This document shows positions 1 to 43,785 of a DNA stretch of 43,785 nt, piece by piece. Position 1 is the stretch's first letter. Every line of letters starts with the position of its first letter. Under the pieces are notes generated by a model. That model searched no databases, had not been told where the DNA came from, and worked only from the letters and a program-made list of their open reading frames with translations. The position numbers and the translations under genes were made by a program. The stretch is taken from NCBI GenBank assembly GCA_023150535.1, contig JAKLKS010000004.1, positions 1 through 43,785 of the forward strand, written 5' to 3'. Source of the stretch: Planctomycetota bacterium. Lineage in GTDB: Bacteria; Planctomycetota; JAJSAM01; JAKLKS01.

Positions 1-1
1 G

Positions 2-1126
2 GCGGACGCCCTCCGGGATCGGGATCCCCTCGTGCGCGAAGCCGCCGCGGCGGCCCTCGGGGCCACGGGCCATCGGGGCCAGGCTCCCGCCGTCGCGGCG
101 GCGCTCGCGCGGGAGGGGACGCCGGAGGTCGCCGGGGCGCTGCTGCGGGCGCTGGCGGCCCTCGACCCGGAGGGGGCGTCGAGGGAGGCGGCCCGGGTCC
201 TCGCCCGGGAGCGGGAGGGCCCCCCCTGCCTCGCCGCCCTCGCCCACCTCGGGAGGGTCGATCCCCCGGCCGCGGAGGCGGCTTCGGCGGGTCTCCTCCG
301 CCACCCGCGGTGGGAGGTGCGGCTCGCCGCGGCCGAGGCGCTCGCGGCGCTCGGCTCCGGTCCCCCGGCGGTGGAGGCGCTGCTGGCGGCGCTCCGGCGG
401 GAGAAGCGGCGGCGGGTGGGGGAGGGGATCGCCGCGGGGCTCGAGCGGCTGACCGGGGCCCCGCTCGGGGACGACCCGGACCGGTGGGAGGAGTGGTGGA
501 GGACCCGGAAGGGATCCTGGAAGCCCGCCGCCGACCCGGGGGCCCCGCCGCCCGGCCCCCGTCCCGCGGCGGGGGAATCGACGGCCCGCTTCTACGACAT
601 CCCCGTGGACGGGGACCGGGTCGCCTTCGTCATCGACACGAGCCGCTCCATGCTCGACCCGGCCCGCCTCGGGGAGGAGGCGACGAAGATGCAGGTGGCG
701 CTCGGGCAGGTCGCCCGGACCTTCGCCTCCCTCCGGGAGGACGTCTCCTTCAACGTGGTCGCCTTCGGGACCGTCGTCGAGGCGTGGAAGCCGCGGGCGG
801 TGCCGGCGGGGCCGTCGTCGAAGTACGAGGCGCTGCGCTTCCTCCAGAAGCGGCCGCTCGAGGGGCGGACGAACATCTTCGACGCTCTGGCGGCGGCCAT
901 GGCGGACGACGAGGTGGACACGATCTTCCTCCTCACCGACGGGGCCCCCACGGAGGGGGAGGAGACGGGACGGTCGGGGTTCCTCGCGGGGCTCGGCTGG
1001 CTGCGGCGCTGGCGGCCGGTGCGGGTCCACTGCGTGGAGGTGGGGGCGTCCAACACCGGGTCCCGCTGGAAGGGGTTCCTCGCCGAGGTGGCGGCCGCCT
1101 GCGGCGGGGTGCACGTGGCGAAATGA
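2..1126 (+). CDS. HEAT-repeat plus C-terminal von Willebrand factor A domain protein (5' truncated by window edge)
   Basis: Frame open from nt 2 (ADALRDRDPLVREAAAAALG); HEAT-like helices (HPRWEVRLAAAEAL); MIDAS motif DTSRS...T...LTDG. Confidence 0.8.
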   Translation, partial: ADALRDRDPLVREAAAAALGATGHRGQAPAVAAALAREGTPEVAGALLRALAALDPEGASREAARVLAREREGPPCLAALAHLGRVDPPAAEAASAGLLRHPRWEVRLAAAEALAALGSGPPAVEALLAALRREKRRRVGEGIAAGLERLTGAPLGDDPDRWEEWWRTRKGSWKPAADPGAPPPGPRPAAGESTARFYDIPVDGDRVAFVIDTSRSMLDPARLGEEATKMQVALGQVARTFASLREDVSFNVVAFGTVVEAWKPRAVPAGPSSKYEALRFLQKRPLEGRTNIFDALAAAMADDEVDTIFLLTDGAPTEGEETGRSGFLAGLGWLRRWRPVRVHCVEVGASNTGSRWKGFLAEVAAACGGVHVAK

Positions 1127-1172
1127 CCGTCGGTTGTCCCCGCCCCCCGGCCCCGCGCGGTAGGATGGCCCC

Positions 1173-1745
1173 GTGAGCACCGCCATGGACACCCCCGCCC
1201 GCACGACCCTGGAGGCCGGCGCCGGCCGCCCCTTCCGCTTCTCGCTGGTCCTGGAGGACGGGAGGGGGACCCTCCGCTCCTGGATCGGCGGGAAGTGGGC
1301 CTTCTTCGTGGGATCCGCCGGCGTCCTCCTCGCGACGGGGGCGGCCACCCTGGCGGCGGCCGTCGCCTCCTCCTCCCGCGAGGTGGAGACGCCGGCCTTC
1401 GCCTCCGTCGGCGCCGCCATCGGCGCCCTCCTCTCCGCCTGGCACCTCCGCCCCCGGAGCGTCCACTTCCTCCGCCGGGACGGCGGCTGGTGGTGGCGCG
1501 GGCCCGGCCTCTTCCGGCGCGGGTGGAAGGCGCTCACCGAGGAGTCCCCCCTCCGCCTCGAGCGGGAGATCCTCTCCACGGTGGAGGGCTTCGCCCTCTA
1601 CGCGGGCGACCTGCGGATCCTCTCCTACCTCGGCGACCCGGTCATCGGGCGGCGCGTGGGCCTCGCCTTCCAGGCCGCCGGCGTCCCCCTCCGGACGGTC
1701 CACCGCAGGCGGGCCCCGGCCGAGGATTCCGACCCCGCGTCTTGA
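1173..1745 (+). CDS. Hypothetical membrane protein (two predicted TM helices)
   Basis: Two hydrophobic segments; GTG start 6 nt after a TAGGAT -10-like hexamer; fills the gap between genes. Confidence 0.6.
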   Translation: MSTAMDTPARTTLEAGAGRPFRFSLVLEDGRGTLRSWIGGKWAFFVGSAGVLLATGAATLAAAVASSSREVETPAFASVGAAIGALLSAWHLRPRSVHFLRRDGGWWWRGPGLFRRGWKALTEESPLRLEREILSTVEGFALYAGDLRILSYLGDPVIGRRVGLAFQAAGVPLRTVHRRRAPAEDSDPAS

Positions 1746-1795
1746 CCGTCCCTTTACCGAAAGATCACGTCCTCCCCGCGGGACTCCCCTAGCCT
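1742..1795 (+). promoter_or_regulatory. Pho-box-like 11-bp direct repeats plus -10 of phoB
   Basis: TTGACC(1742), TTTACC(1753), ATCACG(1764) at 11-bp period; TAGCCT at 1790. Confidence 0.55.
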
Positions 1796-1801
1796 TCACG
1801 C

Positions 1802-2509
1802 ATGAAGCGACCCCGCATCCTCGTCGTCGAGGACGAGCCCGACCTGCAGGAGCTCGTCCGCCACAACCTCGCCCGCGAGCGCTACGACGTCGTCACCGCC
1901 GGGGACGGGGAGACCGCCCTCCGCGAGGCCCACCGGCGCATCCCCGACCTCGTCGTGCTCGACCTCATGCTCCCCGGCATCGACGGGCTCGAGGTCTGCC
2001 GGCGCCTGCGCACCGACCCCCGCACCTCCTCCGTCCCCATCGTCATGCTCACGGCCAAGGGGGAGGAGACGGACGCCGTCATCGGCCTCGCGCAGGGGGC
2101 GGACGACTACGTGCGCAAGCCCTTCGGCGTCAAGGAGCTGGTGGCCCGCGTCTCCGCCCGCCTCCGCGCCGCCGAGGTGCGCCGCACCGACGAGGGGCGG
2201 AAGGTCTCCCACTACGGGGACCTCACGGTGGACTCCCTCAAGCACGAGGTCACCGTGAAGGGGAGGGCCGTCGAGCTGACCGTGACGGAGTTCAAGCTCC
2301 TGCGCCACCTCGTCCTCAACCCGGGGCGCGCCTTCACCCGCAACGAGCTCCTCGACGCCGTCCTCGGCCCCGACGCCTTCGTCATCGACCGGAACGTGGA
2401 CGTCCACGTGGCGACCCTCCGCAGGAAGCTCGGCCCCTTCGGTAAGAACATCCAGACCATCCGCGGGCTCGGCTACAAGTTGCGCGAGGCGCCCGCGGGC
2501 GCCGTCTAG
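1802..2509 (+). CDS. phoB: Phosphate regulon response regulator (OmpR/PhoB family)
   Basis: Receiver VVEDE/LDLMLP/LTAK plus winged helix RNVDVHVATLRRKL...TIRGLGY; adjacent to phoR and pst genes. Confidence 0.9.
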   Translation: MKRPRILVVEDEPDLQELVRHNLARERYDVVTAGDGETALREAHRRIPDLVVLDLMLPGIDGLEVCRRLRTDPRTSSVPIVMLTAKGEETDAVIGLAQGADDYVRKPFGVKELVARVSARLRAAEVRRTDEGRKVSHYGDLTVDSLKHEVTVKGRAVELTVTEFKLLRHLVLNPGRAFTRNELLDAVLGPDAFVIDRNVDVHVATLRRKLGPFGKNIQTIRGLGYKLREAPAGAV

Positions 2510-2539
2510 TTCCGCAGGACCCCGGGAGGCGCGCACGGC

Positions 2540-4297
2540 GTGAAGGGCGGGACCCTCGGCGGGCGCATCTTCGGCGCCCTGGCCTGCGTCCTCGCCGCAC
2601 TCTTCGCCTTCGCCTGGTTCTGGGGCCAGGCGCGGATCCGCCAGAACCACCGGGTCCAGGTGGAGGCCCGGCTCGACGTCGCGGCCGACCTCCTGGAGCC
2701 GCGGGCGAGGACCTGGCTCCGGGGAGGCCTGCCCGTGGAGGAGATCCGGGCGCAGGTCGCCGATCTGCCCACCCGGGGGCGCCGGCGGGTCACCCTCGTC
2801 GCCCCCGACGGGGTCGTCCTCGCGGACAACGTGGCCCGGCTCCCCCTGGACAACCACGCGGGGAGGCCGGAGATCCAGGAGGCCGCCCGGACGGGGAGGG
2901 GCGCCTCCTCCCGCTTCAGCGATTCCACGGGGTTCGCCACCCTCTACGTCGCCCACCGGATCCTGGACGGGGAGGGGCTGGCGGGGTTCCTCCGGGTGTC
3001 GGAGCCCCTGGAGCAGGTGGAGCAGGAGCTGGAGTCCCATCGGAACACCCTCCTCCTCGGAGGCGCGGCCACGCTCCTCCTCGGGCTCCTCGCCTCCTGG
3101 GTCCTCTCGCTCCAGCTCTCCCGGCCCCTGGCGGAGATGGAGCGCACCGCCGCCGCCTTCGCCGACGGGGACCTCTCCGGGAGGGGGAACGCCTCGGGCC
3201 CGGCGGAGTTCACCCGGCTCGCCGTCTCCCTCAACCGGATGGCGGACCAGATCCGCAGCCGCATGATGGCCGAGGGGAGGGCCCGCGAGGAGCTCGAGTC
3301 GGTCCTCGCCGGCCTCGCCGAGGGGGTGGTCGCCGTGGATGCGCGGGAGGGGGTCCTCTTCATGAACGGGGCGGCCGCCCGGATCCTCGGGCTCCCCGCG
3401 CCCGTGGCCCCCGGGACGGGGCTCTGGGAAGCGGTCCGCTTCCCCGCCCTCGAGGAGCGGATCCGCGGCGCCCTCGGGGGGCGGGCGGATCCCCCGGGGG
3501 ACACCCCCTCCCCGGCCCGGGACGGGAGGCTGCTCGAGGTCTCCGCGAGGCCCCTGGAGGGGAAGCGCGGCGCCGTCGCGCTCCTCCGGGACGTCACGGA
3601 GGTGCGGAGGCTGGAGCGGATCCGGATGGACTTCGTGGCCAACGTCTCGCACGAGCTGCGGACCCCTCTCACGGGGGTCGTCGGGGCCATCGAGACCCTG
3701 GAGGACGCGGAGCTCGACGCCGCCGGACGTGCCCGGTTCCTCGACATCGCCCGCCGCAACGCCACCCGGCTGCAGGCGCTCGTCCGGGACCTCCTCGACC
3801 TCTCCTCCATCGAGGCCGAGGAGGCGGTCCTGCCCGTGGAGCCCGTCGCCGCCGACGGCCCCGCCCGCACGGCCGCCTCCTCCCTCGCGGACCTCGCCCG
3901 CAAGTGCGGGGTGGAGGTCGTCCTCGAGCCCCTGCCGGCCCCCGGGCTCCAGGTGGCGGGGAACGCCCGGCGCCTGGAGCAGGCCTTCGTGAACCTGCTC
4001 GAGAACGCGCTCAAGTACACGCCCGCGGGCGGGCGGGTGGCGGTGCGGGTCCGGGAGCGCGGCGGGGAGATCGCCGTGGAGGTCGAGGACACCGGCATCG
4101 GCATCCCCGCGGAGTCCCTGCCCCGCATCTTCGAGCGGTTCTACCGGGTGGACCCCTCCCGGTCGCGGGGGATGGGGGGGACCGGGCTCGGCCTCGCCAT
4201 CGTGAAGCACATCGCCCGCGCCCACCGGGGGAGGGTGGAGGTGCGGAGCGTCGAGGGGGCGGGGACGACCTTCACGGTCGTGCTGCCGCGGGCCTGA
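2540..4297 (+). CDS. phoR: Sensor histidine kinase (TM-periplasmic-TM-HAMP-PAS-HisKA-HATPase)
   Basis: DFVANVSHELRTPL H-box; NLLENALKY, DTGIGI, FERFYRVD, GGTGLGLAIVK. Confidence 0.9.
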   Translation: MKGGTLGGRIFGALACVLAALFAFAWFWGQARIRQNHRVQVEARLDVAADLLEPRARTWLRGGLPVEEIRAQVADLPTRGRRRVTLVAPDGVVLADNVARLPLDNHAGRPEIQEAARTGRGASSRFSDSTGFATLYVAHRILDGEGLAGFLRVSEPLEQVEQELESHRNTLLLGGAATLLLGLLASWVLSLQLSRPLAEMERTAAAFADGDLSGRGNASGPAEFTRLAVSLNRMADQIRSRMMAEGRAREELESVLAGLAEGVVAVDAREGVLFMNGAAARILGLPAPVAPGTGLWEAVRFPALEERIRGALGGRADPPGDTPSPARDGRLLEVSARPLEGKRGAVALLRDVTEVRRLERIRMDFVANVSHELRTPLTGVVGAIETLEDAELDAAGRARFLDIARRNATRLQALVRDLLDLSSIEAEEAVLPVEPVAADGPARTAASSLADLARKCGVEVVLEPLPAPGLQVAGNARRLEQAFVNLLENALKYTPAGGRVAVRVRERGGEIAVEVEDTGIGIPAESLPRIFERFYRVDPSRSRGMGGTGLGLAIVKHIARAHRGRVEVRSVEGAGTTFTVVLPRA

Positions 4298-4336
4298 GGC
4301 GGGGGCGGGGCGGCCGGCCCGACGCCCCGCCATCCC

Positions 4337-4379
4337 CTGACGCGGCCTTTACGGAGGGTTCACGAAGCGCGGCGACGAT
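4337..4379 (+). promoter_or_regulatory. Pho-box-like repeats upstream of pstB
   Basis: CTGACG(4337), TTTACG(4348), TTCACG(4359); GACGAT -10-like hexamer 9 nt later. Confidence 0.55.
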
Positions 4380-4388
4380 GGGATCTCC

Positions 4389-5264
4389 ATGCCCGCAGCC
4401 ACCCTCGTGAAGGAGAGAGCCCCGGTGGACACCGCCACCGCCGTCCGGACCCCGCCCGGTCCCCTTCCCCCCCCCGCCGCGGCCTCCGCGGAGGGCCCCG
4501 CGTCCGCGGAGACCCTCAAGATCGAGGTCCGGGGCCTCGACCTCTGGTACGGGGCCAAGCAGGCGCTCTTCGGGGTCGACCTCCGGGTGAGGGAGCGTTC
4601 CGCCACGGCCCTCATCGGACCCTCCGGCTGCGGGAAGTCCACGCTCCTGCGCTGCCTCAACCGGATGAACGACCTCGTGGAGGGGGTGCGGATCGCCGGG
4701 ACCATCTCCCTCGACGGCGAGGACATCCACCACCCCGAGAGCGAGGTCGAGGTCCTGCGCCGCCGCGTGGGCATGGTCTTCCAGAGGCAGAACCCGTTCC
4801 CCAAGTCGATCTTCGAGAACGTCGCCTTCGGCCTGAGGATGCGCGGGGAGCGCAACCCCACGGTGCTGGCCGAGGTCGTGGAGCGCTGCCTCCGGGGCGC
4901 CGCCCTCTGGGACGAGGTGAAGGACCGCCTGGACGCGAGCGCGCTCGGCCTCTCCGGCGGCCAGCAGCAGCGCCTCTGCATCGCCCGGGCCCTGGCGACG
5001 GAGCCCGAGGTCCTCCTCATGGACGAGCCCTGCTCGGCGCTCGACCCCATCAGCACGGGGAAGATCGAGGACCTCATCCACGAACTGAAGTCCCGCTACA
5101 CCATCGTCATCGTCACCCACAGCATGCAGCAGGCGGCGCGGGTGTCGGACAGGACGGCCGTGTTCATCCTCGGGAGGATGATCGAGGAGGGGCCGACGGA
5201 GACGATCTTCACCAACCCCTCCCGGAAGCAGACCGAGGACTACGTCACGGGGCGGTTCGGCTAG
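4389..5264 (+). CDS. pstB: Phosphate ABC transporter ATP-binding protein
   Basis: [56 protein letters not shown]. Confidence 0.95.
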
Positions 5265-5268
5265 CCGA

Positions 5269-5322
5269 TTTACCGTCTCTTCACATGACCCGCGGCCCCG
5301 GTTGACCCCCATCCCCTAGTCT
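5269..5322 (+). promoter_or_regulatory. Pho-box-like repeats upstream of pstS
   Basis: TTTACC(5269), TTCACA(5280), TTGACC(5302) in 11-bp phase; TAGTCT 9 nt after the last repeat. Confidence 0.55.
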
Positions 5323-5392
5323 CCCCCCTGCGGCGCGGGCCGGAGGTGCTCCGGTTCCAGCGGCCGGGCAGGCAAGACACAGGAGGTGTCCC

Positions 5393-6370
5393 ATGAAGCA
5401 GACCAGGCTCGTCTCCGGCCTCGCGGTCCTGACCGCGGGCCTCTTCGCCGGCGCGGTGCTGGCGGACCAGGTGTCGGTGGACAAGGCGCTCCCCTCCTAC
5501 AAGCCGGTCGAGGGGGTGTCGGGGAACATCAAGAGCGTCGGCTCCGACACGATGAACAACGAGATGACCCTCTGGGCCGAGGGGTTCCGCAAGCACTACC
5601 CCAACGTCCAGGTCGAGATCGAGGGGAAGGGCTCCACCACCGCCCCCGTCGCCCTCATCGCCGGGACCGCCCAGTTCGGCCCCATGAGCCGCGACATGAA
5701 GGCGAAGGAGATCGACGACTTCGAGGCGAAGTTCGGCTACAAGCCCACGGGCATCGCCACGAGCCTCGACATGCTCGCGGTCTACGTCCACAAGGACAAC
5801 CCGATCAAGGGCCTCACCTTCCCCCAGGTCGACGCCATCTTCTCCAAGTCCCGCAAGGGCGGCCACGAGAAGGACGTCGTGAAGTGGGGGGACCTCGGCC
5901 TCACGGGAGAGTGGGCGGACAAGCCCATCAGCCTCTACGGCCGCAACTCGGCCTCCGGCACCTACGGCTACTTCAAGGAGCACGCCCTCTTCAAGGGGGA
6001 CTACAAGGATTCGGTGAAGGAGCAGGCCGGCTCCTCCGCGGTCGTCGGGGCCATCGCCAGCGACAAGTACGGGATCGGCTACAGCGGCATCGGGTACAAG
6101 ACCGCGGACGTCCTCGCCGTCCCGCTGGCCATGAAGGGCGACAAGTTCATCGCCGCCACCCCCGAGAACGCCTACACGGGCGAGTACCCGCTGGCCCGGT
6201 TCCTCTGGCTGTACGTCAACCACAAGCCGGGCTCCTCGATGGACCCCCTGCGCCGCGAGTTCATCCGCTACATCATGAGCCAGGAGGGGCAGCTGGACGT
6301 CGTCAAGGACGGCTACTTCCCGCTCACGGCCGACCTCGCGAAGGAGCAGTTGAGGAAGATCGGCCTCTAG
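5393..6370 (+). CDS. pstS: Phosphate-binding periplasmic protein
   Basis: Signal peptide; GSDT, GKGSTT, MSR, GRNSASGT, YPLAR; RBS AGGAGG. Confidence 0.95.
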   Translation: MKQTRLVSGLAVLTAGLFAGAVLADQVSVDKALPSYKPVEGVSGNIKSVGSDTMNNEMTLWAEGFRKHYPNVQVEIEGKGSTTAPVALIAGTAQFGPMSRDMKAKEIDDFEAKFGYKPTGIATSLDMLAVYVHKDNPIKGLTFPQVDAIFSKSRKGGHEKDVVKWGDLGLTGEWADKPISLYGRNSASGTYGYFKEHALFKGDYKDSVKEQAGSSAVVGAIASDKYGIGYSGIGYKTADVLAVPLAMKGDKFIAATPENAYTGEYPLARFLWLYVNHKPGSSMDPLRREFIRYIMSQEGQLDVVKDGYFPLTADLAKEQLRKIGL

Positions 6371-6524
6371 GCCGCACCCCTCCCGGCGCCGCGCCGGGGG
6401 GAGGCAGCGATACCGGGGGCGGCCCGCCCGGGGCGCCGCATGCGCCGCCGAGGGCCGCCCCTTCCCATCCAAGGGCACCGCGGGGGCGGCGTCGAGCCGG
6501 CCGGCCCCCCGGCAGGCGGGAGCC

Positions 6525-9116
6525 ATGGCGGATACCAGCTTCACCGGCCGATCCAGGAGGAGGCAGACCACCTGGCGGGTGGCGGCGGCCGACAGGGCGG
6601 CGCGCATCCTCATCACCCTGGGCGGCGCCGGGACCATCGTGGCCGTCATCCTCGTCTGCGTCTTCCTGGTCTCCGTGGTCATCCCCCTCTTCCTCCCCGC
6701 CGAGGTCCTCCCCGACGGGGAGGCCCCGCTGAAGGACGCCGGCCGCCCGTCCCCCGTCCTCCTCTGCAGGACCGACGAGTACAGGGTCCTCTCCTGGACC
6801 CTCCATGCCGACGGGGTCGTGGACCTCCGGCGGGTGGACACGGGGGAGCTCCTCGAGCGCCGCGATCCCTTCGAGGGCGTCCCTCCCTCCGCCTCGGCCT
6901 ACCTCCCCGGAGAGGGGCGGCTCGCCTTCGGGTTCCGGGACGGGACCGTGCGCTTCGGCCGGATCGGGTTCGCGACGACCTTCCTCCCCGACGAGGGCAT
7001 GCCCGACGCGCTGCGATCCCTCGAGCCCGGCGAGAGGACGGTGCACGAGGGGGGGATCGTCGAGAGGACGGCCGAGAAGCAGCTCCGCCGGCAGTCGCTC
7101 CGCACGGAACTCGAGGCCCCCTTCGATCTCGGGGAGGGCTCCCCGGTCCTCCTCGTGGACCTCACGGTCCGCGGCGGGAGCTTCCTGGTCGCCGCCCTGA
7201 CGGAGGACGGCGCCCTTCGCTTCCAGGAGGTGACGGCCCGCAAGAACCTCCTGACCGGGAAGGTCACCTGGACCACCTCGGGGGGGAAGGTGTCCCTGCC
7301 GGCGGAGCCGGCCCGGGGCCCGCCCACCCGCCTCGTCCTCTCCGGGATCGGCACCATCGCCTACGCGGCCTGGCCCGACGGGCGGATGCTCCGCTTCGAC
7401 GTCCGGGAGATCGAGAAGCCGGTCCTCGCCGAGACGGTGGACCTCCTCGGCGGGAGGGGCGGGCGGCTCGAGGTACTCGGGACCCTCATCGGGAAGACCT
7501 CCCTCGTCGCGGGGGACGCGACCGGCAGGATCGGCATCTGGTTCCCGGTCCGGCCCAGGGGGTCCGCCACGCCGGACGGGGCCGTCATGGCGGAGGCCCA
7601 CGTCCTCGAGGGGGCCGGCTCCCCCGTGACCGCGGTCTCCGCCTCGGAGCGCACGCGGCTCCTCGCCGCGGGATTCGGCGACGGGGCGGTGCGGCTCTTC
7701 CACATCACGAGCAACCAGGTCATCGGGGAGGGGGCGGCCCCCCGGGGCCCCGTGGAGGCCGTCGCCCTGACGCCCAAGGAGGACGGCATCGTGGCGGTGG
7801 CCGGGGGCTCCTTCCACCGCTGGGCGGTGCGGGCGCCCCACCCGGAGACCACCCTCGCCTCCATCTTCGGGAAGGTCTGGTACGAGGGGGACGTCGAGCC
7901 GACCCACTCCTGGCAGTCCACGGGAGGCACGGACGACTTCGAGCCCAAGTACGGGCTGGTGCCGCTCATCTTCGGGACCCTGAAGGCCACCTTCTACTCC
8001 ATGCTCATCGCCGTGCCGCTGGCCGTTCTCGGGGCGATCTTCACGACGGAGTTCCTGCACCCGAAGGTCCGGGCCCGCGTGAAGCCCACCATCGAGCTCA
8101 TGGCGAGCCTCCCGAGCGTGGTGCTCGGGTTCCTCGCCGCCCTCATCTTCGCCCCCTGGATCGAGGGGAGGGTGCCCACGGTGATCGCCTCCTTCGGGGC
8201 GATCCCCTTCGCCGTGCTCCTGGGGGCCTACTCCTGGCAGGCGCTGCCCCGGCCCCTCGCCCTGCGGATGGAGCGGTGGCGGCTCCTGTTCATCCTGGCG
8301 ACGCTCCCGGTCGGCGCGGGGCTCGCCTTCCTCGCGGGGCCCCTGGCGGAGGACGTCCTGTTCTCCGGCGACGTGAAGGGCTGGCTCGACGGCGCGAAGG
8401 GCGGCCCCGCGGGCGGCTGGTTCGTCCTCCTCCTCCCCTTCTCCGCGCTGGCCGTGATCGCCGCCAACGTGCGATGGGTGAACCCGAGGATCGCGGCGGC
8501 GGCCGCCTCCTGGGGCCGCGCGAGGGAGGCCCGCTTCGAGATGGTCCGGTTCCTGGCGGGCGTCGCGGCCTCCGTGGCCCTGTCCACCGCCGCGGCCCAG
8601 CTCCTGGGGGCCGCGGGGCTGGACCCGCGGGGCGGGTTCGTGGACACCTACGTCCAGCGCAACGCGCTCGTGGTCGGGGTCGTCATGGGCTTCGCCGTCA
8701 TCCCCATCATCTACACGCTCTCCGAGGACGCCCTGTCCTCGGTCCCCGAGCACCTCCGGGCGGCCTCGCTGGCGGTGGGCGCCACCCGCTGGCAGACCGC
8801 CGTGAACGTCATCCTCCCCACCGCCATGAGCGGGCTCTTCTCGGCCCTCATGATCGGGCTCGGGCGCGCGGTGGGGGAGACGATGGTGGTGCTCATGGCG
8901 GCGGGCAACACCCCGGTGCTGGAGTGGAACGTCTTCAACGGCTTCCGCACCCTCTCGGCCAACATCGCGGTGGAGCTTCCCGAGGCGGTGCAGGACTCCA
9001 CGACCTACCGGATGCTCTTCCTCGCCGCCCTCACCCTCTTCTCCATGACCTTCGTCGTCAACACCCTCGCCGAGTCGGTGCGCCAGCGGTTCCGCAAGAG
9101 GGCCTTCGAGCTTTGA
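6525..9116 (+). CDS. pstC: Phosphate ABC permease PstC, long form with large periplasmic beta-propeller-like domain
   Basis: [22 protein letters not shown] loop SEDALSSVP...[14 protein letters not shown]; WD40-like strands in the N-terminal half. Confidence 0.9.
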
Positions 9117-10897
9117 CCTCCCCCGCCGCCCCGCCCCGGCCCTCCACGCCTCCCGGCGCCCCCCCGGGCGGCTCCCCGGCCCCCCCCGCGGCCCCCCGGC
9201 GGAGCGGGGGAGGGGTCTCCATCCTCGCCTACGGGGAGCCCCAGATCTGGATCATGGGAGGGGCCCTCCTCGTCTGCCTGGCCATGATCGCGGGCCTCAT
9301 CGCCCTCATCCTCTGGCAGGGGTTCTCGACCTTCTGGCCGGAGCCGCTGGACCGCTTCACGCTCCGCGACGGCAGGGTGCTCCTCGGCGAGATCACCCGC
9401 GTGGACTCCTACAGCCCGCGGGACGAGGAGCTGCTCGACCTGCCGCCCCCCGCCCTCGCCGCCGCCCGGGAGCACCTCGCGGGGCGCGGGGGGGAGGATC
9501 GCCGGCGCCTTCTCCGCATCGGCAACTTCGAGCTCACGGGCGAGCACTTCGTCTGGGTGAGCGATCACCGCCTGGAGAAGGAGGATGCGCCGGAGTGGGC
9601 CGTGGAGTTCGAGCGGCTCACCTGGGGCCGGTTCTACGGCTTCCCGAAGGCCTTCCTCGAGGACGGGAAGGTGATCGCGTCGGGCCCGGAGGCGTCCTGG
9701 AAGGCCTTCCAGGAGAGGCACGCGGAGGCGCGGGCGCGCTGGCACGAGCGCCGGGACCTCGAGACCCACGACATCGGCCGCGTCAACCGGGTGATCGAGG
9801 AGGCCCGCCTCGACATCAGGCGCGCCGAGATCTCCCGGGGGCCCACCTCGCCGGCGAAGGCCGCCGCCGAGGAGGCCTTCGCCGCCGTCAAGGCCGCCAC
9901 CGACCGGGAGATCGAGGAAATCCGCGGGAGGATCGCCGCCATCGTGGCCGCCAACGCCCGGCACGTCCTCCGGGTGGAGACCTCCGACGGGAAGGAGAAG
10001 GACCTCGCCCTCGAGGAGATCGTCCGGGCCTTCCCGGCGAACAGGGTGGGCCCCGGGGAGAAGATCGCCATCTACCTGTCCCGGACCTGGGAGTTCCTCG
10101 TCGACGAGCCCCGGGAGGCCAACAGCGAGGGCGGCGTCTGGCCGGCCATCTTCGGGACCGTGACGATGACCCTGCTCATGTCGCTGGCGGTCGTGCCCTT
10201 CGGCGTCCTGGCGGCGCTGTACCTCCGGGAGTACGCCAGGGCCGGGCCCGTGGTGAGCGCGGTCCGGATCGCCGTGAACAACCTGGCCGGCGTGCCCTCC
10301 ATCGTGTTCGGGGTCTTCGGCCTCGGCTTCTTCTGCTACATCGTCGGCGGCGGCATCGACGGCCTGTTCTTCGAGGAGAGGCTCCCGAGCCCCACCTTCG
10401 GAACGGGGGGCATCTTCTGGGCCTCCCTGACGCTGGCCCTCCTGACCCTCCCCGTGGTGATCGTGGCGACGGAGGAGGCCCTCTCCGCGGTCCCCTCCTC
10501 CATGCGCGAGGGGTCCTACGCCTGCGGCGCCAGCAAGTGGCAGACGATCCGCCGCATCGTGCTTCCCCGCGCGATGCCGGGCATCCTGACGGGGATGATC
10601 CTCGCCATGGCCCGGGGCGCGGGCGAGGTGGCCCCCCTCATGGTGACGGGCGCCGTCAAGCTCGCCCCGGAACTGCCCGTGGACGGCGTCTTCCCCTTCG
10701 TGCACGCGCAGCGGAGCTTCATGCACCTCGGCTTCCACATCTACGACCTCGGGTTCCAGAGCCAGAACAGCGAGGCCGCCAAGCCCATGGTCTACACGAC
10801 CACCCTGCTGCTCATCCTCGTCATCCTCGCGCTCAACCTCGCGGCCGTCCTCATCCGGACCCGGCTCCGCAGGAAGTTCGAGGGGAGCCAGTTCTGA
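9113..10897 (+). CDS. pstA: Phosphate ABC permease PstA, long form with periplasmic domain
   Basis: TTG start overlapping the pstC stop (TTGA); [40 protein letters not shown]. Confidence 0.9.
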
Positions 10898-11808
10898 TGG
10901 AGGGACCGGGGCTCCGTCCGCCGGAGGCGAAGGGCGCGGGACAGGCCGCGGACCGGGGCATCTCGTCCTCGGGGGCCCGGGAGGGCGGGCGGCTCGACCG
11001 CATCCAGAAGGGCGAGTGGGTGGGCACGGAGTGCTCCCTCGAGTTCCCCGCCGCGGAGCTGGTCCTCGACGTGAGGAAGTTCAACCTCTGGTACGGGGCC
11101 AAGCACGCGCTGAAGGACGTCTCCCTCGCCATGCCCCGGGGGAAGGTGACCTCCTTCATCGGACCCTCGGGCTGCGGGAAGTCCACGCTCCTGAGGTCCA
11201 TCAACCGGATGAACGACCTCGTGGACTCCGTCCGCACGGAGGGGGAGATCCTCCTGAACGGGGACCCCATCTTCCACAGCTCCGTGGACGTCATCGAGCT
11301 CCGGAAGCGGATGGGCATGGTCTTCCAGAAGTCCAACCCCTTCCCCATGAGCGTCTACGAGAACGTGATCTACCCCCTGAGGATCGACGGGGAGCGGAAC
11401 AAGGCCGTGCTCGACGAGGTCTGCGAGAGGAGCCTCCGCGGTGCGGCCCTCTGGGAGGAGGTCAAGGACCGCCTCGATGAGAGCGCGCTGCGGATGTCCG
11501 GGGGCCAGCAGCAGCGCCTCTGCATCGCGCGCGCCATCGCGGCGGAGCCCGAGGTGCTCCTCATGGACGAGCCCTGCTCGGCGCTCGACCCCATCGCCAC
11601 GGGGAAGATCGAGGACCTCATCACCGAGCTCAAGGGCACCTACACCATCGTGATCGTCACGCACAACATGCAGCAGGCGTCCCGGGTCAGCGACTACACG
11701 GCCTTCATGTACCTGGGGCAGCTCGTCGAGTTCGGGGCGACGACGGAGATGTTCACGCGCCCCTCGCTGCGGGAGACGGAGGACTACGTCACGGGGAGGT
11801 TCGGCTAG
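10897..11808 (+). CDS. pstB: Phosphate ABC transporter ATP-binding protein
   Basis: ATG overlapping the pstA stop (TGATG); [33 protein letters not shown]. Confidence 0.93.
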
Positions 11809-11886
11809 GGCCGGACCACCGATCGGGAGCGGTTCCGCGGGGCGGAACCGGCGGCACGCGGGCATGGAAGGCGAAGGAGGGCGGAC

Positions 11887-12765
11887 ATGAGGATCACCAT
11901 CCTGGTTCTGGCGTTGGCGGGACTGGCGGCGGCGGGCTGCGCCTCCGGCAAGGGCGGGGGCGGGGAGGGCTCCGGCGGGGGCTCCGGCGGGGGGAAGGAG
12001 GCGGCCTCCTCCTCCGCCCCGGTGTTCGTCACGAAGGAGGTGGAGGGGCGCCTCTGGGTCTTCCGCTCCGGGGCGAAGGAGATGGCGGAGTTCGAGAAGA
12101 CCGGGGAGCTGGCCAAGATGGTCACCCGCATCGGCGCGGGCCCCGGCGGGATGACCCTCAGGGCCCCCGACGCCGAGACCCTGGACGAGTACACGGCCTG
12201 GAAGCCCGGGTTCACGGTCCGCCCCCGGGAGGGGAGGATCTGGGTGTTCCTGGAGGGCGCGAAGGAGCTGGCGGAGTTCGAGAAGGCCGGCGAGCTCGCC
12301 AAGATGGTGACCCGGATCGGCGCCGGCCCCGGGGGGGCGACCCTCAGGGCACCGGACGCCGAGACCCTGGACCTGTACACGGCCGCGAAGGAGGGCTTCG
12401 CCGTCCGCCTCGCGGAGGGCAGGATGTACGTCTTCCGCATGGACGCGAAGGAGCTGCCGGAGTTCGACCGGGCCTGGGACCTCGCGAAGATGGTCACCCG
12501 CACCGGCGCCGGGCCGGGGGGGATGACGCTCCGGGCGCCGGACGCCGAGACCCTGGACGCCTACGCCCTGTCGAAGCCCGGCTTCGTCGTCCGAATCTCC
12601 GACGGCCGCGGCTGGGTCTTCAGGAAGGGCGCTAAGGAGCTGGCGGAGTACGAGAAGAGCGGCGAACTCGCCAAGATGGTGACGCGCACCGGCGCGGGTC
12701 CCGGCGGGATGACCCTCCGGGCGCCGGACGCGGAGACGCTGGACGCGTGGGCGGCCTCCCGGTAG
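11887..12765 (+). CDS. Lipoprotein with four tandem 62-aa repeats, function unknown
   Basis: Lipobox LAAAGC, Gly-rich linker, four repeats GRxWVF...LAKMVTRxGAGPGGMTLRAPDAETLD; RBS AAGGAGG. Confidence 0.85.
   Translation: MRITILVLALAGLAAAGCASGKGGGGEGSGGGSGGGKEAASSSAPVFVTKEVEGRLWVFRSGAKEMAEFEKTGELAKMVTRIGAGPGGMTLRAPDAETLDEYTAWKPGFTVRPREGRIWVFLEGAKELAEFEKAGELAKMVTRIGAGPGGATLRAPDAETLDLYTAAKEGFAVRLAEGRMYVFRMDAKELPEFDRAWDLAKMVTRTGAGPGGMTLRAPDAETLDAYALSKPGFVVRISDGRGWVFRKGAKELAEYEKSGELAKMVTRTGAGPGGMTLRAPDAETLDAWAASR
12025..12762 (+). repeat. Four intragenic tandem repeats, 186-bp unit
   Basis: Units start at 12025, 12211, 12397 and 12583. Confidence 0.9.
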
Positions 12766-12815
12766 GGAGCCGGCGCGCGGACGGCCCCGGGCCCGGTCCC
12801 GGCGGGGGGAGCGAA

Positions 12816-13514
12816 ATGCCGAAGCACTTCCACGAGGAGATGGAGGACCTGACGAAGAAGGTCCTCCACATGGGGGGCCTCGTCGAGGCCGCGCTGGACC
12901 GCGCCCTCGAGGCGCTGCTCGACAGGGACTCCGAGGCGGCCCGGGCCGTCATCGAGGGGGACAACGTCATCGACGAGCTGGAGCTGGACATCGAGGAGAA
13001 GTGCCTCGACCTCCTCGCCCTTCACCAGCCCGTGGCCCGGGACCTCCGCTACATCGCCGGCATCCTCAAGATCAACTCCGACCTCGAGCGCATGGCCGAC
13101 CTCGCGGCGAACATCGCGGAGCGGTCGGAGGTCCTCTCCCAGGTCCCCCCGCTCCCCTTCCGGCCGGACGTCTCCCGGATGGCGGCGGTCGTCAAGCAGA
13201 TGGTCCGCGAGGGGCTCGACGCCCTCGTGAAGAGGGACGTGGCGGCCGCCCTGCGCGTGTGGAAGCGCGACGACGAGGCGGACCGGCTCTTCCGGGAGAT
13301 CCTCGGGGAGGCGATCCAGTTCATGCGCGCCCAGCCGGACCGGATCGGGGACACCCAGCACCTCACGGGGGCGCTCCGGAACCTGGAGCGCATCGCCGAC
13401 CACGCGACGAACATCGCCGAGGACGTGATCTTCATGGCCGAGGGGAGGATCGTGCGCCACCACGTCATGGAGTTCCACCGCGTGATCGCGGCGGAAGGCG
13501 GCGCTGGGGGGTAG
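12816..13514 (+). CDS. phoU: Phosphate signalling/uptake regulator
   Basis: QPVARDLR, DLERMADLAANIAE, NLERIADHATNIAEDVIF. Confidence 0.93.
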   Translation: MPKHFHEEMEDLTKKVLHMGGLVEAALDRALEALLDRDSEAARAVIEGDNVIDELELDIEEKCLDLLALHQPVARDLRYIAGILKINSDLERMADLAANIAERSEVLSQVPPLPFRPDVSRMAAVVKQMVREGLDALVKRDVAAALRVWKRDDEADRLFREILGEAIQFMRAQPDRIGDTQHLTGALRNLERIADHATNIAEDVIFMAEGRIVRHHVMEFHRVIAAEGGAGG

Positions 13515-13519
13515 GGCCC

Positions 13520-14299
13520 CTACCCGTACCGGCCCTCCACGTAGTCCGCCGTCCTCCGGTCCCTCGGGGTCACGAACATCTCCTCCGTGGGGGAGTGCTC
13601 GACGACCCTCCCCATGAGCATGAAGATGCACTCGTCGCTGGCCCGCCGGGCCTGGGCCATGTTGTGGGTGACGATGAGGATCGTGAACTCCCCGCGCAGG
13701 TCCCACAGCAGCTCCTCGATGGCCCCGGTCGCCCTGGGGTCGAGGGCGGAGCAGGGTTCGTCCATCAGGAGGATCCGCGGCTGTAGGGGGAGCAGGCGGG
13801 CGATGCACAGCTTCTGCTGCTCCTCCAGGGAGAGGGTCGTCGCCCGCGCCCCGAGGCGGTCCTTCACCGTGTCCCAGAGGAGCACCTTCCGGAGCGCCTC
13901 CTCCAGGATGGGCTCCTCCTCCGCGCGGGTGATGGCCGCGTCCGGGGTGCGGTGCACCCTGTGCCCGAAGAGGACGTTGTCGCGGACGGAGAGGGGGAGG
14001 GGGTTGGGGCGCTGGAACACCATCCCCACCTGCCTCCGGAGCTGGGTCAGGGCCACGCCCGCCCCCTGGACGTCGTGCCCGAGGACCTCGATCCGGCCCG
14101 TTGTCCGCACGTAGCCCAGGCGCTCGTTGATCCGGTTCACGCTGCGGAGGAAGGTCGTCTTCCCGCAGCCGGACGGCCCGATCATGGCGGTGATGGCCCC
14201 GGACCGGATCCGGACGGTCACGTCCTGGAGGGCCTGGAAGGTCCCGTACCAGAGGTTGAGGGACTCCGTCCGGACGGCGGGGACCGGTTCGCTAGCCAA
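13520..14299 (-). CDS. pstB: Phosphate ABC ATPase with degenerate signature motif (LSLEEQQ)
   Basis: [43 protein letters not shown]. Confidence 0.88.
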   Translation of the reverse strand: MASEPVPAVRTESLNLWYGTFQALQDVTVRIRSGAITAMIGPSGCGKTTFLRSVNRINERLGYVRTTGRIEVLGHDVQGAGVALTQLRRQVGMVFQRPNPLPLSVRDNVLFGHRVHRTPDAAITRAEEEPILEEALRKVLLWDTVKDRLGARATTLSLEEQQKLCIARLLPLQPRILLMDEPCSALDPRATGAIEELLWDLRGEFTILIVTHNMAQARRASDECIFMLMGRVVEHSPTEEMFVTPRDRRTADYVEGRYG

Positions 14300-15071
14300 A
14301 GCGCCCCTCGATGTAGTCCGTCGTCCGCGGGTCCCGCGCCCCTCCCTCGAAGAGGGCCTCGGTGGGGCCCACCTCGACCATCTCGCCGGTGAGGAAGAAG
14401 GCCGTGCGATCGGCCACGCGCCGTGCCTGCTGCACGAGGTTGGTCACGAGGATGATGGTGACCTCCTCCCGCAGCTCCCTCAGGACGTCCTCGATCCGCA
14501 TGGTCGTCACGGGGTCCACGGCGATGGAGAACTCGTCCAGGAGCAGGAGGTCGGGGCTCTGGGACAGCGCCCGGGCGATGGTCAGCCTCTGCTGCTGCCC
14601 GCCGGACAGCAGGCTCCCCAGGGTGTCCAGGCGGTCCCTGACCTCGTCCCAGAGGGCGGCCCGGCGCAGGCACTTCTCGACGATGCCGTCGAGTTCGTCC
14701 TTCCCGCGCACGCCGGAGAGGCGGGGGGAGAGGGCGACGTTGTCGTAGACGCTCAGGGGGAGGCCGACGGGGAGGGGGAAGACGACCCCGACCCGCCGGC
14801 GGAGCGCGTAGAGGTTGCGGAACCTCCGGACGTCCCTGCCGTCGAGGGAGAGGCTCCCCTCGATCTCCATCCCGGGGATGAACTCGTCCATCCGGTTGAT
14901 GGCCCTCAGGAAGGAGGTCTTCCCGCTCCCGGCGGGGCCGATGATCCCCAGGATCTCCCTCGGGGCGACGTCCAGGTCGACCCCCGACAGCGCGGGGACG
15001 CCGTGGAACCTCACGCCGAGGCCGCGGGCCGAGACCTTGGGGACCGGGGCCGGGGGCGCGGGGCCGGTCAC
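14292..15071 (-). CDS. pstB: Phosphate ABC ATPase with degenerate Q-loop and H-switch
   Basis: GTG start overlapping the pstA stop; GPAGSGKTS, VVFPLP, LSGGQQQ, LLDEFS, VTNLVQQA, DYIEGRFG. Confidence 0.88.
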   Translation of the reverse strand: MTGPAPPAPVPKVSARGLGVRFHGVPALSGVDLDVAPREILGIIGPAGSGKTSFLRAINRMDEFIPGMEIEGSLSLDGRDVRRFRNLYALRRRVGVVFPLPVGLPLSVYDNVALSPRLSGVRGKDELDGIVEKCLRRAALWDEVRDRLDTLGSLLSGGQQQRLTIARALSQSPDLLLLDEFSIAVDPVTTMRIEDVLRELREEVTIILVTNLVQQARRVADRTAFFLTGEMVEVGPTEALFEGGARDPRTTDYIEGRFG

Positions 15072-15937
15072 CACTTCTTCCTCCTGCGGAGCCTCGTCCG
15101 GACCCAGATGGAGGCGGCGTTCATGGACATGACGAGGGAGATGAGGACGAGGGCGACGGCGAAGGGGACCGGCTCGGGCACTCCGGGCACCTGGGTGGAG
15201 ATGATGAAGAGGTGGAGGGAGAGTGCCATCGTCTGGTCGTGGATCCCCTCGGGCAGGAAGGGCACGAAGAAGGCGGCGCCCGTGAACATGATGGGGGCCG
15301 TCTCCCCCGCGGTGTGGGCGACCTCCAGGATGACCCCCGTGAGGATCCCGCTCACGGAGTTGGGGAGGACCACGTGGCGGATGGTCTGCCACCGGGTGGC
15401 CCCCATGGCCCAGCAGGCCTCGCGGAAGGCCCGGGGGACCGCCTGGAGCGCCTCCCGCGTGGAGACGATGATGACCGGCAGCGACATGACCGCGAGGGTG
15501 AGGCTCGCGGCGAGGATGCTCGTTCCGAAACGGAAGAAGTAGACGAAGGCCCCCACGCCGAAGAGGGCGTGCACGATGGAGGGGACCCCCGCGAGGTTCA
15601 TGATGGCCAGGTTGATGATCCGGGTCAGGGCGTTGTCGGGGGCGTACTCCGAGAGGTAGACCGCCGCCGCCACGCCGACGGGCACCGACGCCAGGAGGGC
15701 CACGGCCACGAGCCAGACCGTCCCCACGAGGGCGGGCAGGATCCCCCCGGCCGTCATCGCCTCCCGGGGCTCCGTGAAGAGGAACTCCAGGGACAGGGCC
15801 GGGGTCCCCTTCCAGGCCAGCACCCCGAGGATGAGGAGGACGGGGAGGATGATGACGAGGGTGAGCCCGAGGAGGAGCCAGCGCACCAGCCCCTCCCGGG
15901 CGCGGTTGCGCAGGTCGACGGGGGTCGGCTGGAACAC
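15068..15937 (-). CDS. pstA: Phosphate ABC permease PstA (short form)
   Basis: [28 protein letters not shown]...GATRWQ, AGETAPI. Confidence 0.92.
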   Translation of the reverse strand: MFQPTPVDLRNRAREGLVRWLLLGLTLVIILPVLLILGVLAWKGTPALSLEFLFTEPREAMTAGGILPALVGTVWLVAVALLASVPVGVAAAVYLSEYAPDNALTRIINLAIMNLAGVPSIVHALFGVGAFVYFFRFGTSILAASLTLAVMSLPVIIVSTREALQAVPRAFREACWAMGATRWQTIRHVVLPNSVSGILTGVILEVAHTAGETAPIMFTGAAFFVPFLPEGIHDQTMALSLHLFIISTQVPGVPEPVPFAVALVLISLVMSMNAASIWVRTRLRRRKKW

Positions 15938-15939
15938 CG

Positions 15940-16881
15940 CTACCTCCTCCCCCGGCCCCGGAGGAAGAGGTCGGCGGTCAGGTTGATGGCGAAGGTCACG
16001 ACGAAGAGGAGGATCCCGATGGTGAACAGCGCCCGGTAGTGGTCCGACCCGTCCGCCGTCTCGCCCAGCTCGGCCGCGATGGTGGCCGTGAGGGCCCGGA
16101 CCGAGTCGAAGACGCTGGTGGGGACGTTGATGGAGTGGCCGCTCGCCATGAGGACGGCCATGGTCTCCCCGAACCCCCGGCCGACGCCGAGGAGGACGGC
16201 CGCGACGAGGCCGTTGCGGGCCGCGGGGAGGACCACCCTCACCACCACCTGGAGGCGGGAGGCGCCCATGGCCTCGGCGGCCTCCCGGTAGGTGTCCGGG
16301 ACCGCCTTGAGGGCGTCCTCCGCGAGGGTGGTCATGATGGGAGTCGCCATGAGGCCCAGGATGATGCCCGAGTTGAGGACCCCGAGGCCCACGGGCACAT
16401 CGAACACGGAGATGATCGCGGGGTTGACCACGGTCAGCCCGACGAAGCCCCAGACCACGGAGGGCACGGCCGCCAGGAGCTCCACGAGCACCTTGAGGGT
16501 CTCGCGCGTCCTCCCCCGCGCGAACTCGGCGATGTAGATCGCCGCCCCCAGGGAGAAGGGGACCGCCAGCAGCATCGCGAGGCCGGTGACGCTGGCCGTC
16601 CCCGCCATGAGGGCGAGGATGCCGTAGGTCGGGTAGTCGGAGGTGGGCCGCCAGGCCGTGGACCCGAAGAACTCCCCCGGGCGGAAGGGGCCGGTGAGGA
16701 AGCCGAGCCCCTCCTTCCCGATGAAGACGAAGATCCCGAAGATGAAGACGATGGCGGAGATCCCGCCCGCGAAGACCAGGACGCGGACCCCCATGTCCAC
16801 GTACCAGGCGAGGTCCCGGCGGTCGGGAGGTCCGGCCGCCGCGTCCCCGGGGCTCCCGGAGGGCCTATCCTGCGTGCTCAC
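15940..16881 (-). CDS. pstC: Phosphate ABC permease PstC (short form)
   Basis: ELLAAVPSVVWG, AEDALKAVP, GRGFGETMAV, TATIAAELGE. Confidence 0.92.
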   Translation of the reverse strand: MSTQDRPSGSPGDAAAGPPDRRDLAWYVDMGVRVLVFAGGISAIVFIFGIFVFIGKEGLGFLTGPFRPGEFFGSTAWRPTSDYPTYGILALMAGTASVTGLAMLLAVPFSLGAAIYIAEFARGRTRETLKVLVELLAAVPSVVWGFVGLTVVNPAIISVFDVPVGLGVLNSGIILGLMATPIMTTLAEDALKAVPDTYREAAEAMGASRLQVVVRVVLPAARNGLVAAVLLGVGRGFGETMAVLMASGHSINVPTSVFDSVRALTATIAAELGETADGSDHYRALFTIGILLFVVTFAINLTADLFLRGRGRR

Positions 16882-17947
16882 CGCAGAGGGTCTCCATGAG
16901 GCCCCGGATGCGGTAGGCCAGCCGGCGGCAGATCTCCTCGTTCCGGTCGCCCCCGGCCGCCTCGGCGGCGAGGACCTCCCGGTGCCAGTCCAGGAAGACG
17001 GTGCCGTAGGGCAGGTGCTCGACCCGCCGCAGCGCGTCCGGCGCCAGGCCCACGACCACGTCCACCTCGCGCAGGTCCTCGTGGGAGGTCGCGAGCCTCC
17101 GCGGCGCCGCGGCGGGGCTTCCGAGCCCGCGGGCGTCCATGAAGGCGAGGACGGCCGGGTCCGCCCCGGGGGCCGGGTCCCAGCCCGCCGAAGCGTAGGA
17201 GGCCCCCTGGGGGAAGGCCTTGCGGGCGACGGCCTCCGCCAGGAGGCTCGCCCCGGCGTTGCGGTCGTCGATGAAGAGGATGCGGAAGGCGCGCGCCCGC
17301 TTCACCTCCCCCGTCACCGCGAAGATGGTCTCCTCGCAGATGTTCTTGGCCTGGTCGGCGATCCGCTCCAGGCGGCCGAGGATGACCAGGAACGCGAAGG
17401 TGTCCCGCACGGGGATGTCACGGGATTCCGCCTCGGCCAGGAGGTCCCGGTACACCTTCCGGTACACCGTGTCGTTCTGCGTCTCCATGGCCATGGTGCC
17501 GCGGGCGAGGTCGGGGCTCTGCTCGTGGAACGCCTTGAGCGACTGGCGGAGGACGGACCTCGCCTGCTCCGCCATCATCTCGATGTCGCGGGCCACCGTG
17601 ACCGGCGTGGGGGAGGTGCTCTGGACGGCCTCCCGGGAGATGGAGACGGCGTAGTCCCCCACGCGCTCCAGGGCGACGCTCAGGCGAAGGACCGCCGAGA
17701 TGGTGCGTAGGTGGCCGGCGCTGGGAAGGTGGCGGACGACGAAGGCGTGGCAGAGGCGGTCCAGCTCCCGGGTCGCCCGGTTCACGGGCTGGTCGCCGAG
17801 GATGGTCTCCGAGGCGAGGTTGCGGTCCCGCTCCAGGAAGGCCCTCACGGCGGAGCCGAGGGCGGCGTCCAGCAGGAGTCCGAGGGCCGCCACCTTCTCC
17901 CGGAGGACCTGGAGGTCCCTTCCCAGCCGCTCCTCGTAGTGGGTCAC
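16865..17947 (-). CDS. phoU: PhoU fused to a C-terminal degenerate LMW-PTP/ArsC-like domain
   Basis: GTG at 17947 with RBS GGAGGAG; PhoU motifs LERVGDYA and LERIADQAKNICE; C-terminal RILFIDDRNAGASLLAEA...SAG...DW. Confidence 0.85.
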   Translation of the reverse strand: MTHYEERLGRDLQVLREKVAALGLLLDAALGSAVRAFLERDRNLASETILGDQPVNRATRELDRLCHAFVVRHLPSAGHLRTISAVLRLSVALERVGDYAVSISREAVQSTSPTPVTVARDIEMMAEQARSVLRQSLKAFHEQSPDLARGTMAMETQNDTVYRKVYRDLLAEAESRDIPVRDTFAFLVILGRLERIADQAKNICEETIFAVTGEVKRARAFRILFIDDRNAGASLLAEAVARKAFPQGASYASAGWDPAPGADPAVLAFMDARGLGSPAAAPRRLATSHEDLREVDVVVGLAPDALRRVEHLPYGTVFLDWHREVLAAEAAGGDRNEEICRRLAYRIRGLMETLCGEHAG

Positions 17948-17967
17948 GGGCTCCTCCCCGGGGGCCC

Positions 17968-18840
17968 CTACCTGCCGCCCAGGGGGCGGACGGGGGCGTA
18001 CCCCTTGTCCTGGATGATGCGCTGGCCCGCGTCCGAGAGGATCCAGTCGAGGTAGGCGCGGACCTCCCCGGCCGGCTGCCCGCGGGTGTACATGAACAGC
18101 GGCCGCGCGATGGGGTAGGTGCCGTCCAGGGCGGTGGACACGGTCGGGGCGACGCCGGGCTTCCCCTCGCCCCCGGAGACCTTGAGGACCCGGACCTTGT
18201 CGGATTCGTAGGCGAGGCCGCTGAACCCGATGGAACCCGGGGTGCGCGCCACGAGATCCACCACGTCCTTGGAGCCCTGCATGTCGAGGGAGCCCAGCGC
18301 GTACTCCCGCTTCCCGAGGACGGCCTCCTTGAAGTACTCGTAGGTGCCGGAGTTGTTCTGGCGGCTCACCCGGACGATCTTCCCCCCCTCGGCGCCGGGT
18401 ACGGTCACCCCGAGGTCCTCCCAGCGGGCGATCTTCCCTCCCTCGCCGTAGATCTCGGCCAGCTGGGCCAGGGTGATGGACTCCAGGGGATTCGAGCGGT
18501 GCACGTAGACCGCGAGGGCGTCGTGGCCGACCACGAACTCGACGGGCTCGATGCCCTTCGCCTTCGCCTGGGCGCGTTCGGAATCCTTGAGCGAGCGGCT
18601 CGAGTTGGCGATCTCCACGTTCCCGTTGATGAGCGCCGAGATGCCGACCCCGGATCCGCCCCCCGTCACCGAGACGGCGACCTCCGGCTTCACGTCCCGG
18701 TAGCGCTCCGCCCATGCCTGGGCGACGTTGACGAGGGTGTCCGAGCCCTTGTTCTGGATGGCGGCGCGGTTCGAGGACCTCCCCCCGCAGGCGGGGACGA
18801 GGAGGCAGAGGGCGAGGGCGGCGGCGAGGGCGCGGTTCAC
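17968..18840 (-). CDS. pstS: Phosphate-binding lipoprotein
   Basis: GTG start with RBS AAGGAGG; lipobox LLVPAC; NKGSDT, GGGSGVG, SRQNNSGT, YPIARPL. Confidence 0.93.
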   Translation of the reverse strand: MNRALAAALALCLLVPACGGRSSNRAAIQNKGSDTLVNVAQAWAERYRDVKPEVAVSVTGGGSGVGISALINGNVEIANSSRSLKDSERAQAKAKGIEPVEFVVGHDALAVYVHRSNPLESITLAQLAEIYGEGGKIARWEDLGVTVPGAEGGKIVRVSRQNNSGTYEYFKEAVLGKREYALGSLDMQGSKDVVDLVARTPGSIGFSGLAYESDKVRVLKVSGGEGKPGVAPTVSTALDGTYPIARPLFMYTRGQPAGEVRAYLDWILSDAGQRIIQDKGYAPVRPLGGR

Positions 18841-19103
18841 GGGGCCTCCTTCCCTTCCGGGAACAACACCGCCTTTGCATAACCCTTGTCGGCGGGCCGC
18901 ACAAGGTCCAACCGGGGGGCGGGAGGGACGGGGTCGCGCGGGCCCCGACGGGGACGGGAGCCCGCCATCTCCGGGGGGAGACGGCCGGCGGCAGTGCCGC
19001 CTTCGGGAGGGAAGGCCCCCCGGGGGGCGCCCCTCCCCCCGTGCCGGCGGCGGCACGGAAGGGGGAGCCGAGGAGGCCCGTGGTTGGCCGGGGGCCCGCT
19101 CTC

Positions 19104-19144
19104 TTGACGACATCTTTGCGGAGCGGCAACCCCTCGTTCAAGAT
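19104..19144 (+). promoter_or_regulatory. Possible Pho-box-like repeats upstream of porin 1
   Basis: TTGACG(19104), TTTGCG(19115), GCAACC(19126) in 11-bp phase. Confidence 0.35.
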
Positions 19145-19187
19145 CGAGGGGATCCTCCGGCGGGGACACCCCAGGGAGTGGAACGCC

Positions 19188-20585
19188 ATGCGCATCGCCG
19201 CCGCCGGCCTCGCCGCCGCGCTCTGCCTGCAGCCCGCCGCCCTCGCCGCCGACCCCGCCGACGGGGCCCCTCCGAAGACGGAGACGGAGAGGAGGCTCGA
19301 GGAGGTGCTCGCCGAACTGGAGCGCCAGCGCCTGGAGATCGACGGCCTCAAGGCGAAATTGGCGACGGTGGAATCCGGGGCCGGCGTCGAGGCCGTGGTC
19401 GCCCGGTACCTCGAGGACGCGGCGAAGGAGGCGAAGAAGGAGCCGTCGAAGGACGACTTCCGCGTCTTCTGGAAGGACACCCTCAGCTTCGAGACCGCGG
19501 ACAGGGCCGTGACGCTCAAGATCGGCGGCCGCGTCCACTACGACATGGTCTTCCCCGACGCCGACGACGACGTCGAGGCGGCCCGGGGGGACTACGACGC
19601 GACGGCCGGCGCCCGCCGCCTCCGCATGGAGTTCGGCGGGACCCTCTTCGGCACCGTCTACTTCCAGAACAGCGTGGAGTTCGCCGGCACCTCCTACGCG
19701 TGGAAGGACAACTACTTCGGCCTCAGGGGCCTCCCCCTCGGCCTGGACTTCCGGGCCGGGTACTTCAAGGAGCCCTTCAGCCTCGAGCAGGTGACCAGCA
19801 GCAACTTCACCACCTTCCAGGAGCGCTCCTCCGTGGACGTCTTCGCCCCCGCCTTCAACCACGGGGCCATGGTCTCGGGGACCGCCGTCGAGAACCGGGC
19901 GTGGTGGTGGGCCGGGGACTTCTGGGACGGCTCCACCGGCACCGCCCCCATGAACCACAATTTCACCGGCCGGATCGCCGGCCTTCCCTATTTCGAGAAG
20001 GAGGACGCCGCCCTCGTCCACCTCGGCCTCTCCGTCTCCGACCGCAGCCCCGAATCGGAGACCCACCGCTACCAGCAGCGCCCCGAGGCCCCCTTCGTCC
20101 CCCGCCTCGTGGACACGGGGACCTTCTCCGTGGACGACCGGACGCTCCTGGGGTTCGAGGGCGCCTGGGTGATGGGGCCCTTCTCCGCGCAGGCGGAGTG
20201 GATGCAGGCGTCGAACTCCTCCCACCCCGACGCCGGCCCGGCCGGGGGCGACCCCGACTACCGGGGGTGGTACGCCTACGTCTCCTGGTTCCCCACGGGC
20301 GAGAGCCGCGCGGAGGGGTACTCGAAGGGCGCCTTCGGCCGCATCCGCCCGAAGGAGAACTGGGACGGCAAGGGCGGGATGGGGGCCTGGGAGGTGGCGC
20401 TGCGCTACTCGGTCCTCGACCTCGACGACGACGGCGTGGACGGCGGGGTCATGGACTCCTGGACCCTGGGGGTCAACTGGCACCTCAACCCCAACGCGAG
20501 GGTCATGATCAACTACGTGATGTCGAACCTCCACCGCGTGGGGGACGTCGACACCGTGGAGGTCCGCTTCCAGGTCTGCTTCTAG
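19188..20585 (+). CDS. Phosphate-selective porin, OprO/OprP family (paralog 1)
   Basis: Signal peptide, coiled-coil N-terminus, RRLR, GYFKEPFSLE..TSS, ERS, TGESR, GVNWHLN, C-terminal Phe. Confidence 0.88.
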   Translation: MRIAAAGLAAALCLQPAALAADPADGAPPKTETERRLEEVLAELERQRLEIDGLKAKLATVESGAGVEAVVARYLEDAAKEAKKEPSKDDFRVFWKDTLSFETADRAVTLKIGGRVHYDMVFPDADDDVEAARGDYDATAGARRLRMEFGGTLFGTVYFQNSVEFAGTSYAWKDNYFGLRGLPLGLDFRAGYFKEPFSLEQVTSSNFTTFQERSSVDVFAPAFNHGAMVSGTAVENRAWWWAGDFWDGSTGTAPMNHNFTGRIAGLPYFEKEDAALVHLGLSVSDRSPESETHRYQQRPEAPFVPRLVDTGTFSVDDRTLLGFEGAWVMGPFSAQAEWMQASNSSHPDAGPAGGDPDYRGWYAYVSWFPTGESRAEGYSKGAFGRIRPKENWDGKGGMGAWEVALRYSVLDLDDDGVDGGVMDSWTLGVNWHLNPNARVMINYVMSNLHRVGDVDTVEVRFQVCF

Positions 20586-20688
20586 CCCGCCGGGCGCGGT
20601 CCGCGCGCGCCCCGCGGCGCCCCGCCGCGGGGCGCCCCGGTTCCGGGGGACCCCCCGCCGCCGCGGTGTGACCGGACGCGCAATCACA

Positions 20689-20717
20689 TGGACATATCCG
20701 CATACATGGGGGATGAT
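20689..20717 (+). promoter_or_regulatory. Sigma70-like promoter of the ars operon; AT-rich spacer may be the ArsR operator
   Basis: TGGACA-N17-GATGAT, then 6 nt to GTG at 20724. Confidence 0.5.
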
Positions 20718-20723
20718 GGGCCC

Positions 20724-21098
20724 GTGGCGACCCTCGACGACGCCGTCCGGATCGGGAAGGCCCTGTCGGACCGCACCCGCGTGCGGATCCTGGCCGCCCT
20801 GACCGTCCGGCCCCTCTGCGTCTGCGAGATCACCGCCCTCGTCCCCGCGGGGCAGCCGGCCGTGTCCCGCCACCTGGGGATCCTGCGCGCCGCGGGGCTC
20901 GTGGAGGACGTCCGCGACGGGAGGTGGGTCAACTACCGGCTCCGCCGGGTCGACCGCCGCCTCCTCGCCGGCGCCGCCCTCCGGTGCCTCTCCGCGGGCC
21001 TCGCGGGCGATCCCGACCTGCGCGGGGTGCGCGACCGCGCGAGGACCGTGTGCCGCACCAGGCTCCGAGCGCCCCCCCGGCGGAGGGCCCTCCCTTGA
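20724..21098 (+). CDS. arsR: ArsR/SmtB family repressor with alpha3 CVC site
   Basis: KALSDRTRVRIL, PLCVCEI, QPAVSRHLGILRAAGLV, RDGRWVNY; start could alternatively be 20688. Confidence 0.88.
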   Translation: MATLDDAVRIGKALSDRTRVRILAALTVRPLCVCEITALVPAGQPAVSRHLGILRAAGLVEDVRDGRWVNYRLRRVDRRLLAGAALRCLSAGLAGDPDLRGVRDRARTVCRTRLRAPPRRRALP

Positions 21099-21129
21099 TG
21101 GCCCCCGGATCCCCGGGGGAGGAGGCCCC

Positions 21130-21387
21130 GTGCCCGTCTACGTCGAGGTGTTCGGCCCCGGCTGCGCGAAGTGCGAGGAGTCGGCGAAGGTGGCGGCGAA
21201 GTTCCTCGCCGACCGGCGGATCCCGGGAGAGGTCGTCAAGTTCAAGGACGTGAACAGCATGGCGTCCCGGGGCATCCTGCGGACGCCGACGGTCCTCATC
21301 GACGAGGAGAGGGTGGTCGAGGGGCGGGTCCTCCGGGAATCCGACCTGGACGCCTGGCTGCGGCGCCACCCGGAGGCGGCGCGGTGA
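21130..21387 (+). CDS. Small thioredoxin-like protein (MTH895/ArsE, Thioredoxin_3 type)
   Basis: GPGCAKC, TP motif, GRV; 85 aa; RBS GGAGG. Confidence 0.85.
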   Translation: MPVYVEVFGPGCAKCEESAKVAAKFLADRRIPGEVVKFKDVNSMASRGILRTPTVLIDEERVVEGRVLRESDLDAWLRRHPEAAR

Positions 21388-21827
21388 CCCCCCGCTCCGC
21401 CGCCGCGCTGGCGGGGCTCGTCGTCCTCGTGGCGGGGCTCGCGGTCTACCGGGAGTCGCGCCGGGAGGGCCCGGGCCCCGCTCCAGGCTCCCCCCCCGCC
21501 GCCGCCCCGGCCCCCGCCCCCTCCGCCGCCCCCGCGCCCGCCCCCCTCCCCCGGGTGCTCGACTTCGGCCGGGACACCTGAGCCTCCTGCAAGCGGATGA
21601 AGCCGGTTCTGGAGGAACTGGCCCGGAGGCACGAGGGGAAGGTGGAGGTCCGCATCGTGGACATCCGCGAGCCCGCGGGGGAGGAGCTCGCGAGGACCCA
21701 CCGCGTGAACCTCATCCCGACCCAGGTCCTGCTGGACGCGGCGGGGAGGGAGCGGTTCCGCCACGAGGGGTTCCTCCCCCTGGAGGACCTGGAGGCGGAG
21801 CTGGCGAGGCTCGGATGGACCCGCTGA
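21384..21827 (+). CDS. Membrane-anchored thioredoxin, predicted selenoprotein (UxxC; Sec at TGA 21579-21581)
   Basis: GTG overlapping the upstream stop; TM anchor, Pro/Ala linker, LDFGRDT-U-ASC-KRMKP then in-frame IPTQVLLD..G.E.FRHEG. Confidence 0.85.
21602..21622 (+). promoter_or_regulatory. Bacterial SECIS-like hairpin
   Basis: GCCGGUUC/GAACUGGC stem, UGGAG loop starting 28 nt after the UGA. Confidence 0.7.
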
Positions 21828-22540
21828 TCCTCCTCGCCGCCGCCTCGGAGGAGGGCCTGGCGGAGACGGTGCGCCGGCTCCTGGCGGAGTCCCCCTGGCT
21901 CGCCCCTGGGGCGGTGTTCCTCGGGGGGGTGCTCACGGCGCTCAATCCCTGCGTGCTGGCGACGCTCCCCCTGGTGGTGGCCTTCGTCGGGGGGCGGAGG
22001 GACGCGACCTCCGCGGGCCGGGGGATCGCGCTCACCCTCGCCTTCGTCGGGGGGCTCTCCGCGTCCTTCGCCGCCCTCGGCGTCGCCGCCGCGCTGACGG
22101 GGCGCCTGCTCGGGGACGCGGGGAGGTTCTGGGACTACGCGATCCTCGTCGTCTGCCTCGCCATGGGGGTCCACCTGACGGGGCTCCTCGAGGTCCCGCT
22201 CCCGAACTGGACCGTGACGCCCCGCTGGAGGGGCCTGCCGGGGGCGGCGGCCCTCGGCGCGCTCTTCGGCGCCGTCTCGACCCCCTGCGCCACGCCCATC
22301 CTCGTCGTCGTCATGGCCTACGTGGCCTCCTCGGGGGCGAGCCTCGCCTGGGGGGCGTTCCTCCTGTTCGTCTACGCGCTGGGGCACAGCCTTCTCCTCT
22401 TCGCCGTGGGGGCGTCCGCCGGCGCGGCGCGCACCCTCCTCGAATCCCCCCGTCTCGCCCTGGCCGGGCGGCGGCTCCGGCAGGGGGCCGGGATCCTCAT
22501 CGCCGCCGTCGGCGTCTGGGTCTTCCTCTCGAGGTCCTGA
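21815..22540 (+). CDS. CcdA/DsbD-beta family transmembrane disulfide reductant (ArsG-like)
   Basis: About 6 TM helices with LNPCVL and TPCATP. Confidence 0.85.
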   Translation: MDPLILLAAASEEGLAETVRRLLAESPWLAPGAVFLGGVLTALNPCVLATLPLVVAFVGGRRDATSAGRGIALTLAFVGGLSASFAALGVAAALTGRLLGDAGRFWDYAILVVCLAMGVHLTGLLEVPLPNWTVTPRWRGLPGAAALGALFGAVSTPCATPILVVVMAYVASSGASLAWGAFLLFVYALGHSLLLFAVGASAGAARTLLESPRLALAGRRLRQGAGILIAAVGVWVFLSRS

Positions 22541-22543
22541 ACC

Positions 22544-23713
22544 ATGTCCGAGCGCGCGAAGCTCCTCCTCCTCGCCGGCGTCTTCCTCGCCTGCTGGGCC
22601 ACCCCCTTCGGGGAGCCCCGTGTCCAGGGGGCGATCCTCGAGGGATTCCGCCTCCTCGGGGACTACGCCCGCGAGCACGTGATCCTCTGCCTCGTCCCGG
22701 CGCTCTTCATCGCCGGGGGGATCGTGGTCTTCCTCTCCCAGGGCGCGGTGATGCGGTACCTCGGGGCGAAGGCGGACCGGGTCGTGGCCTACGCCGTGGC
22801 CTCGGTCTCCGGGGGGATCCTGGCCGTCTGCTCCTGCACCGTCCTGCCGCTCTTCGCGGGGATCTACCGCCGCGGCGCCGGGCTCGGGCCCGCGACCTCC
22901 TTCCTGTACTCGGGACCGGCCATCAACGTGCTGGCCATCGTCCTGACGGCGCGGGTGCTCGGGTGGGAGATCGGCCTCGCCCGGGGCCTCGGGGCGATCC
23001 TGTTCGCGGTCGTCATCGGGCTGTCCATGGGGGCGCTCTTCCGCGGGGAGGAGGAGGAGCGGATCGAGAACGGCCCCGACCCCTTCGCGGCGGAGGGGGA
23101 GGCCGGGATCGGCCGGGCGGCCGCCATCCTCGGGGCGATGGTCGGCCTCCTCGTCTTCGCCAACTGGTCGAGGCCGGCGGAGGCCGGGGGGGTCCTCCAC
23201 GCCGTCTGGACCGTGAAGTGGTGGCTCGCCGGGGCCTGCCTCGCGGCCACGCTCCTCCTGGCCTGGAAGCGGTACGGCGCGGAGGAGCGGAGGACCTGGG
23301 TCGAGGAGACCTGGACCTACGCGAAGATGATGCTCCCGCTCCTGCTGGCCGGCGTCCTCGTCTCCGGCTTCCTCCTCGGCCGCCCCGGCGAGGACGCGGG
23401 CATCGTCCCCGAGCGCTGGATCCGGGACCTCGTCGGGGGGAACTCCCTGGCCGCCAACTTCTTCGCGGCGCTCTTCGGCGTCCTCATGTACTTCGCCACG
23501 CTCACCGAGGTCCCCATCCTCCAGGGGCTCATCGGGTCCGGCATGGGGCAGGGGCCGGCGCTGGCGCTCCTCCTCTCCGGACCGGCCGTCTCCCTCCCGA
23601 GCCTGCTGGTCATCCGCGGCGTGCTCGGGACGAGGAAGACCCTCGCCTACGCGGGGCTCGTCCTCGTCTTCTCGACCCTCGCGGGGTGGATCTACGGGGG
23701 GCTGGCGGGCTGA
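22544..23713 (+). CDS. DUF318/ArsP-family permease (organoarsenical efflux type)
   Basis: REHVILCLVPA, LAVCSCTVLP, SGPAIN, MYFATLTEVPI, GPAVSLPS. Confidence 0.85.
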   Translation: MSERAKLLLLAGVFLACWATPFGEPRVQGAILEGFRLLGDYAREHVILCLVPALFIAGGIVVFLSQGAVMRYLGAKADRVVAYAVASVSGGILAVCSCTVLPLFAGIYRRGAGLGPATSFLYSGPAINVLAIVLTARVLGWEIGLARGLGAILFAVVIGLSMGALFRGEEEERIENGPDPFAAEGEAGIGRAAAILGAMVGLLVFANWSRPAEAGGVLHAVWTVKWWLAGACLAATLLLAWKRYGAEERRTWVEETWTYAKMMLPLLLAGVLVSGFLLGRPGEDAGIVPERWIRDLVGGNSLAANFFAALFGVLMYFATLTEVPILQGLIGSGMGQGPALALLLSGPAVSLPSLLVIRGVLGTRKTLAYAGLVLVFSTLAGWIYGGLAG

Positions 23714-23740
23714 GAGGAGCCGGGAGGGGCCCTCCCCGGT

Positions 23741-23770
23741 TTCTGCGGCCCCCTTGCCCCCTCTTCGCGG
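23741..23770 (+). repeat. 30-bp direct repeat, copy 1 (copy 2 at 28742-28771)
   Basis: TTCTGCGGCCCCCTTGCCCCcTCTTCgCGG; 28/30 identical to copy 2. Confidence 0.75.
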
Positions 23771-23878
23771 GGGTGCAAGACCGTTCCTGAGCGCTCCGCT
23801 CCGGATCCCGAGGGCGGCTCCCCTTCTCCCTTCGGAGGAGGCGTTCCCCCGCTCCACGGCCTCGCGCCGCCTCCGGCG

Positions 23879-24020
23879 GGGAGGGGACCCCGCCGGGCGA
23901 CGCCCTTGCGGGATGGTGGGGCCATCGAGCCCCTCCCGGGGACTCCCTCCCCGCCGGGAGAAGCCACCGGGGTTCCGAGGGCCCTCCCCTCCCGCCGGTC
24001 ACCGCCGGCCCCTCCACCCC
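23879..24020 (-). repeat. ~140-bp inverted repeat, left copy
   Basis: Reverse complement aligns without gaps to 28531-28672, about 13 mismatches in 140 nt by hand count. Confidence 0.9.
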
Positions 24021-24324
24021 GCCGAGGACTCGCCCCCCTTCCCCCTTCCGGCGGGCCGTGAGGCGGAGGCAACGGCCTCTCCCATCAACGGAGATTGGGG
24101 GTTAATCCAAACGGGTGCAGGGAATTTCCCCCTCCGACCGGGCTTCCTCCCCAAACCGAACTCGCGACCACTCGCCCGTCACCCCGGTTCCTTGCCGGGC
24201 GTCAATCTCCCCCCGCGGGGCCCGTCGGTTGCTGGGCGACTTCGCCAGTCCGCAATCGGAGCTCCGGCCCGTGAGCCGGATGAGGATGCGGTGCAGCCTT
24301 GGGCCGCTGCAGGGAGGGCGAGGA

Positions 24325-25278
24325 ATGAAGCCATCGGGAGAAGAGTCCGGCCTCCTGTCACGCAGGGGGCTCCTCGTGGGTGCCGCATGCGCCGGCGTCG
24401 GGGCCGCCGTCGGAGGCATCGCCGCCGCCGGGGCCCCGGCGGAAGAGGCAGGCGGTCCCGCCCCCCCGGTGCCCGAGGGACCGGGCGAGACCCTCCGGAT
24501 GCTCCGGGACCTCCGAAGGGCCCTCGCCAGGAAGCCGGAGGAGCGGCGCTGGGGGATGGTCATCGACACGCGCCGGTGCATCGGGTGTCACGCCTGCACG
24601 GTCGCCTGCGTCGCCGAGAACAACCTGCCCTCGGGGGTGACCTACAGGAGGGTCTTCGAGGACTCCTACGGGGACTACCCCGACGTCCGGACCTCCTTCA
24701 TGCCCACGAACTGCATGCAGTGCGAGAAGCCCCCCTGCGTGGAGGCTGCCAACCGCGTCGTCCCCGGGGCCATGGGGAGGACGGTCGAGGGCGTCGTGAC
24801 GATCGACTACGCGAAGATGAAGGGACGCGAGGTGTTCGAGGTGGCCCGGAAGGCATGCCCCTACACGGCCCTCTACCTCGACGAAGGTCGGAACCACACG
24901 GACGGGACGCCCGCCGTTCAGGACTACGAGACGCGACCCGTCCCCGAGTACGGGAGGACCTGGACCCGCGGGGAGACGAAGGGCTCGACGAGGAAGTGCC
25001 ACTTCTGCCTGCACAGGGTCGATGCCGGACGCCTCCCTGCCTGCGTGTCCACCTGCACGGGGCTCGCCATGCAATTCGGGGACCTGGCCGATCCGAAAAG
25101 CCTCGTCTCCGAGAGGGTCGCCACGGGAGCCTGCCGGAGGCTCCATCCGGACAAGGGGACGAGCCCCCGCGTCCACTTCCTGGACGACTGGCCTGCCGAG
25201 GACGAGAAGGAGGCACCGCCCCCCCTCTCCAACCGTCCACGTCAGGACTGCTTGCGGTGCCACGAGTTCGGCCGGTGA
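24325..25278 (+). CDS. Tat-exported Fe-S subunit (TtrB/NrfC/DmsB family), predicted three clusters plus C-terminal CxxCH
   Basis: SRRGLL Tat motif; CIGCHACTVAC, CMQCEKPPCVEAA, KACPY, KCHFC..PACVSTC; ends DCLRCHEFGR. Confidence 0.85.
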   Translation: MKPSGEESGLLSRRGLLVGAACAGVGAAVGGIAAAGAPAEEAGGPAPPVPEGPGETLRMLRDLRRALARKPEERRWGMVIDTRRCIGCHACTVACVAENNLPSGVTYRRVFEDSYGDYPDVRTSFMPTNCMQCEKPPCVEAANRVVPGAMGRTVEGVVTIDYAKMKGREVFEVARKACPYTALYLDEGRNHTDGTPAVQDYETRPVPEYGRTWTRGETKGSTRKCHFCLHRVDAGRLPACVSTCTGLAMQFGDLADPKSLVSERVATGACRRLHPDKGTSPRVHFLDDWPAEDEKEAPPPLSNRPRQDCLRCHEFGR

Positions 25279-25319
25279 CGGGAGGCGACGCGGGCCGCGG
25301 AACGAGGGAGGAAACGAGG

Positions 25320-28300
25320 ATGCCCAAGAACAGAGGCGGCTTGCCAGACGAGTTCCGGGACTCCCGCCGGGGGTTCCTCGCCGGGGCCGCGCTCGCCGCC
25401 GGAAGCGCCGTCGCCTCGACCAGGGCAGCGGTCGCCCTCGCTGGCGAGGAGAAGGCCCCGCCGGCATCGCCCCCGGGAGGTCTCCCGGATGCCGACATCC
25501 GCACCGTGTGTCTGCAGTGCAACACGGGGTGCGGCATCCGCGTCCACACGCGCAACGGGAGCGCCGTCAAGATCGACGGGAACCCCTACAGCCCGTGGAC
25601 CATGGTGCCCTCGCTCCCCTACGCGACCCCCCTGGCGCAGTCTTCCCTCGTCGAGGGCTCTCTGTGTCCGAAGGGGCAGTCGGGGATCCAGACGGCCCAC
25701 GACCCCTACCGCGTGACCTCGGTCCTGAAGCGCTCCGGACCCCGGGGTTCCAACCGCTGGGAGACCGTCCCCTTCGACAAGGCCCTCGAGGAGATCGTGG
25801 AGGGCGGACGCCTCTTCGCGAAGGTCCCGGGTGAGGAAGGGCGCGAAGTCGCGGGGCTCCGGTCGCTGTTCGCGCTCCGCGACCCGAAGGTCGCCAAGGA
25901 GATTTCGGACGCCGTCTCCGCCCTGCGGAAGAAGAAGGCCCCGGACGACAGGAAGAAGGCCCTGGCGGAGTTCCGCGAGAAGTTCGCCGACCACCTCCAG
26001 GCCCTGATCGACCCCGACCACCCCGACTTCGGCCCCAGGAACAACCAGTTCGTGTTCGCATGGGGGAGGCTCAAGGGAGGGAGGTCGGAGTTCATCAAGC
26101 GGTTCGTGTCGGACTCCTTCGGATCCGTGAACGCCCACGGACACACGACGGTGTGCCAGGGCTCCCTCTACTTCACCGGGAAGGCCATGAGCGACCAGTT
26201 CTCGGAGGGCAAGTTCACCGGCGGCGGCAAGGCCTACTGGCAGGCCGACACGGCGAACGTGGAGTTCCTCATCGCCATCGGCTCGGCCTACATCGAGGGC
26301 GGCTACGGCCCCACCCACCACGCCCGCAAGCTCATGGCCAACCTCGTCGAGGGGAAGGTCAAGATCGCGGTCGTGGACCCGAGGTTCTCGAAGATCGCCG
26401 CCAAGGCCTGGAAGTGGGTCCCCGCGAAGCCCGGGACCGAGGGGGCGCTGGCCCTCGGCATGATCCGCTGGATCCTCGACAACGGGCGCCACGACGCGAA
26501 GTTCCTCTCCGCGGCGAACAAGGCCGCCGCGAAGGCGGCCGGCGAGTCCACGTGGACCAACGCCGCGTGGCTCGTGAAGGAGGACGGTTCTCTGCTGCGC
26601 GCATCGGAGATCGACATCGACGACAAGAGGAAGAAGAAGGCCGCGACCGGGCCCGATTGGGAACTCGACCCCTTCGTGGTGCTGCAGGGCGGGACTCCCC
26701 GGGCGGTGGACCCCGACGACGACTCCATGGCGATCACCGGGGACCTCCTCTTCACGGGGGAGGTCTCCGGGATCCGGGTGAAGACCTCCCTCCAGATCCT
26801 CCGGGAGTCGGCCAACTCCCGGACGCTCGCGGAGTGGGCGGCCCTCTGCGGGTTGGAGCCCTCCGTCCTCGAGGAACTGGCGCGGGAGTTCACCTCCCAC
26901 GGGAAGCGCGCCGTGGCGGACCTGCACCGGGGGGCCTCCCAGCACACCAACGGCTTCTACAACGTGCTGGCGATCTACAGCCTGAACGCCCTCGTCGGGA
27001 ACTTCGACTGGAAGGGCGGGCTCCTGAAGGCGACCACCTTCGACCACGCGGGCGGGAAGCCCGGGCAGCCCTACCCCCTCGCGAAGCTCCACCCCGCCAA
27101 GGCGGTCCCCTTCGGCCTCTCCGTCATCCGGCACGAGGCCTCCTACGAGGAATCGACGGTCTTCTCGGGGTACCCGGCGAAGCGCAACTGGTACCCGTTC
27201 GCGAGCGACATCTACCAGGAGATCATCCCGTCCATCGGGGACGCCTATCCCTACCCGGCGAAGGCCCTGTTCCTCTACATGGCCAATCCCGCCTACGCGT
27301 TGCCCGCGGGGAACACCAACATCGAGGTCCTCGCGGACCCGTCGAGGCTCCCCCTGGTGGTGGCCTGCGACATCACGATCGGCGAAACCACCCTCTACGC
27401 GGACTACGTGTTCCCCGACACCGGGTACCTCGAGCGGTGGGAGTTCCAGGGCAGCCACCCCTCCATCGCCGAGAAGGTCCAGCCGATCCGCAACCCGGCC
27501 ATCGCCTCGCCCAACGGGACCGTCCGGGTCTTCGGCGAGGAGATGCCCCTGTCCCTTGAGGCCATGCTGATCGGACTGGCGGCGAAACTCGGCCTCCCCG
27601 GCTACGGACCGGACGGCCTCGGGAAGGAACTTCCGCTCGCCCGGGCCGAGGACGTGTACCTCAAGATGGCCGCCAACGTGGCCTCCGGAGACGGGCCCGG
27701 GGAAGCGCTCCCGGAGGCCGACGACGCGGAGGTCGCCGCCTTCCTGGAGGCGCGGAAGCACCTTCCCGCGACGGTCTTCGACGCGGAGCGATGGAAGAAG
27801 GCCGCGGGCGAGGCCCACTGGAAGAGGGTGGTGTACGTCCTCAACCGGGGCGGGAGGTTCCAGGACAGCGAGAAGGCGTTCTCCGGGGAGAAGTTCGCCA
27901 ACAAGTACGGGAAGACGCTGAACCTCTACCTGGAGAAGGTGGCCCGGGCCAAGTCGGCGATGTCGGGGAAGCCCCTCGCCGGGGTGGCGGCCTACTTCCC
28001 CGTGGCGGACCTCCTCGGGAAGCCCGTCCCCGGCTCGGGGGATCCCGACGCCCTGACCCTCATCACCTACCGGGTCATCACCCAGACCAAGTCGCGGACC
28101 GTCGCCAACGACTGGCTGACGCAGGTCCAACCGTCGAACGAGATCCTGGTGAACTCCGCCGATGCGAAGAGGCTCGGGATCGCGAAGGGACAGCGCGTCC
28201 GCGTCGTCTCCGCGAGCAATCCGCGCGGGGTCTGGGACCTCCGGAACGGCACCGAGAAGCCCATGGTGGGTGCGGTCTCGGTCACCGAGGGCCTGCGCCC

Positions 28301-28526
28301 GGGCGTCGTGGCCTTCTCCCTCGGCAAGGGCCACTGGGCCTACGGTTCGTCGGACGCCTGGATCGACGGGAAGAGGATCCCCGGGGACCCGCGCCGCGCT
28401 GCGGGCGTCCACGCCAACGCCGCCATGGCGGTGGACCCGCACCTGAAGAACACGTGCCTCGTGGACCCCATCGGCGGGAGCGTGTCCTTCTACGACAGTC
28501 CCGTGCGCCTCGTCAAGGAGGGGTAG
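25320..28526 (+). CDS. Molybdopterin oxidoreductase catalytic subunit, tetrathionate reductase (TtrA/SrdA)-like
   Basis: SRRGFL Tat motif; CLQCNTGC...CPKG FS0 motif; GNPYSP, HTTVC, YADYVFPD..YLERW; 1068 aa. Confidence 0.85.
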   Translation: MPKNRGGLPDEFRDSRRGFLAGAALAAGSAVASTRAAVALAGEEKAPPASPPGGLPDADIRTVCLQCNTGCGIRVHTRNGSAVKIDGNPYSPWTMVPSLPYATPLAQSSLVEGSLCPKGQSGIQTAHDPYRVTSVLKRSGPRGSNRWETVPFDKALEEIVEGGRLFAKVPGEEGREVAGLRSLFALRDPKVAKEISDAVSALRKKKAPDDRKKALAEFREKFADHLQALIDPDHPDFGPRNNQFVFAWGRLKGGRSEFIKRFVSDSFGSVNAHGHTTVCQGSLYFTGKAMSDQFSEGKFTGGGKAYWQADTANVEFLIAIGSAYIEGGYGPTHHARKLMANLVEGKVKIAVVDPRFSKIAAKAWKWVPAKPGTEGALALGMIRWILDNGRHDAKFLSAANKAAAKAAGESTWTNAAWLVKEDGSLLRASEIDIDDKRKKKAATGPDWELDPFVVLQGGTPRAVDPDDDSMAITGDLLFTGEVSGIRVKTSLQILRESANSRTLAEWAALCGLEPSVLEELAREFTSHGKRAVADLHRGASQHTNGFYNVLAIYSLNALVGNFDWKGGLLKATTFDHAGGKPGQPYPLAKLHPAKAVPFGLSVIRHEASYEESTVFSGYPAKRNWYPFASDIYQEIIPSIGDAYPYPAKALFLYMANPAYALPAGNTNIEVLADPSRLPLVVACDITIGETTLYADYVFPDTGYLERWEFQGSHPSIAEKVQPIRNPAIASPNGTVRVFGEEMPLSLEAMLIGLAAKLGLPGYGPDGLGKELPLARAEDVYLKMAANVASGDGPGEALPEADDAEVAAFLEARKHLPATVFDAERWKKAAGEAHWKRVVYVLNRGGRFQDSEKAFSGEKFANKYGKTLNLYLEKVARAKSAMSGKPLAGVAAYFPVADLLGKPVPGSGDPDALTLITYRVITQTKSRTVANDWLTQVQPSNEILVNSADAKRLGIAKGQRVRVVSASNPRGVWDLRNGTEKPMVGAVSVTEGLRPGVVAFSLGKGHWAYGSSDAWIDGKRIPGDPRRAAGVHANAAMAVDPHLKNTCLVDPIGGSVSFYDSPVRLVKEG

Positions 28527-28530
28527 GCCG

Positions 28531-28672
28531 GTGGTCGAGGGTCCGGCGGTGACCGGCGGGAGGGGGGGACCCTCGGAGCCCCGTTGGCATCTGCCGTCGG
28601 GGAGGGAATCCCCGGGAGGGGCTCGATGGCCCCGCCATCCCGCAAGGGCGTCGCCCGGCGGGATCCCCTCCC
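28531..28672 (+). repeat. ~140-bp inverted repeat, right copy
   Basis: Starts 5 nt after the molybdoenzyme stop codon; matches the reverse complement of 23879-24020. Confidence 0.9.
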
Positions 28673-28741
28673 GGGCCGACCGCCGCCGCGCCGGGGCCGC
28701 CCCGGGGACCTTCCCAGGGGCGGCTCGATTCCCGGGCCAGG

Positions 28742-28796
28742 TTCTGCGGCCCCCTTGCCCCGTCTTCACGGAGCCCTCACGGGGCTCCCCCATCAT
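28742..28796 (+). promoter_or_regulatory. 30-bp repeat copy 2, containing Pho-box-like units, and -10 of porin 2
   Basis: CTTGCC(28754), TTCACG(28765), CTCACG(28776); CATCAT 9 nt later. Confidence 0.5.
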
Positions 28797-28871
28797 CCAG
28801 TCCACGTCCGGAGGCGCAGGGGGCCCACAGGGCAGGGCCCATCGCCCCGGAGACCTTCCAGGAGGAACAGC

Positions 28872-30272
28872 ATGAAGCGCATCGCAGGCGGGCTCGCCCT
28901 CGCGGCCGGCCTCCTCGCCTCGGCCCCCGGCGCCTTCGCCGCGGACGCCGCCGGCGGGAAGACCGAGGCCGAGAGGCGTCTCGAGGAGGTCCTCGCCGAG
29001 CTCGAGGCCCAGCGCCTCGAGATCAACGGACTCAAGTCGCAGCTCGCCGTCGTCCAGGGCGGGTCGGGCATCGAGGCGCAGGTGATGAAGTACCTCGCCG
29101 CCGACGAGGCGAAGAAGACGGACGCCTCCAAGGACGACTTCCGCGTGTTCTGGAAGGAGGGCCTCAACTTCCAGACCGCGGACAAGGCCTTCCACCTCAA
29201 GGTGGGCGGCCGGATCATGTACGACATGGTCTTCCCCGACGCCGACGACGACGTCGAGGCGAAGGCCGGCGACTTCGACGCCCTCTCCGGCTTCCGCCGC
29301 CTGCGCGTCGAGTTCGAGGGGACGATCTTCAAGAACGTCTTCTACAAGAACGTCATCGACTTCTCCGACACCGGCTACGCCTACAAGGACAACCTCATCG
29401 GGTTCTCCGGCCTGCCGGCCGTGGGCAACTTCCAGGTGGGCTACTTCAAGGAGCCGGTGGGCCTCGAGGAGCTGACCTCCAGCAAGTACATCACCTTCAC
29501 CGAGCGCTCCATCGCCACGAACGCCTTCGTCCCGGCCCACAACCACGGCTTCCAGTTCTTCAACAACTACCAGGACGGCGACATCACCTGGGCGGTGGGC
29601 GACTTCTGGGACGGCGGCACCGGCGCCGCGCGCGTGGAGCACGGCTTCTCCGGCAGGGTCACCTGGGTGCCCTTCAAGAACAAGGACGACGGCACCCTCT
29701 TCCACGTCGGCGGGTCGGCGCAGCTCCGCAGCCCCGACGCCGAATCCGACCGCTTCCGCGCCCGGCCCGAGACCCCCTTCACGCCCCGGACCCTCGACAC
29801 GAAGGTGATCTCCGTGGACAACGAGACCATCCTCGGCCTCGAGGGCGCCTGGGTGATGGGGCCCTTCTCGGTCCAGGGCGAGTACTACCGGGCCTCCATC
29901 GACGGCCACCCGGACGTGGCGGGCTCCCCGGACCCCGAGTTCTCCGGCTTCTACCTCGCCGGCTCCTACTTCCTGACCGGCGAGTCCCGCCCCTACAAGA
30001 ACGGGACCTTCGGCCGCGTCAAGCCGAAGACGACCTTCGAGGGCGAGACCCTCGGCGGCGCCTTCGAGGTCGCGCTCCGGTACGCCAAGGTGGACCTCGA
30101 CGACGACGGCGTCCAGGGCGGCGTCGCCAGCGACTGGACGGTGGGCCTCAACTGGTACCTCAACACCAACACCCGCGTCATGCTCGACTTCGTGCTGCAC
30201 GAGGTCCGCTGGGACTCGGACACGGAGGGGGACGTGAAGTCCGTGGTCCTGCGCTTCCAGGTCGACTTCTAG
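28872..30272 (+). CDS. Phosphate-selective porin, OprO/OprP family (paralog 2)
   Basis: RBS AGGAGG; signal peptide; FRRLR, GYFKEPVGLEELTSS, TGESRPY, GLNWYLN, C-terminal Phe. Confidence 0.88.
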   Translation: MKRIAGGLALAAGLLASAPGAFAADAAGGKTEAERRLEEVLAELEAQRLEINGLKSQLAVVQGGSGIEAQVMKYLAADEAKKTDASKDDFRVFWKEGLNFQTADKAFHLKVGGRIMYDMVFPDADDDVEAKAGDFDALSGFRRLRVEFEGTIFKNVFYKNVIDFSDTGYAYKDNLIGFSGLPAVGNFQVGYFKEPVGLEELTSSKYITFTERSIATNAFVPAHNHGFQFFNNYQDGDITWAVGDFWDGGTGAARVEHGFSGRVTWVPFKNKDDGTLFHVGGSAQLRSPDAESDRFRARPETPFTPRTLDTKVISVDNETILGLEGAWVMGPFSVQGEYYRASIDGHPDVAGSPDPEFSGFYLAGSYFLTGESRPYKNGTFGRVKPKTTFEGETLGGAFEVALRYAKVDLDDDGVQGGVASDWTVGLNWYLNTNTRVMLDFVLHEVRWDSDTEGDVKSVVLRFQVDF

Positions 30273-30286
30273 GGCGAAACGGGGAG

Positions 30287-30312
30287 GCGGGGCCCCCGAC
30301 CGGGGGTCCCGC
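30287..30312 (+). terminator. GC-rich hairpin after porin 2 (possible terminator or stabiliser)
   Basis: GCGGGGCCCCCG-AC-CGGGGGTCCCGC; no U-tract. Confidence 0.35.
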
Positions 30313-30424
30313 CGATCCGGCGAATTCAAGGCGGGGTTCCGGGTTCCTCCGCCGGCCGGTTCCGAAGCCCATGCCCTGTGCGCGGACCCGCGCCGGTCAC
30401 CGTTCCGGGGACTCCGCCGACAAC

Positions 30425-30456
30425 GACGCCCCGCGGCCGCGAGGCCGCGGGGCGTC
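30425..30456. repeat. Perfect 14-bp stem with GCGA tetraloop
   Basis: GACGCCCCGCGGCC-GCGA-GGCCGCGGGGCGTC. Confidence 0.7.
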
Positions 30457-30530
30457 CGCATTTCCCCCGCCCCATCCCTCGGAGGCCCGCCCGGCGGGAT
30501 GGTAGGCTCCTCCCGTCGGGAGGGCGGTGC

Positions 30531-31525
30531 ATGGTCCGACGCACGCTGACGGTCCGGGACGTCCTCGGCGCCACCTCCTACCACGGAGCGCGGGTCCTGC
30601 TGGCCGCGGCCTCGCTGGGGGTCTTCGAGGCCCTCGCGGGCCGCCGCGCCACCCCCGCCGCCGTCGCCCGCCGCATCGGGGCGGACCCCGGGGCGGTGGA
30701 GCGCCTCCTCGTCGCGCTCGTGGGGATGCACCTCCTCGAGCGGGAGGGGCGCCGGGTCCGCCTCGCCCCGGGGGCCCGGGAACTCCTCACCGAGGGGGGG
30801 GAGTTCTCCCTGTCCGATCTCCTCCGCCACAGGGCCGCCCGGTTCAAGGCCTGGGCCCAGCTCGAGGACAGCGTGCGCACGGGGAAGCCGGTGGTGGTGG
30901 CGGGGGACGGGGCCGAGGATCCCCTCGCCCTGCAGGCCGCCCGCGCGCGCCGCGACTCCGCCCGCCGCTGGGCCCCGGTCCTGGCCAACTTCCTGGACCT
31001 GGGGAGCGCGAAGTCGCTGCTCCTGCTCGGGGACGGGCCGGCGGTCCACGCCCACCACTTCGCCCGGACCCACCCCCGGCTGGCCATCACCGTCCTCGAC
31101 ACCCCGGCCTCCGTCGCGGTGGGGAGGGAGTACCTCGCCGGGAAGGCGGAGGCGGCCCGCATCCGCCTCGTCCCCGGGGACCCCTGCGGGACGACCTGCC
31201 GGAGGGGCGGTTCTCCGCGGCCTTCCTCTCCGACGCGCTCCACTCCTTCTCCCTGGAGGACGCGCGGAGGCTCCTGCGGAGGGTGCGGCGGTCCCTGAAG
31301 GCGGGAGGACTCCTCGTGGTGCGGGACCGGTTCCTCGACGATCGCGGGCCGGGCCCCCTGGAGAACGCCCTCTACGACGTCCAGCTCCTCCTGACGACGA
31401 GGGAGGGGCGCTGCCACTCCCTCAAGGAGGTGGAGGCGGCGGTCCGGGCCGCGGGCTTCGGGAAGATCCGGGCGGCCGACCCGGGGCTCTCGGACCCGAC
31501 GAGGATCCTCACGGCGCGGGCCTGA
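30531..31525 (+). pseudogene. O-methyltransferase (dimerisation + Methyltransf_2) with a one-base frameshift at the C-run near 31181
   Basis: N-terminal AASLGVFEAL...ERLLVAL; the C-terminal DALHSF...LKAGGLLVV...EGRCHS lies in another frame; adding one C restores it. May be a sequencing error. Confidence 0.7.
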
Positions 31526-31548
31526 CGCGCCCGGGATACACTTCCACG

Positions 31549-32742
31549 GTGAACGGGAACGGCTCCTCGCCCGCCGGCGGGCCCCGCGCCCACCTCGTCG
31601 TCTTCGCCCTCCTCGAGGGGGGGTGGTACGCCTCCATGGCGGCCATGTTCGCGGGCTTCCCGGTCCTCCTCGTGGCCTCCCTCCACCTCCGCTGGCCCCC
31701 GGCCGTCTCCGTCTGGGCGGCGGCCATGATGGCCATGCTCCTCCTCTCCCTCCGGGTCCGGGGGAGGGAGGGGGCGCCGGGGCGGCTGCTGGGGCGCGAG
31801 GAGGCCCCCGGGCTCCGGGCGCTGGTGGACGAGGCGCGCCGCGTGGCCGGCATCGGCCCGGTGGGGGAGATCCGGGTGACCGCCCTCCCCAACGTCGGGG
31901 TCACGCGGGTCTTCCGCGGGGGGATCCTCTACTGCCGCCCGGTGAAGGTCCTCCTCGTCGGCCTCCCCTGCCTCCGGGCCCTGACGGTGCCGGAACTCGC
32001 CTCCATCCTCGTCCACGAGTTCGCCCACTTCCTCGGGCAGGACGTCCACCGGGGGGAGCGGCTCGCGGTCATCGACGCGCGGGTCGGAAACCTCCAGGCG
32101 GCCTTCGAGCGCACCGGCCCCCTTCGCTGGCTGAGCCCCGTCTACCTCTGGGCGCGGGCCTACGGGGCGTTCTTCACCGTGGCCACGGCGCGCATCCGGC
32201 GGCGGCAGGAGATCCTCGCCGACGCCCTGGCCGCCCGGGCCTGCACGGCCCCCGTCTACGGGAGGGCCCTGATCAAGGCGGCGGCGGTCCGGAGGCTCTT
32301 CTTCCGGATGGCGGGCCGGAGGCTCCTGGCCGGCATCCGGAAGGGGGAGCCCCCCCGGAACCTGTTCCTCGAGACCCGGGACGCCATCCGCGGGCTCCAC
32401 CCCGACGACCGGCGGCGGGTGATGCGGGAGGTCCGGGAGGCGCCGGAGGCGGCCCTCTCGACGCATCCCCCCCTCGCGGAGCGGCTCGAGCGGATCGGCC
32501 GCCTCTGGGTGCCGCGGCGCCGCCGCCGGGAGGGGCGGGCCTCGGCCCTCGTACCGGGGCTGGCGGCCCTGGAGGAGGAGCTCACGCCGGCGGCCTCGCG
32601 GGTGGTCATGGCGGCCCTCGTCCTGCGGGCGAGGAGGAGCGGGCGGGAGCCGGCCGCGGTGATCGCCGGACGGGAGCGGCCGGACCCGGACCCGGGCGCG
32701 GGCGCGGCCGGGGCGGCGACCCTCTCCCTCGTGCCCGCCTGA
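31549..32742 (+). CDS. M48 family zinc metallopeptidase
   Basis: TM helices, LVHEFAH, QEILAD, STHPPLAERL. Confidence 0.85.
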   Translation: MNGNGSSPAGGPRAHLVVFALLEGGWYASMAAMFAGFPVLLVASLHLRWPPAVSVWAAAMMAMLLLSLRVRGREGAPGRLLGREEAPGLRALVDEARRVAGIGPVGEIRVTALPNVGVTRVFRGGILYCRPVKVLLVGLPCLRALTVPELASILVHEFAHFLGQDVHRGERLAVIDARVGNLQAAFERTGPLRWLSPVYLWARAYGAFFTVATARIRRRQEILADALAARACTAPVYGRALIKAAAVRRLFFRMAGRRLLAGIRKGEPPRNLFLETRDAIRGLHPDDRRRVMREVREAPEAALSTHPPLAERLERIGRLWVPRRRRREGRASALVPGLAALEEELTPAASRVVMAALVLRARRSGREPAAVIAGRERPDPDPGAGAAGAATLSLVPA

Positions 32743-32883
32743 CGGGAATTTCCCCGGGGCGCGGGGAGCGGGCTACACTGGGGGTTTCCCCATGGGGCCG
32801 AGGCCCCGAATCCCCGGACTCCCCTCCCCCCGGGAGGGGCCCCGCGGCGCACGCGCCCGCGGAGCACGAAGAGGAGAACCGCC

Positions 32884-33444
32884 TTGCCGAACGCGACCGA
32901 ACTGAAGAGGGGCAACGTCATCATCATGGACGGCGACCTCTGGAACATCATGGAGTCCACGCACGTCACCCCGGGGAACTGGCGCGGGATGGTCCAGGTG
33001 ACCATGAAGAACCTCCGGACCGGCTCCAAGAAGCAGCACCGGTTCCGCTCCACGGACTCCGTCGAGACCGCCTACCTCGACAAGAAGCAGATGCAGTACC
33101 TCTACAAGGACCCCGCCGGGTACTGCTTCATGGACACGACCACCTACGAGCAGGTCATCCTCACCGACGACGAGATCGGGGACGGGCTGAACTACCTCAA
33201 GGAGAACGACGAGATCCAGGTCACCTTCCACGACGGGGTGGCCATCGGGGTGGAGCTGCCCCCCGTGGTGGTCCTCACCATCAAGGACACCGACCCGGGG
33301 TCCAAGGGGGACACCGTCTCCAACGTCTTCAAGCCCGCCACGGTGGAGACCGGCCTCGTCGTGAAGGTCCCCCTCTTCATCGAGAAGGGGGAGCGGATCA
33401 AGGTGGACACCCGGACGGGGGAGTTCCAGGGGCGGGACAACTAG
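32884..33444 (+). CDS. efp: Translation elongation factor P (tip motif PGNW)
   Basis: TTG start with RBS GAGGAG; KGDTVS..FKPATVETG, VPLFI, KVDTRTGE. Confidence 0.95.
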   Translation: MPNATELKRGNVIIMDGDLWNIMESTHVTPGNWRGMVQVTMKNLRTGSKKQHRFRSTDSVETAYLDKKQMQYLYKDPAGYCFMDTTTYEQVILTDDEIGDGLNYLKENDEIQVTFHDGVAIGVELPPVVVLTIKDTDPGSKGDTVSNVFKPATVETGLVVKVPLFIEKGERIKVDTRTGEFQGRDN

Positions 33445-33451
33445 CCCGCCC

Positions 33452-34154
33452 TCACCTCCTCTTCGGCGCGATCTCCGCGGCCTTCGCCGCGTCGCTCCAG
33501 AGGCCCCGCGCCCCCTCCCGGGCGCCGCGCTCCGCCTCCCGGAACCGCTCGGCGTGCCGGACGTTGGGCGGGTACCGGTAGGCGAAGGCGTAGCCCTCCT
33601 CGACCAGCGCCAGGTTCACGAAGAGGCCGTCCTCCCGGTGGACGTAGGCGAGGGTGCGGCCGTAGCGGTCCTTCCGCTCGACGTCGAACTCCAGGCGCAC
33701 GCGCCGTCCCTCGACCATCTCGCGGGCCCGCTTCGCCGCCTCCTTCCCGTACCACTGCACCGCCCGGCGCGGGTCCACGCTCTCCGGCGTGTTGATGCCC
33801 GTGAGGCGGACCTTCTCCTTCCCGTCGAGTTCCAGCGTGTCCCCGTCCACCACGCGGACCACGGTGCGGAGGGGGGAATCCGGCGCCTCCACGGCCGGGG
33901 CGGGGGACGGGGGAGCCGGAGAGGGCGATGGGGGCGCCGCCGCCTCCCCCCCCCTCCGGCAGGAGTTCCGGGATCCGCTCCCCCGCGGTCCGGGCCTTCG
34001 CCAGGAGCAGCTCCACCGCGGCCCGCACCCGGTCGGCCGCGAGGGATCTCCCGGGAGGCGAGGCGTAGGCGGCCCCGACCCCGCCCCCGAAGAGGGTGAG
34101 CGCGATCAGGAAGCCGAGTCCGTGGGGGAAGCGGCGGCGGGGTTTCGGGTCCAT
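33452..34154 (-). pseudogene. Membrane-anchored thermonuclease (SNase) with frameshift in a G9 tract (33946-33954)
   Basis: VVDGDT, VRLTGINTPES, DRYGRTLAYV, ARGLW; the N-terminal TM segment MDPKPRRR..GLGFLIAL is in the adjacent frame. Confidence 0.7.
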
Positions 34155-34282
34155 CCCCCCTTCATCGGCAGGGGAGGCCCCGGAGGCGGAGCCGACCCCC
34201 ACCGGTGGGGGGGATTCCCCCCGGCGTCCGCCATTCCTTGCGATTGCTCCTCCCCGTCCCGGGGGAGCGGTACCATCCCGGG

Positions 34283-36115
34283 ATGACCGCGAAGAAGAGG
34301 AAGGCGGAGGAGGAGACCCCTCCCCCCGGGGCCGCGAAGGGCGGGGCCAGGGCCCGGAAGCCCGCCGCCCGCGTCACCGCCGAGGAGATGGCCGGGCGCC
34401 AGCGGGAGATCTCCGTCAGCGAGTTCTTCACCAAGAACCGCCACCTGCTCGGCTTCGACAACCCCCGCAAGGCCCTCCTCACCACCGTGAAGGAGGCCGT
34501 GGACAACGCGCTCGACGCCTGCGAGGAGGCGGGGATCCTCCCCGTCGTCGAGGTGGAGATCCGGCGGGTGACGGAGCGCAACGGGAACGGCGCCGCCGGG
34601 AACGGGAGCCCGAACGGGGGCGGCGCCGCCGCCGCCCCGGCGGGCGACATGCCCCTCTTCGCCGCCCCCGCCGCCGCCGCACCCCCCGCCCCCGCCCCCG
34701 CCCCCGCCGACGAGGACGAGGACGCCGACGCCGGCCCGAAGCGCCGCGGCGCCGCCGCCGCCCCCGAGCGCTACCTCGTGTCGGTCGGTGACAACGGCCC
34801 CGGCATCGTCCGGGAGCAGGTGGGGAAGATCTTCGGCAAGCTCCTCTACGGCTCGAAGTTCCACCGCCTCCGCCAGTCCCGCGGCCAGCAGGGCATCGGC
34901 ATCTCCGCCGCCGGCATGTACGGCCAGCTCACCACGGGGAAGCCGGTGCGGATCTGGTCCCGCACCTCGCGGAAGAAGCCGGCCCACTTCATCGAGATGC
35001 ACATGGACCTGCGGAAGAACACCCCGGAGATCACGAAGGACGAGGAGATCCCCTGGGACCGGGAGCACGACACCGGCACGCGGGTCGAGATCGAGCTGGA
35101 GGCGAAGTACCAGAAGGGCGCCCGCAGCGTGGACGACTACCTGCGCCAGACGGCGCTCGCCAACCCGCACGTCACCATCCGCTACCGCGACCCCGAGGGG
35201 ACCGAGACCCTCATCGAGCGCGCCGTGAAGGACCTCCCCGAGGCCCCGAGGGAGATCCAGCCCCACCCCTACGGCGTCGAGCTCGGCATGCTCATCCAGA
35301 TGATGAAGGGGACGACCCACCGGAAGCTCAAGGCCTTCCTCCAGCACGAGTTCTCCCGCGTCTCCGGGCCGACGGCGGTGGAGATCTGCCGCAGGGCCGG
35401 CCTCGCGCCCGAGGCCTGGGTCGCCCGCATCGCCCGCGAGGAGGCGGACAACCTGCACCGGTCCCTTTCCGAGGTGCGGATCATGAACCCGCCCACGGAC
35501 TGCGTCTCGCCCATCGGCGAGGGGGCCGTGGAGAAGGCCCTCCTCCGGGAGCGGCCGGGCGCCTTCGTCCACGCGGTGACGCGGCCCCCCTCCGTCTACC
35601 GGGGGAACCCCTTCGTCGTCGAGGCGGGCATCGCCTGGGGGGGCGAGGGGGCGCCGGCGGACGAGCTGGCCTCGGTCTTCCGCTTCGCCAACCGGGTGCC
35701 GCTCCTCTACCAGCAGTCCGCCTGCGCGGTCAGCAAGGCGGTCCTCTCCTGCCCCTGGCGGAACTACGGCGTGGACCAGAGCCGCGGCGCGCTGCCGACG
35801 GGCCCCCTGCTCGTCTTCGTCCACCTCGCCTCGGTGTGGGTCCCCTTCACGAGCGAGTCGAAGGAGGCCATCGCCCACTACCCGGAGATCCTCAAGGAGA
35901 TCCGGCTCGCGGTCATGGAGTGCGGGCGGAACCTGGGGCAGCACCTCTCCCGCCAGCGGCGCCTCGCCGACGCGCAGAAGAAGAAGGACTACATCGCGGC
36001 CTACCTGCCCCACATCGTGATCGCGCTGAAGGAGATCCTCACGCTGGACGAGAAGGCGGAGAAGGCCGCGACCCGCAACCTCACCGAGGTGCTGGAGAAG
36101 AGCCGGGCGCTGTAG
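34283..36115 (+). CDS. top6B: DNA topoisomerase VI subunit B
   Basis: REISVSEFFTKN, KEAVDNALDACE, DNGPG, LLYGSKF, SRGQQGIGIS, RFANRVPL, VPFTSESKEA. Confidence 0.95.
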   Translation: MTAKKRKAEEETPPPGAAKGGARARKPAARVTAEEMAGRQREISVSEFFTKNRHLLGFDNPRKALLTTVKEAVDNALDACEEAGILPVVEVEIRRVTERNGNGAAGNGSPNGGGAAAAPAGDMPLFAAPAAAAPPAPAPAPADEDEDADAGPKRRGAAAAPERYLVSVGDNGPGIVREQVGKIFGKLLYGSKFHRLRQSRGQQGIGISAAGMYGQLTTGKPVRIWSRTSRKKPAHFIEMHMDLRKNTPEITKDEEIPWDREHDTGTRVEIELEAKYQKGARSVDDYLRQTALANPHVTIRYRDPEGTETLIERAVKDLPEAPREIQPHPYGVELGMLIQMMKGTTHRKLKAFLQHEFSRVSGPTAVEICRRAGLAPEAWVARIAREEADNLHRSLSEVRIMNPPTDCVSPIGEGAVEKALLRERPGAFVHAVTRPPSVYRGNPFVVEAGIAWGGEGAPADELASVFRFANRVPLLYQQSACAVSKAVLSCPWRNYGVDQSRGALPTGPLLVFVHLASVWVPFTSESKEAIAHYPEILKEIRLAVMECGRNLGQHLSRQRRLADAQKKKDYIAAYLPHIVIALKEILTLDEKAEKAATRNLTEVLEKSRAL

Positions 36116-36145
36116 CCCCGCGCGGGGCGGAACCGAGGAGGAGCC

Positions 36146-37279
36146 GTGGCGAAGGCGAAGGGGCCCCGCAAGGCCATGGACGACCGGGACCGCACGGTGC
36201 TCGCGGCGGTGGAGGAGGTCGCGAGGGACGTCCACGCCTCCATCCAGCGGAAGGCGAAGCCGGAGCTCGACTTCCCCATCCGGGCGCTCGCCAACGTGCG
36301 CTACGACCAGAAGGTCGGCTACTTCGAGATCGGGAAGCGCAAGGCGGTGCGCACGCTCACCGTCAACACGGCCAAGTCCTTCGCCCAGACGCTCCGCATG
36401 ATGGCGCTGAGCCGCCAGCACGTCCTCGAGGACCGGGAGGCCACCAAGAGGGAGGCCTACTACATCTCGAAGAACTGGGACGACGCCAAGTTCGACGAGC
36501 AGCCGGAATCCGACGCGGTGATGGACGACATCGAGGCGATGTTCTCGGTGCACGGGGTGAACCGGGAGATGCTCCGGTTCAAGCCCGAGGAGCACGGGGG
36601 CTCCGTGGCGGGGGCGCTCACCATCCTCGACCGCCGGCGGAACACGGGGGAGCCGCTCCGGATCGACTGCACGAACTTCGGCTCCGGGGCCTACACGGTC
36701 CCGAGCAACGTGGAGCACCTCGGCTTCGAGACGAAGGCGAGGTTCATCCTGGTGATCGAGACAGGCGGCACCTTCGACCGGCTGAACACCGGGGAGTACT
36801 GGAGGACGGCCAACTGCATCCTCGTGGAGATGGGGGGGGTGCCGACGCGGGCCTGCCGGCGGTTCATCCGGCGGCTCTCCGACGAGCACCGGATCCCCGT
36901 CTACGCCTTCACCGACTGCGACCCCTACGGCTTCGCGAACATCTACCGGACGCTCAAGGTCGGCTCGGGGAACGCGGCCCACATCAACCGGTTCTTCTGC
37001 GTTCCGAAGGCCTCCTTCCTCGGGGTGTCGCCGCAGGACATCGTGGACTTCAAGCTGCCGACCCACCCGCTGAAGGAGATGGACATCAAGCGGGCGGAGG
37101 ACGCGCTGAAGAACGACCCCTTCTACGAGGTCCACCCGAAGTGGAAGATGGCGGTGGAGCACCTGCTGAAGATGGGGGTCCGCGCCGAGCAGCAGGCCTT
37201 CGCGAAGTTCGGCCTCGACTTCGTGATGGAGGAGTACCTGCCGGCGAAGCTGAAGAACCCGGGGAAGTTCCTGCCCTAG
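36146..37279 (+). CDS. top6A: DNA topoisomerase VI subunit A (Spo11-like)
   Basis: TKREAYY catalytic Tyr, FDEQPESD, Toprim VIETGG and DCDPYG. Confidence 0.95.
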   Translation: MAKAKGPRKAMDDRDRTVLAAVEEVARDVHASIQRKAKPELDFPIRALANVRYDQKVGYFEIGKRKAVRTLTVNTAKSFAQTLRMMALSRQHVLEDREATKREAYYISKNWDDAKFDEQPESDAVMDDIEAMFSVHGVNREMLRFKPEEHGGSVAGALTILDRRRNTGEPLRIDCTNFGSGAYTVPSNVEHLGFETKARFILVIETGGTFDRLNTGEYWRTANCILVEMGGVPTRACRRFIRRLSDEHRIPVYAFTDCDPYGFANIYRTLKVGSGNAAHINRFFCVPKASFLGVSPQDIVDFKLPTHPLKEMDIKRAEDALKNDPFYEVHPKWKMAVEHLLKMGVRAEQQAFAKFGLDFVMEEYLPAKLKNPGKFLP

Positions 37280-37402
37280 CGGTCCCTCCCCTCCGGACCT
37301 CCCCTCCCCCCGGCCGCTCCCGCCCCCCGGACCGGGGGGCCCCCCCGCCCCGGCGCCATCCGTTACACTGGGCGCTTCCCCAGGGGAGGAGCGGGCGCCG
37401 GC

Positions 37403-40195
37403 ATGCCCAAGCGGAGGCTGGACAACATCCGGGGCTCCTGGCTGGCCATCGTGGTGGCGGCCTGCCTGCTCGGCATCTTCGCCCTCGGCCTCGGCTCCGA
37501 GCGCGTGCGCACCGTCGTCCGCCGCGCCCTCCCCGCCTCCCTCGGCGGCGTCCGGGGGCCTTCCGCCGACCTCTTCCCCGAGGTCGTGCCCGAGGAGGAG
37601 GGGAGGAAGGAGAAGGACCCCGACGCCCTCCCCGAGCACCCGAAGGAGGAATCCCTCCGCGGCATCGTGAGGGACGCCGCCGGGAAGCCCGTCGCCGGCG
37701 CCACGGTCTCCGCCGAGCGGTGGCGGAAGTCCCGCTGGGAGGTCCTCGCCGAGGCCCGCACCAACAGGGACGGGGAGTTCGTCCTCGGCCCCCTGCCGAA
37801 GGCCCACCTCTCCGCCGTCGCCCGCGCCCCCGGGTACGCCTCCGAGCGCAAGCCCGCCCGCACCGGCTCCCGCCTCGAGTTCAACCTGAAGAGCGGCGGC
37901 ACCCTCCTCCTCAAGGTCGTGGACGCCGTGACGGGGGAGCCGGTCAAGGAGTGCTACGTCTCCGGCTGGAGCCAGCGCGGCGACTGGTACGAGGCCGGCC
38001 GCACCGACGCGAAGGGGGAGTCCCGGTACCTCTCGGTACCGCCCGGCCGCCTCTGGATGGAGATCGTCCCCCCCGAGCACCGCCGCGTGAACCTCGAGGA
38101 CATCGAGGTCTTCGAGGGGAAGGAGACCGTCAAGGAGATCCCCGTCGTCAAGGGGGGGATGCTCAAGGGCCGCGTGCTCGACGCCGAGACCAAGGTCCCC
38201 GTGGCGCAGGCGAACATCAGGACCTGGGACGAGGCCAAGAGCGCCGTGAGCGGCGAGGACGGGAAGTACGAGATCCCCTCCCCCTCGGGGCAGTGGGGCC
38301 TGTCGCTCCGCGTCTCCGCCCCCGGCTACCCCGAGCAGTGGCAGTGGCTCCAGATCCAGGGGGACCCCTCCCAGGACGTCGAGAAGGACATCGAGATCGG
38401 CAAGGGGGGGAAGGTCACCGGGGTCGTGCTCAGGCCCGACGGCTCCCCGGCCGCGGGCGCCCGGGTCGGGCGGGACCCCGGGGACCTCATGACCGGCGTC
38501 CCCGAGGACACCGCCACCGCCGACGCCGAGGGGAGGTTCGTCCTCGAGGCGGTCCCGGCCATGCGCGGCGGGAGGCTCTTCGCCGTCGCCGAGGGCTTCG
38601 CCCTCAGCCGCTCCGATCCCCTGGAGGTCCGGTCCGGGTCGGAGGTCTCCATCCGCATCCTGCTCCAGTCCGGCGCCGCCTTCAAGGGGACGGTGAAGGA
38701 CGAGGACGGGGAGCCGCTCGCCGGGGTCTCCTTCCAGCTCGAGCGCCAGTGGTCCCCCCAGGACGGCGGCGGCTGGTTCTGGATCCCCGAGCTGGTCGGG
38801 TACAGCCTCGCCGACGGGACCTGGGAGATCCCCTCCGTGCCGGGGGGGACCTACTCCGTGCGCGTGAACCTCGAGGGCTACGCCCCCGAGAGCCGGGGCA
38901 GCCTCGTCGCCCCGCCGGAGGGGGAGCTGGCCGGCCTCGACTTCCTCCTCCGCAAGGGGAGCTCCATCACGGGCCGCGTGCGGAACCTCGCGGGGGACCT
39001 CCTCCCGGGCGTCTCCGTCACCGCATGGGGATGGGTCATGGGGAGCGAGGGGCAGAACGAGTGGGTCCAGCGGGCCGAGGTCCGCTCCAACGACGAGGGG
39101 TTCTTCGTCATGGACGGGCTCCGGGACGGGGCCTACACGCTCAACTTCGTCGCCACGGGGTACGCGCCGCTGTCCCGGGCCGGCATCGTCGCCGGCACGC
39201 GGGAGCTCCAGGTGACCGTGCTCCCCACCGCCCGGCTCGAGGGCCGCGTCTTCGAGCCCGACGGGACGACCCCGGTGGCCAACTTCACCCTCAAGCTCGT
39301 GATGGAGGTGGCGGCCGACGGGACCCCCCAGGGGCCGGGCAACATCGTCAACCAGCAGGACTTCGCCGACCGGGAGGGGAAGTTCGTCCTCCACGACGTC
39401 CCCGAGGGGCAGGTGGGGCTCGTGGCCGTGGCGGGGAACAAGATCTCCACGCGCCTCGGGAACCTCGTGGTGGGGCCGGGGACGGTCATCGAGAACCTCC
39501 GGCTCGTCCTCTCCCTCGGCGGGAGGCTCAAGGTCAGCGTGCGGGACGCCGCCGGGCAGCCCCTGGAGGGGGCGAGCGTGAGCGCCGGCCGGGCCACCCC
39601 GGACGGGGGCTGGACCAGCGAGTACTGGTCCCAGACGGACAACGAGGGGGTGGCGATGTTCGCCGCCATGGCCGACGGGAACTGGGTGATCTGGGCCGAC
39701 TACCAGAACCGGATGAACACGACCCGCCGCGTGAACGTCGGCGGGGGGGTCGAGGCGGAGATGGAGCTGGTCCTCACCACGGGGGGCTCCGTCCTCGTCC
39801 ACGCCGTGGACGGGGAGGGGAAGCCCGTGGAGGGGGCGGCCGCCTCCTTCGTCAACGCCTCCACCGGGGAGGAGATCCAGCTCAACTGGGGGCTCCTCTG
39901 GCAGAAGGCCTGGGAGCGCTCCGGGGGGAGGAACCTCGACTGGCAGAAGGTCCAGAGGGAGGCCACGCAGACCGACGCGGAAGGGAGGCTGCTGCGGGAG
40001 GGGATCCCCGCGGGCCAGGTGGTGGTGACCCTCCGCAGGCAGGGGATGAAGGACGCGACGGCCCGGGTCGCGGTCTTCGACGGCTACGAGGTGGACCTCC
40101 GCATCCCCATGGAGGGGACCTCCCCGCCGCCGGCCCCGGAGGCCCCTCCCCCCCCGGGGGACGGAGGGGGAGGCGTCGGGGAGGAGGAGTGGTAG
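37403..40195 (+). CDS. Large membrane-anchored protein with repeated carboxypeptidase-regulatory-like beta-sandwich domains
   Basis: N-terminal TM; about 9 repeats of G.V.D..G.P..GA.V...TD..G.F...APGY. Confidence 0.8.
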   Translation: MPKRRLDNIRGSWLAIVVAACLLGIFALGLGSERVRTVVRRALPASLGGVRGPSADLFPEVVPEEEGRKEKDPDALPEHPKEESLRGIVRDAAGKPVAGATVSAERWRKSRWEVLAEARTNRDGEFVLGPLPKAHLSAVARAPGYASERKPARTGSRLEFNLKSGGTLLLKVVDAVTGEPVKECYVSGWSQRGDWYEAGRTDAKGESRYLSVPPGRLWMEIVPPEHRRVNLEDIEVFEGKETVKEIPVVKGGMLKGRVLDAETKVPVAQANIRTWDEAKSAVSGEDGKYEIPSPSGQWGLSLRVSAPGYPEQWQWLQIQGDPSQDVEKDIEIGKGGKVTGVVLRPDGSPAAGARVGRDPGDLMTGVPEDTATADAEGRFVLEAVPAMRGGRLFAVAEGFALSRSDPLEVRSGSEVSIRILLQSGAAFKGTVKDEDGEPLAGVSFQLERQWSPQDGGGWFWIPELVGYSLADGTWEIPSVPGGTYSVRVNLEGYAPESRGSLVAPPEGELAGLDFLLRKGSSITGRVRNLAGDLLPGVSVTAWGWVMGSEGQNEWVQRAEVRSNDEGFFVMDGLRDGAYTLNFVATGYAPLSRAGIVAGTRELQVTVLPTARLEGRVFEPDGTTPVANFTLKLVMEVAADGTPQGPGNIVNQQDFADREGKFVLHDVPEGQVGLVAVAGNKISTRLGNLVVGPGTVIENLRLVLSLGGRLKVSVRDAAGQPLEGASVSAGRATPDGGWTSEYWSQTDNEGVAMFAAMADGNWVIWADYQNRMNTTRRVNVGGGVEAEMELVLTTGGSVLVHAVDGEGKPVEGAAASFVNASTGEEIQLNWGLLWQKAWERSGGRNLDWQKVQREATQTDAEGRLLREGIPAGQVVVTLRRQGMKDATARVAVFDGYEVDLRIPMEGTSPPPAPEAPPPPGDGGGGVGEEEW

Positions 40196-40226
40196 CCGCC
40201 GGGCGCGGGGTTACCATTCCCCCCGC

Positions 40227-41723
40227 ATGATCCCCCTCCGCCTTCCGCGGCGCCCCTCGCGCGCCCTCCTCCCGGGCGCGCTGCTGGCGCTCCTCGCGCT
40301 CCTCCCCCCGGTCCTCGCGGGGGCGGTCGATCCGCTGGACGCCGCCGCCCGCAGCGCCATCTCCGCCTCCGAGGCCCGGTCCGCGGGCGCCGCCCTCGCC
40401 GGCCCGAAGTTCCTGGGGCGGGGCACCGGCCAGAAGGGGAACGAGGACGCCGCCCGCTGGCTGGCGAAGGAGCTGCGGGAGGCCGGCCTCGAGCCGGGCG
40501 TCTCCCCCGACCGGGTCGAGGACGGGAAGACGGTGGAGGGGGAGTTCCTCCAGTGGTTCGACGTGCCGCCGACGCGGCTGGAGCCCGGCGCGGCCGCGGT
40601 GCGGACCCCGAACGTGATCGGGATCCTGCGCGGCACCGGCCTCGACCCCTCGGCCGTGGCCACGCCGACCGACCCCGCGCCTCCCTCCCCCCCGCCCCCC
40701 TCCCCCCCGCCCCCCTCCGCTCCCTCCCCCGCGGGGGGCGCCCCCCCGGAGGCCCCCTCCGCCGCGCAGCCGGAGAGGCGCGAGGTCGTCGTCCTCGGCG
40801 CGCACTTCGACCACCTCGGCGTCCGCGGCGGCGGCGCCGATCCGAAGAAGCCGCCGAAGAAGTCCTCCGTCTTCTGGGGGGCCGACGACAACGCCAGCGG
40901 GACCACGGCCGTGCTCCTCGTCGCCCGGGCCCTCGGCCGCATGGCCGCCGACGGACTCCGTCCCCGGCGGTCCATCGTGGTCGCCTTCTTCACCGGGGAG
41001 GAGATGGGGCTCCTCGGGTCGAAGCACTACGTCGGGAGCCCGGTGGTCCCCCTCGCCGACACGGCGGCCATGATCAACCTGGACATGGTCGGCCGCAACG
41101 GGACGAAGGCCTTCGAGATCTACGGCAACGGGTCGAGCCCGGAACTGGACGCCTGGCACCGCGAGGTGCTCGCCGAGACGAAGCTCGACTGCTCCTACCC
41201 CCCCCCCGCGCTCCTCCAGCGGAGCGACCAGTGGTCCTTCTACGAGGCGGGCATCCCGGTCCTCTTCCTCCACGGAGGGCTCCACGGGGACTACCACACG
41301 CCGCGGGACACCGCGGACGGCCTCAACTACCCCAAGATCGCGCTCGCCGCCCGCCACGCCCTCGGCATCCTGTGGAAGGCGGCCAACGCCCCCGGGCGGC
41401 CCGGCTTCCGGAAGATCGACATGACCGGGGCCGGCGGGAGGCTCGGCATCGCCGTGGATCCCGCCACCCCGGAGGAGATCGACTCCCTCTCCCTGGAGGA
41501 GGGGCGCGGGGCGGTCCGCGTCTCCGCGGTCTTCGCCGGCAGCATGGGGGAGCGCTTCTTCGAGCAGGGGGACCTCATCTTCTCCTGGAACGGGTTCCCG
41601 ATCATGGCGGACGACCCCGTGGGGCGGTTCACCTCCTTCCTGAACATGGCCAGGACCGGGGACCCCGTGACGATCCGGTACCAGCGCGGGAAGGATCGGA
41701 AGGCCGCGACCGTCAAATTCTGA
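40227..41723 (+). CDS. M28 family peptidase with C-terminal PDZ-like domain
   Basis: GAHFDHLG, GADDNASG, TGEEMGLLGS, NLDMVGR, RSDQ, DYHTPRD. Confidence 0.9.
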   Translation: MIPLRLPRRPSRALLPGALLALLALLPPVLAGAVDPLDAAARSAISASEARSAGAALAGPKFLGRGTGQKGNEDAARWLAKELREAGLEPGVSPDRVEDGKTVEGEFLQWFDVPPTRLEPGAAAVRTPNVIGILRGTGLDPSAVATPTDPAPPSPPPPSPPPPSAPSPAGGAPPEAPSAAQPERREVVVLGAHFDHLGVRGGGADPKKPPKKSSVFWGADDNASGTTAVLLVARALGRMAADGLRPRRSIVVAFFTGEEMGLLGSKHYVGSPVVPLADTAAMINLDMVGRNGTKAFEIYGNGSSPELDAWHREVLAETKLDCSYPPPALLQRSDQWSFYEAGIPVLFLHGGLHGDYHTPRDTADGLNYPKIALAARHALGILWKAANAPGRPGFRKIDMTGAGGRLGIAVDPATPEEIDSLSLEEGRGAVRVSAVFAGSMGERFFEQGDLIFSWNGFPIMADDPVGRFTSFLNMARTGDPVTIRYQRGKDRKAATVKF

Positions 41724-41775
41724 CGGCGGGGCGCCCCGTGGGACAATGGGGGGCCCCGGCACCCGAGGATCCCCC

Positions 41776-42699
41776 ATGACGACCGCCCGCCGCCCCGCCG
41801 CCCTCCCCGCAGCCGCCCTGGCGGCCGCCGCCCTCCTCGTCCTCGGGGGGGCCCCCGCCGACGCCGGCGAAGGCTTCCTCCTCCGCACCCCGCTGCGCGT
41901 CGTCCTCGGCTCCGGGGAGGCGGAGGCGGTGGGGGGGGTGGAGGCGCGCCTCAGGGTGACCAACGCCCGCACCACGGTCCAGTCCTTCACGGTCTGGTTC
42001 CGGGGGCTCTCCGACGCCGAGGGGGCGACCCTCTGGATGGCCAAGCCGGGCGAGTTCGAGACGGAGGAGGTCGCCGACTTCGCGGTCGCGGACAACGGCT
42101 CGGGGATCTGGACGGTGAAGGCGGATTCCGGCTGGGAGACCTCCCCGGACCTGCCGCTGGGCGTCGAGGCGGTGACCGCCCTCGCCGGGGCCCGCGTCGA
42201 GGTGCGCCTCCCGGGGGACGACCTCGAGGACGCCCCGGTCCTCTCGGGGAAACTCGGGGACTTCGACTACGGGGACCTGCCGGCCCGGCCGGGGGCCCCG
42301 GGGAACGTCGTCCGCACCTTCCGGCTCCGCCTCCCTCCCGACGTCGACGCCCGCCCCGACGCCGCGGCCCGGGGCGCGGGCCGCGTCTGGCGCGGGCGGG
42401 GCCGCGGGGATCCCGCGGGGAAGGACCAGGGGGTCGACCTCTTCGCCGCCGGCCTCACCGAGGACGAGACCTACGAGGTCTGGCTCGAGGACGCGCACGG
42501 CGAGATGGTCGATGTGGGGGAGGCGGCCAGCACCGCCGACGGCATGGCCTTCTTCTCCCTGGACACGCGGGCGGGGGACGAGTTCCCCGACGTGGCCGAG
42601 GTCGGGACCGTGAAGGACCTCTCCCGCCGCCGCCTCGAACTCCGCCGCACCGGATTCGACGAGCCCTCGCTCGTCGCCATCCTGCCGCGGATCCGGTGA
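41776..42699 (+). CDS. Secreted hypothetical protein with two internally homologous beta domains
   Basis: Signal peptide (..PADA); RBS GAGGA; two similar halves. Confidence 0.7.
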   Translation: MTTARRPAALPAAALAAAALLVLGGAPADAGEGFLLRTPLRVVLGSGEAEAVGGVEARLRVTNARTTVQSFTVWFRGLSDAEGATLWMAKPGEFETEEVADFAVADNGSGIWTVKADSGWETSPDLPLGVEAVTALAGARVEVRLPGDDLEDAPVLSGKLGDFDYGDLPARPGAPGNVVRTFRLRLPPDVDARPDAAARGAGRVWRGRGRGDPAGKDQGVDLFAAGLTEDETYEVWLEDAHGEMVDVGEAASTADGMAFFSLDTRAGDEFPDVAEVGTVKDLSRRRLELRRTGFDEPSLVAILPRIR

Positions 42700-42875
42700 T
42701 ACCGAACCCGGCACAAAGCAGCAGGGGGCTCTTCGCCGGATCGTGAAGGTGCCCCTCGGGAGTCGCAAGCCGGCGGGCCGGCAACTCCATCGGGCCACCC
42801 GCACGAAGAGGCGAGGAGCGCCGTCGTGGACGCGAATCGATCCGTCCCTGCTGATTTGTGCCGGGTTCGGTATCA
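42697..42875. mobile_element. MITE-like element, 179 bp, 30-bp terminal inverted repeats
   Basis: TGATACCGAACCCGGCACAAAGCAGCAGGG ... CCCTGCTGATTTGTGCCGGGTTCGGTATCA (29/30 match); no coding capacity. Confidence 0.8.
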
Positions 42876-42882
42876 TCACCCC

Positions 42883-43587
42883 GTGATCCGGGCCCTCCTC
42901 TTCGACTGCGACGGCACCCTCGCCGACAACGAGCCGATGCACTTCCGCGCCCTGAACGAGGCCCTCCTCGGGGGCGGGACCTCGACCTCCGCGATCACCA
43001 TCGAGGAGTACCGCTCCCTCATCGGTCTCCCCGACCCCGCGGCGATCCGGGCCGCCCTCGGACTGAGGGGCCTCGCCGCGGACGACGCCCGCCTCGCGGG
43101 ACTCGTCGCCGCCAAGCGGGCCGCCTACCTCCGCAGCCTCGCCTCCGGCGCGGTCCCCGTGCCCGGGGTCGCCGACTTCCTGCGGGCCGCCTCGAGGACC
43201 TACCTCCTCGCCGTCGCCTCCGGCGCCTGGCGGGAGGAGGTGGACGCCATCCTCGCCGGCCTCGGCGCCGCCGGCCTCTTCCGCGTGATCGTCACCGCCG
43301 AGGACTGCCCCGTCGGCAAGCCCGACCCCGCCCCCTTCCTGAAGGCGCTCTCCCTCCTCAACGCCTCCTCCCCCGCCCCCGATCCCCCCCTCCAGCCGGG
43401 GGAGTGCATCGTCTTCGAGGACTCCGTCCACGGGGTCGCCGCGGCCCGCGCCGCGCGCATGCGCTCCGTGGCCCTCACCACGACCCAGCCCGGGGACGCG
43501 CTCCGCGACGCCGACTTCGTCGCCGCCAACTACCGGGCGCTGGATCTCCGGCGGATGACCGCCTTCTTCGACCGGAGGGCGCGGTGA
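42883..43587 (+). CDS. HAD family phosphatase
   Basis: FDCDGTL, VASG, GKPDPAPF, VFEDS; GTG 6 nt after TATCAT. Confidence 0.9.
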   Translation: MIRALLFDCDGTLADNEPMHFRALNEALLGGGTSTSAITIEEYRSLIGLPDPAAIRAALGLRGLAADDARLAGLVAAKRAAYLRSLASGAVPVPGVADFLRAASRTYLLAVASGAWREEVDAILAGLGAAGLFRVIVTAEDCPVGKPDPAPFLKALSLLNASSPAPDPPLQPGECIVFEDSVHGVAAARAARMRSVALTTTQPGDALRDADFVAANYRALDLRRMTAFFDRRAR

Positions 43588-43785
43588 TCCGCGCCGTCGC
43601 CCGGACCGCCGAGGAGCGCGAGTACCTCGCCCGCGTCGCCGGCGGCCCCCCGGGCCGCGGACTCGCCCGCGCGGCGGTGCTCCTGGCCCGCACCGGCTGC
43701 CCCGGCGCCGACCCCGACCGGGTGGAGGCGATCCTCGAGGGCATCGCCGTCGAGGTCCGCCGACGCGCCGGCGCCGCCGCGGAGG
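43584..43785 (+). CDS. Partial ORF, possibly SirB1/transglutaminase-like N-terminus
   Basis: GTG overlapping the HAD stop; LARAAVLLARTGCPGADPDRVEAILEGIAVEVR; runs off the window. Confidence 0.45.
   Translation, partial: MIRAVARTAEEREYLARVAGGPPGRGLARAAVLLARTGCPGADPDRVEAILEGIAVEVRRRAGAAAE

Follow-up and report, generated by a model that had tools for sequence, protein, structure and literature searches.

A probable U-A-S-C selenoprotein with a membrane-anchored thioredoxin fold, encoded in a CcdA cassette of a Planctomycetota-like genome

The locus and its five-gene cassette

The analyzed DNA (a stretch of 43,785 nt, hereafter the window) carries on its forward strand a cassette of five genes, the arrangement of which is conserved across phyla. 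The first gene (20688..21098) encodes an ArsR/SmtB-family metalloregulator (Pfam HTH_5, 5.1e-14; NCBIfam NF033788, 85 bits vs a cut-off of 55), in which an L-C-V-C-E motif was read by eye. It is followed by a gene (21130..21387) for a small, predicted cytoplasmic thioredoxin-like protein of the MTH895/ArsE family (85 aa, CAKC motif; Pfam Thioredoxin_3, 7.1e-18; TIGR00412, 63.3 bits vs 62), the TGA stop of which (21385-21387) overlaps the GTG start of the gene under study (21384..21827). The fourth gene (21815..22540) encodes a CcdA/DsbD-type transmembrane thiol-disulfide electron transporter (Pfam DsbD_TM, 2.8e-21), and its ATG (21815) overlaps the end of the thioredoxin gene by 13 nt. The last gene (22544..23713) encodes a 389-aa permease of the ArsP_1 family (Pfam ArsP_1, 8.2e-73) with a C-S-C motif, which scores under the cut-offs of the SO_0444 (110 vs 300) and SaoE (107 vs 325) models. 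Within 3 kb of the thioredoxin homologues in 80 genome loci, CcdA was found in 66 cases, the permease in 58, Thioredoxin_3 in 56 and ArsR in 48.

The third gene is preceded by a Shine-Dalgarno-like GGAGG (21372..21376, forward strand; read from the sequence), located 7 nt 5' of the GTG start, which is kept among orthologues. Translation of 21384-21827 gives a continuous frame of 148 codons (147 residues) up to the TGA at 21825-21827, interrupted by one in-frame TGA (21579-21581, residue 66) in the context GAC ACC TGA GCC TCC TGC AAG; beyond this codon there are no additional stops or frameshifts. The ORF listing gives the gene as two pieces, 21171..21581 (sharing the frame of 21384) and 21597..21827 (76 aa), just as an earlier note, made from the sequence alone, had described. 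The thioredoxin frame does continue past the TGA, as that note held, through DFGRDT-U-ASC-KRMKPVLEEL to the final stop. The product begins with a hydrophobic segment, followed by a Pro/Ala-rich linker and the D-T-U-A-S-C-K motif, which corresponds to a transmembrane helix (residues ~3-27), the linker (28-56) and a thioredoxin fold (57-142).

Membership of the thioredoxin family is indicated by matches above the Pfam gathering thresholds to PF00085 (Thioredoxin, 37.4 bits vs 23.5) and PF13098 (Thioredoxin_2, 39 bits vs 27), both of which span the TGA, while the score against the thioredoxin equivalog model TIGR01068 of NCBIfam (39.3 bits) was under its cut-off of 96.8. In the AlphaFold model (pLDDT 92.5), for which the best PDB matches are thioredoxins (rmsd about 1.1 Å), the redox motif lies at the N-terminus of helix alpha-1, with U66 preceding residues 67-82. 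The model also contains the Pro of an I-P-T loop (P112, which we take to be the thioredoxin cis-Pro), and it lacks the first beta-alpha unit of a classical thioredoxin. P112 and T113 are invariant in an alignment of 25 sequences (A1), and the resolving cysteine C69 (TGC, 21588..21590) is at least 90% conserved in A1 and invariant in two further alignments (A2 and A3).

The in-frame UGA and its hairpin

In alignment A1 the TGA codon falls on the first Cys of the CxxC motif, which agrees with the position assigned to it in the earlier note. A search of genome loci with the seven-sequence alignment A2 revealed Cys at this column in 80 of 81 motif matches (80 loci); the sole Sec match (L038) is apparently the same record as genome G003, and in one locus (L089) the motif was not found. 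A scan of 80 metagenome loci with alignment A3 gave Cys in 82 of 82 matches, every locus being a Cys form. The TGA is kept at the homologous codon in two related genomes, G001 (75% protein identity) and G003 (71%), and also in G201, a distant genome of the same phylum, where the motif is G-U-MSC and a CcdA gene lies directly downstream. In all three the protein is conserved past the UGA; in G001 and G003 the codon columns 3' of the hairpin comprise 31 identical, 15 synonymous and 21 non-synonymous ones. Two database relatives (P0004 and P0005) begin one residue past the Sec position with MSC[KR][KR]MK, and judging only from these first residues they resemble additional Sec forms whose calls are truncated. 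The closest Cys form (L118/L119) has a CcdA with 88% identity; a quick IQ-TREE tree (164 rows, 92 columns) left many forks unresolved.

The machinery for Sec decoding, to which the earlier note had looked for a check, is present in the same genome, and all four components score above curated cut-offs: selA (489.8 bits vs 267.9), selB (293.8 bits, or 318.8 with a C-terminal piece, vs 242.25), selD (384 bits) and tRNA-Sec (80.2 bits, anticodon TCA). The selD gene has its own TGA at the Cys/Sec site (GAG-U-ACK) and is one of six other genes with an in-frame TGA, the remainder being five of 13 AhpC/TSA matches; this Planctomycetota-like genome would thus have at least seven Sec genes. The best match to FdhA, a marker selenoprotein, is without an in-frame TGA and therefore gives no support. 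Genes for TlpA-like proteins with a W-U-GPC motif lie separately in this genome, on contigs C38 and C432. In G001 and G003 both selA and tRNA-Sec exceed their cut-offs, while in G201, which is 59% complete, neither does (selA 20.4 bits; tRNA-Sec 46.5 vs 47).

A candidate SECIS element lies downstream of the UGA (21602..21622, forward strand), within the K-P-V-L-E-E-L-A codons. It can be drawn as GCCGGUUC-UGGAG-GAACUGGC, with an 8-bp stem and a 5-nt loop, or alternatively as GCCGGUUCU-GGA-GGAACUGGC, with a 9-bp stem and a GGA triloop closed by U.G. The stem begins 20 nt past the UGA, the 5-nt loop is at 28 nt and the triloop at 29 nt; the stem, loop and 28-nt distance reported previously are therefore correct, with the distance counted between the UGA and the 5-nt loop. 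According to the legend of Fig. 2 in PMC13188914, a bacterial SECIS has a loop of 3–9 nt, a stem of 4–16 bp, a G within the loop's first two positions, a spacing of 16–37 nt and an MFE of at most -7.5 kcal/mol. The hairpin agrees with each of these values (GGA or UGGAG loop, 8–9 bp, 28–29 nt, -11.9 kcal/mol), and the claimed fit to the published model stands. The stability of the 21-nt element is high (z = -4.5; 0 of 200 shuffles as stable), while that of a wider, 72-nt region is ordinary (z = -1.02). Its loop distance (29 nt) exceeds that in the five peroxiredoxin-like genes (17–23 nt) and is near that of selD (33 nt).

The hairpins of the six other in-frame-TGA genes have 7–8 bp and a G[GU]N triloop starting 20–36 nt from the U of the UGA. 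A rule derived from these genes after inspecting them in the same genome (a fully paired stem, 7 bp or longer, capped by a G[GU]N triloop at such a distance) applies to 402 of the 52,119 TGA trinucleotides of the genome (0.77%), and a stem of at least 9 bp to 69 of the 52,119. A scan of 21300-21900 with Rfam (E up to 10) matched no bacterial SECIS family; the sole hit, a flavivirus element on the other strand, was rejected as a chance match.

The hairpin is identical in G000, G001 and G003, and G201 has the same core (CGGUUCU-GGA-GGAACUG) at an equal offset. The conserved peptide fixes a large part of the stem, and compensatory changes are absent because the element is invariant across the four Sec forms; what speaks for the predicted element is the conservation of synonymous sites and the choice of codons rather than covariation. 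Synonymous codons are identical at 7 of 8 positions in the hairpin vs 8 of 19 in the upstream part and 30 of 45 in the downstream part, and the hairpin depends on GTT, which is rare among Val codons (4 of 281), and also uses GAA (18 of 200 Glu codons). At the same site the closest Cys form reads AAG CCC GTC CTC GAT CAA CTG and has no hairpin, and such a hairpin occurs in only 3 of 148 distinct Cys-form segments.

Interpretation and alternative readings

Taken together, the machinery, the Cys alignment, the hairpin and the contigs bear out the core of the earlier note, i.e. a UxxC thioredoxin decoded through a SECIS, and 21384-21827 very probably encodes a genuine selenoprotein of an already known kind, a thioredoxin-fold oxidoreductase with a U-A-S-C motif. 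SelB and Sec-tRNA(Sec) would read the UGA at 21579 as selenocysteine, directed by the hairpin at 21602-21622, and Sec would have taken the place of Cys recently in the lineage of the window. The conserved P-[VI]-L-E-E-L codons of the family already fold into the greater part of a SECIS at the proper spacing, which would have made the change easy; a side result is that this coding sequence serves as a latent SECIS and that Sec probably arose at least twice.

Since nearly all homologues have Cys at this codon and the gene is handled by gene callers as a truncated one (in P0004 and P0005 the start lies past the Sec position), the TGA might also be a nonsense mutation (TGC/TGT to TGA) that killed a CxxC thioredoxin, with the downstream part decaying. 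Such a pseudogene is very unlikely, given that the TGA and the downstream domain are kept in three species-level genomes at 71–75% protein identity, and in G201 too, that the frame has acquired no further stops or frameshifts, that the hairpin is conserved at synonymous sites, that the Sec machinery of the genome is complete and that ccdA is translationally coupled to the real end of the thioredoxin gene.

Equally improbable is that both listed ORFs are genes in their own right, yielding a 65-residue membrane peptide that ends at TGA 21579 and a 76-residue protein that starts at ATG 21597. The latter would be without strand beta-1 and the entire redox motif, no Shine-Dalgarno-like sequence is seen 5' of 21597, and the ASCKR codons between the TGA and this ATG belong to the conserved active site. 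Termination at the UGA, with a short N-terminal product, is expected when selenium is lacking. Under the selenoprotein reading, it is the annotation that has to be corrected, as gene callers have cut one protein into two, and relatives such as P0004 and P0005 seem to be present in the databases solely in truncated form.

It is scarcely credible that the TGA is decoded, independently of selenium, as Trp, Gly or Cys, through a changed code or near-cognate readthrough. In other bacteria, Cys can be mis-inserted via tRNA-Sec when selenium is limiting; here, however, the homologues align a Cys at this position, the usual counterpart of Sec, and the other in-frame TGAs of the genome coincide with known Sec/Cys positions in SelD and peroxiredoxins. 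A global change of the code, with TGA as a sense codon, was rejected because TGA is an ordinary terminator closing six of nine neighbouring genes, including the thioredoxin gene itself, the terminal TGA of which has no downstream hairpin.

That the TGA stems from a mistake in sequencing or assembly, or from a rare variant of the strain, is hardly conceivable: the assembly is fragmented and of the metagenome type (529 contigs), but the TGA occurs at the homologous codon in three other genome assemblies, and contigs of four runs (X4, X6, X11 and X12, from four studies besides the likely source) cover 21579-21581 with the same letters and no difference listed, so the TGC or TGT that would have overturned the earlier note did not appear in this comparison of contigs, which, in contrast to raw reads, drop rare variants. 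DNA of this genome occurs in runs labelled activated sludge.

The thioredoxin domain is probably, though with moderate confidence, periplasmic and placed at the end of a relay running from the cytoplasmic thioredoxin via CcdA to the Sec-thioredoxin, with roles for the permease and the regulator. This topology was read by eye from the N-termini of homologues, some of which resemble lipoproteins or cleavable signals (e.g. P0020, LLVACGG; P0030, VAAGC; P0008, PAFA), while the TM helix of the protein itself has charges on both flanks. The helix and the Pro/Ala linker would tether the U-A-S-C oxidoreductase to the membrane. CcdA/DsbD-dependent periplasmic reductases are well established, e.g. ResA/CcmG/TlpA with CcdA and the gamma domain of DsbD. 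In the proposed relay, the MTH895/ArsE-type thioredoxin (21130-21387) would reduce CcdA (21815-22540), which would then reduce the periplasm-facing Sec-thioredoxin; the target of its selenol may be a disulfide outside the cytoplasm or a thiophilic metal(loid) species that it and the ArsP-family permease handle jointly, and the ArsR/SmtB regulator (20688-21098) would switch on the whole cassette. The best overall explanation, which we consider highly probable, is a 147-residue Sec protein, directed by the hairpin and resulting from a recent Cys-to-Sec change, with the relay as its less certain part; the Sec part draws on comparative and genomic evidence.

A further claim, that the gene belongs to an arsenic-responsive operon joining selenium and arsenic chemistry, did not hold up to the same degree and cannot be regarded as shown. 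The regulator belongs to the generic ArsR/SmtB type, acr3 and an LMW-phosphatase-type arsC are on another contig (C42), and the sole such match in the window is a weak LMWPc domain in fusion with PhoU (16910-17281). The search, which covered acr3 and LMW-phosphatase-type arsC, gave no recognizable arsenic-resistance operon (arsC, acr3/arsB) around the cassette. What was found is the adjacent redox trio, made up of CcdA, a thioredoxin and a redox-active disulfide protein 2, together with ArsR and an ArsP-family permease. In other organisms, similar trios have been reported within ars operons (PMC2963123, section 3.9), and the suggested Se-As link draws on this association only. The ArsE, ArsF and ArsG assignments follow the names of NCBIfam models, and those of ArsF (14.6 vs 60) and ArsG (26 vs 200) fail because the scores are far under the cut-offs.

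A wider reading, possible though rather unlikely as a whole, joins the latent SECIS in the P-[VI]-L-E-E-L codons of helix alpha-1 and a convergent origin of Sec, at least twice (in the family of the window and in G201), with a real connection of selenium with arsenic or other metals. In any Sec-decoding host, one TGY-to-TGA change and one to three synonymous ones would then be enough to yield a selenoprotein. Two origins would have produced identical hairpin cores, with U-x-S-C replacing C-x-P-C, and the product would serve, in a relay and efflux cassette induced by metal(loid)s, as the periplasmic arm that depends on selenium. More generally, the family illustrates how readily Sec can arise: its coding is close to a SECIS, the closest Cys form has no hairpin, and two separate lineages show the same hairpin. 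These features make it a small natural system in which to study Cys-to-Sec conversion, and it is also suited to asking what a selenol buys an extracytoplasmic reductase.

Comparison with known systems

The cassette resembles the ars operons of PMC2963123 in combining the redox trio with an ArsP-family permease and ArsR, and in that its small thioredoxin passes the MTH895/ArsE cut-off. It differs from them in the position of arsC, which is within the operon in 7 of the 8 instances given in the available text, while the arsC-type gene and acr3 are on another contig here; that text does not mention selenocysteine.

SaoT is encoded beside SaoE, an efflux permease related to ArsP (bioRxiv 10.1101/2022.07.06.499078, available text). 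The 21384-21827 protein is, like members of the SaoT, HUIPC and PDO families, small, thioredoxin-like and of the UxxC type, but it does not reach the respective NCBIfam cut-offs (SaoT NF040730, 17 vs 65; the HUIPC-motif family NF047660, 12.6 vs 105; PDO_seleno_TRX TIGR02187, 16.8 vs 185). With family scores so far under the cut-offs, and with the remaining SAO genes absent at the cassette, it is unlike the SaoT system.

As in CcdA/DsbD reductase systems, the gene for a transmembrane core adjoins that for a membrane-tethered thioredoxin-fold acceptor; the protein shows a weak alignment to the C-terminal thioredoxin part of the DsbD-like TsoB model. In contrast to those systems, the acceptor contains Sec, and the cassette has its own small cytoplasmic thioredoxin, permease and metalloregulator and no link to cytochrome c maturation genes.

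Table 1 of PMC1794560 lists as selenoproteins a thiol:disulfide interchange protein, DsbA-like and DsbG-like proteins and a Prx-like thiol:disulfide oxidoreductase, and a UGC-containing TlpA family is described in the available text of PMC13188914. Like these, the 21384-21827 protein is a rare Sec variant of a widespread thioredoxin-fold Cys protein in Sec-decoding bacteria, and the Cys-to-Sec conversion through which they are thought to have arisen may apply to it as well. It probably belongs to a different thioredoxin subfamily.

The closest likeness in kind is to Sec-containing thioredoxins (PF00085, UxxC), which are among the characterized prokaryotic selenoproteins (PMC13188914, available text; PMC1794560, Table 1). 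Common features are the thioredoxin fold, Sec at the nucleophilic first position of UxxC at the N-terminus of helix alpha-1, the existence of Cys homologues and a bacterial SECIS inside the gene. Unlike these proteins, the one described here is anchored in the membrane and has a Pro/Ala linker, is without the first beta-alpha unit, carries U-A-S-C in place of the usual x-G-P-C type of motif and is encoded in a CcdA cassette. The list of thioredoxin-fold selenoproteins would thus gain a membrane-tethered, CcdA-linked thioredoxin.

An in-frame TGA in a thioredoxin gene

The frame at 21384-21827 (forward strand) comprises 148 codons and contains two TGAs, one internal (21579-21581) and one terminal (21825-21827). 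The internal TGA, in the context D-F-G-R-D-T-[TGA]-A-S-C-K-R-M-K-P-V-L-E-E-L, takes the opening position of a thioredoxin-type xxxC motif, and a mechanical ORF list splits the gene into 21171..21581 and 21597..21827, as the earlier note had reported. Its placement of the TGA at the first Cys of the Trx motif was likewise upheld, by the translation and by Pfam searches (with C substituted for U in the query), in which Thioredoxin (37.4 bits against a threshold of 23.5) and Thioredoxin_2 (39 against 27) both matched residues 57-140, crossing the TGA. A protein search retrieved 44 relatives, and in the full-length ones the Cys motif C-x-x-C, whose alignment the same note had proposed, lines up with the TGA. 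The GTG start (21384), preceded by GGAGG (21372-21376), shares bases with the upstream stop codon (GTGA), and the following gene begins, with its ATG at 21815, before this one has ended; the genes are thus tightly coupled.

The AlphaFold model (mean pLDDT 92.5, 25 aligned sequences) predicts a long helix at the N-terminus (residues 3-27), then a Pro/Ala linker in extended form and a beta-alpha-beta-alpha-beta-beta-alpha thioredoxin fold, with residue 66, encoded by the TGA, directly before helix 67-82. The closest solved structures are ordinary thioredoxins (e.g. 1nsw_A, E = 4.5e-08, rmsd 1.2 A over 87 columns), with which a PDB sequence search agrees. The GC-rich, low-complexity linker codons (21474-21545) draw many unrelated short contigs, with depth spiking to ~1,650, and coverage there is therefore uninformative about this gene.

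The sequencing runs in which most of a 3.2-kb region surrounding the gene is present belong to 8 studies, and the majority are labelled activated sludge. Logan contigs were compared for four runs from four studies, none of them the probable source study: X4 record 23 (21555-22100), X6 record 26 (21523-22100) and X11 record 7 (21551-21878) show 0 differences from the window, and X12 record 9 (21100-21680) shows 7. No difference is listed at 21579-21581 in any of them; neither TGC nor TGT, which the earlier note held to be decisive against Sec, thus occurs at 21579 in these contigs, in which minor variants would not show, since contigs and not reads were compared.

The genome of the window, G000 (529 contigs, 88% complete), contains each component of the Sec machinery that was to be sought: selA (489.8 bits, cut-off 267.9), selB (293.8 bits, or 318.8 with a C-terminal piece, cut-off 242.25), selD (384.3 bits, cut-off 125) and tRNA-Sec (80.2 bits against 47 for Rfam; tRNA-SeC with anticodon TCA according to ARAGORN). 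Judged by these genes, the organism can make selenoproteins. The selD gene (L010; contig C521:10378-11301, reverse strand) itself has an in-frame TGA, at G-A-G-U-A-C-K, which we take to be the Cys/Sec position of SelD. One in-frame TGA, in each case at the active-site position, was also found in 5 of 13 AhpC/TSA-family matches of G000 (FTFV-U-ATE, TGG-U-TRE, TW-U-GPC in two genes, and SNT-U-GPF), located at C170, 369-764 (L199, reverse strand), C101:6-176, C38:711-1058, C432:14894-15244 and C228:412-840. The formate dehydrogenase match of the genome is without an in-frame TGA. TGA is otherwise a normal stop in G000, ending 6 of the 9 confidently placed genes around the finding, the Sec-thioredoxin gene included. 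As side observations, the gene with SNT-U-GPF is deiodinase-like, and the genome is rich in Trx-fold selenoproteins.

The probable SECIS hairpin

A hairpin, GCCGGUUCU-GGA-GGAACUGGC, lies at 21602-21622 and is formed by the codons AAG CCG GTT CTG GAG GAA CTG GC(C). In isolation it folds at -11.9 kcal/mol (z = -4.5; 0 of 200 shuffles fold as well), whereas the 72-nt region, taken as a whole, does not stand out (z = -1.02); no Rfam family matches the hairpin region. For bacterial SECIS elements, the Fig. 2 legend of PMC13188914 gives these consensus constraints: an apical loop of 3-9 nt; an upper stem of 4-16 bp; G within the loop's first two positions, mostly as N1-G-[G|U]-N-N2 where N1 pairs with N2; a UGA-to-loop distance of 16-37 nt; and an MFE of -7.5 kcal/mol or lower. 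The window hairpin agrees with all of those listed there (U-GGA-G as N1-GGN-N2, stem of 8-9 bp, spacing of 28-29 nt), and the proposal that its stem and UGGAG loop fit the bacterial SECIS model is borne out.

All six other in-frame-TGA genes of G000 have a perfect stem of 7-8 bp, and their triloops (GGC, GGA, GGA, GGU, GUU and GUG) begin 20-36 nt past the U of UGA. The rule derived from them (a stem no shorter than 7 bp and a G[GU]N triloop beginning at offset 18-38) fits 402 of the 52,119 TGA trinucleotides of G000 (0.77%, against 0.75% of 40,000 random positions), a figure that is indicative, the rule having been written after seeing the data. The thioredoxin TGA fits it with a 9-bp stem, a length found at 69 of the 52,119 sites. 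More Sec genes may be found among the 402 sites.

Unusual codons are needed for the stem: the GUU codon for Val contributes U29, which pairs with the fixed A of GAA, and among the codons of nine neighbouring genes GTT makes up 4 of 281 for Val and GAA 18 of 200 for Glu. Synonymous-site identity among three close Sec forms is 7/8 in the hairpin codons, 8/19 upstream and 30/45 further downstream, and the single changed hairpin codon lies just outside the stem; compensatory changes are absent because the element is invariant. The closest Cys form (L118/L119, protein P0003), whose adjoining CcdA is 88% identical to that of the window and as close as those of the related genomes G001 and G003, has AAG CCC GTC CTC GAT CAA CTG at this site, without a hairpin.

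Encoding P-[VI]-L-E-E-L, a peptide conserved family-wide, is by itself enough to fix part of the stem. Of 148 distinct segments from Cys forms, 125 reach at best 0-2 bp of such a stem, 20 reach 3-5 bp and 3 reach at least 7 bp, all three of the latter being among the 78 segments that encode this peptide. These Cys forms with a full SECIS-like hairpin after the Cys codon are L114 (10 bp, a Dehalococcoidales MAG), L053 (7 bp) and L065 (7 bp); their hairpins could be a proto-SECIS or a SECIS remnant. How the SECIS is constructed in the Sec-thioredoxin gene is a useful side result of this analysis.

Distribution and origin of the Sec forms

The homologues in G001 (same genus, 75% identity) and G003 (another genus of the family, 71% identity) each contain exactly one TGA, at the same codon and in the context D-T-U-A-S-C, and both genomes have selA and tRNA-Sec above cut-off. 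The order comprises only 17 genomes; its remaining matches (G006, G008 and G015) are Cys forms, of which G006 and G008 also have Sec machinery, and the window thioredoxin query found no match in G002 (89% complete) and G004 (98%), of the same family. Throughout the phylum, 52 of 401 genomes match at E <= 1e-15, giving 63 match rows, four with TGA (G000, G001, G003 and G201) and one with TAA. Among 80 titled genome loci, Cys was found in 80 of 81 motif hits (L089 gave no motif), the sole Sec hit being L038, apparently the same record as G003; in 80 metagenome loci all 82 motif hits have Cys. Two public gene calls, P0004 and P0005 (81 residues, 73-78% identical), begin with M-S-C-[KR]-[KR]-M-K, one residue after the expected Sec, and since their first residue directly follows that position they probably represent additional Sec forms whose annotation is truncated.

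G201, a genome of another family with 52% G+C, carries a second Sec form of this thioredoxin family, phylogenetically separate from the first (L206; contig C133, ~2895-3194, reverse strand; L-G-S-K-G-U-M-S-C-K). It is 43% identical to the window protein, has Sec at the same column and is directly followed by a CcdA homologue. Its hairpin core, CGGUUCU-GGA-GGAACUG, equals that of the window at the same offset, despite the very different base composition. In G201, only 59% complete, selA (20.4 bits) and tRNA-Sec (46.5 bits against 47) were not found above cut-off.

In a quick maximum-likelihood tree (164 rows, 92 columns, many forks open; rows under 75 residues, duplicates and L038 omitted), P0004 and P0005 group with the three Sec forms (SH-aLRT 86), and this cluster adjoins the Cys forms L118 and P0002 within a clade supported at 98. 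G201 is placed elsewhere, and the well-supported branches therefore force at least two changes of state. It is possible that the Sec form was transferred between lineages. Both Sec lineages have U-x-S-C, while the Cys forms mostly have C-I-P-C (71/82, metagenome loci); this shared motif, together with the proto-hairpins in Cys forms, suggests repeated Cys-to-Sec conversion aided by a latent SECIS. Such conversion is in line with the origin of rare selenoproteins from Cys ancestors in Sec-decoding hosts, as concluded in PMC1794560.

The gene cassette and related systems

The Sec-thioredoxin gene is the third of five cassette genes, standing between an ArsR/SmtB regulator (20688-21098) and a Thioredoxin_3 protein of 85 residues from the MTH895/ArsE family (21130-21387; 63.3 bits, cut-off 62) on one side and CcdA/DsbD_TM (21815-22540) and an ArsP_1 permease (22544-23713) on the other. 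The arrangement occurs elsewhere too: no more than 3 kb from the thioredoxin homologue, tblastn found CcdA at 66, the permease at 58, the small Trx at 56 and ArsR at 48 of 80 genome loci from many phyla (43, 31, 32 and 14, respectively, in 80 metagenome loci, often shorter).

The earlier note assigned the gene to an arsenic-responsive operon linking Se and As. Similar genes for CcdA, for a thioredoxin and for redox-active disulfide protein 2 do occur in ars operons (8 instances in 7 organisms, 7 with arsC, in PMC2963123). The window regulator, however, is by score only a generic metalloregulator, the ArsF (14.6 against 60) and ArsG (26 against 200) models fail, acr3 and a strong LMW-phosphatase-type match of G000 are on contig C42, and the neighbouring molybdoenzyme is TtrA-like (480 bits, far below the cut-off of 1750) and not ArrA. 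The link may thus be regarded as a reasonable lead, not a result.

Two phosphate-selective porin O/P genes (19041-20585 and 24115-25278) flank the cassette, followed by this Tat-signal molybdopterin oxidoreductase (25320-28526) and a 4Fe-4S subunit (28584-30272) most similar to models of the ArrB/DsrO/TtrB type, all on the forward strand; the presence of the paired porins might hint at an oxyanion as substrate. On the reverse strand, 16865-19519 encodes PhoU (TIGR02135, 138 bits), apparently fused C-terminally to a weak LMW-phosphatase/ArsC-type domain (LMWPc, 16910-17281; 30.1 bits against 23.2), in which the usual C-x5-R cysteine looks, by eye, replaced (F-I-D-D-R-N-A-G-A-S); the N-terminal part of this long ORF is probably spurious, and Pst transporter genes adjoin. 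An O-methyltransferase (30378-31525, forward strand) seems to lie in two frames (dimerisation domain ORF 30378..31298, Methyltransf_2 ORF 30527..31525), pointing to a frameshift or to a misassembly.

Selenoproteins of the Trx fold that carry UxxC are a familiar kind, as seen from the tables of PMC13188914 and PMC1794560. The window protein passes the Pfam threshold for thioredoxins but fails the thioredoxin equivalog, as well as the curated models of the Trx-like selenoproteins SaoT, HUIPC and PDO. In the literature searched, the subfamily was not found as a selenoprotein; it may be listed in metagenome catalogues cited by a 2026 review, or in supplements. Taken together, 21384-21827 very probably encodes a real, mis-annotated selenoprotein, one of modest surprise.

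Several homologues have lipoprotein-like or cleavable signal sequences at their N-termini (read by eye), and the window protein has a TM helix followed by the Pro/Ala tether, on which grounds the Trx domain is read as extracytoplasmic; that it serves there in a self-contained relay beside the permease is moderately likely. Electrons would pass from the small cytoplasmic Trx through CcdA to the tethered Sec-Trx, and the relay would act next to a permease whose family includes metal(loid) exporters. Such a relay would be similar to that of CcdA with ResA/CcmG, or to DsbD with its beta and gamma parts.

Follow-up and report, generated by a model that had tools for sequence, protein, structure and literature searches.

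TtrB-like iron-sulfur subunits that lack one cluster site and end in a candidate c-haem motif

The locus was studied in a window of 43,785 nucleotides (the whole stretch of DNA analysed, contig JAKLKS010000004.1 of the Planctomycetota assembly GCA_023150535.1). It consists of two adjacent genes, here termed B and A, with the start of A 39 nt downstream of B; they are flanked by genes with arsenic- and thiol-related family matches and by a porin gene (Table 1). A GGAGGG ribosome-binding site precedes B, and the frame and coordinates given in Table 1 were found to be right, while automatic gene prediction (P0003, 259 aa) placed the start further downstream and missed the Tat signal. This signal reads SRRGLLVG in the translation of B, and 103 of 109 full-length relatives had the motif RRx[FLVI]. 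The A subunit carries a Tat signal of its own (SRRGFLAG) together with the FS0 Cys motif.

Table 1. Features of the BA locus and its surroundings in the 43.8-kb window
Feature	Coordinates	Strand	Evidence
ArsR/SmtB-family regulator, upstream of B	20688..21098	+	Pfam HTH_5; NCBIfam HTH_metalloreg
DsbD/CcdA-type transmembrane thiol-reductant transporter	21815..22540	+	Pfam DsbD_TM 3.3e-21
ArsP_1-family permease	22544..23713	+	Pfam ArsP_1 8.3e-73
B: TtrB-like Fe-S subunit, 317 aa, ligands for three clusters	24325..25278	+	translation; Pfam Fer4_11
B: Tat signal, twin arginine R13 R14	24361..24366	+	at least 90% conserved, 109 relatives aligned
B: group II, C130, C133, C138, Ala142 at Cys4 position	24712..24750	+	alignments to PsrB, ArrB
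B: degenerate group III (IDYAKMKGREVFEVARKACPY), Cys4 (C178) alone retained	24802..24864	+	HMMER alignments
B: CLRCH (C309, C312, H313; residues 309-313), candidate c-haem attachment site	25249..25263	+	conservation
A: TtrA-like Mo-bisPGD catalytic subunit, 1069 aa	25317..28526	+	Pfam Molybdop_Fe4S4, Molybdopterin, Molydop_binding
A: motif WGR..GR (G250-R251) to predicted Mo-ligand Cys280 (HGHTTVC)	26064..26156	+	regex, 77-A alignment
Outer-membrane phosphate-type porin (OprO/P family), downstream of A	28869..30272	+	Pfam Porin_O_P 6.6e-54; signal peptide

An earlier sequence-only reading of this DNA had claimed that group III Cys1-3 and group II Cys4 are absent from B, and this was confirmed by the translation and by HMMER alignments to PsrB and ArrB. 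B retains 12 Cys for three [4Fe-4S] clusters: group I (C85, C88, C91, C95), the first three residues of group II, the single Cys of group III, whose remnant reads ...IDYAKMKGREVFEVARKAC178PY, and group IV (C225, C228, C240, C244). Opposite the degenerate stretches, PsrB (2vpw_B) carries CVPVC and KKCIACGACIAACPY, and ArrB (6cz7_B) carries CVKVC and ECIGCKKCMNACPY. The four complete Cys groups of four-cluster CISM beta subunits of the DmsB/NrfC/PsrB/TtrB type are thus not found in B. In an alignment of 109 sequences the 12 Cys were invariant, making up three complete cluster sites; A141 and A142 were at least 90% conserved, and the only conserved Cys beyond the 12 were C309 and C312. The four missing Cys are presumably the ligands of one cluster, FS4 in DmsB/NarH nomenclature. 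Such a single-cluster assignment agrees with the solved three-cluster beta subunits 30gj_B (D. vulgaris FdhB) and 4v4c_B, which lacked the same four Cys in HMMER alignments. The possibility that C309, C312 and H313 hold a fourth cluster was considered and rejected, as there is no fourth family-specific ligand and the His is more strictly conserved than the Cys residues.

The AF2 model of B had a pLDDT of 88.3 (80-83 in the tail portion) and showed the double-ferredoxin fold when compared by VIA-align. Its best structural matches were ArrB (6cz7_B; Z 22.2, rmsd 2.5, 211 residues) and PsrB (2vpw_B; Z 22.1), and the three-cluster subunits 4v4c_B and FdhAB beta gave Z values of 18.1 and 17.6. Judged by their end points only, the aligned ranges extended to model residue 316-317 for FdnH, PcrB, EbdB and NarH.

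Cluster loss combined with a haem-motif tail is a family trait. The group III motif was absent from all 120 of the best database relatives of B. In a survey of 80 loci, with one genome per species, B lacked the cluster in 45, and all 45 showed the same degenerate group III pattern and a His-containing tail (38 CxxCH, 6 CxxxH, 1 His only). The Mo-subunit gene directly followed B in 44 of 44 such loci, with gaps of -28 to 191 nt. The sister clade, which makes up the other 35 loci, retains the cluster and in no case has a CxxCH tail; its B-A gap measured 1.1-1.6 kb in 26 of the 33 loci with A downstream, and the gap ORFs encoded NrfD in 9 of 9 tested. A related anchorless subclade of two loci has all four clusters, with a gene for a trihaem cytochrome c7 immediately ahead of B. 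Relatives of B at 45-67% identity, with an invariant His, come from at least 11 named phyla. A search of 50%-identity representatives returned largely fragments and four-cluster proteins; a single group-I-type motif with a terminal CxxCH occurred in 4 among the 150 best matches. The sequence-only reading had proposed that cluster loss, the tail and the missing anchor be looked for together in homologues, and they did occur together at these loci. In a quick tree the cluster-less group formed one side of a single branch, so the 45/45 co-occurrence may represent one ancestral event and not repeated coupling. The columns of this tree take in the degenerate region, and the clade split is therefore partly built in.

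Among curated models, A was nearest to TtrA and PhsA, but the TtrA, TtrB, ArrA and ArrB scores were far under the respective cut-offs: NCBIfam TtrA gave 480.5 bits with A (cut-off 1750) and TtrB 113.8 with B (416), and the values were 102.4 for ArrA with A (1600) and 128.5 for ArrB with B (450). The WGR of A lies 30 residues before Cys280 and was present in cluster-less and NrfD-containing clades alike; the motif therefore does not single out the cluster-less clade. Its Gly-Arg may correspond to R165 of ArrA, a match of position made by spacing and not by structural alignment. Gly-Arg is described as a mark of As-binding enzymes, absent from bona fide Ttr (PMC12949373). Apart from the window, ars-type genes were found beside BA in 9 of 32 loci, and sensor kinase/regulator sets in 8 of 32, four of these sets including a phosphonate-type binding protein; the ArsP_1 family adjoined BA in five other loci and porin-like genes in nine. 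Arsenate was reported to raise the transcription of a Ttr-like ttrA in M. roseus, a gene with ArrTSR-type and ars genes close by, although according to the authors only the psr/phsA induction was clearly statistically distinguishable (PMC5492636). From the ars, sensor and porin neighbours and the literature on Ttr-like enzymes, arsenic may be the substrate of BA, a proposal on which we are evenly divided. BA might instead act, with unchanged architecture, on a sulfur compound (tetrathionate, thiosulfate, polysulfide), on selenium or on antimony, which we regard as possible but not likely. The closeness of A to TtrA and PhsA speaks for this, as does the lack of ars genes in the examined flank of 23 of 32 loci; furthermore, a role in thiosulfate disproportionation has been proposed for Ttr-like enzymes, and sulfur disproportionators are reported to have TtrAB but no TtrC (PMC9751629). 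Against this reading speak the low TtrA score, the presence in A of a Gly-Arg motif that bona fide Ttr is said to lack, and the recurring ars, sensor and phosphate-porin neighbours.

The C-terminus of B was found to be as first described, CLRCH followed by four residues, and some family members stop exactly at CH, with no residue after the His. A terminal CxxCH was present in 117 of the 120 best database relatives, H313 was invariant in the 109-sequence alignment, and C309 and C312 were at least 90% conserved. CxxCH occurred only twice across the six frames of the window, both times inside B; given this rarity and conservation, a chance CxxCH is excluded. The Cys residues of the tail do vary, with CxxxH in a six-locus, mostly Bipolaricaulota subclade and [YF]H in three sequences. 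Since the His is invariant while the Cys residues vary, the pattern suits an axial haem ligand more than it does an Fe-S or thiol site. Most likely the tail binds a c-type haem covalently, with His313 serving as the axial ligand, a reading that we favour by a modest margin.

As a rule, periplasmic c-type cytochromes are exported by Sec and receive their haem while unfolded, and System I is reported to require little beyond CXXCH and to mature 12-residue peptides (PMC3601427). B bears a family-conserved twin-arginine motif in place of the Sec-type export of c-type cytochromes, and no earlier case of an Fe-S protein that is exported by Tat and carries covalent haem was found in the literature. 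The genome (88% complete) contains two matches to PF01578 (cytochrome c assembly), one of them adjoining a weak ResB match, and no match to CcmE. With no CcmE match, a System II-like locus is all that this genome offers, and the 12-residue result applies to System I. PF01578 was also present in 10 of 10 other tested genomes with a CxxCH-type B; its co-presence is weak support, since 9 of 14 control genomes were likewise positive. ResB/CcsA or Ccm genes adjoin BA in four loci. Alternatively, the CxxCH might not be a haem site at all; it could be a flexible tail for metal or metalloid binding or thiol redox (As(III), Zn/Fe, partner docking), with the third cluster handing electrons straight to a separate carrier in the manner of FdhAB. 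The tail is indeed very short, genes for thiol reductants (DsbD_TM, Thioredoxin_3) recur beside BA, the Tat route argues against handling by Ccs or Ccm, and FdhAB functions with three clusters and no haem. Vicinal Cys residues also bind As(III). Nevertheless, the invariant residue is the His, both Cys being lost in the three [YF]H sequences and Cys2 in a whole subclade, and a CxxC with an immediate His is the exact haem c signature. We consider a non-haem tail unlikely.

No NrfD match was found among the 33 ORFs of the window searched against Pfam or in a six-frame search, which bears out the earlier statement that the window encodes no anchor. When the whole genome was searched in six frames, the NrfD matches were confined to contigs C489 and C15. 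Both genes sit with their own Fe-S partner, the one on C489 also with its own Mo subunit, and no catalytic subunit was found within the 9 kb read around the C15 Fer4-NrfD pair. NrfD_2 (PF14589) gave no match in the genome, but the controls likewise gave none. At one surveyed locus, a separate Fer4-NrfD cluster lies 2.4 kb upstream of B. [quoted passage not shown] Such an arrangement is improbable, because B lacks the very cluster that would face the anchor, both NrfD proteins have partners of their own, and no NrfD gene comes between B and A in 44 of 44 loci of the cluster-less clade. No cognate anchor is evident. Drift in a decaying TtrB, with a CxxCH arisen by chance, would agree with a GC3 of the B ORF (0.87) slightly under that of its neighbours, but is contradicted by the family-wide conservation, the confident AF2 model and the intact operon, and has a negligible chance of being right.

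The absent anchor gene and the absent anchor-facing cluster are best read as indicating that BA is a soluble heterodimer without NrfD or TtrC, and we hold its predicted solubility and coupling to cytochromes with considerable confidence. The best explanation of the locus, which we think fairly probable as a whole, is a Tat-exported soluble Ttr-like BA with a three-cluster B and a tail c-haem, likely an arsenate reductase. B and A would be exported by Tat to form a periplasmic heterodimer without the quinol-oxidising NrfD/TtrC anchor. The anchor-proximal fourth cluster would have been lost, a state also seen in the soluble Desulfovibrio FdhAB with its three-cluster beta subunits, and the short CxxCH tail would stand in its place. 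Electrons might then pass from a membrane quinol dehydrogenase or a periplasmic cytochrome c pool to the tail haem, on through the three clusters of B to FS0 of A, and finally to Mo-bisPGD. The substrate would probably be an anion entering via the adjacent phosphate-type porin, with arsenate to arsenite as the most likely reaction. The tail may be a natural C-terminal 'haem tag', by which a covalent c-haem is put on a folded Tat-exported Fe-S protein after export and takes the place of the fourth cluster as well as of the NrfD anchor, which would make B a hybrid Fe-S/haem c beta subunit; this idea could fall either way. Of the sequence-only proposal of a soluble, quinone-independent enzyme wired through a c-haem, the architecture stood (conserved CxxCH, no anchor), and it is from this architecture that we infer haem attachment and solubility.

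The conserved architecture suggests that electrons come from cytochromes, and not directly from quinones, in probably arsenic-handling enzymes. For a clade of this phylogenetic breadth, the picture of Duval et al. would be revised by a conserved B that has three clusters and a haem motif. If the haem tag is real, Ttr-like (arsenate) reductases with a 'missing TtrC' would be complete, quinone-independent enzymes plugged into the periplasmic cytochrome c pool. This would explain reports of TtrAB 'lacking TtrC', which have been blamed on contig ends (Flieder preprint; PMC9751629), and would alter models of energy conservation in Ttr-like arsenate reducers. In a paddy-soil metatranscriptome, ttrA transcripts were reported to exceed arrA transcripts (PMC11462812). 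Were a Tat substrate to carry covalent haem, this would also matter for substrate recognition by cytochrome c maturation systems.

The locus had been put forward as an undescribed system, and this holds in part. The combination of cluster loss and a CxxCH tail was not found described in the literature searched, but three-cluster beta subunits of soluble enzymes (FdhAB, transhydroxylase) and Ttr-like arsenate reductases are known, and TtrAB lacking TtrC has already been noted (PMC9751629).

Compared with the Salmonella-type TtrBCA, BA likewise has B first in the gene order, Tat signals on both A and B, a trait ascribed to Ttr (PMC12949373), and a long A (about 1050-1090 aa) with TtrA as best model match; the sister clade is arranged B-NrfD-A. 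Unlike TtrBCA, BA has no C gene, and its B has three cluster sites instead of four and an extra CxxCH tail. Both subunits fall far under the equivalog cut-offs of bona fide TtrBCA, and the Gly-Arg reportedly absent there is present here.

Ttr-like arsenate reductases have been published (PMC5492636, PMC12949373), namely M. roseus MROS_1074-1076 and that of Anaeromyxobacter sp. PSR-1. By their published description they share with BA a TtrA-like catalytic subunit and arsenate-responsive transcription, as well as an ArrTSR-type sensor and ars genes close by (PMC5492636). The published layout of kinase, regulator, one gene, B and A matches two Ignavibacteriales loci of our survey, where the gene ahead of B is, however, porin-like and not NrfD. 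In the accessible text of those papers the enzymes are drawn as TtrABC, and neither a missing cluster nor a CxxCH is mentioned.

The Shewanella respiratory arsenate reductase ArrAB (PDB 6cz7), which is paired with CymA, provides the best structural match of B and probably shares arsenate as substrate. In ArrB, by contrast, all four Cys groups are intact, and the ArrA and ArrB models score far under their cut-offs here. The gene order of ArrAB is AB, as opposed to BA. ArrAB is described as being fed by a c-type cytochrome rather than an NrfD anchor (PMC2762525).

The beta subunit of pyrogallol-phloroglucinol transhydroxylase (4v4c_B) has lost the same four Cys and has a similar degenerate stretch (DPEKAKGKKEL..DTCPY), but has neither a Tat signal nor a CxxCH tail. 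This transhydroxylase is a cytoplasmic, non-redox enzyme. Desulfovibrio FdhAB (PDB 6sdr/30gj, 1h0h), on the other hand, is a soluble periplasmic Mo/W-bisPGD heterodimer whose beta subunit is without exactly the four Cys missing from B, and cytochrome c3 is regarded as its likely partner (PMC4215793). FdhAB differs from BA in belonging to another catalytic clade and in that FdhB has no C-terminal CxxCH, its cytochrome being a separate protein.

At a G+C content of about 72%, long spurious ORFs are plentiful in the window. Genes were chosen by third-position G+C and Pfam; a 1590-aa ORF at 23754-28526 was rejected as one such spurious ORF. Gene B encodes a TtrB-like Fe-S subunit and gene A a TtrA-like catalytic subunit, each with an N-terminal twin-arginine signal: SRRGLLVG for B and SRRGFLAG for A. 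In the automatic public annotation B is P0003 (259 aa, window 24499-25278), whose start is placed at Met59, so that the Tat signal is lost. As R13 and R14 are at least 90% conserved across 109 relatives, the 317-aa form is the right one. Several relatives of 256-260 aa look truncated like P0003.

Features of the BA locus and of the remaining window
Feature	Position	Strand	Remarks
B	24325-25278	+	317 aa; GGAGGG ribosome-binding site in front
A	25317-28526	+	1069-aa Mo-bisPGD subunit, start 39 bases past B; translation and Pfam
ArsR-family regulator			upstream of B; Pfam/NCBIfam
DsbD/CcdA-type membrane protein			upstream of B; Pfam
ArsP_1 permease			upstream of B; Pfam
OprO/P-type porin	28869-30272	+	downstream of A
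Phosphate block	1793-20585		PhoB/PhoR-like pair, two Pst-type ABC systems, PhoU, second OprO/P porin; Pfam
Second OprO/P porin	18732-20582		54.6% identity to porin downstream of A
Permease ORF	6354-9113		920 aa; weak beta-propeller matches N-terminal to its BPD_transp_1 domain
Topoisomerase VI B and A genes	34100-37279	+	adjoining; Topo-VIb_trans and TOP6A/Spo11 Toprim, in an apparent bacterial MAG

HMMER alignments of B to PsrB (2vpw_B) and ArrB (6cz7_B) showed that groups I and IV of the four Cys groups are complete, that Ala142 occupies the Cys4 position of group II and that group III is down to its last Cys, C178. The sequence-only reading had claimed the loss of exactly group II Cys4 and group III Cys1-3, and the alignments upheld it. 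Translation likewise confirmed the C-terminus, ...QDCLRCHEFGR, with CLRCH at nt 25249-25263; CxxCH occurs only twice in the six frames of the whole window, both times inside B. An AlphaFold2 model of B (109-sequence alignment) reached a mean pLDDT of 88.3; the three C-terminal 10-residue blocks lie at 80-83, and the model thus does not treat the tail as disordered. The closest folds were ArrB (Z 22.2, rmsd 2.5, 211 aligned) and PsrB (Z 22.1), followed by ACIII ActB, PcrB, EbdB, transhydroxylase beta (18.1), Desulfovibrio FdhB (17.6) and FdnH (17.2).

A word-indexed search yielded 1441 relatives of B. Among the 120 listed, all had just one CxxCxxCxxxC motif, that of group I, and 117 had a terminal CxxCH, the other three ending in CTAACH, YHT and FHT. 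The 109-sequence alignment showed 12 invariant cluster Cys and an invariant H313; C309, C312, A141 and A142 were conserved to at least 90%, and no further conserved Cys was found there beyond the 12 and C309 and C312. From a one-genome-per-species scan, the best 80 of 570 confirmed loci were taken (L numbers below) and all were classified. The earlier reading had named as a check the co-occurrence of cluster loss, CxxCH and missing NrfD, the membrane anchor of quinone-linked relatives. The 45 loci without the four ligands all encoded His-containing tails (38 CxxCH, six CxxxH, one His only), and B and A were adjacent in all 44 that have A (spacing -28 to 191 nt). None of the 35 intact loci had a CxxCH tail, the sole regex match to 'His only' being the ordinary ending KVHYLL. 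Their B-A gap was 1.1-1.6 kb in 26/33, the genes being adjacent in seven, and all nine gap ORFs scanned with Pfam were NrfD.

In a maximum-likelihood tree of the B core, made by a quick search only and with columns that take in the degenerate region, the 46 cluster-less rows (45 loci and the query) were split from the rest by a branch of SH-aLRT 100; they carry labels of at least 11 named phyla. A single origin of cluster loss and tail is likely on these sequences, so the perfect co-occurrence does not represent 45 independent events; what it does show is a tail long retained under divergence (45-67% identity to the query). In B of a Nitrospirota/Desulfobacterota subclade (L024, L030, L031, L040, L045, L049, L060), group I reads CVGDxAC, with Asp for Cys2, and group IV in most of these reads CTFC instead of CHFC, which suggests that the first cluster may be altered.

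The window had been read as lacking a TtrC/NrfD anchor, and in the whole genome (529 contigs, 88% complete) NrfD genes were confined to two other contigs, C489 and C15. On C489 (1714-6413, locus L085) one ORF joins a Fer4_11 four-cluster-type domain to the NrfD domain and is followed by its own Mo subunit, a NarJ-like chaperone and a SulP transporter; the C15 NrfD comes after its own 249-aa Fer4 protein. When flanking ORFs of 32 cluster-less loci were scanned with Pfam (about -4 kb to +7 kb), NrfD was found in one, L018, where it belongs to a Fer4-NrfD-Fer4/FlpD cluster of its own, 2.4 kb upstream of B. Molybdenum-cofactor genes and FmdE were common around cluster-less loci. The order cytochrome b561 (Ni_hydr_CYTB)-B-A-Rieske [2Fe-2S] was observed in L010 and L014, and b561 also lay upstream of B in L016. 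In L013 and L025, ResB/CcsA and multihaem cytochromes preceded B; L017 and L021 resemble these solely in the sizes of their ORFs and the numbers of transmembrane helices and CxxCH motifs. The B tail of L015 (918-9300) is without Cys (..AAAYHT); downstream of A in this locus come a cytochrome c7, a cytochrome with ten CxxCH and an MtrB/PioB porin, together resembling an outer-membrane electron conduit. Two of the seven intact loci with adjacent B and A, both from Desulfobulbaceae, keep four clusters with no NrfD between, and a trihaem cytochrome c7 gene lies directly upstream of B (L053:1423-1728, L068:9303-9785). A type II-like layout with the same B type was seen in Bipolaricaulia (L027:3217-11416): a cluster-less B ending in ECQRWH, a shorter A (877 aa), a NarJ-like chaperone, an EB_dh haem b subunit and CcmE/CcmF.

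An anchorless three-cluster architecture of BA is very probable from these comparisons. BA would be a soluble periplasmic heterodimer, B holding three [4Fe-4S] clusters and a c-type haem on its tail with His313 as ligand. The tail haem would be the point of electron entry or exit, exchanging with the cytochrome c pool or a membrane quinol dehydrogenase, and electrons would pass on through the three B clusters and FS0, the Fe-S cluster of A, to Mo-bisPGD. Covalent attachment of haem to the tail is slightly favoured. The tail His is invariant while the Cys vary (one subclade has Q, H or W for Cys2, and three sequences have neither Cys), which argues for haem. According to a review, System I matures 12-residue peptides and requires little beyond CXXCH, and c-cytochromes of the periplasm are exported unfolded by the Sec route (PMC3601427). 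Counting against haem, B is a Tat substrate and its own genome apparently has a System II-type locus only: PF01578 (CcsA/CcmF-type) gave two matches, one beside a weak ResB match, and CcmE gave none in this 88% complete assembly. PF01578 was present in 10/10 other genomes with a CxxCH-type B but also in 9/14 control genomes, so its presence simply fails to refute attachment. The earlier picture of a soluble, quinone-independent enzyme wired through a c-haem or another partner is largely borne out by comparative evidence, although it is biochemically unproven.

The top model for A was TtrA (480 vs a cut-off of 1750), with ArrA and PhsA weaker. One study describes 'Ttr-like' enzymes as arsenate reductases that differ from both true Ttr and true Arr, and a Gly-Arg pair as conserved in arsenic enzymes and absent in bona fide Ttr (PMC12949373). 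A carries WGR 30 residues ahead of its predicted Mo-ligand Cys280, a spacing that presumably resembles R165-C193 of ArrA. The NrfD-containing sister clade shares the motif. Ars-type genes (ArsR-family HTH_5, ArsP_1, Thioredoxin_3, DsbD_TM, LMWPc, SBF/Acr3) were found in the window and in 9/32 scanned loci (L003, L004, L005, L010, L020, L022, L028, L039, L060), L010 having LMWPc, Acr3-type SBF and ArsR. Sensor kinase/response-regulator sets occurred in 8/32, four with a phosphonate-type periplasmic binding protein (L030, L031, L033, L049) and four others (L008, L012, L050 and, partial, L073). A family of 336-407-aa proteins (28-61% mutual identity, signal peptides, aromatic C-termini) with weak porin matches (Porin_O_P 1.9e-4, Porin_4, BBP2) adjoins BA in eight loci (L007, L008, L012, L034, L044, L050, L073, L029), and L011 has a weak Porin_O_P gene past A. 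In M. roseus, the Ttr-like ttrA adjoins an 'ArrTSR' sensor set and an ars operon, and its transcription rose with arsenate, clear significance being given only for psr/phsA induction (PMC5492636). The M. roseus order (kinase, regulator, one gene, B, A) equals that of Ignavibacteriales L008 and L012, in which the gene preceding B encodes a porin-like protein, not an anchor. We infer that the M. roseus and PSR-1 enzymes may be members of the cluster-less clade. With ars genes, sensor genes and phosphate-type porins nearby, there is about an even chance that the substrate is arsenate (or arsenite); sulfur or other oxyanions are less likely.

The system had been proposed as undescribed, which holds in part. 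TtrAB without TtrC is on record: it was noticed earlier (PMC9751629), and ascribed to a contig end in the Flieder preprint. Duval et al. note that haem had not been reported from these complexes (PMC2500031). Full-text literature searches found no mention of a missing cluster or CxxCH in TtrB-like proteins, and prior mention is possible.

The four absent Cys are, as we take it from the DmsB/NarH literature, ligands of one cluster, FS4, nearest the anchor; the literature search found no paper assigning FS4 in DmsB. The assignment agrees with the solved beta subunits FdhB (30gj_B) and transhydroxylase beta (4v4c_B), presumably three-cluster proteins, both of which lack the same four Cys as B in HMMER alignments. 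The corresponding stretches read CRHCVEPPCKGQAD... and ...AKVDGESVRSACPY in D. vulgaris FdhB, and CMHCENAPCVAKGN and ...PEKAKGKKEL..DTCPY in transhydroxylase beta. FdhAB is periplasmic, with type I cytochrome c3 as its likely partner (PMC4215793). Loss of exactly this cluster is, on the precedent of FdhAB and transhydroxylase, the known way to arrive at a beta subunit without an anchor; the novelty lies in its loss within the Ttr-like clade, paired with a conserved terminal CxxCH.
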